Shown: positions 1 to 63,503, counted from the whole stretch's first letter. The stretch is DNA of 63,503 nt, filler included, from Conidiobolus incongruus B7586 (GCA_000697335.1; 11 parts of 11 records of this genome joined end to end with filler, not necessarily neighbours in it); one strand, 5' to 3'. Program-made: numbers and translations. The notes: a model not told the origin generated them from the letters alone.

Positions 1-3000
1 AATATATTTTGAAATATATATATAAAAGTGATTTTTTATAAAAATCTATATATTTGAGACTTTAATATATTTTCTTTAAAAGATTATAATTTAATAAATT
101 CAAATTTATAATTATCAAATAATCTATTATTTAATATTATATATTAATAAATTTATTTAGTAAATATAAATATATTGTATTAAAATAAAAATATTTATAT
201 ATTAGTTTTGTTCCTTGTTTTTGTTTTCTTGAATTTGACTTTAATTATTATAATTGGATTTTTGTATCAATATTATATTGATAACGTTATTAAAAATATA
301 GCATAAGGAAATAATTGCTAATTTTGAAGTTTAATTTCCTTGAAATTACTTCTGTTGTGTTTTATATTAAGTTTTATAAATAAAGATGGTAGTTAGAAAA
401 GTACTCAAAATATGATTTAGTAAATTATTTATTAATGCTGCTCTTTAACGTATCGGGACTGTAGGTTTAAATAATTGAATCAATGAATGATATGGGATTT
501 GGATAAAATCCAATAAAGAAAATAAAGAGAACAAAGAGTATCCTTCAATTATAGACTGACAAAGCCAGCTTAAAATAGAAATAATATTGGTTTAGCTATC
601 AAACTGGAAGAGATGATTAATTTTGAAATACAACACTTCTATTTTAATTAATCAAATCTGGTTATTTTGAATTAATTGGAAGTATTTATTTCCAAAATAA
701 AAATAAAATTCTTTTTTAAATAATATATATTAAAAAGAATTATATAATAATTTTAATAAATACATATTAATAGACTTTTAATATTTTTGAATAATAATTC
801 AATCTATCCTGAATAACAGATGATATAATTTTAATGATTTAAAATGAAGCCTTTATTAAAAAAAGTTGTTGATTGTTTCTTATATAATCAACTAATTATT
901 AATTTTAATAATTAATCAAAATTAAACTGTAGTTACACTATGAATTGGAATAAAAATTTATATAATCGTTTTAAATCATGAAATACTATATTTTGTCTTT
1001 ATATTTTGAATAAAGAAAAGATTTATAATTTTAATAAGAATTGTTTTAGCTATTTGTTTATTTATAATTTTATAAATTGAATTGTAATTTTTTGATTTAT
1101 ATTATATATGGCTAATTAATGATTAGTATTTTGAAATTAGCATTAATAAAATTGACCAATTACTATTATTATTTCTATTTAAATACACATTCGACATATT
1201 ATATCAGTGATATATATATATATTAATATATTTAATTTAATTTTTCTATTATGTCAAATATATACACTTTATATCCAAATAATGATTCACATTGGTCCTA
1301 TTGACCAATCGAGTCAAACATTTTATCAATTATTTTAACTAAATAAAAATTTGGTGAAATGGTTTACGAGTAATTAGATATATTGATACTAATTATTTCT
1401 AGGGTTCATTCCCTAGAGAGATCTTTTAGACTATGCTAATTACAACGGATGGATGATTCACAGTATCAATCCAATTGGCCATTTGAATTATATTGGATTC
1501 TTTTTTATATAAATTGTTTCTTTAACAATCATTAAATATTTCTAATTTCCAAAATATAATATAAATGCTTCTAATATAAATATTCAAACATTAAGTTTTT
1601 TTTGCTCAAAATATCTGTGTCACTGGAATATTAACGTATATTTTAATAATTTAACAAATTTAGGATAATAAAAATTTATTATTCTAATTTTGAACACAAA
1701 AATTGAGCTACAGATATAATGTCGAATTTGTTTAAAAGAACGTTTAGATTTTGAAGACTCGGGTGATAGGCGATTGTATTACATTTTGGGAAACAGTGAT
1801 ACTATATCATTGCTTACAGTTATAGTTATGAATACTGAATGGATGATATATATAATATAGATCCAAAATGATTATTCATCTCTACCAACTGATATATTTT
1901 ATATTAACTTTATAAACTAAGAATATAATTGTATAAAAAATTATACTGCTTGCATGTACAAAATATAATAATTTAAAATAATATAGTTTACAAAATGGAT
2001 TAATGACTTTTTAAATTAGTATATTATATTATTAATTGCTAATATCGTACTATTGGAGTAAAATGTTAAAATGCACACTTATATAAAGATATATTTATTT
2101 ATTTTAAATTTATATTTAAGCAAAATAAAGTTAGAACAAGAATAACACAATATTAATAGATAATAACTTCCTTGTTTTTTAATATTAGAATATTATATTA
2201 ATAGTAATTGCTTAACATTTTAAAAAAGTTATTATAATTTATCTTCAAAATAACACCTTTAACTTTGAAATATAAAATTAAAATATTATAAAAATTTTTT
2301 TCCTAAATTTAAATACTTTATTTCACCAAAATATATATAATTACAGAAATTCATCTCTGGTGAGTATAATAGATATGATAATAAAGACCAGTTCTTTTCA
2401 ATAAACACATCTTTTATAACTTTTATTAAATTAATATAGTTATTTTTAAATAAAATAAATGAAATTTTGATTAAGTTTTTTTACATCAATATATAAAATT
2501 AGTTTTTAAGATTTAAAATATATTTTAATTTATGATAAATACTAGTTAATAATATTTAATCAAATAATATATTATTAATATCCATATTTAATAATACCAT
2601 ATTCTTTTTTTCAATTAATTTTTGTTTTATTCTTTGATAATAGAATTTATATCAAAGTTTAAAATTAATTTATTATAGTAATTTTTCAATATAGTAAAAT
2701 AAGTATTATAATAATATAGATATATATTAACAATGTTTTTTATCTGTTAAATTTTTATTTCAAATATATAATACCTATATTGCTATTTTTTTAAATATTT
2801 TAAAATGATTTTTTAAAATAATAATAGTATTAATATTAAATTATAAAAATTATACTAGTTTGTATATTGAGATATATATGTGAAATTTAAAATATTTCTT
2901 GATTTTATTTATATTTCTTTAGTTAATAATTTAAAATAATTTGAACAAGGTAAATTTTTTATATTATATCCTATGGCTTTGAGTTGATTAAACTAATTTG

Positions 3001-4784
3001 CAATATTATTTTTTATAAGCATTTTGCCACTAATTGTTACTTAGATATTTTTATAGAAAGTTGATATAGAATATTGTACATAGAATGATAATTTGATTAA
3101 TTATCTCTATTTGACTTAGGTAAAATTTAAAATTATATTATTTTCAATTATTTTTTTTATTGAAATTCACTTAGAAAGTTATATATATATATATATAGTG
3201 ATTATAATAAATTATTAGATCACTTACTATTATTGAAAAAATATTAAAATTATAGTTGAATAATCATGAATCATAGAATATTATTTGATATAAGTATAAG
3301 AAATTACTTTTTGAACTGCCAGATAGAGCTATATTTTCAACAACACAATCAATTTTATTATTCAATATTTCAGAATTAATTAAATTTTGATAATATTTTT
3401 GATAAAACAAAATCGCAAAAATTGAAAAAACATTTATTATTCAATTTTTTTAAACAGTGAATAAAATTAACATAATGTAATATTAATTTAATGATAAAAT
3501 ATGTTTTGAATTATTATTTGATATTATCATGATGTGAAATAATACACTTTTTCCATTCCTTCAACATTATTCCCTAACCTAGTAGCCATGACTAGTATGA
3601 TATCACAAATGCTTATTTTAATAGAATTTCACCCCTGCTCCGATTTTTCTTTGTCTAATAATTCTCCTTTCTTCCTCCAACTTTCTTTGTTCCTTTTACC
3701 TAAAATAGGACTCGCACCATTTGACATTAATAAATCATCTATTTTACTTCACATACATCTTCCTGCTCCATATCCTACCCAACTTTATGATCACACAGTA
3801 GCTACTGTTGTCGCGCGAGGTCTTTTCGAGAATGCTCTCCTCTTCGTTAGCTTGTTTCTTCAAGTCATTGAACTCGTATTGCTGGAAAAACGACCGCCAT
3901 AGCTCTTTGAGAGCCCATATCCGTGAAAATTATCTCAAATAAAATTTCCAAATATAACTGAGTAGTATTATTTCAATTAATTGTGAAATGTTATATTAAG
4001 AATATGCTTCTCAACATAATATAATTCAAAATTATCATAAATTATATTAATTTTGACGAATAATTAATAAATCAGTTTATATTTAAGATTGAATACATTA
4101 TAACTTATAGTCAATCAAAGTATATATATGATCAAAAACAGTGTTAGTTGTGAACTAATTGCCTTAAATTCGTAACCAGTTATATGAATATCATTATATT
4201 TGAATATAATTTTTTGGTAATTTCACTAATTTATTATTTATTCTATTTAATATTAGATTAAAAATTATTTTGATTTTATATATATATTTAATTAGAATGA
4301 TTTTTAAATCAACATATAATAAAATAATCTGCTTTAATAGAATGTTTAATATTTTATTATATTTTAATATAATTGAAAAAGAAATAAATTTGTTAATTTA
4401 TCAACTATTAGATATTAAAAATCAATAATATAGAGCTTTAATAAGATTAATAACAATAGACATTTAAATAAAAATATATCGAATAGTTTAAAAATATATA
4501 TATAATTTAATTTAGGTAGATTATTTAAAAATTTATATTGAATAAAAAAATTGATCAGGTGAACAAATTATTAGAATAATTGGATAAATAGTTGTATATC
4601 TAAGGAATTGACCAATAAAACTCAAAAGTTAATATCAATATGACAAAATGTAATTACACATTAATATTCTAATTAATATACAATTTACTGGTCCTTTTCC
4701 GACTACACTAGATCGGCATCAAATACCAACGGTCTTTTGACAAGGTTTCAACCTCTATCCCCTCCAGCACTTTAGATCAACATA

Positions 4785-6195
4785 ATGGATAACCTTTTAT
4801 TCAGAGGAACTCTCGAAGGTAATAACAAGTTTACCAACCTAGTTCATTAGGTACGCTAAATCAGCATCAGAAATCAGCGGGATTAAATGTCAAAAGATCA
4901 ACTGCAAAAATAATATAGAATATGAAAAAATTAATACATACATATAATAATAGATAATAATTAAATACAGATAATCATATGGATGCTTAAGATAATGATA
5001 ATAATACAATACAAAAATTTAAATATAATATAAACGAGCTGATGAACAATTAGATTTAAAAATCAATTTTAAATTAATCAATGTGATTACTTACTAGTAA
5101 TATTATAGGTCACGACGGATGGGTCACTGCTATCCAAACCACCGAAGACCCTAATGTCTTAATCTCCGCTTCTCGTGATAAGAAGATCATCGTTTGGGAT
5201 CTCCAACGCGATGAATCCAGCTACGGTCAAGCCCGCCGTGCTTTGGTTGGTCACAACCACTTTGTCCAAGATATTGCTGTCTCCTCTGACGGTCAATTCG
5301 TCCTCTCTGCCTCTTGGGATAAGACTCTCCGCCTCTGGGAAATCGCCACTGGTAAGACCATCCGTACCTTCCAAGGTCACACTAGTGATGTCTTGTCTGT
5401 CTCTTTCTCCGCTGACAACCGTCAAATCGTCTCTGCTTCCCGTGACCGCACCATCAAGTTGTGGAACACTCTCGGTGAATGCAAATTCGATTTCACTCAA
5501 GACTCCCACACCGAATGGGTCTCCTGTGTCCGTTTCTCCCCCAACCCCTCCAACCCCGTCATTGTCTCCTCCGGTTGGGACAAATTAGTCAAGGTCAGTA
5601 TCTTGCCGACTAGAATTTTTGATATGATGTTATTTTATAATATTTGCTACTTCAGAGTGGGCCGCGGGCCTACTATGAGATACACCATACCACAATATCT
5701 GATTTTTCTTTATTATTTTAATATTCTTTATATTTTCAAGAAAATAGTCACTAAAAATTATTATATATATAGGTTTGGGACTTGAACAAGTGCAAGCTTA
5801 AGACCAACCACATCGGTCACTCTGGTTACGTTAACACCGTCACTGTCTCTCCCGATGGTTCTCTCTGCGCCTCTGGTGGTAAGGACGGTATTGTCATGCT
5901 TTGGGATCTCAACGAACGCCACCACTTGTACTCTTTGGAAGCTGGTGATATCATCAACGCTTTGGTCTTCTCCCCCAACCGCTACTGGTTATGTGCCGCT
6001 ACTGCCTCCTGCATCAAGATCTGGGATTTGGAATCTAAGTCTATTGTTTCTGAACTCCGCCCCGAATTCGTTGGTGTCGGTGAAAAGAGCAACGATCCCG
6101 AATGTATCTCCCTCGCTTGGTCCGTTGACGGTACCGTCCTCTTCGCCGGTTACACCGATAATGTTATCCGTGTCTGGGGTGTTACCAACGCCTAA
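4785..6195 (+). CDS. RACK1: RACK1/Asc1/Cpc2 WD40 40S ribosomal scaffold protein, 3 exons (4785-4818, 5109-5593, 5773-6195), 313 aa
   Basis: Spliced translation [22 protein letters not shown]...SASRDK...GHNHFVQD...[11 protein letters not shown]...[13 protein letters not shown]...[17 protein letters not shown]...[14 protein letters not shown]...[12 protein letters not shown]...IRVW. Both introns are GT..AG and preserve frame. Strong codon bias of a highly expressed gene. Confidence 0.98.
5619..5707 (+). ncRNA. U24: Intronic C/D box snoRNA, U24/snR24 homologue, in RACK1 intron 2
   Basis: C box ATGATGT (5624-5630), guide ATATTTGCTACTT followed by D' CAGA (5653-5656), GC hairpin gtgggccgcgggcctac, C' ATGAGA (5675-5680), D box CTGA (5699-5702). 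The C box, guide/D' and C' strings match yeast snR24 as I recall it, and snR24 also lies in the ASC1 intron. Confidence 0.9.
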
Positions 6196-7031
6196 ATGGG
6201 ATCCGATTTCGAAAATAAATTCAAACTGGACTCAGGTATATAATACATTCCTTCATTTGTACTCAATCAGCATATTTAGATTACATTATCTAATCAATTC
6301 TTTATTCTCTAACCTATATAAATATAATTAACACATTTTATATTAGTCAACTTTTGCTTCAGTTCTCTTTTCATCCACATTCTTTTCCTACTCAATAATC
6401 TCAATTCTACTCTTTATTACAACCCATTTAACTATTTACCAAAATATAGTTTTCAATTTTTGCGATTTTATTAATACATTCAATATTTGCTTTATATTAT
6501 CACAATTTTCTTCAGTACATTTTAATTTAATTTGATTAATATTTAAATTTTGTCCAAATCTAATGTTCTAATATAAATAATTTGAATCTCAAATAAACAT
6601 AAATTCAAATCTATTATAATTTAAAAAATAACAATAACAAATTGATTAATTAATATATCAATAATCATATTTGACTTAATTAGTAATTTTAATATTTAAT
6701 ATAAATATATTTTACAATAATTATAATTATATTAAAATATATAAGATGTTCATAGGAGAAATTTTTACTTGAAAAATTGACTGAATGATATTAACTTTAA
6801 ATATTTTAAACTTTTAAAAGATTTTTTAAGGTTAATACACTTATTCAATAAAATAATTAATCATACCTAAATATTACACATTTATTAAATTTATATTTAA
6901 TTGAATAAATAATTAAATATAGTGGGAAATTATAATAATATAACTTTATTATATTTATACCATTTTTTTATGAAAAATATAAATATTGAAATTTTAAGGA
7001 TAAATTATATTTTTCATATTATATAATTTTT

Positions 7032-7131
7032 NNNNNNNNNNNNNNNNNNNNNNNNNNNNNNNNNNNNNNNNNNNNTTAATTAATTAANNNNNNNNNNNNN
7101 NNNNNNNNNNNNNNNNNNNNNNNNNNNNNNN
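7032..7131. other. Artificial scaffolding linker N44-TTAATTAATTAA-N44 (also at 13998, 20395, 22337, 26805, 36833, 39075, 45123, 51061, 53957)
   Basis: The identical 100-nt block occurs ten times; TTAATTAATTAA gives stops in all six frames. Confidence 0.98.
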
Positions 7132-8576
7132 TAAATAATAATAATTATAAAAAACCTATAATTATTTAAATAATAAAACTTATACTTCCAAATTGAATAA
7201 TTTTTTATATTATATTCTATTTATAATTTGAATATCATCAAAAATTTATAGTTATTTTATATAATGTAATTTGAATTATTAATTATTGATTATATTATTA
7301 TAATTTTTTGTATATATTGATATATCAATGTAATTATTACCTACCAGGAATGTTTTATAAATGACAAAAATGAAAATATTGTTTAAGATTCAAAACAAGA
7401 AAGTAATTTAGCATTACTTCATTCAATTCATGTAAAAGGATCCTATTAGAATTTTTAATCCCTTTCTCTCCCTCTCTCCCTCTAAATATATATATCAAAA
7501 TTTTTAATCTTTGGAACGTGATATTAAACAAAATGATTAATTAAATAGACAAGAATCAAAACTTTTTTAATTTGTAATATATGCAAATTAGAAACATATT
7601 TTTAATAAACCAAGCAAAAAAAATATTGAATATATAATTAATTATTAAGGTATTCAAAATTATATTGTAATATTCTAAATAAATTTGAATAATCTTGTTA
7701 GTTAATAGAGATATTTAATATTTTTAATTTGAATGTAATATTCAATATATTCAATTATTTTTTAATATTTTAATAAGTATATTCCATTAATTATTTTTAA
7801 TTAATAATATTAATATAATAATTTTATAGGTATAATTATCATTAAATTAATAAAACCTTTTTCATATTTTTAAAAAATTTATATCAAGTCAAAATATAAT
7901 ATTATATTAAATTTTAAATTAAAAAAATTCTTAATAATTAATTAATACTTTATTGAATATTAGGAATTATAAAATTTTTTTGTTAAATTATAATAATAGT
8001 AATCTTTATAAATGAAATAGTGTATAATTATCTAAGTTGATATTGTTTTTATTTATAACTAAAGTTGGTATAATTATTTACCAATTAATCAATATAATAA
8101 TCTTATATTCTTTATTCAGCTCTATTTATTATGGATTGATTAGATCAAATTGATAAAATCAATTTAGATTATTTATTGATATTTCGATGTGAAAGATATG
8201 ATTTTAAAAGATAAAATTGTAATCAATGTATATATTAATTTTATTTTAAATGTTATTAAATAAGTAATTTTCTTAATGATAGTTAACACTTAATTTATAT
8301 GAAAGATTTAGGAGTAATATACTCAAATATAATTGGATATGAATTTATATTATTGAATTTAAAATTGAATTCTGAATCTAAAATATATCGGAGGTTAAAG
8401 TATGATTAAAAATCAAGTCAGATTTGTTTTGACCATGTTTACTAATTTATAAATATAAGCTTTGATATGGACATTAGAGGAATGAGTCGAGTTAATTCTA
8501 GGTGATAAACATATATAAAATTAATTAATTTAAATCGTTTTAACTTTTAATTAAAAAATTTTTTTCCATTTAAAAC

Positions 8577-8987
8577 TTAAACTCTCTCTTGAGCTACAGG
8601 GTTCCAATGTTCAACCTTAGGTTTAACAGTGGAGTAAGGACGATAAGCTTTCTGAGGTTCACCACTGAAATTTTCAGCCCACTTCCTAGTGACCCATTTG
8701 GGTTGAACATCAACTTCGTTGGAGGCAGGAGGGTCTTGATGGAGACCATATAACCACTTATGCCACTCGGCGGGAATTTGACTGGCGTCGAAATCATAGG
8801 CAGCATACTCGACGTGACGGTGCTTGGGGAAAATTTCACCTACATCTTCGTAGTATTTGTTACCAAGTCTATCAGTACCAACGTAAACACCACCCTTAAC
8901 TTCTTTAATAACCCATAACTGTTTGAAAGTTCTTAATAAACTGCCATGGTGACTGAATTTACGTACCCAATTACCTAATGATGCCAT
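8577..8987 (-). CDS. NDUFA12: NADH:ubiquinone oxidoreductase subunit NDUFA12 (B17.2/N7BM family), intronless, 136 aa
   Basis: Motifs GVYVGTDRLGNKYYE, RHVEYA, DASQIPAEWHKWL, ENFSGEPQKAYRPYSTVKPKVEHWNP typical of the family. Confidence 0.95.
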   Translation of the reverse strand: MASLGNWVRKFSHHGSLLRTFKQLWVIKEVKGGVYVGTDRLGNKYYEDVGEIFPKHRHVEYAAYDFDASQIPAEWHKWLYGLHQDPPASNEVDVQPKWVTRKWAENFSGEPQKAYRPYSTVKPKVEHWNPVAQERV

Positions 8988-10524
8988 ATTTTTACTTTCA
9001 CTTTTATATTTGTTAGTAATTAATAAAATTAAAAGTAATTTTGGTTGGTGATTGGGAAAGAGTGTAATTAAATAGTTTATAATAAAATTATGGGATTTGA
9101 TCCAATTTTGTTATAATTATCCTTTTGTAAATGTTTAATTTTAAAGACCTTTTATTCACCAATTAAATTATTAATTTGAAATTATCTTATAATTATCATA
9201 AGATCCAATATATTTAAATATATATTAATTTGTTTTTGTAAATTTGATCTGTTTACAGAATATTTAAAATACAAAAAATAATTAATGCTATCAATCACGT
9301 TGATAAATTAGGAGTGATATTATTTAAATTCATTTACTATATTGGATTAAATAAGGCCAAATATATTTATATAAATTATTCAATATTCACAAAAACTGGA
9401 TTACGCTATAATGATGTTAGTAATTCTGTATCATTAGTTTAATAGTTATATTAGATTTAGTAAATACGCCTTACATGATTTTTCTCTGACTTGTAATATA
9501 AATCGTTTTGATCCGTATTTTATTTCATTCAATATAATTTATCTTGATTTTTAATTTAATTTCAATAACTGAATTCATGGTAAGCCATTTTAATTATTTT
9601 GTCGATTGATCAACTCACAATTATAAAAATATTTATATAAATGTTAATTTAACAAATGAACTGGTAAGAATAATTGTACTTTCATTGATTTATGTTTATA
9701 TGTCAAATTTTCGATTAAATAATCGATTTTTTTTCAATTGGAATATTATGTATATATAATGCATTTTTATTGGTTTCTATCAGTGTTTATTTATATTATT
9801 CTTTTATCAACTTATAAATATTTAAATAAAATTCCACACATATTAAAGATATAATAAATTATACATATATATTTACTAATTTATAAGAGATATATTAAGA
9901 TTATCAATAAAATAAATTAATAAATTTAAATTGTATTAAAAACAAAATAACCTTTATATTTGATTATTTACTATTGTGTCATTTTCAAGAAATATGGATA
10001 TCACTAAATATTTTTATTTTTTTTAATAAAAGCACGATTTCAGTAAATAAATAATATATTACCTTGATACTAAAATTATTAAAAAAATTTATATCCAAAA
10101 ACATAATTTATTGAATTCATTTATGCTGTTGCATTTGGTGTAAATTGATGGTAATTTTTAATAATAATTATTATTATAAAATTTTTATTATGGTTAAAAA
10201 GTAATAAATGCAAATTTTAGTTTTAATCCAAATTCAATTTATTTTTATATTTAATGAAATATATATTGAATATTCTATTTTTCAAAAATATATTATAATC
10301 ATAAATATAATTAAATTTGAAATTGTGGTCAATATTTACCATATCCAGTTACTAATTTGACATGCAGCAGTAACTCCTTAATTTATTATTATAATTCAAT
10401 ACTAATTTTATAACTGTATCAGATATAACTCTCCCATATGTTAAATGCATTATAAAAAAATACCATAAAACCGTCAAATCCATTTACATATTTGAATAAA
10501 CTTTAAATTAATAATATAAAATCA

Positions 10525-12912
10525 ATGAAACCCAAAGTTAAGAAAGTCAATAATAAAACACCACTTAATTATCCTGGTCAATTGTATGATAGTAATCAAT
10601 TTTCAAATCCTAAAGATTTGAGTAAAAGTGGCCTGTTTTTGAAGAGTACAAAATTATCAACTGAGCAACTGGAAACTTATTTTAGAAAGTTTAACATTAA
10701 AAAGTAATATTTATAGATAAAATGCTATTCAATCTCATTCTAAATTTATGTTATTTAGAGTGAATAATGTTAATTTGGAAGAGTATAAAGATATTCAATA
10801 TACTCTGGAATTTGAAACTATATTAGATGGTAATTATTCATCAACTTGATTTGAAAATTTATAATTAATTATATTTTAAAATTAGCTGAGAGAGTATACT
10901 GTTTATTCAATTCCAGTTACGTACCAGAACTCGAAAGTGTTTTAGAGCTATCCCCTGACATTTCCAACTTTTCGCTATTCTCCAAAACCTCTAACAAATA
11001 TATTAAAATTAGTAATATTTCTCAAAATGTGACGCCGTTAAAACTTTATCACGAGTTTCGAGTATTTGGCCCAATTGTGAATATTATTACAGGACAGACT
11101 TCGAGCAATAAAAATTGTGGGCCTTGTTATATTCTGTTTAAAAATGAAGATGATAGTACTAAAGCTGTTAAGCACAGAAATCAGAAGAAATTTTTTAAGA
11201 GTATCATGTAGTTTATTAACGTTAATACATTTGTTCATTGGCTAACACTTAATTTTAGCTATCTTTCACAATATGATGATTCTTTACCTACGAAAATTAT
11301 ATTAACACAACACGATCGATCTAATTCAAGTTCCAAATTCAATTCTCCAACAGAATTGAGATCACCTGTTGAATTACCTGCTGAACTTCCGTTTAGTCAA
11401 TCAAAAACAAGTAAGAAATCCAAGAAGAAGAAATCTAAGCAGAATAGCAAAATTAAGGATTTATTGGAGGCTGCTAACCATTCTGATCCACTACCAGATA
11501 GAAGTTTTACTGAATCCCCAAAGACCAATAGACCTACTTCAACAAGCCCTATTCACGATATCATAAAATCTGTCAAATTTCAACTTCCTAAGGCAGCTAA
11601 TGCCACAAACTCTACATTATCCAATGATCATCCAGACTCTGACCTTCCGCCAGTAATTAAGAGACCTATACCTGGTAGGTTAGGGCATTTGAGAAGTAAA
11701 TCATACTCATATCATGCTAGTATGGATCATGTCCCTGCAGACTCCAATCCAGAGCTTCCTTCTATGAATTCAATACTGAACAATCAGCAAAAATTTGTTT
11801 ATCAATATCTTCAATCCAACAATACCAACGTTAATGATCAAAAATCTATGCCAAATCCACATATGCGTACACCTTCTACCACTTATCAACAAGATTTGTT
11901 AATATCTCACCGTAAACCCATGCAAATGGGCTTCCATAGTCACTCCAGACATGCTTCATTAATGGATCCAGCACTCAATAGATCATCGTCATTTGAACCT
12001 CGAATGAATCAACAACCACAGCAACTCAAAGGTCATCTTTACGTTAGTAATCTACCCATCCGCATTGATGAAAACGCATTAACACAACTATTCCAACCGT
12101 TTGGTGAATTAACCAGTGTCAGAGTCATCAAAAACGAACTTGGGCAGCCCAAAGGTTACGGATTCGTCCAATTCCAAAACCTCGAAGACGCAGTCAAATC
12201 CATGGAAGCTTTGAACCACATGGAAATTGATGGTAACACCCTCCACATTGAGTTCGCAGCTTCAAAATCACAAAAGCAAGCAAAACTCATTTCACAACAG
12301 TCCAACATGCATTACTATTTTGAGAAATTTAATTATTCTAATACGGTCGAATTGCCCCATGTACCTAAGGAATCTGTATCGCAGCTTTTGTATCAAGTGA
12401 TCAGATTGAATATTGTTCACCAATCAAAGTTGGAAGCGGTCGTCAGTAATTTAATCGAATTTTATAATCAGGAAATTAATGTTTTGTTAAATGATGATAC
12501 TTACCTAAAAGAAAAAGTAAATTATTCAAATAATATTTCATTTAAATATACTTATTTTAACTTTAGGTTGCCGAATGCTACCAATTAGCTATTATAAGAA
12601 GTAAAAAATTTCAACCTAGCGTTAAACTCATTCAAAACATCAATTTGATTCAACAACGTTTATCCAAATCTAATCCTAAGTACTCTCAGGAGGAGATGGG
12701 TATTAAACTATTCGAATTTATTAATGTAAGTTATCAAATTAGATTTCAGCTTGTTACTAACTAATATTTAGTGTATGGGATTAAATCACCCTGTCGAAGT
12801 GTGTATTGAAATTATGAATGCAACTCAAAGTTTTGAAGATTTGATTCAATGTATTCAGTACCAGTCCAAAGAATTGCTCGATTTGTGTAATTTTTTGGAT
12901 AAGAAATTTTAA
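10525..12912 (+). CDS. Rrm4-like RNA-binding protein (RRM-RRM-linker-RRM-MLLE-MLLE), 6 exons (10525-10703, 10759-10829, 10886-11207, 11259-12516, 12567-12725, 12772-12912), ~709 aa
   Basis: Five 46-56 nt GT..AG introns join three ORF-track fragments into one frame. RRM2 YIKISNISQNVTPLKLYHEFRVFGPI...CYILF; canonical RRM3 LYVSNLP...KGYGFVQF; two C-terminal helical segments resembling MLLE/PABC (KESVSQLLYQVI...LIEFYNQEINVLLNDDTYLKEKV; QEEMGIKLFEFINCMGLNHPVEVCIEIMN). RRM1 is highly divergent. Confidence 0.8.
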
Positions 12913-13559
12913 ATTAATATTTATTAAACATTTTAATTCTTTTTAATTTAGTTTTTTTAGTATTACATTATTTTTTTAATATTTATGATGTTTTTCCAAT
13001 ATTACTTTGTTAATTAAACCATATTACTAAAACTAAATGCAATCAATCAAATATATTCAATTATATAGTAAATTAACTTTTTTGTCAATCTTAAATTTTT
13101 TAAATATATATAAATTGTCTTAACTATGTTCTTATAGATTAATATAATTTAAAATTAGCAAGATGATGAATGTAAGCTCTCTCAGTCAAATTTTAAATAA
13201 TAAAGCTAAATTAAACACGTCACCTTATTAAACTTGGTTTTGATATAATTAAGTTCAAAATCCCTTACCTTATAAAATTCAAATTTAATTCTCTAATTAA
13301 TATTTAATAAAAAAAATAAAATTTAGCTCAAATTAGGGCTTTTTATGATTGGGACAATAGTGAAATAATATCATGATTTTTATTTATTTCCATTTCTCTA
13401 TGTATGACATATAATTAATAATAGTTAAAAATATATAAAATATAACTATATAAATTGATTAAAAAAACTAATTTAAATATTAATAAACAGATAACCAAAA
13501 TAAGAAATTTTTAATTTGACAGACTTTATAAATATAAAAATTAATTTAAAATTAGTAAT

Positions 13560-13997
13560 TATTAACTTATAATAATGAATTATAATATCAAAATCACTTA
13601 TATTTTTATTAATAACTTAATCAATATTTAATTATATTAGCTTAAACTATATCATATAATTAAAGTATATTACTTCATTATATTATATTATATTTAATTA
13701 TAAATAATTCATTATTGACTATAGTATTAAATGGTAAAATTTAATTAAGATAGGTTAAAAATTTATAAATTTTGATAATAAAAGAAAATTAAAGTTGAAT
13801 ATATTTATCATTTATTTTTCTATCTTTCTAAAATATAAAATTAATTATATTTTTATATTAAATTTTATTAAATCTATTATAAACCTTTTAAATAAATATT
13901 AAAACTTATATAAATTTTATATTAAAAGGAAATTTTTAATTAGTTTTTAATTAAATTATAAAATTATTTGATAAATTTTATATTAAAATTAAATAAT
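13560..13997 (-). mobile_element. Degenerate 3' end of the Tc1 family element (gap-truncated; left boundary approximate)
   Basis: 13730-13900 (aattaagataggttaaaaatttataaattttgataataaaagaaaattaaagttgaatatattta...) aligns by eye with 37980-38120 and 52530-52680. Confidence 0.55.
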
Positions 13998-14289
13998 NNN
14001 NNNNNNNNNNNNNNNNNNNNNNNNNNNNNNNNNNNNNNNNNTTAATTAATTAANNNNNNNNNNNNNNNNNNNNNNNNNNNNNNNNNNNNNNNNNNNNTAA
14101 TTAAAAAAATAGCAAATTTTATTTTAAGCAAAAAATTTCAAATTATTTTAAATATATTATCTATATTCAAAATTATAATTTATATTTATAAATAAGAAAA
14201 AATAAGAAAAAGGCTTTGAACTAATAAATTATTTAATTAATTAAAATATATTTGATTTTTTTTAAATTGAATTAATACTTTATAATGGT

Positions 14290-14600
14290 TTTTATTATAT
14301 AAAAAGCAATCCTAAAAAAATTTAACTATTTGCTTTTAATTCAGAAATTATCATAAATTAATAAATCTTTCCAAAGGATTGTTAATAGAAAGACTTAATA
14401 GAAATACTAATCAATATATATATAGGTAGATATACCTGGATATTATATAATACTAATATAGGATCACAATTATAATTTGATAAGAATAATATAAGGATTA
14501 AATAAATAACTATAATTCAATTTCCACATTATACAATTAGAATATATATTCATTGTTATTTTGAATTATGTCAATATAAATTTGATAATTAAACATTGAA
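14290..14600 (+). mobile_element. Old retroelement integrase-core relic
   Basis: Fragmentary translation KGLLIERLNRN (cf. NGxxERxNRT) and a downstream YNS..PH.T-like segment; frames are broken. Confidence 0.35.
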
Positions 14601-17312
14601 ATATTAATAATTGAATTTTTAAGTTCCAAAAATGTTTTGATAAAATAACTTGAAAAATATAAATATTACCCAATTTTTTGATTTAAAATCAGGAATTTAA
14701 TTACAATATATATTATTTGAATCATTAAAAAAATTTATTTAAAATTATGTAGGTAGAAAATTCAATTACCTTTAAATTCATTGGTCAAAAATTCGCATTA
14801 TCAGATTTATTGAACAATGGTAATTCTTATAAATATAATATAAAACATTGTTAATGAAATAAAATAATTTATATTATTAATATATTTATAAATTAAAACT
14901 ATTATAGGCTTGATTATGTAAAATAGAATAATTTTTTAATATTAGTGTAATATTTACAAAGTATTTGAATTTTTTAGATTATTAAAAAAATATTTTATGA
15001 AACATCTTATATAGAAAATGAAAAATAATTAGATATTAACTTTATTTAAACTAATTAATTATATCACTATTCATCCGATAAGTGTTATACATCTATAAAA
15101 TTTGTGGTGCAAAAAGTTGTACTAATATTGATTTGGTAAAGTGGTTTCTAATTCTTGGATTGAGATCATTATGAGTATATTAATTCTAATCTCTAAATTA
15201 ACAGTTCAATCATATTGAGAATAAAAAATTTCTTATAATTTCATTGGAATATACTAATCATATGAGTAATAAAGGTGCAGCAGAAATGTTAAATACCTGA
15301 TATTTTAATTTCTCGCGTTATTATATATTTTCCCTATAATTTTAATTTATAGATAAGTTATTTCCACTTGAACAATAAAAAATTTTTATATTGAAAAAAT
15401 TTTTTGAGTACTGTTTTGTAAATAATATTCAAGAAAATATACAAAAATATTTATAATAACTAATTAATTAATTATTATAAATATTTTATCAGGGTTAGGA
15501 AATATTAATTATTATTACTTTTCACATAACTCATTATATTAAAGTGTAAAATGATATATCTATTTACAAAGTAATATGGTCATATTGAACAATAAATACG
15601 CCAAATATATTAATATTTCGAAAATTGTATAAATCAAAATAAATTATCACATATAATAAGTCTTAAGTATTTTCAATGTATTAAAAGAGATTTAGTATAA
15701 TTAAAAAAATGATGATAAATATTGATATTAATTAGCTAAAAATTAAGTGTTGATAAAATAAATATGGACCAATGATCAGGTATGATTAAATCTTTGTTAA
15801 TTGATCACCAGATTATCATGAATAAATTTAATTAAATATTTCACTCTCATATAAATATGAGAAAATATTTAATTGATACTAGTAATAACTGTATAAAGAT
15901 ATTATAATTTAGATTTGCCTTATCAAATGGTGTGTTTATGAAACTTGATTGACTTGATACTATTCAATTTTAATATCACTTGTTTTTGTTTTTATTTCAT
16001 TGTTAAATTTCAATATCTCAAACCTCCTGAAATCGTCTATTGATACTCTTTGATTTTATATTGTGTTATAGGAGAGTATTTTAACTCAGTTGAGAATCTT
16101 TAATGCTCCTGCAAAAGGAGCATATATATATATATATATATTTAATATATATTAAAGTAGCTAAATATTTATTTACATCCATAATGTTTTTACAATGAAC
16201 AGGGATCAATAGATAAGAATGTTGTCATTCATAATGAATACATATTAATTTGTAAATTTAATATTTTTAATAAAATATAATATATTTTAATTAAAATAAA
16301 AATTATTAATAAAATTTTACTTTAAAATTTGAATAACTTTTTGACATATTTTATACTTAATAATAAATATGTAAAACATTATAATAATTATTATTAATAT
16401 ATTACATTGAATTTACAATTATAAAATTGTATTTAAAAATACTAGTGAATATTTAATCTTCAAATAATAGTTTGGATTAATTAAATCTATTAAATTTAAT
16501 TTTATCATTTAAATTATAAAGAAAAAATCATTAATTACATCATATAGATATTTTAAAAAAATTTTCGGCAATAAAATATTAATAATTCAATATTAAATCT
16601 TAATAAATTTTTTAAAATAATTTTATTAAATTTTTTAAATTTTATATAATAAGATATATACTAAATTAATATATAAATTATAATAAGAAATATTTTATAT
16701 TAATAATATTTTAATAATATAATGATTAAATTGTATTATATAATGTATTTTGAAGTTTTTATTATTTCATAAATATGTAAATATTTTTCTAAATATGATA
16801 TTTAGAATATTTTATGGTGATATTCATTTAATGTAAGAGTATCATGAATTTCAGGTTAAATGTTAAATTTCTCATCACCTCACAATATTTGAGAATTCTT
16901 TCGAGTTTAATGTCAAATATGTGGTGATTTAAGTGCAAAATCAAGTCTAATAATCAGTTGCAGAGATTTTCATGATAAGCTAAATTTGCTCCAACATTGT
17001 AATGCGTATTCTATGAATGAAAATTGGGAGAAATTTGTTGTATTGTGTAGCACAAATTCCTCAATAATGTGATTCAAAATGAAGTGGTAAATTAGTAGGG
17101 AGTGACATAGGATCAGGTATGTAAGAAGAGCCAAAATCACTCCATTACCAAATTTTGATTGGCCCGCAAAAATTTAATATTACCCATTTAATTCTTTTAT
17201 CAGGAGACCTCATAAAAACTGTCTAATTTTATCCAAGTTCCACTAAATCACCTAATTCGACTGTCAATAAACTATCAGTATTCAATAATCTAAAATAGGC
17301 ATTAATTATTTT

Positions 17313-17320
17313 GTATATAA
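17313..17320 (+). promoter_or_regulatory. Putative TATA box of the AA11 gene
   Basis: GTATATAA about 100 nt upstream of ATG 17421; weak evidence in an AT-rich background. Confidence 0.35.
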
Positions 17321-17420
17321 GCATGTATCCAGGACAAATCCTAAACAATATCAAATTAAACTCTGTGAGTTTCGTCGCCTATTCCTAATTTCGATTTACC
17401 CTCTCATAAGAATAATCACC

Positions 17421-18431
17421 ATGAAAACTATTAGCAAGTTGATCTCTGCTATTGCCCTTATTGCTAGCGTTTCCTGCCATATGGAGTTGGAATCGCCCGC
17501 TCCTCGCAGATCTCGCTTCAATCAAGCTTATGTCTCTAGACAAGATGTTGATTACGATATGACCGCCCCATTGGGTAAATCTGATGCCTTTACTTACCAA
17601 TTCCCCTGCCGTGGCGATGCTCCTGGTCCCGTTGTTAAGAAAGTAAAAGCAGGTGAAACTATCCCCTACAGACTTGGAGGAGGTGCTCCTCATAATGGTG
17701 GCCATTGTGAAATTTCCATCAGTTACAACAACAAAGATTTTGTTGCCATTCAAACTATTATTGGTACTTGTATGGTTGACGGTGCTCGTGATTACCAAGT
17801 TACCATCCCCGCAAATGCTCCTTCCGGTAAGGCTACATTTGCTTGGTCTTGGATCAACAAGACTGGTAACCGTGAGTACTACATGAATTGTGCCGATATT
17901 GAAATTGAAGGTTCTGCTGATGGTCAAATCACTGGCCCTAGAATGTTTGTTGGTAACTTGCCTGGCTATCCTGTTATTCCTGAATTCTCTGATAACGAAA
18001 CTGGTTCAGAACATTACAAGAATCGTGAAATTATTTCTATCAATGCTTCTGGAAGTTACCCTCATCAACCAGTTCCTCCCAAGCCCGAGCCTACTAAACC
18101 TGAACAACCCCAACCTCAGCCTCAACCCACCCAACCCCAAGAACCTCAACCTCAACCTCAACCTACCTATCCCACTAAACCTACCCAATCTCCTGAGCCT
18201 CAACCCCAACCCCAACCTACTCAACCCACTTATCCTACTAAGCCTACTCAATCTCCCGAACCTATTCCTCAACCCACTTCCGAACCTCAACCTGGAAAAT
18301 GTGATCATGGCTATCAAAAGTGTACAGGCGATGGATTTCAAGTTTGTGTCTGGGGACGTTGGGAAAAGATTGTTTGTCCCGAAAATACTAAGTGCAAACG
18401 ATTTGATTCTTTCAATATCATTTGCGACTAA
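17421..18431 (+). CDS. Secreted AA11 lytic polysaccharide monooxygenase with Pro/Gln/Thr linker and C-terminal Cys-rich (CBM19-like) chitin-binding module, 336 aa
   Basis: Signal peptide MKTISKLISAIALIASVSC followed by His1 (HMELESP); second His in GAPHNGGHCEIS; AWSWINKTGNREYYMNCADI carries the axial Tyr and second-sphere Glu; tail CDHGYQKCTGDGFQVCVWGRWEKIVCPENTKC. Confidence 0.92.
   Translation: MKTISKLISAIALIASVSCHMELESPAPRRSRFNQAYVSRQDVDYDMTAPLGKSDAFTYQFPCRGDAPGPVVKKVKAGETIPYRLGGGAPHNGGHCEISISYNNKDFVAIQTIIGTCMVDGARDYQVTIPANAPSGKATFAWSWINKTGNREYYMNCADIEIEGSADGQITGPRMFVGNLPGYPVIPEFSDNETGSEHYKNREIISINASGSYPHQPVPPKPEPTKPEQPQPQPQPTQPQEPQPQPQPTYPTKPTQSPEPQPQPQPTQPTYPTKPTQSPEPIPQPTSEPQPGKCDHGYQKCTGDGFQVCVWGRWEKIVCPENTKCKRFDSFNIICD
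18070..18292 (+). repeat. Coding tandem repeats of the LPMO linker (PQ runs; QPTYPTKPTQSPEP twice)
   Basis: caacct/caaccc iterations and two ~42-nt units at about 18159-18200 and 18222-18263. Confidence 0.85.
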
Positions 18432-19927
18432 TTTACCTTTTTTTTCATACATTGATATCATTCTCTGAGTTTTATCATTGTGAACCCTAAATTATTTAAT
18501 AAAAACATATATCATTCATGTCCATAATCTAATACTTCATTATTCATACTTTTTTTCCAATTTCAAAAGTTTCCACATTATAATTTTATTTAATTAAATA
18601 TATAAATTTATTAATTCTTTTTAGAGATTTAATTATTTATTATTATGAATAAATAGAAATTTATATAAAATAAATTATGAATATAATATTACTAAGAAAA
18701 AACTTTATTTTTAATATTTCTCTTTAAATAGCTAATTTTTATTAAATTTTATATAATATAATTATCAAATTTAAAATTTTAAATCTTATAATAATAACTG
18801 AATATTTATAAAATTATAATTTAAAAGTTTATATACTTTGAATTAATACTATCTTTTAATTTTCTTTCCCTATATTCTTAATTAATTGAGAAAAATGAAT
18901 TTGTGGAAAATATCATGTGAATTAAGTATTAAAACGTTTTTGATTTAATTAATTTTAATTTATTTAATATTATTAGTATTTTATTAAATTTAAAAATAAA
19001 TACTAATTACATCAAAATATAAAGAGGTAATATAAGAGTTATTAAATTTAGTATATTTAATCTATTGCTCCCTATTTTTCAGTTAATTTTTAATACGATG
19101 CTATTTTCTTTGAGATTTCTTATAATCCTTGCTGTCAGTCATACATAGAACATAATATTTCTATTTGAAGTATTGATAAAGCGGTACCCACTTTGTGTAC
19201 TGTCAGCTTGAGCTTATTTTGTAACAATGCATCCTACCACAAAGTTTTTATTTAACAGTAGTAATTATTGACACTTATAAGGATTATTCAAATTAATTTT
19301 TCAATACTAATTTATATATATTTTAATGCATAAATTTCTATTATATTTCTAATATGTAACTAATTTAAATATAGAATATAATTTACGTTAGCTAATTTAA
19401 TTGATTTATAATATTGATTTTGAATCCATAATACAATGTTTATTATTTTAATATTTAAACTAACGCTTTGTTATTTTATTATAGTTTAACTATTAATTAA
19501 ACAATTAGCACTTTTTTGAAAAAGGAAATACTAATTTTTTCTTAAAAAATATTAATGAAATTAGAGATTTTTATAAAGTGTCACATACTTAAAATATCTC
19601 AATTAAACAAAGTGCTGTAAATATCCTGTAAATTATTAACATAAGAAAAAGTATATTGGTTTAATAATGATAATTTAAACATAATAAAAGTGTATGTTAT
19701 TATAAATTAACATTTATTTTAGTACTTTAAACAATATATAATTTTAATTAAATTCCATTTGGAATTTTAATTTACGAGTATTAAAAATATTTATCTTGTA
19801 TCATATTTTCATATATAATGATAACATTAAATATTTTAATTTTTTCATAACAATTTTTTTAAAAATAAATTTTAGATTATGGAATTAGAAATTATTATTG
19901 AAATCAAAATTATCTAATCATTAATTA

Positions 19928-20394
19928 TTACCTTAGAATTAATAAAATAGGAAATTCATTAATTTCTAACTTTTTAAACTTTATTCAATTAAAAAATTTT
20001 AAATACAATAAATAAGAGAATATATAGTTTTAAATAATATATTTGTATATTTATATAATGATTTTTTAATATAATTATATTGAAATTAGGTATTGACCAT
20101 CAAAAGTCTTTTATTTTATTTTTACTGAAATTTAAATATAAACCTTTTAAAATTATATAAAATTTATAAGGAGTATATAAAATTAATATATTTTCTAAAT
20201 ACACTATTTATCATTATATAAAATTTTTTAAACTAAAAAGAAAATTATTTAAAATTTCCCAAAATCTAAAAAATAAATTTTTACTATTATATTTTTATTT
20301 TTTAATTATATAAAAAAATATATTTAAAAAAATATCTTTGTATTTTTTAAGGATTATCAAATCATTATAATATTAGTTATTTAATTATATTTAA
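19928..20394 (+). mobile_element. Degenerate mariner (DD34D family) 5' part, gap-truncated
   Basis: TA|ttaccttagaattaataaaataggaaatt terminus and ...gaccatcaaaagtcttttatttta... match the copy at 26479. Confidence 0.8.
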
Positions 20395-21296
20395 NNNNNN
20401 NNNNNNNNNNNNNNNNNNNNNNNNNNNNNNNNNNNNNNTTAATTAATTAANNNNNNNNNNNNNNNNNNNNNNNNNNNNNNNNNNNNNNNNNNNNCTTTAT
20501 TTATAATATAAAGTATAAATCCAATATAAGTTAAAAGTTAAATATTTATTTATTAATAGCAAATAAAGATATTTATTTTATCAATTTAAAAGTATAATAT
20601 ACATTATTAGCTTATATATATATATATTTTCATTTAAAATAATGAAATATTAAAATTTCTATTAAAAATTAAATTAGATATTTAAGTAATAAAATAAAAC
20701 ATAATTCAAATTATTAATATCTTAAAAATCATATTAAATTAAAAAATTTTCAGCTAGTTTTTAGTTATAAATTTTCTTATATTATTTTTTATAATTTTAT
20801 TAATTCATCAATTATTTACATCAAATTAAATTTGAAATTTTGAAATTGGATTATAGCTTAAGAAAGTCAAAGATATCAAAGAAAAGATTATACCATTTAT
20901 AATTATTAATGACACGGTTACCGAATTACTAGCCTTCACTGCTAATAATAGTGATTATATTTATATAAAATGAGATTAATATATATATTTTAACAATTCG
21001 AATTTTGATAATAATTTTAATATTTAGTTTGATCAATAAATTTAAAATATTTAAATATTATTTTCAAAAATAAAATAAGTGAATATTTGAATCATTAATA
21101 TTTATATTTCTTATTTTTAACAATAATGTTATTAATATGTTTAATCTTGTAACTTATCAATTATATATTAGTTTCGTAAAATGAAATCTTTTATATTTAT
21201 TGTCTTCAATTTAAAGCAACTACTACATAAAAATAACTTCAAAAAGTAATAAATGTTTTTCTTAAATTATAAAATGCACAATTTTTCAATATATAT

Positions 21297-21605
21297 TGTG
21301 ATTCTACCGATTGCTAGTAGAACATTGTTAATAGTGAAGAGAGTGACTTGCTCGTAGCTTGTTCAGTAGTTTGGGTTAAGGGTCTAATGGGCTTCGCAGA
21401 AGATCGGAAGTGATGATGAAAATGTATTCCGACAATGGTTCCTTTATACTCCATTTGTTGGTTGTAGATAGTGTAAAAAAGTATATCAGGTATTCAGAAA
21501 AAGGAGACCTTGAAGCGGTGTGATTCGTATTACAAGGCTATATCTCAATAAAGTAATAGATTATGAGATGAAATTGGTCGTTCGGGCTATTTTCTCAGTA
21601 CAGCA
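21297..21605. mobile_element. Putative solo LTR, family S, copy 1
   Basis: Starts TGTGATTCTACCGATT, is colinear over ~300 nt with 31845-32173 and ends near a CA; the right end and TSD are uncertain. Confidence 0.65.
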
Positions 21606-22224
21606 TTATTAAAATTTATGATGTAAAAAATTCATTGTTCGAATTTGAATGTTAGATTTATTTTAATATATTGTAGATAAAATTCCCATTATATTCAAAT
21701 TTAAGAAAATGCATATCACTCATAAAAATATTATTGTTAAAATTTTACAGTTTGTAATTTCAATATTAATAAGATATCAAAACTCCAATTATTATTTCTT
21801 TGTATTAAAATTTAAATTTGATATATATTTGAAGAATATTTCAAATTTTAGTATTTATAAATTGACTCTCAGAACAATTGAATAAAATTGGTGAGAGAAT
21901 ATATATATGTATATATAGTTTCCATGTATAATAACAGAGAATGAATTATCAACATTTAATATTACAACTGATGGAGAATAATCCTGTCAATTACTCAAGA
22001 AACTCCAATTACCGCAGGATTCGAGAAGTCACATTGGAGATATCACATCCCATGAACTAGTTGATCCTATTACTTTCCGCCCGTAAGTCATTCATGTCCA
22101 CAAAAATCAACAATGGAACCTAATATAAGATTATCATAAGCAAACTAATAAACATATCTTCTATCTTCATTTTCAAAAGTATAGTCTCTAAGTTTTTCTC
22201 GTAACCCTCACAAAAGTATTGAGT

Positions 22225-22818
22225 TGTGACGAGCGTGAGATATTTACTTTATTCGAAGAACCCGATTCGTAGCAAGTCATTTTCACCTACTTTGGTGAAC
22301 TCCAATAATTTCCCTTAATACCGTGGTAATTTATCGNNNNNNNNNNNNNNNNNNNNNNNNNNNNNNNNNNNNNNNNNNNNTTAATTAATTAANNNNNNNN
22401 NNNNNNNNNNNNNNNNNNNNNNNNNNNNNNNNNNNNGTGATCTTCGGCGAACGGGGGATGGGGGTATAGATTCTCCACCAAATTAACACGTCTTGAGAAA
22501 GCCGTGTCCGGAATAGTATAAGCAAAAGGGAGAGATCTAGGGAATTCCAGGTAAAGGTTAGGGAGATAGGGGGTTTATTGGTTTAAGCCAAATAGCTGGG
22601 AGGACCCAGATCGAACTCCTTCTCTGTAGTATAGCTCTGTTTCTGGGTTCTATATATAGTGCATAGAGTAGTAGGTTTCTGGAGTTTTCTGGAGGGTTGT
22701 ATCATTAGCTGATTAAAGGATAGGGTTGAAGTGGTTGGTCACATGAGGGGGGGAATGACCCTTATATTCAGTTGAAGTAAGCATATTACGTGGGAGGAGA
22801 GTCACCTGACTCGTGACA
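22225..22818. mobile_element. GC-rich LTR (solo, or element ends) spanning an assembly gap
   Basis: Termini TGTGACGAG ... CTCGTGACA form an 8/9 inverted repeat with TG..CA ends; internal TATATA; CpG retained; no matching TSD, and the gap intervenes. Confidence 0.65.
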
Positions 22819-23189
22819 ATATAATCCAAAAGTATAATAAATAGATATAGCTGATCTATATTAATTTTATTAGATCTTTTATTTAATTTTTATTAATATT
22901 ATAATTTTACTACATATAATTAATTTGGTATATATAGTTTATAACTAAAAAATAATAACAAAACGGTTAAAATATTATATATACTTTTCAAATACCAAAG
23001 TTTTGGTTTAAAAATTCCATTTATTATCAGTTAATTATATTAAAAATTATTTTTTTTAATATTTGGTGAATATAGAAATTTTCTTAATCAGCTATATTTA
23101 TATTAATAATCAATAAAATTAATATTCAATTATAAATAAAATTCAATTAAATTTTATTTTATTTTTACATAATAAAGGGTTATATACAA

Positions 23190-23480
23190 ATCACTAATTG
23201 CCAAAGCTTTGCTTATTACAAAGAACTAACCATTATTACCCGATCCACAATACTCACCAGATATGAATCCCCATGCTTACTTAGGTTTTGATTAAATAAA
23301 TTTAATTGAAAAAAATATAATAAAATTTCAAAATTGAATTTTAAAATTAATGATGTAATTTCAGAGAAGAATTGTAAAAAATTATATTAAAGAGATAAGT
23401 GATTACCATCACAATGAAATTATATAAACCAAAAAAAGAAAATATTAATTAATAAGTTAATGATAATATTCCTTATGATT
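23190..23480 (+). mobile_element. Relic of a second mariner family (transposase C-terminus; boundaries approximate)
   Basis: About 23230-23298 translates PLLPDPQYSPDMNPHAYLGFD*, matching the mariner LPHPPYSPDLxPxDY motif. Confidence 0.6.
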
Positions 23481-24297
23481 GATTCTTCAATTTAAATTTA
23501 AATATCAAACTATTGAAATTCTTTTTTCAAAATTTTAGTAAGTTTTAATTTTTTTATCAATCATAATATGATCATTGGACAAAATTAATATAAAATTTAT
23601 TCTCCTTTTCTAATTTCAACTATCAATTAATTAATTTTAATACTATTTTCAATGGTTGAAAATATTAATTTTACAGAAATTGATATTATAAATATGTATT
23701 TTATTTAACCAATCAAAATATCCATTTAATATCAAAAATTTTATTTACTATAGCAGGTGTTCTGGAAAGTAGCCTTGCAATAAGGATAAAGAAGATTCGA
23801 TAAAACGGGCCAAGGATGGCTAATGAGAAAATTTAAAAGGTTTTACTAAAATATCAGGATATAGGGCTTGGCCCTGATTGAGGTGATCCCCCGAGCAAAT
23901 GTGTGCTCAGTGAAGATTTTATAGTGATATCAGTCCTTGGCCAATGTGTTGAAACATCGCTGTGGTTGTTAACTGGAATTTTGCATTGTATAAGAATTGT
24001 GTAACGTACTTGTTTGTGGATTGTATTAGGAATAAAGGCCAATGGCTAAAGTTGGATGGCTAGCGAATCTCCCGACTCGCGTCAATAATTTCGGAATTTT
24101 CAAATCTAGTCATTTATTTAGGATCAGACTAGTATAACAAACTATCAAAGGTTGAGCTGTATCTTGATTGAAATTGCATTATAAACTTTTAAAGTAATGA
24201 AGAAATTGAAGATGTAAAGAAACTCGAGTATTTATAGCACTAACTAGTATATATATATATATTTAATTTGATTGAATTTTATGTTTTTTAAAAAAAT

Positions 24298-25707
24298 CTA
24301 TTTGGTGATTATTTCATCCGAATCAATAATCATATCTTATTCCCTCCACCAACTGGTCAGAATCGGCAAACGAATAGAATAATCTGATATAGTAAGAATA
24401 CAATTTTTTCAATTTTGCTTTTCATCCAATAGACGAGAGGTCAGCATCGAAGAAGTAACCTAGGATTGGTATGACCATTTTGGCAGTTAATTTGTCCAAG
24501 GTATCGCATAGTAGGATCTGTTCTCCGGGATTAATAGGTTGCAGACCAATATTTAATTTTAATCAACCGAGCATACTGGCTAATATGGGAGTATGTTCAA
24601 CCTTACCTTTCAAACACTCTTCTCTAAGTAATACGAATAAGTCTCTCCTACTTTTAAATTCCATACGAAATTACCCAAGGTGGTGAGCATATCCTTGATG
24701 CTTCTAATTGGTCAAAATTTCCGTCAAGGCAATTTGACTGAGGCCCAAGGGTTGCTAAACAGACACGTCGCTAAGGTATTCCATTTTGGATACGAGCCAT
24801 TAGAATCCCGTCATTCATGTAGTACCAAGTTCAGATTCTATAAGTTTAGTGAATGAATCCATTCCTATTATGCGATCGTTGGTATTTAAGCTCAATAAAG
24901 GTAGTAATATATCCACTGAAAATTCATTTTCGCTATATTATCCATTGGATTAATAGGGAGTGAGCTGAAGGAAATAATAGAGATTGACTTTGAGACTCAT
25001 GGGGTCTAAAGAGTGACATACCTTGTAAAATTTTTTTATTCTTTCAAGTCTCGTAAAAGCACCTGGCGGATTTTGATCCGTTAGTACAGTAAATAATAAC
25101 CTACATTTGGGACTATTAGGATTCTCCCTATATTATTTATTAACAATTTGGTCAATAGAACTAGGTATCAGTCTCTTTTCGTCAATATCTGCTACCAAAA
25201 ACGATACATCTTTTCCCTTAATAGTTTCTAGAGCAACAAGATATTCCCATTTAGCTACGATCATGGGATCACTCCAATTGTCCAAAAAATGACTAACTTA
25301 TAAAGTGTATTGGTTTTGCCAATTGTCTGCACGACATCTTGAGTGATATACTGCTCGTCATGTATCAGCTCATTATACCCTAACAAATTGAGTTAAATTT
25401 CACGATCCTTTACTAGTCGCATACCTCATTTCCCTATCCAACCTCAACACTACCTGACCATTTGGCACTTTATCAACTTTGGTATTTGTATTCTTTTCAC
25501 ATTTGAACATTTGCACTTAATTGTCATTTAATTAATTATAACAATTCATGATATGGAAGTTTGTGATCTATTAGAATATGCCAATCAGGAGAATATTGAA
25601 AAATTTGTTCCATTAATTATAATCTTAAGTTCGCCTTCATCGCTGAAATTGTAACAGAGGTCTTTTGAGATGGGTATTTCCAATGATATAGTCATTACTA
25701 TCGACAT
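24298..25707 (-). pseudogene. Pseudogene of Aro8-type aminotransferase (third paralogue)
   Basis: Minus-strand fragments IPISKDLCYNFSDEGELK, TVLTDQNPPGA, MDSFTKL, EYLSDVSV*QPLGLSQIAL, SRRDLFVLLREECLKGKV, YYIRLFYSFADSDQLVEG, with many stops and frameshifts; closest to the copy at 34007. Confidence 0.92.
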
Positions 25708-25932
25708 TTTATTCTTATATATTGATTTTTTTTGATTTTTTATAGATGTATTTTTACTCATAAATTAAAGAGTTATTAAACCTGAATTTTTTCAGAAAAA
25801 TTTTATAAATATAATACATAGATATGAGATGATATATTGAATGGATAGTATTTATCATATAGGTTAAGCTTATTATAATGATATTTTTTAAAATTCTAGA
25901 GCATTAATTATCATGATAATATATATTATATA

Positions 25933-26478
25933 CACTAGCTTGCAAAAGTAAGCTATAAAATTAAAAATATATTTTTATTTTTATCTTAATTTTTATTTAA
26001 ATAAAATTATATTAAACTATGTAATTAATATATATGTTTTATTTATTATATAATATATAAAGTTTAATTTAATCAATTATTATTTGATATATCAAAATGA
26101 AAAGTATATCAAAAGTAAGTTATAAATTTATAGGTTTTAGTGATAATAGAAAAATTAATACTTAATATATCTATCTTTTGTTTTTTTAACCTTTTTAAAT
26201 TTATAAGGTATAAAGTTAATTAATTTTCTATATTAAACAAAACTAATATTATTTTTACCTTCTTAAATATACTTTTAAAGTTAATTTAAATTTTGTATTA
26301 AAAAAAAACTTTAAATGAATTTTTTAATAAATTTCAAAAATAATTAATTAGGTTAATATCAAAATTAAAAAGGTTATTTTATAATAATTATTTTATTATT
26401 TTTAAATCTTCTAAATAATTCAAATTATAATATAGTAAAAAATAATATCTTATTAAAAAATAATATTTAATTTATTTA
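25933..26478 (-). mobile_element. Degenerate Tc1 (DD34E) 3' part, interrupted by a mariner
   Basis: TA|CACTAGCTTGCAAAAG terminus; the body is colinear with 37803-38355 and stops at a TA where the mariner begins. Confidence 0.8.
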
Positions 26479-26804
26479 TTACCATGGAATCGAAGAAATG
26501 GGAAATTTTTTAATTTCCGATTTTTCAAACATATTATTAGTTTCAAATAAGCAAATATATACAAAACAAATAGGAAAATAAATAGTTTTGAATTATATAT
26601 ATATATATATATAATAATTTTTTTGATTAAAAAATGAATTTTTTAAAATTAGTTGTTTAATTTAATCATGCTTAAACCAAATAGTGACCATCAAAAGTCT
26701 TTTATTTTAGTATCAGTAAAACTTAACCACAAACCCTCTAAAATCATTCAAAATTTACAAACAGCTTTTGGTAATGAAGCATTATCTAAATCAACAATTT
26801 ATTG
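26479..26804 (+). mobile_element. Little-mutated mariner 5' end with open transposase N-terminus (gap-truncated)
   Basis: ATG 26668: MLKPNSDHQKSFILVSVKLNHKPSKIIQNLQTAFGNEALSKSTIY, a Mos1/SETMAR-type HTH; CpGs retained in the terminus (aatcgaag, ttccga). Confidence 0.85.
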
Positions 26805-26904
26805 NNNNNNNNNNNNNNNNNNNNNNNNNNNNNNNNNNNNNNNNNNNNTTAATTAATTAANNNNNNNNNNNNNNNNNNNNNNNNNNNNNNNNNNNNNNNN
26901 NNNN

Positions 26905-28060
26905 TATTATATGATTTTAATTAAAAAATTTATTTTTTAAAATTGGTTGTTTAATATAATTATATTTAAATTAAATAATAATTATCAAAAGTCTTTTATT
27001 TTAATATTAATAAAACTTAACCATAAACCCTCTAAAATTATTTAAAATTTATAAGTAGTTTTTGGTAATAAAGTATTATCTAAATCAATTATTTATTATT
27101 ATGTAAATTATTTTAAAACTAAAAAAAATTATCTAAAACCTATCAAAATCTAAGAAACCAATTTTAACTATCATTCTTTTAATTATTAATAAAATGAAAA
27201 AATATATTACAAAATATCTTTTTATTTCAGCTAAAGAATTATTTAAATATTTTAATATTAATTTTATAAGTATTTTATAAATATTAAAGTTTAAACTCAA
27301 ATTAATAAAAAAAATATAAAATAGATATCTTATAACTAAACAAAATATTAGAAAAAAGGTAAAGTAATTATTACTAAATAAAACTTATTAAAATATCACT
27401 AGAAACTTAAGCTTTTATAATAAATAATTATAATTAATAAATCTTAAATCTTTATATATAATCCTTTACCAAAATATAAATTAAAATGTTAGATTAAATT
27501 AAATTAACTTTTTCTATAAATCTTTTTAAATAAATATTTTGTTAATAAGTAAATATTAATTATTATAATAGATTATAATGGTATATATTATTTTCATTTA
27601 ATTTATGAAGGAAAATCAATTAATAGTAAGTTTTATATTGTTTTTTTAAATAAAAATATTTTTAATTAGTGTTTTTACTATAATTAAAGAAAACCTATTA
27701 TTTTGCATGATAATTATAAAATAAATAAATCTAAAGCTATAAAAAATTTTCTAATTAAAAATAACTGGAAAAAACTACCATATCTAGTATACTTTTTAAA
27801 TTACAACCTATATAATTATAATTGCTTTAAGTAATTAAAAAACCAACTTATAAAAAAGAAAATTTTTGCAAAAAAATTTAATTAATTTTTAAAATATCAA
27901 ATTTCAGACTTTAATAAAAAGAACTGTTTTTTAAGTGTTATAAGTTTGTTAATAATAGATTAAAAAGTTATTAATAATAAAAAAAATTATTAAATTTATA
28001 TTATATATTTAATTTTATATATTATATATCAAAATGTTTATTTATTTTTAATTGCAAAAT
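26905..28060 (+). mobile_element. Hypermutated mariner (DD34D) copy
   Basis: IIIINKS*IFIYNP (from IITIDESWIFIYNP); LHDN at ~27703; LPYLVYFLNYNLYNY (from LPHPAYSPDYNPCDY); exactly 34 codons between the 2nd and 3rd Asp positions. Confidence 0.9.
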
Positions 28061-29062
28061 ATTCCAAATATTTAAAATACAAAGTAATAATAATATAGAA
28101 TTTGATTAAAATCTAACAAAAAATATCTCTTAATTATAAATTAACAAAGCTATATTAAAATGAAAATAATATTAATTTAACTATTAAATTACAATAATTA
28201 GTAATTTAAAACAAAATAATATATTAATCAGAATAAAAATAAGAATAATTAAAAGGTAAAAAAAACCAAATTTATTAATTATATTTTATAAAATTATCTT
28301 TTAAAACTTTAATAATAAAAAAATTTAATAAATTAAAACTTGAAAAAAATAAGTTATATTAGAAAATTTATTAAAATTAAAAAATTAATTATTATTTTAA
28401 TATATATAATAATATAGATAATTAAAATATTTAATTTTATTTAAATAATAATTGCAATATTTAAATATTTTTTTGACAAAATATTATGAATTATTAATCA
28501 AAGTTTTTGCAATAATATTTGAAAAATTGAAGTTAATAAATTAATAAATTTATTAAATAATTATAGGTCCACAATATTTATCTAACCTATATAGTTATGA
28601 ATTATTAATAAAAAAAATAATTTTGAAAATGATAATATTATGATTATTATATCATTAATAGAAAGTATTTAATTTAAAATTATTTATATTTAATTATTTT
28701 ACTAAATAAAAAACTTATTCAAATATCATTCCACCTTTTATAAATTTAAAGGTTTTGATATTAATAATAATTTTAATAAATAAAAATTTAGAAATTATAA
28801 AATCAATTAACAAGTTTTGATTATTATATATTGTATATTTTAGGTAAATATATGTTATTTTCTTGATTTAAAAATGGAATTTTGTTGGATTGGATATATT
28901 TTATAAATGGTTAATTTAGGATTAATGATTTAATATTTGATGTAAAATTAAGCATTGTTTTTCAAACTAAATTGAATTCAGTCTAAATATATCCAAATTC
29001 ATAAATGATTGTGTTGAAGTTTGAAAAGAAAGTACTAATCCACTTTAGATGATAAAATAAAA

Positions 29063-30512
29063 TTAATTAGGTAGCACTTGGTCCAAAACGATACCAACCT
29101 TTCTGACACCTTCGATCAATTGGTCAGGATCAACGTAGCTGTAGCAAAGTCGAATATAATAGGGAGACTGGTCAGCCTGTTGAGTTTTTTCCAGTTTGTA
29201 ACCATTGGCATCGAAGTAGTAACCAGGCACTGGAATGACTCGCTGCTCTACTAATTTATCGAATACTTTCTCTAAAAGTGTCTGTTCGCCTTCATTTACG
29301 GGTTGAGGCTGAACATTCAAACGAAGCCAACCGAACATACCAGCGACTGTGGGAGTATAGATTACTTTATCTCCTAAATTCTCTTTAACAGCAGTGACAA
29401 ATCTGTCTCTACATTCAGTAAATTGCTTTCTGATCTGATTCAAATGATGTATGAATCCATCTTGGCCCCACTCAGATAAGATTTGAGATAACGTGGATTG
29501 ACTAAGGGCTGCAGGCTGCTGATTGCTAACTTCATTCAAGTATTGCACCTTGTCCACATACCATTTGGGAGCGGTGATCCAAGCGGTTCTGAACCCAGGT
29601 CCCATAACTTTACTGAAGGAATCCATGCGAATCACACGACCGTCAATATCTAAACTGTACAAAGATGGTAATAGAGTCTCTTTGGTAAATTCGCTGTCGT
29701 CATAGCTGGACTCGGGATTGTATTTGGGTAGTTGTAGGAAATAGTAGGGGTCATCTTCCAAAATCATGATGTCCAACTTTTGGCACACTGAGTAGAATTC
29801 TTTTCTCCTCTCGAGACTCATAGTAGCGCCTGTAGGATTCTGACCTGTTGGCACAGTGTAGATCAATCTACATTTGGGACTGTTGGGGTTAGCTTGGTGA
29901 TAGTCATTAACAACCTTTTCAACAGAGCTAGGGACCAAACCCTCGTCATCAATATCAGCTACTAACAATTTCAAGCCCTTACCCCTGAATGTCTCCAAAG
30001 CAGCTGGATATCCGTATTTGGCAACTACGATGGGATCTCCCCTATTAGCCAGCAAGGTCAATGACTGGTACAATCCATCCGTATTACCAGTAGTCAATAC
30101 AATATCCCAGTCGCTATACTTTGCACTATGGACCAATTCCATATGATCTCTTAGCAAATTAATGAAGGGGATCAGTCCTTTTCCATTGCCGTATTGCATA
30201 CTCTTATCCAGAGGTAAAACAATCCCATCTTGAGCTTTCCTAGGAATTTTGAAATGCTCTTGGGTGGTATTACCGAATTGCTTGGAGTCAAATTCGTAAC
30301 TTTGTAAGGTAAAACTGTCAGCTCTAGGCAAACCTGGATAAAATTAGCATATTAACACTATTGAAAAGATATTTATTACCTTGAGCTAACAAAATATTCT
30401 CAGGTTGGATATATTTCACCAAACCTTTCAAGGGACTCACACGTCTTAGTTTGCCCTCTTCACTGAGGTGATAGCTCAGATCTTTACTGTGGGGTAATTC
30501 ACTTAGAGTCAT
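29063..30512 (-). CDS. ARO8: Aromatic amino acid/2-aminoadipate aminotransferase (Aro8-like, PLP fold I), 2 exons (30512-30380, 30333-29063), 467 aa
   Basis: MQYGNGKG, YTVPTGQNPTG, ILEDDPYYFLQ, VIRMDSFSKV (PLP lysine), AGMFGWL; a 46-nt GT..AG intron with a GCTAAT branch site joins the two ORF-track pieces. Confidence 0.93.
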
Positions 30513-30701
30513 GATTTTAATTTTTAATTATCACCTTTATTATTATTATTGTTATTGTTATTATTATTAAAATTGCAATAAAAAATTATTTATAATAAAG
30601 AATAAAAGATTTATTTATACTTTCTAAATAACTTAGAATGGTACGATTAATTAATATTCGCATAAAATATTGGATAAATTCAAATTATAAAACAAAAAAC
30701 C

Positions 30702-30727
30702 GAGTCATAATATTAGAAATGACTCAT
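30702..30727. promoter_or_regulatory. Pair of Gcn4/CpcA-type TGACTC elements upstream of the Aro8-like gene
   Basis: GAGTCAT (30702-30708) and a perfect ATGACTCAT (30719-30727), about 200 nt upstream of ATG 30512; GATAA motifs nearby. Confidence 0.55.
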
Positions 30728-31844
30728 GATTATTTTCCAATAAAGGAAAGTAATCAAGATAACTTGAGAAAAAAATACAATAAAAGGATAAGAAATGATT
30801 GATCGTTTTTATAATCACACTTTAAAATTTCTTTTTCAATTAGGAAGATTTTTTTTATTGAATATTCAAATTAATTAATTTTGAGATATTAAATATGAAT
30901 GTATAATTTTATTAGTAATATAATCTTTATAATTAATTCATAGTACTGATTTTAATTAGAGATGTAATCAATAACTAATTTAAACTTTTAATATAAGTTA
31001 TTATAACTAAGACAATTTCCAAGTCATTAATAAAATATTAATACATCTAAGTTTCATTTAACTATATTTTGATTAACCTTTAACTTTTTAATTAAATAAT
31101 CAATTATAATAAACTTTTGCATTACTCAATATATATATTGAGCTATTAATAATTTCAATATTACCTTTTACTATTTAATATTATATCCCATTTTAATAGT
31201 TTTATAATTTTATATAGGATAATATTTTATCATTATTATTTAATATTATTAAATCAATTAATATATTAATAAATTATTAAGAATATATTATAATAATATT
31301 TTCAATTATATTATAATCAGATTATATCATTGTATTAATAATTAATATATGAATTCATTAGAATTATATAATTAATATACTTAATATATAGATATATATA
31401 ATAATATTATAATTAACAATCTCAATTTCAAAGGTAATAATATGAAATATTATTATATTAACAATATATAATAAAAATTTGAATTATTTAATAATAAAAT
31501 TATAAATATTTAAAGTTATAATTAATTTTTTATAATAATTATTTCTTTTTAATCTATATTAATAATTTAATTTATATAGTTAATAATTCAAAAATATGAA
31601 AATTATTTAAATAATAGTGATATATCTTTCAATACATAATATAAATATAATAAAATTTTTTGAATTGTATCATTAAGAATAGCATAGAAATTTTAATATA
31701 TTAATTTATTAATGTTTTGAACCTTTTAAATCAAAATTAAAATTATAGTTTAATAATAATGAATTTAATTATTATAATTATTTTAGATGATTATTATAAT
31801 TAATATTATTTGAACTATTAATTATCATCAAAGACTTTTGAAAT

Positions 31845-32173
31845 TGTGATTCTACCGATTGTTAGTAGGATGTTGTTAATAGGGAAGGAAATAGTTTGCT
31901 AGTAGTTTGTTTGGTAGTTTGGGATAAGGTGCTCTATTAGGGTTCTTCAATGGTTAATAGGCTTCGCAGAAGACTGATGATGATGAAAATGTATTCCGAC
32001 AAAAATTCTTTCATAGACCATTTGTTGGTCGCAAGTAGTGTAAAGAAGTGCATTTGGTCTTCAGAAAAATGAGACCTTGAAGTAGTGTGACGGGTATTCC
32101 AGAGTTATATCCCGATATGATAATAGATGGCGAGATGAAGTTGGTCGGGCGGGTTATCATCTAGGCAACTACA
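31845..32173. mobile_element. Putative solo LTR, family S, copy 2
   Basis: TGTGATTCTACCGATT ... CAACTACA (TG..CA); shares blocks gcttcgcagaaga, tgatgatgaaaatgtattccgacaa and gagaccttgaag with 21297-21605. Confidence 0.7.
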
Positions 32174-34006
32174 ATATAATTCTTTACATGTTAAATCAAT
32201 TGATCTATTGGACAATACCTGGCAAAATAACTATCAATTAGTTCATGGAGGATAAAATCTACAAAATGTAATATTCGGATTTTTCATTGATTATGGTGTT
32301 TTATTCAATTGGAAAATAATCTATTTTTATTGTAATCAAAGTTAAAAGGGTAATTTGCTATTCAAAGCATGTGTCATGGTTAGTTCGGTACCAGTTTGAT
32401 ATATGCTAACTCATCATAAAATACTATCCAAAAGAAAACATTATTAATACTATTTCCAAATATTGAACCTTAAAAAATTTAAAATTTATGTAATTCTGAT
32501 ACAAAATTCAAAATCAACAGATCTAAAAAACCTTGTTTAAGTAATGACAGTCTCATAACCATCTTCAGTATAAAATGGTATAGAAACTTTAAGAAATGGG
32601 TATAAACATAATGACTCATTCAAATTTCATTACAATGCGACCATACCTTTTCAATATCCAATTTTAGAAACTTTAACACTTCGAATACCTTAACAAATCC
32701 TAAAGATACTAAGTCCAGTCAACTAAAAGAAGCCAACCAAAAGGCTTAAAATACTTCCAAAGATTAACTCAATAAAGTAATTACCAATTCATAATTACTA
32801 AAATTTGTTGAATTTAATATAATTTTATCCAGAATTGAGGTATAAAATTTAACATTTGAAAATTTTGTAGAATTAGGTCATAAACTTGAATTTAATTTTT
32901 TGAATTAGAATTAATTAATCTAATATCTAATATAAACTCAATAAGTAAAATTTTATTATTTTACAAGTTAATAGAAATTTATAGGAATCATCATCGATTA
33001 CAAACTTTTCTATATATATTCTAATAAGAATTGTTGTGTATTGCGATCATTAAATGGTTTTTATATGCTGTATCATATGCTTGTTTTAAAGTTACTTTTC
33101 ATTCTATTTATGTTCAAAAAATTGAAAATCATTTAACATTTATATGATTTATTTAAGGCAAGTTCCTAAATTATTAATAATTATTAAAAAAATAAATTTA
33201 AAATGATTATAATTAAATTTCAAAATTATTGTATAAAGTATATTATAATAATTAAGTATTTATTTGTGTTGCTAAGAACACATACTTTAATAAATATATA
33301 GATTGTAATATTGAGAAAATATTAAATATTCAAAATACATTTAAAGAAAATATCATTAATTCAATACTAAGTTCTCGACCATTCATAAAAAATGCCAAAT
33401 CTGATTTAGTAATTTTATCGGTAATATTAAAAATGCTATAATAGCTTAAGATGATGAATTAATTTTAATAACTTGATATATTTATGCTTATGTATTTTAA
33501 AATATTAACCACTATTGATTTTATTTAAAAAATATATTTAAACTTTAGTATCTAGTATTTAATCCAAAACAAGATATTGATATTATTTAATGCTTATTAA
33601 TTAATCAAAATTAATACTAAAATATATTGATATTTTGATATGAGTATTATTTTATAATAATTTAATATAATTGAAGTGATAATCAATTATTTTACAAACA
33701 TAAAAATTTTTTTAAAATGAGCTCACTTATACTTTTAGTGATTAAATCAAAACTCAATACTTTTTTCAATAAAAAAATCTGCAGATTAATTTAATTTATC
33801 CATGATATATTATTGAGTTACAAATGACAAATTCTATAATAAGATAATTATTCCATATCACTAGATTTTGAAATGTCAATCACTTTCTATACTTTTTAAG
33901 GTATATAAATGGGCCCTTAGATTGAAAGAAAAAAATAAAATCCAATTTAAAAACCAGTCACTTATTCCAAAAATTTTGTATTAGTTTGTTTTTATTATTA
34001 TCCATT

Positions 34007-35416
34007 ATGATGACATTACTCCCTGAGCACAGAGCCAAAGATTTGAGCTACCATTTAAGTCGTGAAGGAAAACTGAGACGCTCTCAACCTATGGTCGAAA
34101 TATTCAAATATTCGGGTAATAATAATATTCTACTTGCTCTTGGACTTCCAAGATCAGATAGCTTCTCAATTAAGCAGCTGTCTTTCAAGTATAGTATGTT
34201 TGGCAGTAATAAAGAATTCGAAGCTGTGGTCGATAGACAGCCTACTGATCGTTCATCTCTGTCATTGGATACAGGGATGCAATATGGCAATGGAAAAGGA
34301 TCTTTCAAACTCAGAGAGCTTGTGAAAAAGCATATTGATATCGTTCATTCTGTTAAATATTCCAATTGGGATGTCGTACTAACTACTGGTAATACTGAAG
34401 CACTGTATCAATCTGTTACACTCTTGGCAGATTGGGGCGATCCTATAGTAGTTGCAAAATGGTGCTACCCCATTGCTTTAGAAACTTTTAGAGGTAAAGG
34501 TCTCAATTTCTTGGTCGCTGATATTGATGAAGAGGGTCTTATTCCTTCGTCTGTTGAACAAGTTGTCAACAATTACTATCAATCAAACCCCAATGGACCA
34601 AAATGTAAATTAATTTACACTGTACCAACTGGTCAAAATCCTTCAGGAGCCACAATGAGTGTCGAAAGAAGAAAGGAATTTTATAGAGTGTGTCAATCTC
34701 TAGATTTAATGATCCTTGAAGATGATCCCTATTATTTTTTGCAACTACCTCGTTATAATCCAAATGGAAACTACAGCGAAGATGAATTTACAACTAAAAC
34801 GCTACTACCCTCTCTTTTAAACCTGGATACTGATGGTAGAGTGATTAGAATGGATTCATTCAGCAAAGTTATAGCACCAGGACTACGAACTGCATGGATA
34901 ACGGGACCTGAATGGTTTACATTGAAAGTTGAGTACCTCAATGACGTATCGTGTCAGCAACCATCTGGATTGAGTCAAATAGCGATGATAGAAATGTTGA
35001 TCAAGTGGAATCAAAGTGGCTACTTAGATCATTTAAATCGAATTAGAAAAGAGTTTACAAGCAGAAGAGACTTATTCGTTTCTCTCACTGAAAAGTACTT
35101 AAAGGGCAAGGTTATATATACTCCCACACTTGCTGGTATGTTTGGATGGCTTAAATTGAATATTGAACCAGTAAAACCCAAACTTGGTGAACCTACCCTA
35201 CTCCATAAAATATTCGATAAAATAACTGCTGAAAAAGTGGTGCCCATTCCTGGATACTATTTTGATGCCCACATTCATCAATTAGATCAGAAAGAATATA
35301 GAGACCGAGTTGATCCGTATTATATAAGAATGTGTTACTCATTTGTTGACCGTGACCAACTGGAAGAAGGGATGAAACAAATTGGTATTGCTTTGGATGA
35401 AATATTTAACAATTAA
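34007..35416 (+). CDS. Second Aro8-like aminotransferase, intronless, 469 aa
   Basis: Same motifs (YTVPTGQNPSG, ILEDDPYYFLQ, MDSFSKV); first ATG at 34007; TATATAAA at 33902-33909. Confidence 0.93.
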   Translation: MMTLLPEHRAKDLSYHLSREGKLRRSQPMVEIFKYSGNNNILLALGLPRSDSFSIKQLSFKYSMFGSNKEFEAVVDRQPTDRSSLSLDTGMQYGNGKGSFKLRELVKKHIDIVHSVKYSNWDVVLTTGNTEALYQSVTLLADWGDPIVVAKWCYPIALETFRGKGLNFLVADIDEEGLIPSSVEQVVNNYYQSNPNGPKCKLIYTVPTGQNPSGATMSVERRKEFYRVCQSLDLMILEDDPYYFLQLPRYNPNGNYSEDEFTTKTLLPSLLNLDTDGRVIRMDSFSKVIAPGLRTAWITGPEWFTLKVEYLNDVSCQQPSGLSQIAMIEMLIKWNQSGYLDHLNRIRKEFTSRRDLFVSLTEKYLKGKVIYTPTLAGMFGWLKLNIEPVKPKLGEPTLLHKIFDKITAEKVVPIPGYYFDAHIHQLDQKEYRDRVDPYYIRMCYSFVDRDQLEEGMKQIGIALDEIFNN

Positions 35417-36346
35417 TCATAAAAATTTTTTAAATTTATTAATAATAATACTTAATTAAAATTTTAAATATTCAATTATATTAAAGTTATAAAAAAATTA
35501 ATTAATTATGTAAAATTATTTGCTATTAAAAAAACTATTATTTATTATAGTCAATGGAATTAATTGCTATTAAAATCGTATCCTACTTCTAAGTTCTATA
35601 TATAAGTTATGGTATGGCTTTTATGAATTAATCTTGTTATTTGTTGCTACACTTTCATTAACATTACATACATTTATAGTGAGTTGCCAGATTAGAAACT
35701 ATTCATTTTGAGTATTATATTTTGAACAATTTTTATTTTAATTGTAATTATATGTATCAATTATCAAAAATTATATTTTTATAGACTTGATCCTTAACTG
35801 AATTTAGAATACTTAGTAGGTAAATAATTAATGAATTTTGATATACTACAATAAATATGTATTTTTTTCACACTTAATACAATGTAAATACTTAAAATAA
35901 CATTAATTTTATTCTATTTATCCATGATTAAGTTATTTTTATTAATATATTTTGATAAAATATCATAATTTTAAAATTTAGATTAAGACATTAATATTGA
36001 AATTTTTATCATTAGATGCTAAAGGTATTTTTATTGCTATTTCTGTTGATAAAAACAAATAAATATAATTAAAATAAAATCTTTTATATCTTTTATTTAA
36101 TAACCTCAATTTCTCAATTAAATTTTGATAATATAAAAAATTAAACTATATCTGAGATATAAATTTTTTTATAAAAAACTAATTATTTTTCAACTATTAT
36201 ATCAAAATTAAGCTATATGAGTTTTTCTAAATTGAGAACATTATAATATTTTTTTGTGTGTAATAAGTATAAATCTCAAATATACCAAAATTAGGTGATT
36301 ATTTAAATTTCATTTAAATATAAATTTAATAAATATAACTCTAATA

Positions 36347-36832
36347 TTAATATAAAAATTAAAAAATGGCAAATTTTTTAATTTCTGATCTTTCAAACAT
36401 ATTATAAATTTTGAAAAATTATTTATATATAGAATTTATAAAAAAATAAATATTTTCAAATTATATATATATATATTCAATTATAATAACTTTTTTCTTA
36501 AAATATTTTGATTTTAAAATTTATAATTAAATTTAATTATGTTTAAACTAGATAATGATTATTAAAAGGCTTTTATTTTTTATATTTTTAAAACTTAACT
36601 ATAAACCCACTAAAATTATTTTAAACTTATGAATAGTTTATAAAAATAATAATTTATTTATCACTACCATATATTATTAAATTTATGATTATAAAGCTAA
36701 AAAAACATTATTTAAAATTTATTAAAATTTAAAAAACTAATCTTTACTATTATTTTTTTACTTATCAATAAAATAAAAAATATATTAACAAATATTTTTT
36801 ATTTTAAATAAAAGATTATTAAAGTAATTTAA
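36347..36832 (+). mobile_element. Hypermutated mariner 5' part, gap-truncated
   Basis: aaatggcaaattttttaatttctgatctttcaaacatatta matches 26495-26535; the remainder is colinear with the transposase N-terminus. Confidence 0.82.
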
Positions 36833-36932
36833 NNNNNNNNNNNNNNNNNNNNNNNNNNNNNNNNNNNNNNNNNNNNTTAATTAATTAANNNNNNNNNNNN
36901 NNNNNNNNNNNNNNNNNNNNNNNNNNNNNNNN

Positions 36933-37800
36933 TAAGAATATTAATTAAAACTAATATTATTATATATACTTTATATTAATATTGATATCATATATATTTT
37001 AAGAAAAAATACCCTTAATTATAGAAATCATATTATAAGATTAAGTAAGAGTTTAAATATTATTGTTAATATTAATCTAAATTTAATTAAAATAAAGTTA
37101 TTTAATTTATTAAAATAAAAATATATTTTAATAAATTAAATCAAAAGTTTAAATATTATAAAAAAGATATAAAACTATTTTATAATAATTATATTAATTT
37201 TATTTAAAAATACAATAGTAAATTAATTATTAATTATGGATATATACTGTTTTTAAATATAAGATATCTTTATAAAGTTAATAAGGGAATTAATACTAAG
37301 TTATATTAAAATTCTATAGACAATAAATTAAAAAAACTATTGAATAATATAGGTTAAATAAAACTTATATTATTTTCCAACAAAATATTAACTTTTATTA
37401 TATTATTACTTTTATTATTAAATAGTTTAAAAATAACAAGATAATAGCTATAAAGTAGTTTTTTTAATCTTTTAATTTTAATCTAATTAAATATCTTTAG
37501 AATTAATTAAAGAAAGTTATTAAAATTTTCCCCTAATGAAAGATTTAAATTAACTTTAAGAATATATTAAAAAAGCAAAAAATTAGATTATCTTTTTTAA
37601 TATAAAAAGTTAATTGATTTTATACCTTATAAATTTAAAAAAATTAGAAAAGTTAAAGGTAGATAAAATAAGTTTTAATCTTGTTTTATTATCAAAAACT
37701 TATAAATTTATAACTTATTTTAAGTAAAATTGAAGGGTTGATATTTTAATTAATTAATAACTAAATATCATTATTTAATAATTTATAATATTGATAAATA
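36933..37800 (+). mobile_element. Hypermutated Tc1 (DD34E) partial copy
   Basis: Reverse-complement match to 37950-38720, including the ttattttccaacaaaat (IFQQD) region; ends where the next copy begins at a TA. Confidence 0.82.
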
Positions 37801-37802
37801 TA

Positions 37803-39074
37803 TACTAGCCTGAAAAGTGAGTCATAAAATTATGATTATATATATTATTATTAATAACTTTGTTAATCCTTAATCAAATTAATTTAAATTAAAATATATA
37901 GTAAAATTCTATTATTTATTTATAATTAAATATATTTGATCCAATTATATTAGCTTTTAGTTGATAAATTAAAGTTTAAATTATATCTAAGATAAGTTAT
38001 AAATTTGTGTATTTTTGTTATGAAAAGAGAATTAAAACTTAACATATTTACCTTTTGTTTTCCTAACTTCCTTAAGTTTATAGGGTATAAAATTAACTAA
38101 CTTCTTATATTAATAAGGATTAGTTTTGTTTTAAGCTTCTTAATTATATTCTTAAAGCTTATTTAAATTTTTTGCTGGTGGGAAAGTTTTAACTATTTTT
38201 TTTAACTAATCCCAAAGGTGTTTAATTAGATTAAGGTTAGGGGTTTGAAGAAGCCACTTTATAACTGTTATTTTATTATTTTTAAACCATTTGGTAGTAG
38301 AAATAATAGTATAGCAAAGGGTATTATCTTATTGGAAAATAACATCTGATTTATTTAACCTATACTATTCAATAGTTTTTTTAATTCATTGTTTAGAATA
38401 CTTTAGTATATTTTAGTATTAATTCCTCCATCAACTTTATAAAGATATTTTATAATAAAAGATAACATATATCCTTAAATTATAATTTACCCACTATTAT
38501 ATTTTTGGGTTAAAATAACATAATGGTTATAAAGTAATTCTTTGTCTTTTCTGAAATATCTAGCTTTTATATTAGATTTACTAAGATATATTTTTATTTC
38601 ATCAAATTAAATAACCTTACTCTAATTAGTTTTAATTCAACTTTAGTGGTGATATTTAAACTCATACCTAGTTTTACAATAGGACTTCTTTAGTTAAGGG
38701 TGTTTTTTCTTAAAGTATAAATGATATCTATTATAATATAAAACATGTATAGTAGTATTAATACTAACTAATATTCATATATAATCTTGTAATTCTTTTT
38801 ATACTTCTATAACAATATTATACTTATCTGTACTAACCAACCTATAAATATACCTTTCATTATATTTATCTATAATTTTAATATGCTTAAGTTTAGGTAT
38901 AGATATATCTTTATTATAATTTTTAATAGCTTTAGCTATAGTAGACTAGCTAACACTAGTAATTCCAGCAATTTCATAAGTTGATTTATTTTCATTATAA
39001 AGTTGATTAATATACAAGTGAATTTTTTTAGAGAGGGATTTAAGTATTTTAATACTAATATTATTTAAAATAAT
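37803..39074 (-). mobile_element. Hypermutated Tc1 (DD34E) copy, 5' end lost in a gap
   Basis: HTH ENKSTYEIAGITSVS*STIAKAI; VIFQ*DNTLCYT...KWLLQTPNLNLIKHLWD*LK (from FQQDNAPCH...WPPQSPDLNPIEHLW); 34 codons between the D and E positions; TA|tactagcctgaaaagtgagtcataaaat terminus. Confidence 0.92.
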
Positions 39075-39201
39075 NNNNNNNNNNNNNNNNNNNNNNNNNN
39101 NNNNNNNNNNNNNNNNNNTTAATTAATTAANNNNNNNNNNNNNNNNNNNNNNNNNNNNNNNNNNNNNNNNNNNNAAATACAAATGATTTTATAATATAAC
39201 T

Positions 39202-42200
39202 TATAAATATAATAGTAGTTTAGCTGACATAATATAAAGGAAAACTTAATATAAAAGTAATATGACACAGAATATGGTAATATAATGTAGAATATAATGT
39301 GGAAGTGTAAACAAAGTTTAATTAAGCTTTAAACTAAGATAAGTCACTGATATATTAAGATTTATATTAGCTAATTCTAATATGCTATATTATTGATAGA
39401 GTTTAGTTTCAATTTTAAGTATAATGTAAAAAATAAAAAATAATAAAAATTGAGAGAAAAAAGAAATACTTTATTCATTAGATAATTCAATGCTATTTAT
39501 ATAATTAATTTAGCTATAAATGTATAAATTAATTATATAATTTATAGTTAATTATATTATATAAAAGTATATATAAGGATTTAAAGAATTAGCCTCTTAA
39601 TACTCCCTTAGTAAATCTCTTAAAAGAGACATACTCCTTAGATTTTTACAAATAGGTATAATAAGCTAAGGTATTTTTAATATTTTCTAAAGGTTCTTAT
39701 ATAGCTTCTTTAATAAAATAACTTATTTATTTTATATAGAAATAGGGTTTGTTCTTAATAAACATAAATTTAATTATATAATTAATATAATATTCTTTTT
39801 CTCTATTTTAATTAATAATTAAATTGAGTTTTGGGGCTTTTAATTAATTAAAAAAAGTGTTAAAATCTTCAAAATAAGGTTTGATTTTATATATATGAAA
39901 GGTAAAGTTAAGCCTCAAAGTTAAAGGTAATTCTAAGATAGTATTTTTAAAATTTAAATTAATAAATTAAATTTTATAATGATTATAATATAATAGTAGA
40001 TATTTTAGATTTAAATTCTATTTAAGTAGAGTAAGTTTAAAGGTAAATTATTTTCAATATATAAATATATTTATTTTATATTTAAGAGGATTTTTAAATA
40101 ACTTTAAATACTATTATTTTATGATCCTTTAATTTACTTCTAAGTTAAATTTAATTAAGGAATTAATATATTTAATATTAGATTAAAATTTAATAACATT
40201 TAAAGATAAATTGATTTAAAGTTTCAAAGTAATTATTAAGTTAAAATATTTATTATAATTAATGAAGTAAAAGTTAAAACTAGTTGATTTATTAATAAAG
40301 ATGTTAAATAAATATTGAAGTTGATAAATATAAGTATTTTAATTTAACTGATTAATATCAATATAAGCTTTAATTATTTATTTTAAAGTTTTAATAGTTT
40401 TTTAACAAGTTTATTAGTTTAATAGTAATTAATAGTAGACATAATTAAGTTAATTTTAAAAGAAAAAGATAGTAACTTTTAAAATTAAGAGTTGAATTAC
40501 ATATCTTTATCTAATATAATAATTTGTAGAATTTTATAATAAGTAAAAATATTAGACAATAATAATTATATAATATCTTTAACTATAGAAGTTTTAAAAT
40601 AAGGAATAAAATAAACATATTTAAAAAATAAATTAATTACAATTAGTAAGTTATTATAACTATTTGTTGATTTAAGAATTTTTATGAAATTTAGTTAAAT
40701 TTATTATTAAGTTTCATTTGGGATTTGTAAAAAAATAAGTTCATTATATTTTAATTAAGTATTATACTTAATTCTTTAATATATATCATAAGTATTAATA
40801 TATTTCTAAACTAATTTAACTAAAGAAAGTTAGTAATACTTTATTTTAATTTTCTTAACAATCTTTAATTAATTTTAATATCTTTTAACTAGTAAGTTAT
40901 AGTATTTATTAAATATTATTTATTGAATATTAAGAATATTAAAGATATATAAAAAATCATTATAACATAATAAGTTATCAATAATTTTAAATTTTTTAAC
41001 ATATTTTAATTAATTTTTTAATGGTTTAAAAAGTTTTTCTTTGATTAAGATAAAAAAATCATTATTTAATAATGTTTCTTAAAGTAGTTTAATAAATTCT
41101 TTATTTTTTTATTAATAATCATTAAATTAATATTTGTTGTGTTTTTACAATTAAAACAAAAGGGTAAATATGTAAAATTTTTTAATAAAGTATCTATAAC
41201 ATAATTTTATTAGCCTAAGAAATATTAAATAAGAAAAAGGTAAGCTTGAATAATTTTAATTTATTTAACTTATCTTCTTGATAAATGTTTTTAAATATTT
41301 AATTAGATAAGTGATTTATTATTTATAAAAGTTAAAAAAAGTTATAAAATAAAAATTATGAATGATTTTTAATTATTTTTATTAAAGTAAAGAGTTTTTA
41401 TTTATAGATTAGATATTTTAATTCAGCTAGTTCTATTTTTCTTAACTAAAATATTATTAACTTTAAGATAATATTTATAGGGTTAAACTTAACTTATTCT
41501 CCCTTATTTATTATTTTATTTAATAGTTAAAGGGTAAAATATAAATTAAATTCAAATTAGGTTAACTATTTATTAATTACAAAAAAGTTAAAGTTAGTAA
41601 ATATAATAGTAAGTAATTTTAAATTAAAAATAAATAAGGTAAAAACATTAGTAATATAAAAAATTAAAGCATTTATATAAAAAGTATATAATAGGGTTTA
41701 TTTAAAAAGAAAGTCTTTTTTCAAGAGGTTAGTTAGAAAAGTTATAAGTTTAATAAAAGAATCAATAAAATCTTTAAAATAATTTAATAATTTAAATATA
41801 TACCTAAGTTAATTTTTTTTATAAGTATAATAAAAGCTTTAACACCACTTAGTTTAATAAAATTAATGTTAATTTTTTAAGAAAAAATAATATAACCACA
41901 GAAAAAAATAGAAGTAGCATTAAAAATATATTTAAATGATTTTAAAGGTAATTTAAATTCTTAAATAATTTATAAAACTTAATTAACATGTTAAATATAT
42001 TCTTTAGTTTTTAAATAAATTAAAATATTATTAAAGTAAATAATAATAAAGTTATTAAAAATAAGATTAAAAAAAGAATTGATAATTTAAGTAAAAGTTA
42101 TAAGGGTAATATATAACTTAAAGTTTATAATAATAAATTTATAATAACTTAAATATATATTGAAAATAGTTAGAGGAATAGAATTTTCTTTAACTTTAAT

Positions 42201-44886
42201 GTTATAGTACCTATTTTTAACATTTAACTTAATAACAACAGTTAATTTAAGTAATTTATCTTTAATATTATATAAGTTAAGTAATAAAGTTTTATCCTTG
42301 AAAATTTTAAAGTTTAAAACATAATTATCAATATATATTCATTAACCACCATTAACCTTTTATATAAAGAAGATTAAAAATCCTTATAATAATGAAAAAA
42401 GTTTAATATATCTATTTTCAAGTAATTTTTAAATTTTTTCTTTTAAGGTTTAATATTATTCAAGAGATAAATAGTAAGTAAACTTTAAGTATAGTTGTAT
42501 ACTAAAGAGAAATTTAATTTTGTGTTTAATATTATATTTAATAGGTAATTTACATATAAGTTTAAAAATATTAGTAAATTAACTTATTATATTATATAAG
42601 AAGTGGTTATTAGATATAACTATATTAAAATTAATAGATAAAGTGTTAATAAATGAATAATAAATAAATATATATCCTTATAAATTATTTAAGTTTTTGA
42701 TTAGCTTTTTATATTAATTTTTAATTATTATGATAAAGTTATTTAATACAATTATAAAGTTAATATTAGGTAAAGAATTTAATAGTTTTATAATAAGGTA
42801 ATATAGATTTTTGTAGATTAATTCTACTAATTTCTTATAGAAAGTAAAAAAAATAGATTTATAATCTTTTAAAGTCATATTTGTAAATATAAAACTATAA
42901 TATTTAAATTAATTTTAACCTAATATAAAATTATAACTAATGTTACCAACTAAAAATTTAATATATTAAGAGTAATTAAAAAATAGTTAAAGGTATTTAA
43001 ATATAATATTAGATGCTGATTCTATTAAGTTATTAGTATACTTAATTATTAAGTTATTTTTTAAATAGGTAAAGATAATTTTAAAATAATAAAAAAAAGA
43101 TAATATAATTAAAACAACTAAAGTTAATTAAAAAATTAACAAGTATGTCTATAAAAAAATTAATTAATATAAACAATAAAATAATAGTTAAAGGTAAAAA
43201 ATTATAAAGTAGATTATTAACTAAAATATTTTTAGTTTTTAATAATTTAATAAGTTAAATTTCTCTAGTATATATAGTTTAATTTATGGAATTATTGGTT
43301 TATTAAAACTTTTGAATTGAATTAAAATTTGTTAATTAATTATAAAAGGGATGATTTTAAAATTATATTAATATTATTTAAGTTTGATTTATGGTTAGTA
43401 AATTAAAACTGTTGAAAATTAAATTAATATAGCATTTTAAAGGGACATTTATCAATTTTATAGTTAACTTAAGTTTTTCAAAAATAATAATAATATTTAT
43501 TTATTCTTCAATAAGCTTTAGCTTCTTTATTAAATGTTTTCTTATAAAGTTTGAAAGCAAAAACATCTATTATTTAAGATTGAAATAAGTTAAAATAAGT
43601 TTTAAGGATTAATTCTTAAGATAGAAAGATTTAATTATAAAATAAAAGATATTATTAATTATAATTGTTATATCACAAATATTAGATAAATACATATTGT
43701 TAAAATATTCTTTATTAATTAATTAAAGCTTTACTTAAATATAAAAATATTATAATAATTTGTAGATTTATTCTTTTCTAGTTATATTTAATATATTTAA
43801 TTATATCTTATTAAATTTCTTAATTAATTATCTTATAAAAGTTTTTTATTTAAGTTAAAAAAGCTTTTCTTTTATTAATCAAACTTAATCTTTTAAGTAA
43901 TACCTTTTTTTAAATGCTTTTTCTAATAATTTAAAAGTTTATATTTTTATAATAGGTTATCCCTTTCAAGATTTTTTAAGATTAAACTTATAATAAGTTA
44001 ACTATTAAATATAAATAGGTTTTTCTAAAAAAAAATGGTTAATTTAAGGATATTTTTTAAATCTTTATTAAAAATCAAATCAAGTTAATTCTTTATGTTT
44101 TTAAAGTAATTTTCAAGTTTGTAGAGGTTTTTTGAGTTATTATAAATAGCTAATTTATATTTAAAAAAATTAAAGAGATGGTTTAATATATTAATTATAA
44201 TAAAATAATTGGTTTAATAAATTTAAACTTTTTAAGTTATGTTTTTTCAATCAAAAATAATTTAATATAAGCTTTTTAGAGGGTAATAAGCTTTTAAAAA
44301 CTAAAGTTTTAAATTCACTTAATAATTAAACTACCATCATTTTTAAAATAATATAAAGGTATCTCTTTTTTTAGTGGTATTAGAGTATATAATATTCAGT
44401 TAAAATAAAATAAGTTATAAATAAGGTTTAAAATAATAATAAATAGGTTAGATATAAATAGTTATTAATTTCTAGTAAGTTTCAAGTAGTTTTCTTATTG
44501 TTACTATATAATACAATGGTAGTTAAACTAATATAATATAAAAGAAAACTTAATATAAAAATAATATGGTATAAAATATAATGTAAAAGTATAAATAAAG
44601 TTTAATTAAGCTTTAAACTAAGATAAGTTACTAATATATTTAGATTTATATAAGGTAGTGTTAATATACTATATTATTAATAAAGTATAGTTTCAATTTT
44701 AAGAATATTGTAAAGAATAAGAAATAGTAAAAATTGAGAGAAAAAAGAAAAACCTAGTTTATTAGATAATTCAATGTTATTTATATAATTATTTTAAATA
44801 TAAAAGTATAAATTAATCATATAATTTATAGTTAATTGAATTATATAAAAATATATATAAGAGTTTAAAAAACTAGTCTTTTAACA
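39202..44886 (-). mobile_element. Full-length hypermutated Ty3/gypsy chromovirus, copy A (5685 bp; LTRs 44507-44886 and 39202-39602)
   Basis: Two direct LTRs; the 5' LTR begins TGTTAAAAG on the minus strand; perfect 5-bp TSD TAACT (39197-39201 and 44887-44891); purine tract taagggag before the 3' LTR; the internal region is the reverse complement of copy B. Confidence 0.95.
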
Positions 44887-45222
44887 TAACTAATTATTAT
44901 TAGTTAATAAATATATATAATTTGAAATTATTTAATTTTTTTTTATTTAATTAATATTTGATTATTTAAAATTAATAATGAATTTAAAAAAAATTAAAAA
45001 GTTTTTATTTTTTCAAATTTAAAATAATATTATATTTTTATATTATATATTAATATTAATATTTTATAAAGTATTATTAAATTTATAATTAATTCTATTA
45101 AAGGAGATATTTTGATCAAAATNNNNNNNNNNNNNNNNNNNNNNNNNNNNNNNNNNNNNNNNNNNNTTAATTAATTAANNNNNNNNNNNNNNNNNNNNNN
45201 NNNNNNNNNNNNNNNNNNNNNN

Positions 45223-48200
45223 TATATAATTCAATTAACTATAAATTATATAATTAATTTATACTTATATAATTAAATTAATTATATAAATAACATTGAA
45301 TTATCTAATAAACTAGGTTTTTCTTTTTCCTCTCAATTCTTACTATTTTTTACTTTTATATTATTTCTTAGATTGAAATTATTTTTTGTTCATATTATAG
45401 TATATTGGCATTACCTAATATAAATCTTAATATATTAGTGACTCCCCCTAGTTTAAAGCTTAATTAAACTTTATTTATATTTGCATATTATAACTATGTT
45501 ATATTACTACATTCTATATCATATTACTTTTATATCAAGTTTTCCTCTATATTATATTAGTTTAACTACCATTATAGTTATATAGTAATAATAATAAAGC
45601 TATTAAAAACCTATTAGAAATCAATAACTATCTGTATCAGATTTATTTATTATTATTTTAAATTTTATCTATTATCTATTTTATTTAAATTTAACACTAT
45701 ATACTATAATACCAATAAAAAAAGATACCCTTATACTATTTTAATAATGATAATAGTTTAATTACTAAGTGAATCTAAGACTTTAACCTTTAAAAGTTTA
45801 TTACCCTTTAAGAAACCTATATTAAACAACTATTAATTGAAAAAAAACATGTTTCAAAAAGCTTAAATTTAATAAACTAGTTATTTCATTATAATTAATA
45901 TATTAAACTATCTCTTTAATATCTTTAAAAGTAAATTAGCTATTTATAATAGTTTTAAAAACCTTTATAAGCTTGAAAACTACCTTAAAAATATGAAAAA
46001 TTACTTTGTTTTAATTCCTGATAAAAATCTAAAGAATATCTTTAAATTAGCCACTTTTTTTGGAAAAATCTATTTATACCTAGTAGTTAACTTATTATAA
46101 GCTTAATCTTAAAGAATCTTCAGGAGGATAATTTACTACAAAGATATAAACTTTTAAATAATTGGAAAAAGCTTTTAAAGAGAGATATTACCTTAAAAAT
46201 CAAATTTAATTAACAAGAGAAAAGTTTTCTTAACTTAAATAAAAAACTTCTATAAAATAATTAACTAAGAAATTTAATGAGATATGTTTAAATATACTAA
46301 ATATCACTAAAGAAAAATAAATCCACAAACTATTATAATGCTTTAATCTTTAAGTAAAGCTTTAGTTAGTTAGTAGGGAATATTTTAATAATATATCTTT
46401 TTCTAATATTTATAATATAGCAATTATAATTAATAATATCCTTTACTCTATAATTAAATCTTTTAACCTTAAGAATTAATCTTTTAAAATTTACTTTAAC
46501 CTACTTAAGTTTTAAATAATAAATGTTTCTACTTTAAAACTCTATAAGAAAACCTTTAGTAAAGAAGTTAAAACTTATTTGAGAGTAAATAAAAGTTGTC
46601 ATTATTGTTAAAAAACTTAAGTTAACTATAGAGCTAATAAATACCTCTTAAGGAAACAACATCTACCTAATTCTTAATAATCCCAACTTATTAATTATAA
46701 ATCAAACTTGAATAATATTAATATAACCTTAGAATCACCTCTTTTATAATTAGTTAGCAAGTTTTAATCTAATCTACAAAAGTTCTAATAAACTAATAAT
46801 TCCACAAATTAAACTATATATATTAGAGAAATCTAATTGATTAAACTATTAAAAACTAAAAATACTCTAGTAACTAATTTACCTTGTAATTTTTTACCTA
46901 TAACTATCATATTATTATTTGTGTTAATTAATTCTTTTATAGATAAATTTGTTAAAATTTTAATTAATTCTAGTTGCTTTGGTTGTATTATATTTTTTTT
47001 ATTATTGTAAAGCTATCTTTACCTATTTAAAAAAATAACTTGATAATTAAATATATTAATAACTTAATAGAATAAACATCTGGTACTATATTTAGAAACT
47101 TATCATTATTTCCTAACTACTCCTAATATATTAAATTCTTAGTTGGTAATATTTGTTATAATTTTATACTAGGTTAAAATTAGTTTGAATATCAAAGTTT
47201 TATATCTATAAATATTACCCTAGAAGGTTACAAATTTATTTTTATTATATTCCAAAAAAAATTAATGGAATTAATCTTAAAAAATCTATATTACCTTATT
47301 ATAAAATTATTAAATACTATACTTAACATTAACTCTATAATTGTAGCAAATAATTTTAATATTATAAACAAAAATCAATGTAAAAAACTAGTTAAAAACC
47401 TTAATAATTTAAAAAGATATATATCTGTTTATTATTTATCTATTAATATTTTATCTATTAACTTCAATAAAGTTATATCTAATAATTACTTTTTATATAA
47501 TACAATAAGTTAATTTGCTAATGTTTTTAAATTTGTAGATAAATTACCTCTTAAATATAATATTAATCATAAAATTAAATTATTCACTAGTATATAACTA
47601 TATTTAAAGTTTATTTACTATTTATCTCTTGAATAATATTAAAGTTTAAAAGAAGAAATCCAGAAATTACTTAAAAATAGGTATATTAAACCTTCTTCAC
47701 TATAAAAATCTTTAATTCTCTTTATATAAAAAGCTAATGGTGGTTAAAAACTATATATTAACAATTATGTTTTAAACTCTAAAACTATTAAAGATAAAGC
47801 CCTATTACTAAACCTATATAATATTAGGGATAAATTATTTAAATTAAGTATATTCATTAAATTAGATGTTGAGAATAAATATTATAACATTAAAGTTAAA
47901 GAAAATTCTATCCTTTTAATTACTTTCAATACTCTTTTAAGCTATTATAAATTTACAGTTATAAACTTTAGATTGTGTATTACCTTTATAACTTTTACTT
48001 AATTTATTAATTCCCTTTTTAACCTTGTTTTTAATAACTTTATTATTATTTACCTTGATAATATCTTATTCTATTTAAAAACTAAAGAAAAATATATTTA
48101 ATATATTAATTAAATTTGACAAATTATTCAAGAACATAAATTACCTTTAAAACTATTAAAATATATCTTTAATGCCTTTTCTATCTTCTTCTATAGTTAT

Positions 48201-50868
48201 ATTGTTTTTTCTTAAAGAATTAATATTAATTCAACTAAACTCAATGATGTTAAAGCCTTTACTATATTTATAAACAAAGATTAACTTATGTTTATACTTA
48301 GATTATTAAATTACTTTAAAGATTTTATTGATTCTTTTGCTGAATTTATTATTCTTTATACTAATCTTTTAAAGAAAAACTCTCTGTTTAAATAAACCCT
48401 ACTATATACTTTTTATATAAATGCTTTAATTTTCTATATTACCAATGTTTTTGTTTTATCTATCTTTAATCCAAAACTACTTACTATTATTTTTATTAAC
48501 TTTAGTTCTTTTGTAATTAATAGATAATTAGCCTAGTTTGAATTTAATTTATATTTTACCTTTTAACTATAAGATAAAATAATAAATAGGGGAGAATAGG
48601 TTGAGTTTAACTTTATAAATATTACCTTAAAACCAATAATATTTTGGTTAAGAAAAATAAAACCAGCTGAATTAAAATACCTAGTTTATAAATAAAAACT
48701 CTTTGCTTTGGTAGAAATAATCAAAAATCACTTATTTTTCTTGTTTTGTAACTTTTTTTTAGTACTTACAGATTATAAATTATTCATTTATTTAAATACT
48801 TAGAAGTATTTATTAAGAGGATAAGTTAGATAAATTAAAACTACCTAAGTTTATTTTTTTTATTTAATATCTCTTAGGTTAATAAAATTATGTTATAAAT
48901 ACCTTGTTAAAAAATCCTACATATTTATCCCTTTATTCTAATTATAAAAACCTAGCAAATATTAACTTAATAAATATTAATGAAAGAAATAAAAAATTTA
49001 TTAAACTATTTTAAGAAACACTATTAAATAATAATTTCTTTATTTTAGTTAAAGAAGAACTCTTTAAACTATTAGAAAACTAATTATAATATGTTAAAAG
49101 ATTTAAAATTATCAATAACCTATTATATTATAATGATTGTCTATATGTTCTTGATATTCCCAAGATCTAACAAACAATATTTAATGAATACTATAATTTA
49201 CTTGTTGGAGGACATTAAAACTAGTTAAAAACTGCTAAAAGAATTAAAATAAAGTACTACTAACCTTCCTTAGTTAAATTAGTTTAGAAATATATTAATA
49301 CCTGTGATATTTGTTAAAGAACTAAATATAATACTTAACTAAAATATAGTAAACTTATTCTTTTATAAGTCCCTAATAAAACTTAACAACAAATCTAGCT
49401 TAATTTTATAGAAATCCCTAAATCAATAAATAATTATAATAACTTAATAATTGTAATTGATTTATTTTCCAAATATGTTTATTTTATTCCTTGTTTCAAA
49501 ATTTCTATAACTAAAGATATTGCATAATTATTATTCTCTAATATTTTTACTTACCACAGAATTCCACAAACTATTATATCTAATAGAGATATGTGATTCA
49601 ACTCTTAATTTTAGAAGTTACTATCCTTTTCCCTCAATATTAATCTAACTATATCTATTATTAATTATCACTAAACCAATAAATTGTTAAAAAAACCATT
49701 AAAACCATAAAGTAAATCATTAAAGCTTATATTAACATTAATTAGTTAAATTAAAATACCTATATCTATCAACTCTAATATTTATTCAATATCTTTATCA
49801 ATAAATCAACAAGTTTTAGCCTTTATTTTATTAATTATAGCAAATATCCTAACTTAATAATTGCTCTAAAACTCTAAATCAACTTATCTTTAGATATTGT
49901 TGAATTTTAATCTAATATCAAGCATATTAATTCCCTTGTTAAATTTAACTTAGAAGAAAATTAAATGATTATAGAATAACAATGCTTAAAGTTATTTAAA
50001 AATCCTCTTAAATATAAAATTAATATATTTGTATATTTAGAACAATTAACCCTTAAACCTACCCTATTTAAATCTAGCTTAAAACTAAAATACTTACTAT
50101 TATATTATAGTCTTTATAAAATTTAATTTATTGATTTAAATTTTGAAAATATTATTTTAGAATTAGTTTTAACTTTAAAGATCAACCTTACCTTTCATAT
50201 ATCTAAAATTAAACCATATTTTGAAGAATTTAATATTTTTCTTAATTGATTAAAAGCCCCAAAACTAAATATAACTATTAATTAAAATAAAGAAGAAGAT
50301 TACTATATTTATTATATAATTAAATCTAAATCTATTAGGAATAAGCTTTATTTTTATCTAAAATAGATAGGTTATCTTATTAAAAAAGCTATATAAGAAC
50401 CCCTAGAAAATATTAAGAATACCTCAGCTTATTATACCTATTTACAAAAATCTAGGGAGTGTGTCTCTTCTAAGAAACTTATTAAAGGAGTATTAAAAGA
50501 CTAATTCTCTAAATTCTTATATATACTTTCATATAATTTAATTAACTATAAATTATATGATTAATTTATACCTATATAGTTAAATTAATTATATAAATAG
50601 CATTGAATTATCTAATAAACTAGGTTTTTCTTTTTTCTCTTAATTACTATTTTTTACTTTTATATTACTGCTTATCAATATTATAATATATTAGCACTAT
50701 CTAATATAAATCTTAATATATCAATGACTCACCCCAGTTTAAAACTTAATTAAACTTTATTTATATTTGCACACTACAACCACATTATATTACCACATTT
50801 TACACCACCTTACTTTTATATCAAGTCTTCCTCTATATTATATTACTTTAACTACCACTATATTTATA
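45223..50868 (+). mobile_element. Near-full-length hypermutated Ty3/gypsy chromovirus, copy B (LTRs <45223-45582 and 50491-50868)
   Basis: RT KANGG*KLYIN (from KADGGWRLCID, ~47730) and YLDNILFY (from YLDD, 48051); RNase H PAELKYLVYK*KLFALV; integrase VGGH / TCDIC*RTK / PQTIISNRD; chromodomain YLK*IGY...AI*EPLENI (~50355-50415); domain order RT-RH-IN-CHD. Confidence 0.95.
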
Positions 50869-51160
50869 ATTATAAACAAAATTTTTAGATAATTATTATT
50901 TGACTTAAATATAATAAAATTTAAATATAAATTATTAATTAAGGATATTTTAATATAAAGATAGTCATAATATATATATTTATATTTAAAAATATTAATT
51001 TTTGAATATATTTTATTAAATTTTTTTTATAACATTAATACTATATTGGAAAAATCAAATNNNNNNNNNNNNNNNNNNNNNNNNNNNNNNNNNNNNNNNN
51101 NNNNTTAATTAATTAANNNNNNNNNNNNNNNNNNNNNNNNNNNNNNNNNNNNNNNNNNNN

Positions 51161-53956
51161 AAATGAAAATGAAAGGTAAAAAATTATAAGATAAATTAGT
51201 TATTAGAATATTTTTAGTTTTTAATAGTTTAATAAGCTAAATCTCTTTAGTATATATAATTTAATTTATAAAATTATTAGTCTACTAAAACTTTTATAAA
51301 TTAATTTAAAACTTACTAATTAAATATAAAAAAAATTTTAAGATTATATTAATATTATTTAAATTTGATTTATAATTAAAATATTAAAATTATTGAGAAT
51401 TAAACTAATGTTGTTTTTTTAAAGGATATTTATTAACTCAATAGTTAACTTAAGTTCTTTAGTAGTAATAGTAACCTTTATTAACTCTCAAATAAATTTT
51501 AATTTCTTTATTAAAAGTATTCTTATAAAGCTTCAAAATAAAAACATTTATTATTTAAGATTTAAGTAAATTAAAGTAAATTTTAAAGGATTAATTTTTT
51601 AAATGGGAAAATTTAATTATAAAATAAAAGATATTATTAATTATAATTATTATATCTTAAATATCAAAAAAATATATTATCATTATATTTTTTATTAACT
51701 AAATAAAAATTTATTTAAAAATTAAAGTATTATAATAATTTATAAATTTATTCTTTTTGAGTGATATTTAAATATTTAAATATATCTTATTAAATTTCTT
51801 AAATAATTACCTTATAAAAGTTTTTATTTGAGTTAAAAAAGCTTTTTTTTATTAATCAAACTTAATTTTTTAGGTACTACTTTTTTTAATGGTTTTTCCC
51901 AATTGTTCAAAAGTTTATATTCTTATAGTAGGTTATCCTTTTGAAGATTATTTAAAATTAAAGTTATAATAAGTTAATTACTAAATATAAATAAATTTTT
52001 CTAAAAAATAGCTAATTTAGAGATATTTTTTAAATTTTTATTAAAAATTGAATTAAATTTATTATTTATATTTTTAAAGTAGTCTTTAAGCTTATAAAAG
52101 TTTTGAAAAATATTATAAGTAATTAATTTGTCTTTAAAAAACTAAAGAAGTAATATTATATATCAATAATATTAAAATAATTAGTTTGTTAGATTTAAGC
52201 ATTTCAAGTTATATTTTTCTTAACTAAATAATCTTTAAAATAGGTTTTTTAAAAGGTAATAAGTTTTTAAGGATTAAAGTTTTAAATTCATCTAATAATC
52301 AAGTTATTATCACTATTAAAATAATATAATGGGATTTTTTTAATAATATTATAATATATTAACTTGCAAAAATAAGTCATAAAATCAAAAAAACTAATAT
52401 TTTTACTAATAACTTGATTAATATTTAATGAAATAAACCTAAATTTAATAATTAAAATCTATTATATTTATTAATAATATATATCATTAAATGATGATAT
52501 TTAGTTATTAATTGGTTAAAATATAAACCCTTCAATCTTATCTAAAGTAAGTTATAAATTTTTAGGTTTTTGGTGATAAAAAAAATTAAAACTAAGTGTA
52601 TCTACCTTTAGCTTTTCTAACTTCTTTAAGTTTATAGGGTATAGAATCAATTAACTTCTTATATTAAAAAGGGTTAATCTTATTTTATGCTTCTTAAACA
52701 TATTTTTAAAACTAATTTAAATTTTCTACTAGGGGGAAAGCTTTAATAGCTTTTTTTAACTAATGCCAAAGATATTTAATTAGGTTAAAGTTAAGAGATT
52801 GAGGAAGCTACTTTATAATTATTATCTTGTTATTTTTAAACTATTTGGTAATAAAAGCTATAATATAGCAAAAGCTATTATATTACTAGAAAATAACATT
52901 AAATTTGTTTAACTTATATTATTTAATAGTTTCTTTTAATTTATTATATAGAATACTTTAATATATTTTAATATTAATTTCCCTAATAACTTTATAAAAA
53001 TATTTTATACCTAAAGATAATATAGATCCCTAAATAATAATTAACCTATTATTATACTTTTAGGTAAAATTAATATGATAGTTATAAAATAATTCTGTAT
53101 CTTTTCTAAAATATTTAGATTTTTTATTAAATTTACTAAGTTATATTATTATTTCATTAAATTTAATAACTTTACTTTAATTAGTTTTAATTTAATATTA
53201 GTAGTGATATTTAAACTCCCATTTAGTTTTACAATGAGATTTCTTTAGTTAGGGGTGTTTTTTCTTAAAATATAAGTGATATCTATATTAATATAAAATA
53301 TATATAATAGTATCAATATTAAGTAATATTCTTACATAGTCTTATAATTCTTGTTATATTTCTATAATAATATTATACTTGCTTATATTAACTAACCTAT
53401 AGTTATACTTCTTATTATATTTATTTAAATCTTAATACACTTAAGTTTAAGTTTAAATATGTCTTTATTGTTATTTTTAATAGCTTTAACTATAATAAAC
53501 TAACTAACACTAGTAATTCTAGCAATATCACAAGTTGATTTACCTACTTTATAAAGTTAATTAATATATAAATAAATTTTTTTAGAGAGGGATTTAAGTA
53601 TAATAATATTAATAAAAAGAATTTAATATATCTATAAAATATTATATAAAATAATAGCAAAAAGAGAAAAAAGATATGGTTATATATTGTTAAATATATC
53701 CCTTTATCTCAAAAACCCACAAATTTATAACTCATCTTAGTTAAATATTAAAGGTTGATATTTTTGCTAATAGTTTACTAAATATATCTAAATATATTTA
53801 TTTATTATTAAACAATATATTTTAATTATATATTATAGTTTTAAATAAACTAATATATATAATTATTTTGGTTATTAATTAAAATATATATATATTTTGA
53901 TTTTATGACTTATTTTTGCAAGTTAGTATATATAATATTAAATTTAAATAAAATAA
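51161..53956 (-). mobile_element. Third gypsy copy C (gag region), split by a Tc1 insertion and bounded by gaps
   Basis: 51161-52356 is colinear with ~43185-44390; the sequence resumes at 53929-53956 (tatataatattaaatttaaataaaataa, cf. 44387-44413). Confidence 0.88.
52357..53928 (-). mobile_element. Full-length hypermutated Tc1 (DD34E), 1572 bp, TA TSD, ~220-bp IR/DR termini, nested in gypsy copy C
   Basis: Left end tattaacttgcaaaaataagtcataaaatcaaaa versus right end ttttgattttatgacttatttttgcaagttagta; inner inverted match between ~52515-52580 and ~53705-53770; transposase remnant *LPQSLNFNLIKYLW. Confidence 0.93.
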
Positions 53957-54056
53957 NNNNNNNNNNNNNNNNNNNNNNNNNNNNNNNNNNNNNNNNNNNN
54001 TTAATTAATTAANNNNNNNNNNNNNNNNNNNNNNNNNNNNNNNNNNNNNNNNNNNN

Positions 54057-55312
54057 ATTTTCATATATAATATATAATATAGATATATAATATAAATTTA
54101 ATATTTCTTTTATTATTAATAACTTTTTGTTATATTTTTAGCAAAGATTTAATACCTAAAAAATAATTCTTTTTATTAAAGACTAAAATTTGATATTTTA
54201 CAAACTAATTAAATTTTTATATAAATATTTTGTTTTTTATAAGCTAGTTTTTTAATTACCTAAAGCAATTATAATTATATAAGGTATAATCTAAAGAATA
54301 TACCAGATATAGTAGTTTTTTCTAGTTATTTTTAATTTGAAAGTTTTTTATAACTTTAGATTTATATATTTTATTATTATTATATAAAATAATAAGTCTG
54401 CTTATATTATATAAAAGATACTGATTAAAAATACTTTTATTTAAAAAAGTAAAATAAAGTATATTATTGATAAATTTTCCTTTAAAAACTAAATAAAAAT
54501 AGTATATACTATGATAATCTATTATAATAATTAATATTCACTTATTAATAAAATACTTATTTAAAAAGATTTATAAAAAAGATTAATTTAATTTAATTTA
54601 ACATTTTGATTTATGTTTTAATAAAAGATTATATATAAAGATTTAAGATTTATCAATTACAATTATATACTATAAAAGTTTAAGCTTCTAGTAATATTTT
54701 AGTAAGTTTTGTCTAATAATAATTACTCTAGCTTTTTTAAGCTTTAGTTAAATTATAAGGTACTTATTTTATATTTTTATTTATTAATTTGAGTTTAAAC
54801 TTTAATATATATAAAATACTTATATAACTAATATTAAAGTGTCTTGATAATTCTTTAGCTGAAATAAGAAAGTATTTTTCAATATGTTTTTTTACTTTAT
54901 TAATAATTAAAAGAGTAATAGTTGAAATTAATCTTTTAGATTTTGGTGGGTTTTGGGTAGTTTCTCTTTTAACCTTAAAGTAATTTACCCAGTGATAAAT
55001 TATTGATTTAGATAGTATTTTATTATTATAAGCTATTTATAAATTTTAAATAATTTTAAAGAGCTTATAGTTAAGTTTTATTAATATTAAAATAAAAGAC
55101 TTTTAATGATAATTATTTAGCTTAAATATAATTAAATTAAACAACTAATTTTAAAAATTTAATTTTTTAATCAAAAAAACTATTATATATATATATATAT
55201 TAAAAATATATAATTTCCTATTAACTTTGTTTTTATTTATTTATTTCAAACTAATAATATATTTGAAAAATTAGAAATTAAAAAATTTCCCATTATTTCA
55301 AATTTAAGTTAA
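54057..55312 (-). mobile_element. Hypermutated mariner (DD34D), nearly full length
   Basis: Reverse complement of 26479-28010; motif LLYLVYSLDYTLYNYNCF; terminus followed by TA at 55313-55314. Confidence 0.9.
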
Positions 55313-57387
55313 TATTTTGATATTTTGATATTTGGATTGATTAGCAAGAAATTAAGAATTATTAAAGAGTTTGATATTATTTTGTCTGATAATATGTTAA
55401 TAATTAACTCATTCAGATTTGTAACCAATAATCAATATTTTAGAATACAAACAGTAAAATTAATAACCTGATAAAAACACTGTTTATTATACCAAAGTAT
55501 TATTCTTAATGTTATAATTAGACTGTAATATTTCACTTTTAATATAAATTATAATAAATTTATTAGAAATGAGAATCAATACATTAATAACAATATACTA
55601 AATTAAAAAAGTATTTTATTAACATAAATACTATAAAATATATAAGTAATATATTGAATATAAAATTAGTTTAATCAAACCAGAGTTCATTAAATATCAA
55701 AATTTTTAATTAAAATTTGATAAGACTTCAAAATGATTTTAAAACTGGTAATATATTATTACAATTTTGGGGCAGAGTAATATTAAACCATCATTATAAC
55801 TTTATTTTGTTAATATAACTTCAAAAGTCATTTTATTCGTAAAAGTAAACCCTAACTGCACCCTATACAAAGAGATTTTACTTTCCTTCGGGCAATTATA
55901 AGGGCTAAGTAGATCTTTTAATTGCAAGGACACCACTTGCATTTATAGACTGCTATGAGGATATTCTATTAAGATAAAATACATAAAAAATATTAATTTT
56001 TGATATTTTTATAATATATGAAATATCTGTAGTTTATATTATTAGATTACATTTAATTAAATTCTTGATTTGTGTTATAATTATTCAATATTTATTGATT
56101 TATTTTTGTTAATTAATCTTATGTTACAAAATATTATTGATTGTTTCTTCGATATCCTGTTTCATAATAATTATTACAACGACTCGATAATAATATAATC
56201 ATACTCGGGGTATATAAAGTATAGTGGTATATCAGCTAAATGCTGTTATTTATACTATAAAGTTTCATCAATTGAATCAAAAGGTGCTTTGCAATGACAA
56301 TAAATTAGGTACGAATGTGAATAATTTGAAAAAAGCTTAATGTGTGTCTGCAGTGAAATGTGTAATCGTGATTATCGTTTTAATTATTAATGGAGAATTA
56401 TTTCAAATATTAAAAGAATATTTTATTCAAAAACAATTTGATTGATTTTACCTAATAATTAAGGTAGATATTTAGTTGAATATTCGAATCATTTAATGCA
56501 TAAGCGATTGGTTTCATTTAAATCTAAATGTAAACCAATACCTCTTATATTTGATAATAAGTTATTAATATCTTATTTAGAATAAAATATTGATATAAAA
56601 TTCTTGTAATTATTGATATTGAAAATTTCCTAATTTAGATTAGAAAATAAAATTTAAAATTATTTTAATCACCTCATATATAATTAACAATTTTAAATTA
56701 AGATTGAGAACTGATTTGACATTATATCAATAAATCCCCTATAATATACAAAATATTATCGTAAAGACATTATGATATTACAAGAAATAACTAGGTGAAT
56801 TTGATTAATTTTACAAGTTCAAGTTTTTACTTTGACTCAAATATTATTATGTGTTTAAGTTTCAATTAATCAAATCTGAAATTTATAAATATTAACTATT
56901 TGGTTTCTTAATTCAAATAGCTAAGAGGAAGAGGTGTAATATTTTGTATCAGAGTATATCTTTCTAAAACAATATATCTCCTTATTCAAAAATTTAATAT
57001 AATTTGATTAAATTCCAATTTTTAAAGTAATAAAAAATCATATGAAAATGAAAAAAATTTACATCATAATTATAATAAGTATATATACTATTCCGTCATT
57101 ATAATAGCATATCAATTATATTATATTATCCTTTGAAAATATTATTTCGATTAACAAATTGTTAAACTAATATCAAAATCAAAAAAAATATTAGTTATTT
57201 GAGCATTAAACACTAATCATTCAATAATCAACTATTTTCTCCACAATTTGATTCACCCTACCATAATCCCATAAAAATCCAAATTATCGATTTAAAATAA
57301 ATCAAAACAGTGACAAGTCCCTGAATCTTAATTATTAATTTTTTATAAATTAATTATTATACAAATTGAAAAAAAATATAAAAAATA

Positions 57388-60300
57388 ATGTCAAGTAGTG
57401 ATAGATATAGTTCAAGTGATAATATGGAAATCAACGAAACTCAAATCCCAACGAATTCTCAGGAACATAATGAGGGTATAGAAAAAATCATTACACCTCA
57501 ACTACTGTCGAGATTAAAACAAAGCTTGACACAGAGGTACGAAGATCAAGAAACTGAGCTAGATCCTTTCCAAACTCCTTTGTTCAATTTTCAGGTTGAC
57601 TACACTCCTCCACATAGCATAACTTCTCAAACTCAAAAAGACAGTGAACTGACATTTCTAATTGACGATTATTTACCCAGTTCGTTCGTAAAAAATTGTA
57701 TTGTAATACCTACTGATTCCTTGGAGATGAAGTACTTGTTATTGAACAAAGTAACAGGTCTAGAACTCGTCAAAATCTCTTTCAGTCCAGGTATTCACTC
57801 CGAAATAGAAACTGACGACGAAGACGAAGCCGAGGATACTAACGAAGTATCTGAATCCAGCTTGGATGCTAGTATTGAGGATACCATAAATTTCTCATTG
57901 GAAACTTTAACAGAATTTAACAGCATGACTAATTTGGCAGAGTTACAACTGTTGAGAGCGTCACAAACCCTCATGGAGTTTGCAATCTTGTCTGAATCCA
58001 ATTATATTTTCATAATGAGTTTGAATTTAAAGGATTTTGAAATTAATATTACTTCAAAGGTAGCTTTAACAAAGGTCAATTGATTAGTTATTAATCTTGA
58101 AAAATTAGTTGAATTTAAATATTATGGAACCTCCATTGAGGTTGGATACTTTTGATTTAGATATGAAGCCAAATAACCAGTTTTTGATGAAACATTTAAC
58201 AGTTCATCAGAGGTAGCTATGCTATATCACACTTCTACTTAATACTAATCCCAATTAGTGGTGAATTTGTCGCATGCTCGTCTTGGCTGGATAAAGTAAA
58301 ACTAATTCAATATTCCCAAAATGATGAAGAACCTTTAAAACAAGTAAGTTTTCTAACTGCAAAATTTTAGCATTTATTAATATTTCAAAGACGTTGGAAT
58401 TCTCTTTAGAAGGAATAATTCTGAGCGTGAGATTTTTAAATTTGACTGAACTATATCTAGTATTAATATTAATTGAGTAATCGTCGTTAAATCACAAATT
58501 AAATCAAATAACTAATTCTCTTGTAGTGATATGGATCAATCCCTAAACCTCGTATTCTTTCAAATTTCAGAAAATCAAATCTTACACGTTCACAGATTCC
58601 AATTGTATAGTGTAGCGTCTCCAAATGCTCCATTGCCATTACATCTAATTACACTCCAAACATTCCCCGACATTGCGGTAGTATTCACGGAGTCCGCACT
58701 GTACCTCAGTAGGGTTGGCGGTTTAATGACCACCAAGGGTGACGTCAAACCATATATGAAATTCGATTTACCAAAGGATTCCAATACCGGTAAATGTCCT
58801 TTAATATCCTCATTGTGTGAAGTTCCATCCAATTCCAAAGTATGTTCGATATATTTAACGAGTGACGAAGGTCAACTCTATCTCCTCAAAATCAAACGCA
58901 GCCCCAATCCGAGACAGTCTCTCTCAATTAGCTGGGTCAATTTGTGTAAATTGGGATCGTCCATTGTAGCTCCCCTAACAATTGTCAAATCCACCCAATC
59001 CCATTGGGATTTAGTGAGCTTCCAAGGGGATATGGGTACTTTTGGGGGTTTAATATGGGTCAATCGCAACACGCACCAAACTTCAATGCCCCAGAATGGT
59101 GATCAATGCGGGGAAGGTTTCACGAAATGGTTGAGCCGTCACCCCTTAATCGGTCTCCAGCAATTGGATTCCAATCTCGTACTCACCAGTGGCGGAAGTC
59201 TTCTCCCCGCAATGAGCATTGCATCCCGCGGCCATTTGATCACAGATTTGGTCACTTTGGATCTTTTACACTCTCCCAAACTGAGTAAGATTTGTGCACT
59301 GAACAAAACTGGAGATAGATTCGTATTGGGTTTGATTTATAATGGTGATTTGAAAATTGTAGAATTTAATTCCAATATTATTAAGGATATTACTAATAAT
59401 TTGGAGTTGAGTAATGTTGTCGACGTTTACTTTTTGGAAGAATTTAATCATTTTATTATTGTTCAATCTAATGGCATTTTGCTATATGATCATACTCATA
59501 GTTTCTCAAAATCATTTATGGAAATTGGTGGTATCTTACTAATGAGTTCCTACTTCAATAATCAATTGGCAGTTATTTATAAGCAACAATCCTCCAACCA
59601 AATCCAACTCAATATATACACCTCAGATCCCAGCAATTCCAACCTTACGCAATTCGGCCAATTCTCTCAGAATTGTGAACCAAGTTCCCTCCACTGCTTC
59701 ACAACTTCAACCGGTGACGAATTCATAGCTATCGGCACATTCGACGGCCACCTCACAATCTATTCCAAATTTCAACAACAGCCAATATGGCAATATCAAA
59801 CCCAGATCCAATTGGACAACATTCCCCACAGCATTAGTCACCTCCATGAAACTTTGGTGGTGGGCTTAAGATCTGGTCAACTCCTCAAACTTTCTCTACA
59901 AAATTTTGAAATAGTATCAACAGATAAAATTGGAACCTTGCCAGTGACCGTTTTGGAACACATTGAACCTAACCAGGTGATAGTTTGGTCCAATTCTGGT
60001 TATTTACTTATACAAAATGATGGTGATATGAAATTCACGAATCTGTTACTCTCCCCTCGCAATACCAGTCATCCTTCCATTTTAGCAAATTTGACTACCA
60101 CAAACAGTGATAAAATCGATCTCATTGTTGGAATGGATCATGGACTGTACAAAATTCAATTCGAATCCAAATTCACCAAAAGCTTACAAAGTGTGGATTG
60201 GCATTGCGATAATGGGAAGTTTATTACATCGTTACAGTGGTCGGATATATACTTCAATTCAACTCGAAAAACCCTAACCCTCGCTGGTGATCTTTCCCAC

Positions 60301-61248
60301 ACGTTCCAATTTGACACCAGTATCTTGAGTGTAGATTGCCATACTGTCTACAAATTGGAACTCACCGCTTCGTTAGTGATCCTTTGTGGTAAACGATCCC
60401 CCACAACTGACATACAGTATAGGGGATATTTGACAATTTTGTACTGTACACCCAATCACGGCATTGTAAAGCTACTCTACCGCAATACCAGAGATCCTGC
60501 AGTAAATTTGCTGCAATTAAAAGGGAATTCTAACGCTTTCATAATGATCTCTCACCATTTCGTAGCGATTTTCGAATTTTTATTTGATGGTACCGAATTA
60601 ACAACGATTAAGCGATGCGTGTACCCAACACATGCAAGACTCGTCAATGGTAAATTCCTCAAAGACGATACTTTAGTAATTGCTACCGATCGTCAAGGTC
60701 TCTTAACATTCTCTGTGGATCTAATCAAGTTTAAACTCTCACTATCCCCCACTATCAATGTGCCGAAAGGTCTTAAGAAATTCGAAATTTTACCCCAATT
60801 CAATTACGTCGTAGGTCTTAATAAATTAGGACAACCTATTGCCACATCGTTAAACTCAACCACCTGGCAATTTCATGCTAATCGAGGTGCTATTTGTACC
60901 GAGATAGTGCCAGTAACACCCATTCATGGTGCTTTCGACACTCAATGCTACCTCTTACCCACCTTACTCGGATCAGTAATAAGGTTGGTCCCGCTGCAGT
61001 TGGAACCCCAAATTATCGAATTATTGATCACATTCCAAAATGAGATTTTAAAGCATCCCAAATTCCCCCCATTATTCTATAGCAATGGAGACTTTAACGC
61101 AAATGGAACTGTCTTAGACGGTAGGATATTAAGACATGGTATGGAGTGTTGGAAATTGGATCATTATCGAAAGGAAATACATCATCCCACATTGGTTCCA
61201 GTGATTGATTCGGTATTGGAGGTCTTGAAAAAGTTGATTCCATATTAA
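57388..61248 (+). CDS. DDB1/Mms1/Rse1/CPSF160-superfamily triple beta-propeller protein (divergent, Mms1-like), 5 exons (57388-58059, 58109-58212, 58259-58343, 58391-58476, 58527-61248), ~1222 aa
   Basis: Four 46-50 nt GT..AG introns join the two ORFs in frame. Family-like motifs LPSSFVKNC..LLLNKVTGLEL, LTVHQSGEFVACSS, EPSSL..FIAIGTFDG, IPHSI..LVVGLRSGQL..IGTLPV and C-terminal VLDGRIL. The gene model is solid; the subfamily is inferred. Confidence 0.75.
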
Positions 61249-62709
61249 TTTTTAAATTTGAATTTTTAAAAAACTTTGATTAAATATTGATTTGGATTGA
61301 AAACAATTGATTAATAATATGTTATCCTTTTTCTGGTGTTGAAATTTAAAAACATTTCAATATAAAAATATATGATTTGAAACTATTAATCTATGGATTT
61401 TTCAACCATCATTTATTATCAACTCAATTCAATTTCAAGATATTTCTTAATCATTGATTATAATTACTAGGATAGTAGATTGAAATCCAAATTCAATGCT
61501 TAGATATATAATAATTCTACTATACTATTAAAATTTATAGTTACAAGGATTTTAATTTTAATATTTGAATGAATACTTGGTTAATAAATTATTCAAATCC
61601 TGGTGAATGATTTGAGGATTTTGATGTTGATTATAATAATATTTTAGATCTAATCTTAAAGCAACTTCATCAATTCTAAATATATAGACCATTTTACCTT
61701 GAAAATTAAATATTTGATTAATGTTATTCCTTGGGGATTGAAACTAGTTTTATGATCCATTAATCTATATTTTTAAATTATTATTAATATTCGTTATTAT
61801 CATAAAAACTATGGTATAAAACGCTTATTTTTAAGGATGAATTGTTATATCAATCATGAATTGGATGTCAATATTTGAAATATTTTATGTTTCGAATTTT
61901 AGAATGAATTATTATACTTAAAATTTTTCAATTTTATATACGATATATATTAGCCAAAATTATTGTTAGATTGAAATTGACTTGTGTATATTTTTGAAAT
62001 TGATATGAATTATTAGTAATTCGATGTATTAATATTGTCTCAAAATGACTGACTTGTGAATAAAGTATAAAACTTATAGATAATTATAACTGTTTTTATT
62101 TTATCAAAATTTGTTCAAACATGAGATGGCACATATATATTTTATTTATATCAGGTGATAATTTGTTGAAACTTTATGAGATTAGGAGATCGCAAGTGTA
62201 TTGATCATGTATTATTAATTGAAATATATATCAATGTATAATCAAAACTTCTTGATAAATCTGTTATCAAATATATATATGCATATTGAATGATATAAGA
62301 ATATTTATTATATTGAAATATTTTAATATCAATTATGAATTAGCTTACAAACTATTGTTAATTTATAAAAAAAATATTGATGATAAATGATTTCAATATA
62401 ATTTTTATTTTAAATATAAAAATAAATAATATTAAAACATGATTATACATTATCAGTAAATGTCATTAAATAATTTTATATTATCAAATGGTATTTTGCT
62501 CTTTATTCTCAAGTTTAGTAATCATAACATATTCCAGTATTATTTCTTATATTAATTACAAAAAAACTCAACATTTATTTATAATTTTACTAAAGTAATG
62601 AAAACCTATATTTAGTATGATCTATTCATATTATGAGAATATAAAGAGAATTATTGTATGATAAAAAAATAAAATAATAAAAAATAATTTATTTTATGAT
62701 AGATTATTA

Positions 62710-63503
62710 TTAATATAGAAATTTAGTAATGGTATAATTTTAAAATTATAATTAAATAGATATATTAAATAATAATATATGAAATTTAATAAATAATATA
62801 TAATTAATATTTTTTTTATTATCAAAAACTCTTTTGTATATATTTAACAAGCTTTTAATAATTAAAAAGTAGTTTTTTAATTAAGTTTAAAGTTTGACAT
62901 TTTATAAATCAAATTAATTTATTTATAAGAATTTCTTTCCTATAAACTAATTTTTTTATTATCTAAACCAATTATAATCATATAAGTTATAATTAAGTAA
63001 ATATATTAAATATAATAATCCTGTTTAATTTTTTTATATAAAAAAATCTTTTATAGCTTTAACTTTATATATTTTATAATTATTATTCAAAAAATAGGTA
63101 TTTTTAATTTATATTAAATATATCATTTAAAAATTACATTATTTTAAAAAGGAATATAAAGTTTACTATTAATTAATTTTCTTTGAAGTTTTAAATAAAA
63201 AACCATATATCATTATAATTTATTATAATAATTAAAATTTATTTTTATTTATAATATTTATTTATTAAAATTTATAAAAAAGATTAATTTAGCTTAATTT
63301 AACATCTTGTTTTATTTTATTATAAAGGTTATAAAAATGAATTTAAAATTTATAATTATAAATATTTTTTGTAAAACTTTTGTTTTTGGTTATATTTTAA
63401 TAATTTTAGCTTAGCTATAACTATTTTAATTATTTTTAAGTTTTAATTAAATTATAAAATATTTTTATTATATTTTTATTAATAAATTTAAATTTAAATT
63501 TAA
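62710..63503 (-). mobile_element. Hypermutated mariner 3' half (cut by the window end)
   Basis: 62960-63130 (accaattataatcatataagttataatt...ttttatagctttaacttt) is colinear with 54260-54420; TIR-like start after TA at 62708-62709. Confidence 0.8.

What the first reader, a model, noticed from the sequence alone, without database searches (positions are those of the whole stretch)
36347..55312. RIP-like repeat-directed C->T hypermutation acting on three unrelated transposon families in an apparently non-ascomycete fungus
Seen: gypsy, Tc1 and mariner copies largely keep colinearity and catalytic spacing (DD34E, DD34D), yet most conserved residues are altered as C->T/G->A predicts (D>N, E>K, W>stop, Q>stop, P>L, H>Y, A>V, C>Y). 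Both mutation types occur in each copy, I could find no CpG in these copies, and sibling copies are hit at different positions. Neighbouring genes are unaffected. Known: this is the signature of repeat-induced point mutation, demonstrated experimentally in filamentous ascomycetes (RID/DIM-2 dependent), with RIP-like patterns described in some basidiomycetes. Inference: the host looks early-diverging, so this may be a mechanistically uncharacterised homology-triggered genome defence. It affects DNA transposons too, so it is not reverse-transcription-coupled APOBEC editing. Index-based RIP-like signals may already be reported for the lineage; I cannot check that here.
Basis: partly seen in the sequence, partly recalled or inferred. 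Interest (0 to 1): 0.88.

Follow-up and report, generated by a model that had tools for sequence, protein, structure and literature searches.

The report
Transposon C-to-T hypermutation in Conidiobolus fungus
Dead transposons in this early-diverging Conidiobolus fungus have lost every CG and over half of their other cytosines to C-to-T changes, while genes and a nearby dead gene have not, likely because a DNA-methylating enzyme targets repeats; a recent kingdom-wide survey found such a scar only in ascomycete fungi.

Summary
The host groups with Conidiobolus coronatus (RACK1 89% identical, support 100/99), so it is an entomophthoralean, not an ascomycete. The interval has 0 CpG in 18,466 bases (106.7 expected) and CpA O/E 0.60, against 1.09 in unique non-coding DNA. 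At protein-constrained sites the two gypsy copies lost 89/122 and 68/122 C/G by C>T or G>A, while 1/106 and 0/106 A/T sites changed. A pseudogene in the same window is a neutral control: 37/154 C/G lost, no context bias, CpG kept. Per A<->T change the gypsy copies carry 13-22 times its C>T load. Context order is CpG >= CpA > CpT > CpC. Genome-wide AT drift and CpG-only decay are refuted. RIP proper is not shown: there are no strand-biased tracts, and timing, homology trigger and enzymes could not be tested. Best reading: a DIM-2/DNMT1-class methylase mutating repeat chromatin (0.55); an episodic, homology-triggered RIP analogue is the rival (0.30). An index-only RIP signal is published for Zoophthora, in the same order; my searches found none for Conidiobolus.

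The parts
39202..44886 (-). Gypsy/Ty3 LTR retrotransposon copy A, full length, two LTRs of about 390 bp, 5-bp target duplication; heavily C>T/G>A mutated
   Evidence: Target duplication and ends; tblastn to intact relative P0275; 89/122 constrained C/G sites mutated
45223..50874 (+). Gypsy copy B, 5' LTR cut by a scaffold gap; RT-RNaseH frame unbroken over 422 codons but with 22 stops
   Evidence: 68/122 constrained C/G sites mutated; 83% identical to A, 736 transitions vs 180 transversions
51161..52359 (-). Gypsy internal fragment C
   Evidence: About 80% to A and to B; three-way patterns
52360..53925 (.). Tc1-like DNA transposon with both terminal inverted repeats (31 bases perfect including TA), transposase on the minus strand, dead
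   Evidence: 154 transitions vs 84 transversions against the 38-kb copy
37806..39060 (-). Tc1-like copy, D-34-K in place of D-34-E
   Evidence: Pfam HTH_Tnp_Tc3_2 6e-5, DDE_3 0.04; spacing
36933..37802 (+). Tc1-like fragment, inverted to its neighbour
   Evidence: 82% to the 52-kb copy; 112 transitions vs 42 transversions
54057..55316 (-). Mariner-like copy, dead
   Evidence: 85% to 26915-28035, 121 transitions vs 44 transversions
36343..36832 (+). Mariner-like left end, older and more decayed
   Evidence: Alignment A1; 30/55 C/G sites mutated
26905..28097 (+). Mariner-like copy outside the finding, D-34-N in place of D-34-D, no CpG
26482..26804 (+). Barely mutated mariner left end (open 45-codon frame, 2 CpG kept); used to polarise the family
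   Evidence: HTH_48 E 0.003; siblings keep C/G where it has T/A at only 2/131, 4/174, 4/174 and 8/159 sites
24299..25278 (-). Aminotransferase pseudogene, about 66% to its paralogue; neutral control that is NOT hypermutated
   Evidence: 9 in-frame stops in the aligned part, 24 CpG, 37/154 C/G and 21/188 A/T constrained sites changed
5087..6195 (+). RACK1 gene (two exons), places the host
   Evidence: 89% to Conidiobolus coronatus, next best 78%; tree 100/99

Best explanation
The transposon copies have lost all CpG and over half of their other cytosines to C-to-T changes on both strands, likely because a DIM-2/DNMT1-class cytosine methyltransferase methylates repeat chromatin in all contexts and the marked cytosines then turn into thymine. 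Shown: the loss is directional, confined to multicopy transposons of two classes, 13-22 times the neutral background, equal on both strands, and ordered CpG >= CpA > CpT > CpC. Inferred: (1) new insertions are recognised as repeats (by heterochromatin, small RNA or pairing; not distinguished); (2) a relaxed-specificity methylase marks them; (3) deamination, spontaneous or enzyme-assisted, fixes T one site at a time over many divisions; (4) every reading frame dies while length and order are kept. No methylase gene and no 5mC was seen.
For: Direction: 89/122 and 68/122 constrained C/G sites vs 1/106 and 0/106 A/T sites (130 of 150 columns kept). Family-wide, 984 of 1068 variant places are transitions when one run's contigs are laid on copy B (that run may be the source of the window). 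Excess over neutral DNA: C>T per A<->T is 97 (73-130) and 61 (45-82) in the gypsy copies vs 4.5 (2.4-9.3) in the pseudogene. Contexts, gypsy against P0275: CpG 8/8, CpA 62/76 codon-fixed, CpT 73/134, CpC 44/102 codon-fixed. Contexts, mariner against its barely hit copy: CpG 9/12, CpA 62/94, CpT 29/62, CpC 11/36. Pseudogene: CpG 1/8, CpA 13/45, CpT 5/36, CpC 12/42. Independent hits: no same-strand runs and no strand contrast in 12 of 12 tests, clustering along the copy in 1 of 12. Precedent: Dim2 raises C>T in TEs more than tenfold during mitosis in Zymoseptoria (PMC8016269). Dim-2 is reported in early-diverging fungi (PMC7862722). Entomophthorales carry PF00145 proteins, those of E. muscae in the RID-sister orthogroup being over 1200 aa, and the authors decline to call them RID homologues (PMC11105155). 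Masc1/RID was found only in Dikarya, apart from one likely bacterial transfer in Batrachochytrium (PMC5751038).
Against: The load does not grow as a steady clock would. The LTR pair of A differs at 16/265 A/T sites and that of B at 4/258 (p 0.01), yet transitions make up 34/65 and 30/68 of their C/G columns. A constant-rate model gives P 4e-5 at a 3.9-fold age ratio but P 0.10 at 2-fold. One mariner copy is nearly untouched beside siblings only 2-3% apart at A/T sites that lost 52-56%. The Zymoseptoria Dim2 mutator is over 98% CpA and spares CpG, unlike this spectrum. 5mC is said to be scarce in Zoopagomycota (PMC11258239). No genome was held, so no methylase could be sought.
Confidence: 0.55

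Rival explanations
1. A true RIP analogue: DNA-DNA homology sensing triggers bursts of C>T mutation in any long duplication, probably at the zygospore or resting-spore stage, and stops once copies fall to about 80% identity.
For: Front-loaded load: LTR pairs of different age carry similar transition shares. The younger copy pairs sit at 80-85% identity. One barely hit copy lies among heavily hit siblings. Paralogues and a pseudogene at about 66% identity are spared. CpA is the hottest non-CpG context. Composite RIP index is positive in all 18 1-kb windows from 37001 to 55000 and in 2 of the other 45. Index-based RIP of 24.2% in Zoophthora radicans.
Against: No strand-biased tracts, though many rounds would erase them. 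CpG is lost completely, which PMC4352252 assigns to a methylation process rather than RIP. RID is not reported in Zoopagomycota. The plateau could come from site-to-site rate differences: kept sites are shared between copies (odds ratio 5.2). Part of the A<->T distance of the old mariner copies is third-position, pre-insertion divergence (7/12, 7/9).
Confidence: 0.3
2. A cytidine deaminase (AID/APOBEC-like or other) is recruited to repeat DNA and deaminates cytosines without methylation.
For: All four contexts are hit, and C>T far exceeds C>A (57% vs 4% of C/G columns).
Against: The preference lies in the 3' neighbour (CpG, CpA), while the 5' neighbour hardly matters (0.55-0.66); known APOBECs read the 5' base (own knowledge). 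Both strands are hit and DNA transposons too, which excludes editing of reverse-transcription intermediates.
Confidence: 0.06
3. Ordinary CpG-only 5mC decay (basidiomycete Masc2/DNMT1 type) on top of background AT drift; the apparent CpA/TpG hits are old CpG sites.
For: CpG is gone entirely; former CpG sites can look like CpA or TpG.
Against: Codon-fixed non-CpG sites (H, Q, W, C, M for CpA; P, G, W for CpC) are mutated at 62/76 and 44/102, and against the barely hit mariner copy at CpA 62/94. The neutral pseudogene shows 13/45 at CpA although it is older by the A/T clock.
Confidence: 0.04
4. Genome-wide AT-biased mutation acting on old, unselected transposons, or an assembly artefact.
For: The genome is AT-biased: the pseudogene implies an equilibrium GC of about 15%, close to the 19% of unique non-coding DNA.
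Against: Unique non-coding DNA of similar GC keeps CpG (167 in 27.7 kb, O/E 0.66) and CpA (1.09). The gypsy copies are younger than the pseudogene by the A/T clock yet lost 2-3 times more C/G (Fisher 1e-7 and 3e-16). Frames and colinearity are kept, and the bias recurs across the family. The control rests on one pseudogene.
Confidence: 0.03

Closest known systems
Repeat-induced point mutation (RIP) of Neurospora crassa and other Pezizomycotina (RID/DIM-2), including the CpA+CpG variant of Aspergillus niger, A. fumigatus and Tuber melanosporum (PMC4352252, passages)
   Same: C:G>T:A on both strands, confined to repeats of unrelated type, CpA strongly hit, frames killed by stops while colinearity is kept, positive composite index
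   Different: Host is Zoopagomycota; CpG is lost completely; no strand-biased tracts seen; RID, premeiotic timing and homology trigger not shown
Dim2-dependent mitotic C>T mutator of Zymoseptoria tritici (PMC8016269, passages)
   Same: TE-confined, methylase-linked, needs no sexual cycle, strong CpA>TpA
   Different: There over 98% of changes are at CpA and CpG is spared; here CpG is gone and CpT and CpC are hit at about 30-55%; no Dim2 gene could be sought here
Index-based RIP signal in Entomophthorales: Zoophthora radicans 24.2%, Entomophaga maimaiga 5.7%, Entomophthora muscae 2.4% (PMC11105155, passages and supplement table 1b)
   Same: Same order, same claim that RIP-like mutation may act outside Dikarya
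   Different: That work used dinucleotide indices only and left Conidiobolus and Neoconidiobolus out of its RIP panel; here the direction, contexts and excess over a neutral control come from alignments
CpG-signature C>T decay of TEs in basidiomycetes with Masc2-class DNMT1 (Microbotryum, rusts; PMC4352252)
   Same: Loss of CpG in transposon copies without RID
   Different: Here non-CpG sites carry most of the load

Membership tests
RIP (Neurospora type) | C:G>T:A transitions dominate in repeats, on both strands | tested here: met
RIP (Neurospora type) | Acts on repeats of unrelated sequence and spares single-copy or diverged DNA | tested here: met
   Gypsy, Tc1 and mariner hit; genes, unique non-coding DNA and a 66%-identity pseudogene spared
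RIP (Neurospora type) | CpA preferred over the other contexts | tested here: inconclusive
   CpA is the top non-CpG context (62/76) but CpG is 8/8 and absent from 18.5 kb; saturation hides their order
RIP (Neurospora type) | Processive, strand-biased mutation tracts (recalled feature of single RIP rounds) | tested here: inconclusive
   No same-strand runs in 12 of 12 tests, clustering in 1 of 12; many rounds would hide tracts
RIP (Neurospora type) | Triggered by DNA homology of any long duplication, transposon or not | not testable with these tools
   No long non-transposon duplicate above 80% identity in the window; no genome held
RIP (Neurospora type) | Occurs premeiotically in the sexual cycle | not testable with these tools
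   Needs progeny sequencing
RIP (Neurospora type) | Depends on RID/Masc1 | not testable with these tools
   No genome; literature finds Masc1/RID only in Dikarya
Dim2 mitotic mutator (Zymoseptoria type) | C>T excess confined to transposons | tested here: met
Dim2 mitotic mutator (Zymoseptoria type) | Almost only CpA mutated, CpG spared | tested here: not met
   CpG gone; CpT 73/134 and CpC 44/102 mutated
Dim2 mitotic mutator (Zymoseptoria type) | Functional dim2 gene and non-CG 5mC on TEs | not testable with these tools
   No genome, no methylome
CpG-only 5mC decay (Masc2/DNMT1 type) | Mutation restricted to CpG | tested here: not met
Host outside Dikarya | Conserved genes group with Zoopagomycota | tested here: met
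   RACK1 89% to C. coronatus, sister with 100/99 among 23 rows; no ascomycete is named among the 120 best of 5293 hits, so none was in the tree; NDUFA12 best named hit Neoconidiobolus, 60%

The most novel reading that the evidence does not exclude
Conidiobolus runs a RID-independent, homology-triggered repeat mutator: RIP, or its ancestor, predates the split of Zoopagomycota from Dikarya (or arose twice) and is carried out by a DIM-2/DNMT1-class enzyme. It has been missed because k-mer screens are blind in genomes whose intergenic DNA is already over 80% AT.
Probability: 0.3. Interest if true: 0.88.

Novelty: new variant of a known kind. Interest (0 to 1): 0.63.

Why it matters
A 2025 survey of 1,239 genomes concluded that only ascomycetes show RIP-like signatures and scored Conidiobolus coronatus 'no_rip' (PMC12543289). 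This close relative shows a repeat-confined C>T load as heavy as in RIP-active fungi, with direction and rate fixed by an internal neutral control. A within-window version of that survey's k-mer test misses it (0 of 16 qualifying 4-mers), which suggests such screens under-call AT-rich early-diverging fungi. It strengthens the index-only hint from Zoophthora. It also makes an open question testable: is mutational genome defence an ancestral property of fungal DIM-2/DNMT1 methylases, with RID as a later add-on? Conidiobolus species grow in culture (own knowledge), unlike most of their obligate relatives.

Tried and rejected
No whole genome was held, so no genome-wide copy alignment and no search for RID, DIM-2, DNMT1, DNMT5 or deaminases was possible. 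Two window proteins are not in the protein collection by exact match. DNA of intact relatives was not obtained: P0275 and P0001 found nothing in metagenome contigs, P0275 nothing in viral contigs. The barely hit mariner fragment found no homologue. No RNA holder was listed. Two runs of another sample laid nothing on the gypsy copy, which proves no absence. Per-site retention across the genome's copies remains unmeasured. Summed contig depth on the gypsy copy (thousands, against 4-16 for single pieces) suggests many copies but is no copy number. Unpolarised context shares were set aside in favour of polarised ones, since sites hit in both copies vanish from them. A CHG preference (CAG 36/40, CTG 25/40, CTA 239/356 vs CTT 198/375) is confounded by neighbouring mutations and is not claimed. 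An edge-protection effect was looked for and is one-sided. The load-versus-age plateau in mariner copies was discounted because part of their A<->T distance predates insertion. Reverse-transcription-coupled editing is rejected: DNA transposons and both strands are hit. Literature searches that found no alignment-based report for Conidiobolus. Not seen, and possibly bearing on novelty: the closed supplements of bioRxiv 2025.06.16.659975 (per-genome RIP calls), the Zenodo data of PMC12543289 (Dim2/Rid1 presence per species), and Bewick et al. 2019 (cited, not read).


Full report
SETTING. The window is a scaffold of 11 contigs joined by ten 100-base spacers; five spacers lie inside the finding. 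No whole genome is held. RACK1 exon 1 is 89% identical to Conidiobolus coronatus, the next of 5293 hits 78%, and the two form a 100/99 pair in a 23-row tree whose backbone is unresolved and holds no ascomycete. The best named NDUFA12 hit is Neoconidiobolus (60%). The host is thus a relative of C. coronatus (Entomophthorales, Zoopagomycota), not that strain; I did not determine the species.

ANATOMY. The interval holds a full-length gypsy element A (39202-44886, minus strand, two LTRs, 5-bp target duplication), a near-complete copy B (45223-50874), a fragment C, three Tc1-like copies (one with both 31-base terminal repeats) and two mariner pieces. Pfam supports RT, RNaseH, integrase and Tc1 transposase (5 of 16 frames scanned hit a family) and a Mos1-type HTH. 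B keeps one frame over 422 codons but with 22 stops, 18 of them TAA. Catalytic spacing is D-34-K (Tc1) and D-34-N (mariner). More copies lie elsewhere in the window.

COMPOSITION. There is no CpG between 35577 and 55838. The finding has 0 CpG in 18,466 bases against 106.7 expected, and CpA/TpG O/E 0.60. All repeats of the window: GC 15.3%, CpG 0.15, CpA 0.65. Unique non-coding DNA: GC 19.1%, CpG 0.66, CpA 1.09. Genes: 0.70 and 1.12 (gene bounds set by hand, repeats by self-BLAST). The composite RIP index is positive in 20 of 63 1-kb windows, 18 of them from 37001 to 55000.

DIRECTION AND SIZE. A vs B: 736 transitions and 180 transversions over 5619 columns; A<->T differences at 116 of 4330 A/T columns. 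With 150 intact homologues, 150 conserved columns gave: A 76 explained only by C>T/G>A, 0 reverse, 21 other, 53 unchanged; B 60, 1, 20 and 69. After dropping 20 columns that need two or more other changes, obligate C/G sites were mutated in 89/122 (A) and 68/122 (B), and obligate A/T sites in 1/106 and 0/106; the filter lowers the A/T count, so rates below use the unfiltered A<->T figure. Against the closest intact relative P0275 alone: 195 codons forward-only, 21 reverse-only, 164 identical, 271 neither, of 655 aligned. For mariner, a barely mutated copy at 26482-26804 polarises four siblings: 21/40, 31/55, 30/55 and 29/54 C/G sites lost, with 2/131, 4/174, 4/174 and 8/159 reverse changes (a poorly aligned AT stretch left out). 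Tc1 could not be polarised, but its pairs show the same context ranks. Contigs of one run laid on B show 984 transitions among 1068 variant places; that run may be the window's source and the tool did not count all differences.

NEUTRAL CONTROL. The aminotransferase copy at 24299-25278 is a pseudogene (9 stops in the aligned part). At sites fixed by its two intact paralogues it lost 37/154 C/G by transition and changed 21/188 A/T; it keeps 24 CpG and shows no CpA or CpG excess. Its spectrum implies an equilibrium GC near 15%, so background AT drift is real. But C>T per A<->T is 4.5 (95% 2.4-9.3) there, against 97 (73-130) and 61 (45-82) in A and B: an excess of 22-fold (10-43) and 13-fold (6-27). 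Caveats: this is one pseudogene, and part of its change may predate its death.

CONTEXT. Gypsy: CpG 8/8, CpA 62/76 (codon-fixed) and 126/156 (as seen), CpT 73/134, CpC 44/102 and 5/14. Mariner: CpG 9/12, CpA 62/94, CpT 29/62, CpC 11/36. The 5' neighbour hardly matters. So CpG-only decay is excluded, and the order CpG >= CpA > CpT > CpC is what a relaxed CpG-type methyltransferase would give (own knowledge). Copies share hits more than independence predicts (odds ratio 5.2), from context, wider site effects, or residues wrongly assumed ancestral.

TIMING. Hits fall equally on both strands with no same-strand runs in 12 of 12 tests; one test of 12 shows clustering along the copy. This fits one-at-a-time accumulation or many RIP rounds. 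Against a steady clock: the LTR pairs differ 16/265 vs 4/258 at A/T sites but 34/65 vs 30/68 at C/G columns; a constant-rate model is rejected at a 3.9-fold age ratio (P 4e-5) but not at 2-fold (P 0.10). The barely hit mariner copy shows that unmutated copies persisted; it ends at a gap and could be a collapsed young subfamily. The evidence does not settle burst versus clock.

MECHANISM. I commit to a DIM-2/DNMT1-class methylase acting on repeat chromatin, followed by deamination (0.55), over a homology-triggered RIP analogue (0.30), a deaminase (0.06), CpG-only decay (0.04) and drift or artefact (0.03). Shown: repeat confinement, direction, size, contexts, strand symmetry. Inferred: methylation, the enzyme, how repeats are recognised, and when it acts.

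WHAT IS KNOWN. PMC11105155 (passages, supplement table 1b): composite-index RIP in Zoophthora radicans 24.2% and lower in three relatives; Conidiobolus not in that panel; methylases not claimed as RID homologues. PMC12543289 (abstract, sections 8-9, passages, supplement rows): ascomycetes unique; C. coronatus 'no_rip', though its row lists 0 repeat pairs of 1 kb at 95-100% identity and 555 at 80-95%, which could reflect the same process or assembly collapse. A within-window imitation of that k-mer test passes 0 of 16 qualifying 4-mers. bioRxiv 2025.06.16.659975 (passages): RIP-proficient genomes almost all ascomycetes; supplements closed. PMC8016269 (passages): Dim2 mitotic mutator. PMC4352252 (passages): CpA/CpT tied to RID, CpG to Masc2. 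PMC5751038 (passages, supplement rows): RID distribution. PMC7862722, PMC11258239 and PMC13297926 (passages): methylase distribution and scarce 5mC in Zoopagomycota. Eight literature searches found no alignment-based report for Conidiobolus. Earlier notes of this scan describe similar patterns in Endogonales and Dimargaris; they are unchecked, but if real the trait is widespread outside Dikarya, which favours an old methylase-linked process and makes this locus less singular.

VERDICT. Real, strong and well controlled. It works like RIP in outcome but cannot be filed as RIP. It is a new variant of a known kind that contradicts a recent kingdom-wide restriction and backs an index-only hint from the same order. 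Interest 0.63.

Noticed in passing
window 26482-26804: A mariner left end that is almost unmutated (2 CpG, open frame) next to heavily mutated siblings; a recent insertion or a collapsed young subfamily. DD34D-spaced mariner in a fungus; no homologue found for the 45-residue piece.
   Followed up: partly
window 21985-22818: A GC-rich stretch (35-45% GC, 21 CpG in its two parts) bounded by TGTCA...TGACA and spanning a scaffold gap; looks like the LTR of another, unmutated retroelement. Copy number unknown.
   Followed up: partly
window 24250-25500, 29063-30343, 33926-35416: Cluster of three class I/II aminotransferase paralogues at about 66% DNA identity; two intact, one a pseudogene.
   Followed up: yes
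window 36833-54056: Contig ends beside gaps overlap at about 80-85% identity rather than 100% (e.g. 26621-26803 vs 26915-27097), so repeat-ended contigs may be mis-ordered in the scaffold.
   Followed up: partly
window 39202-39600 and 50491-50874: Near their outer end the 3' LTRs keep more C/G than the same stretch of the 5' LTRs (8 vs 1 and 9 vs 2 in one of six bins), and the Tc1 terminal repeats match perfectly; no matching effect at the other end. Possible edge protection, post hoc.
   Followed up: partly
window 23200-23300 and 2151-2414: Old Tc1/mariner-like scraps (YSPDMNP-type motif, recognised by eye; no Pfam hit); the 23.2-kb piece keeps its prolines and a CpG, so not every transposon remnant is hypermutated.
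   Followed up: no
window 21295-21590 and 31843-32157: A two-copy 300-base duplicate of unknown nature, 74% identical, with CpG kept and no CpA bias.
   Followed up: partly
window 17421-18431: Secreted-looking protein with a weak AA9 (LPMO) match (E 5e-4), a Pro/Gln/Thr linker and a cysteine-rich C-terminal module.
   Followed up: no
P0125/P0275: An intact close relative of the gypsy pol exists on short JGI contigs of unknown host, showing that the family is alive somewhere.
   Followed up: partly
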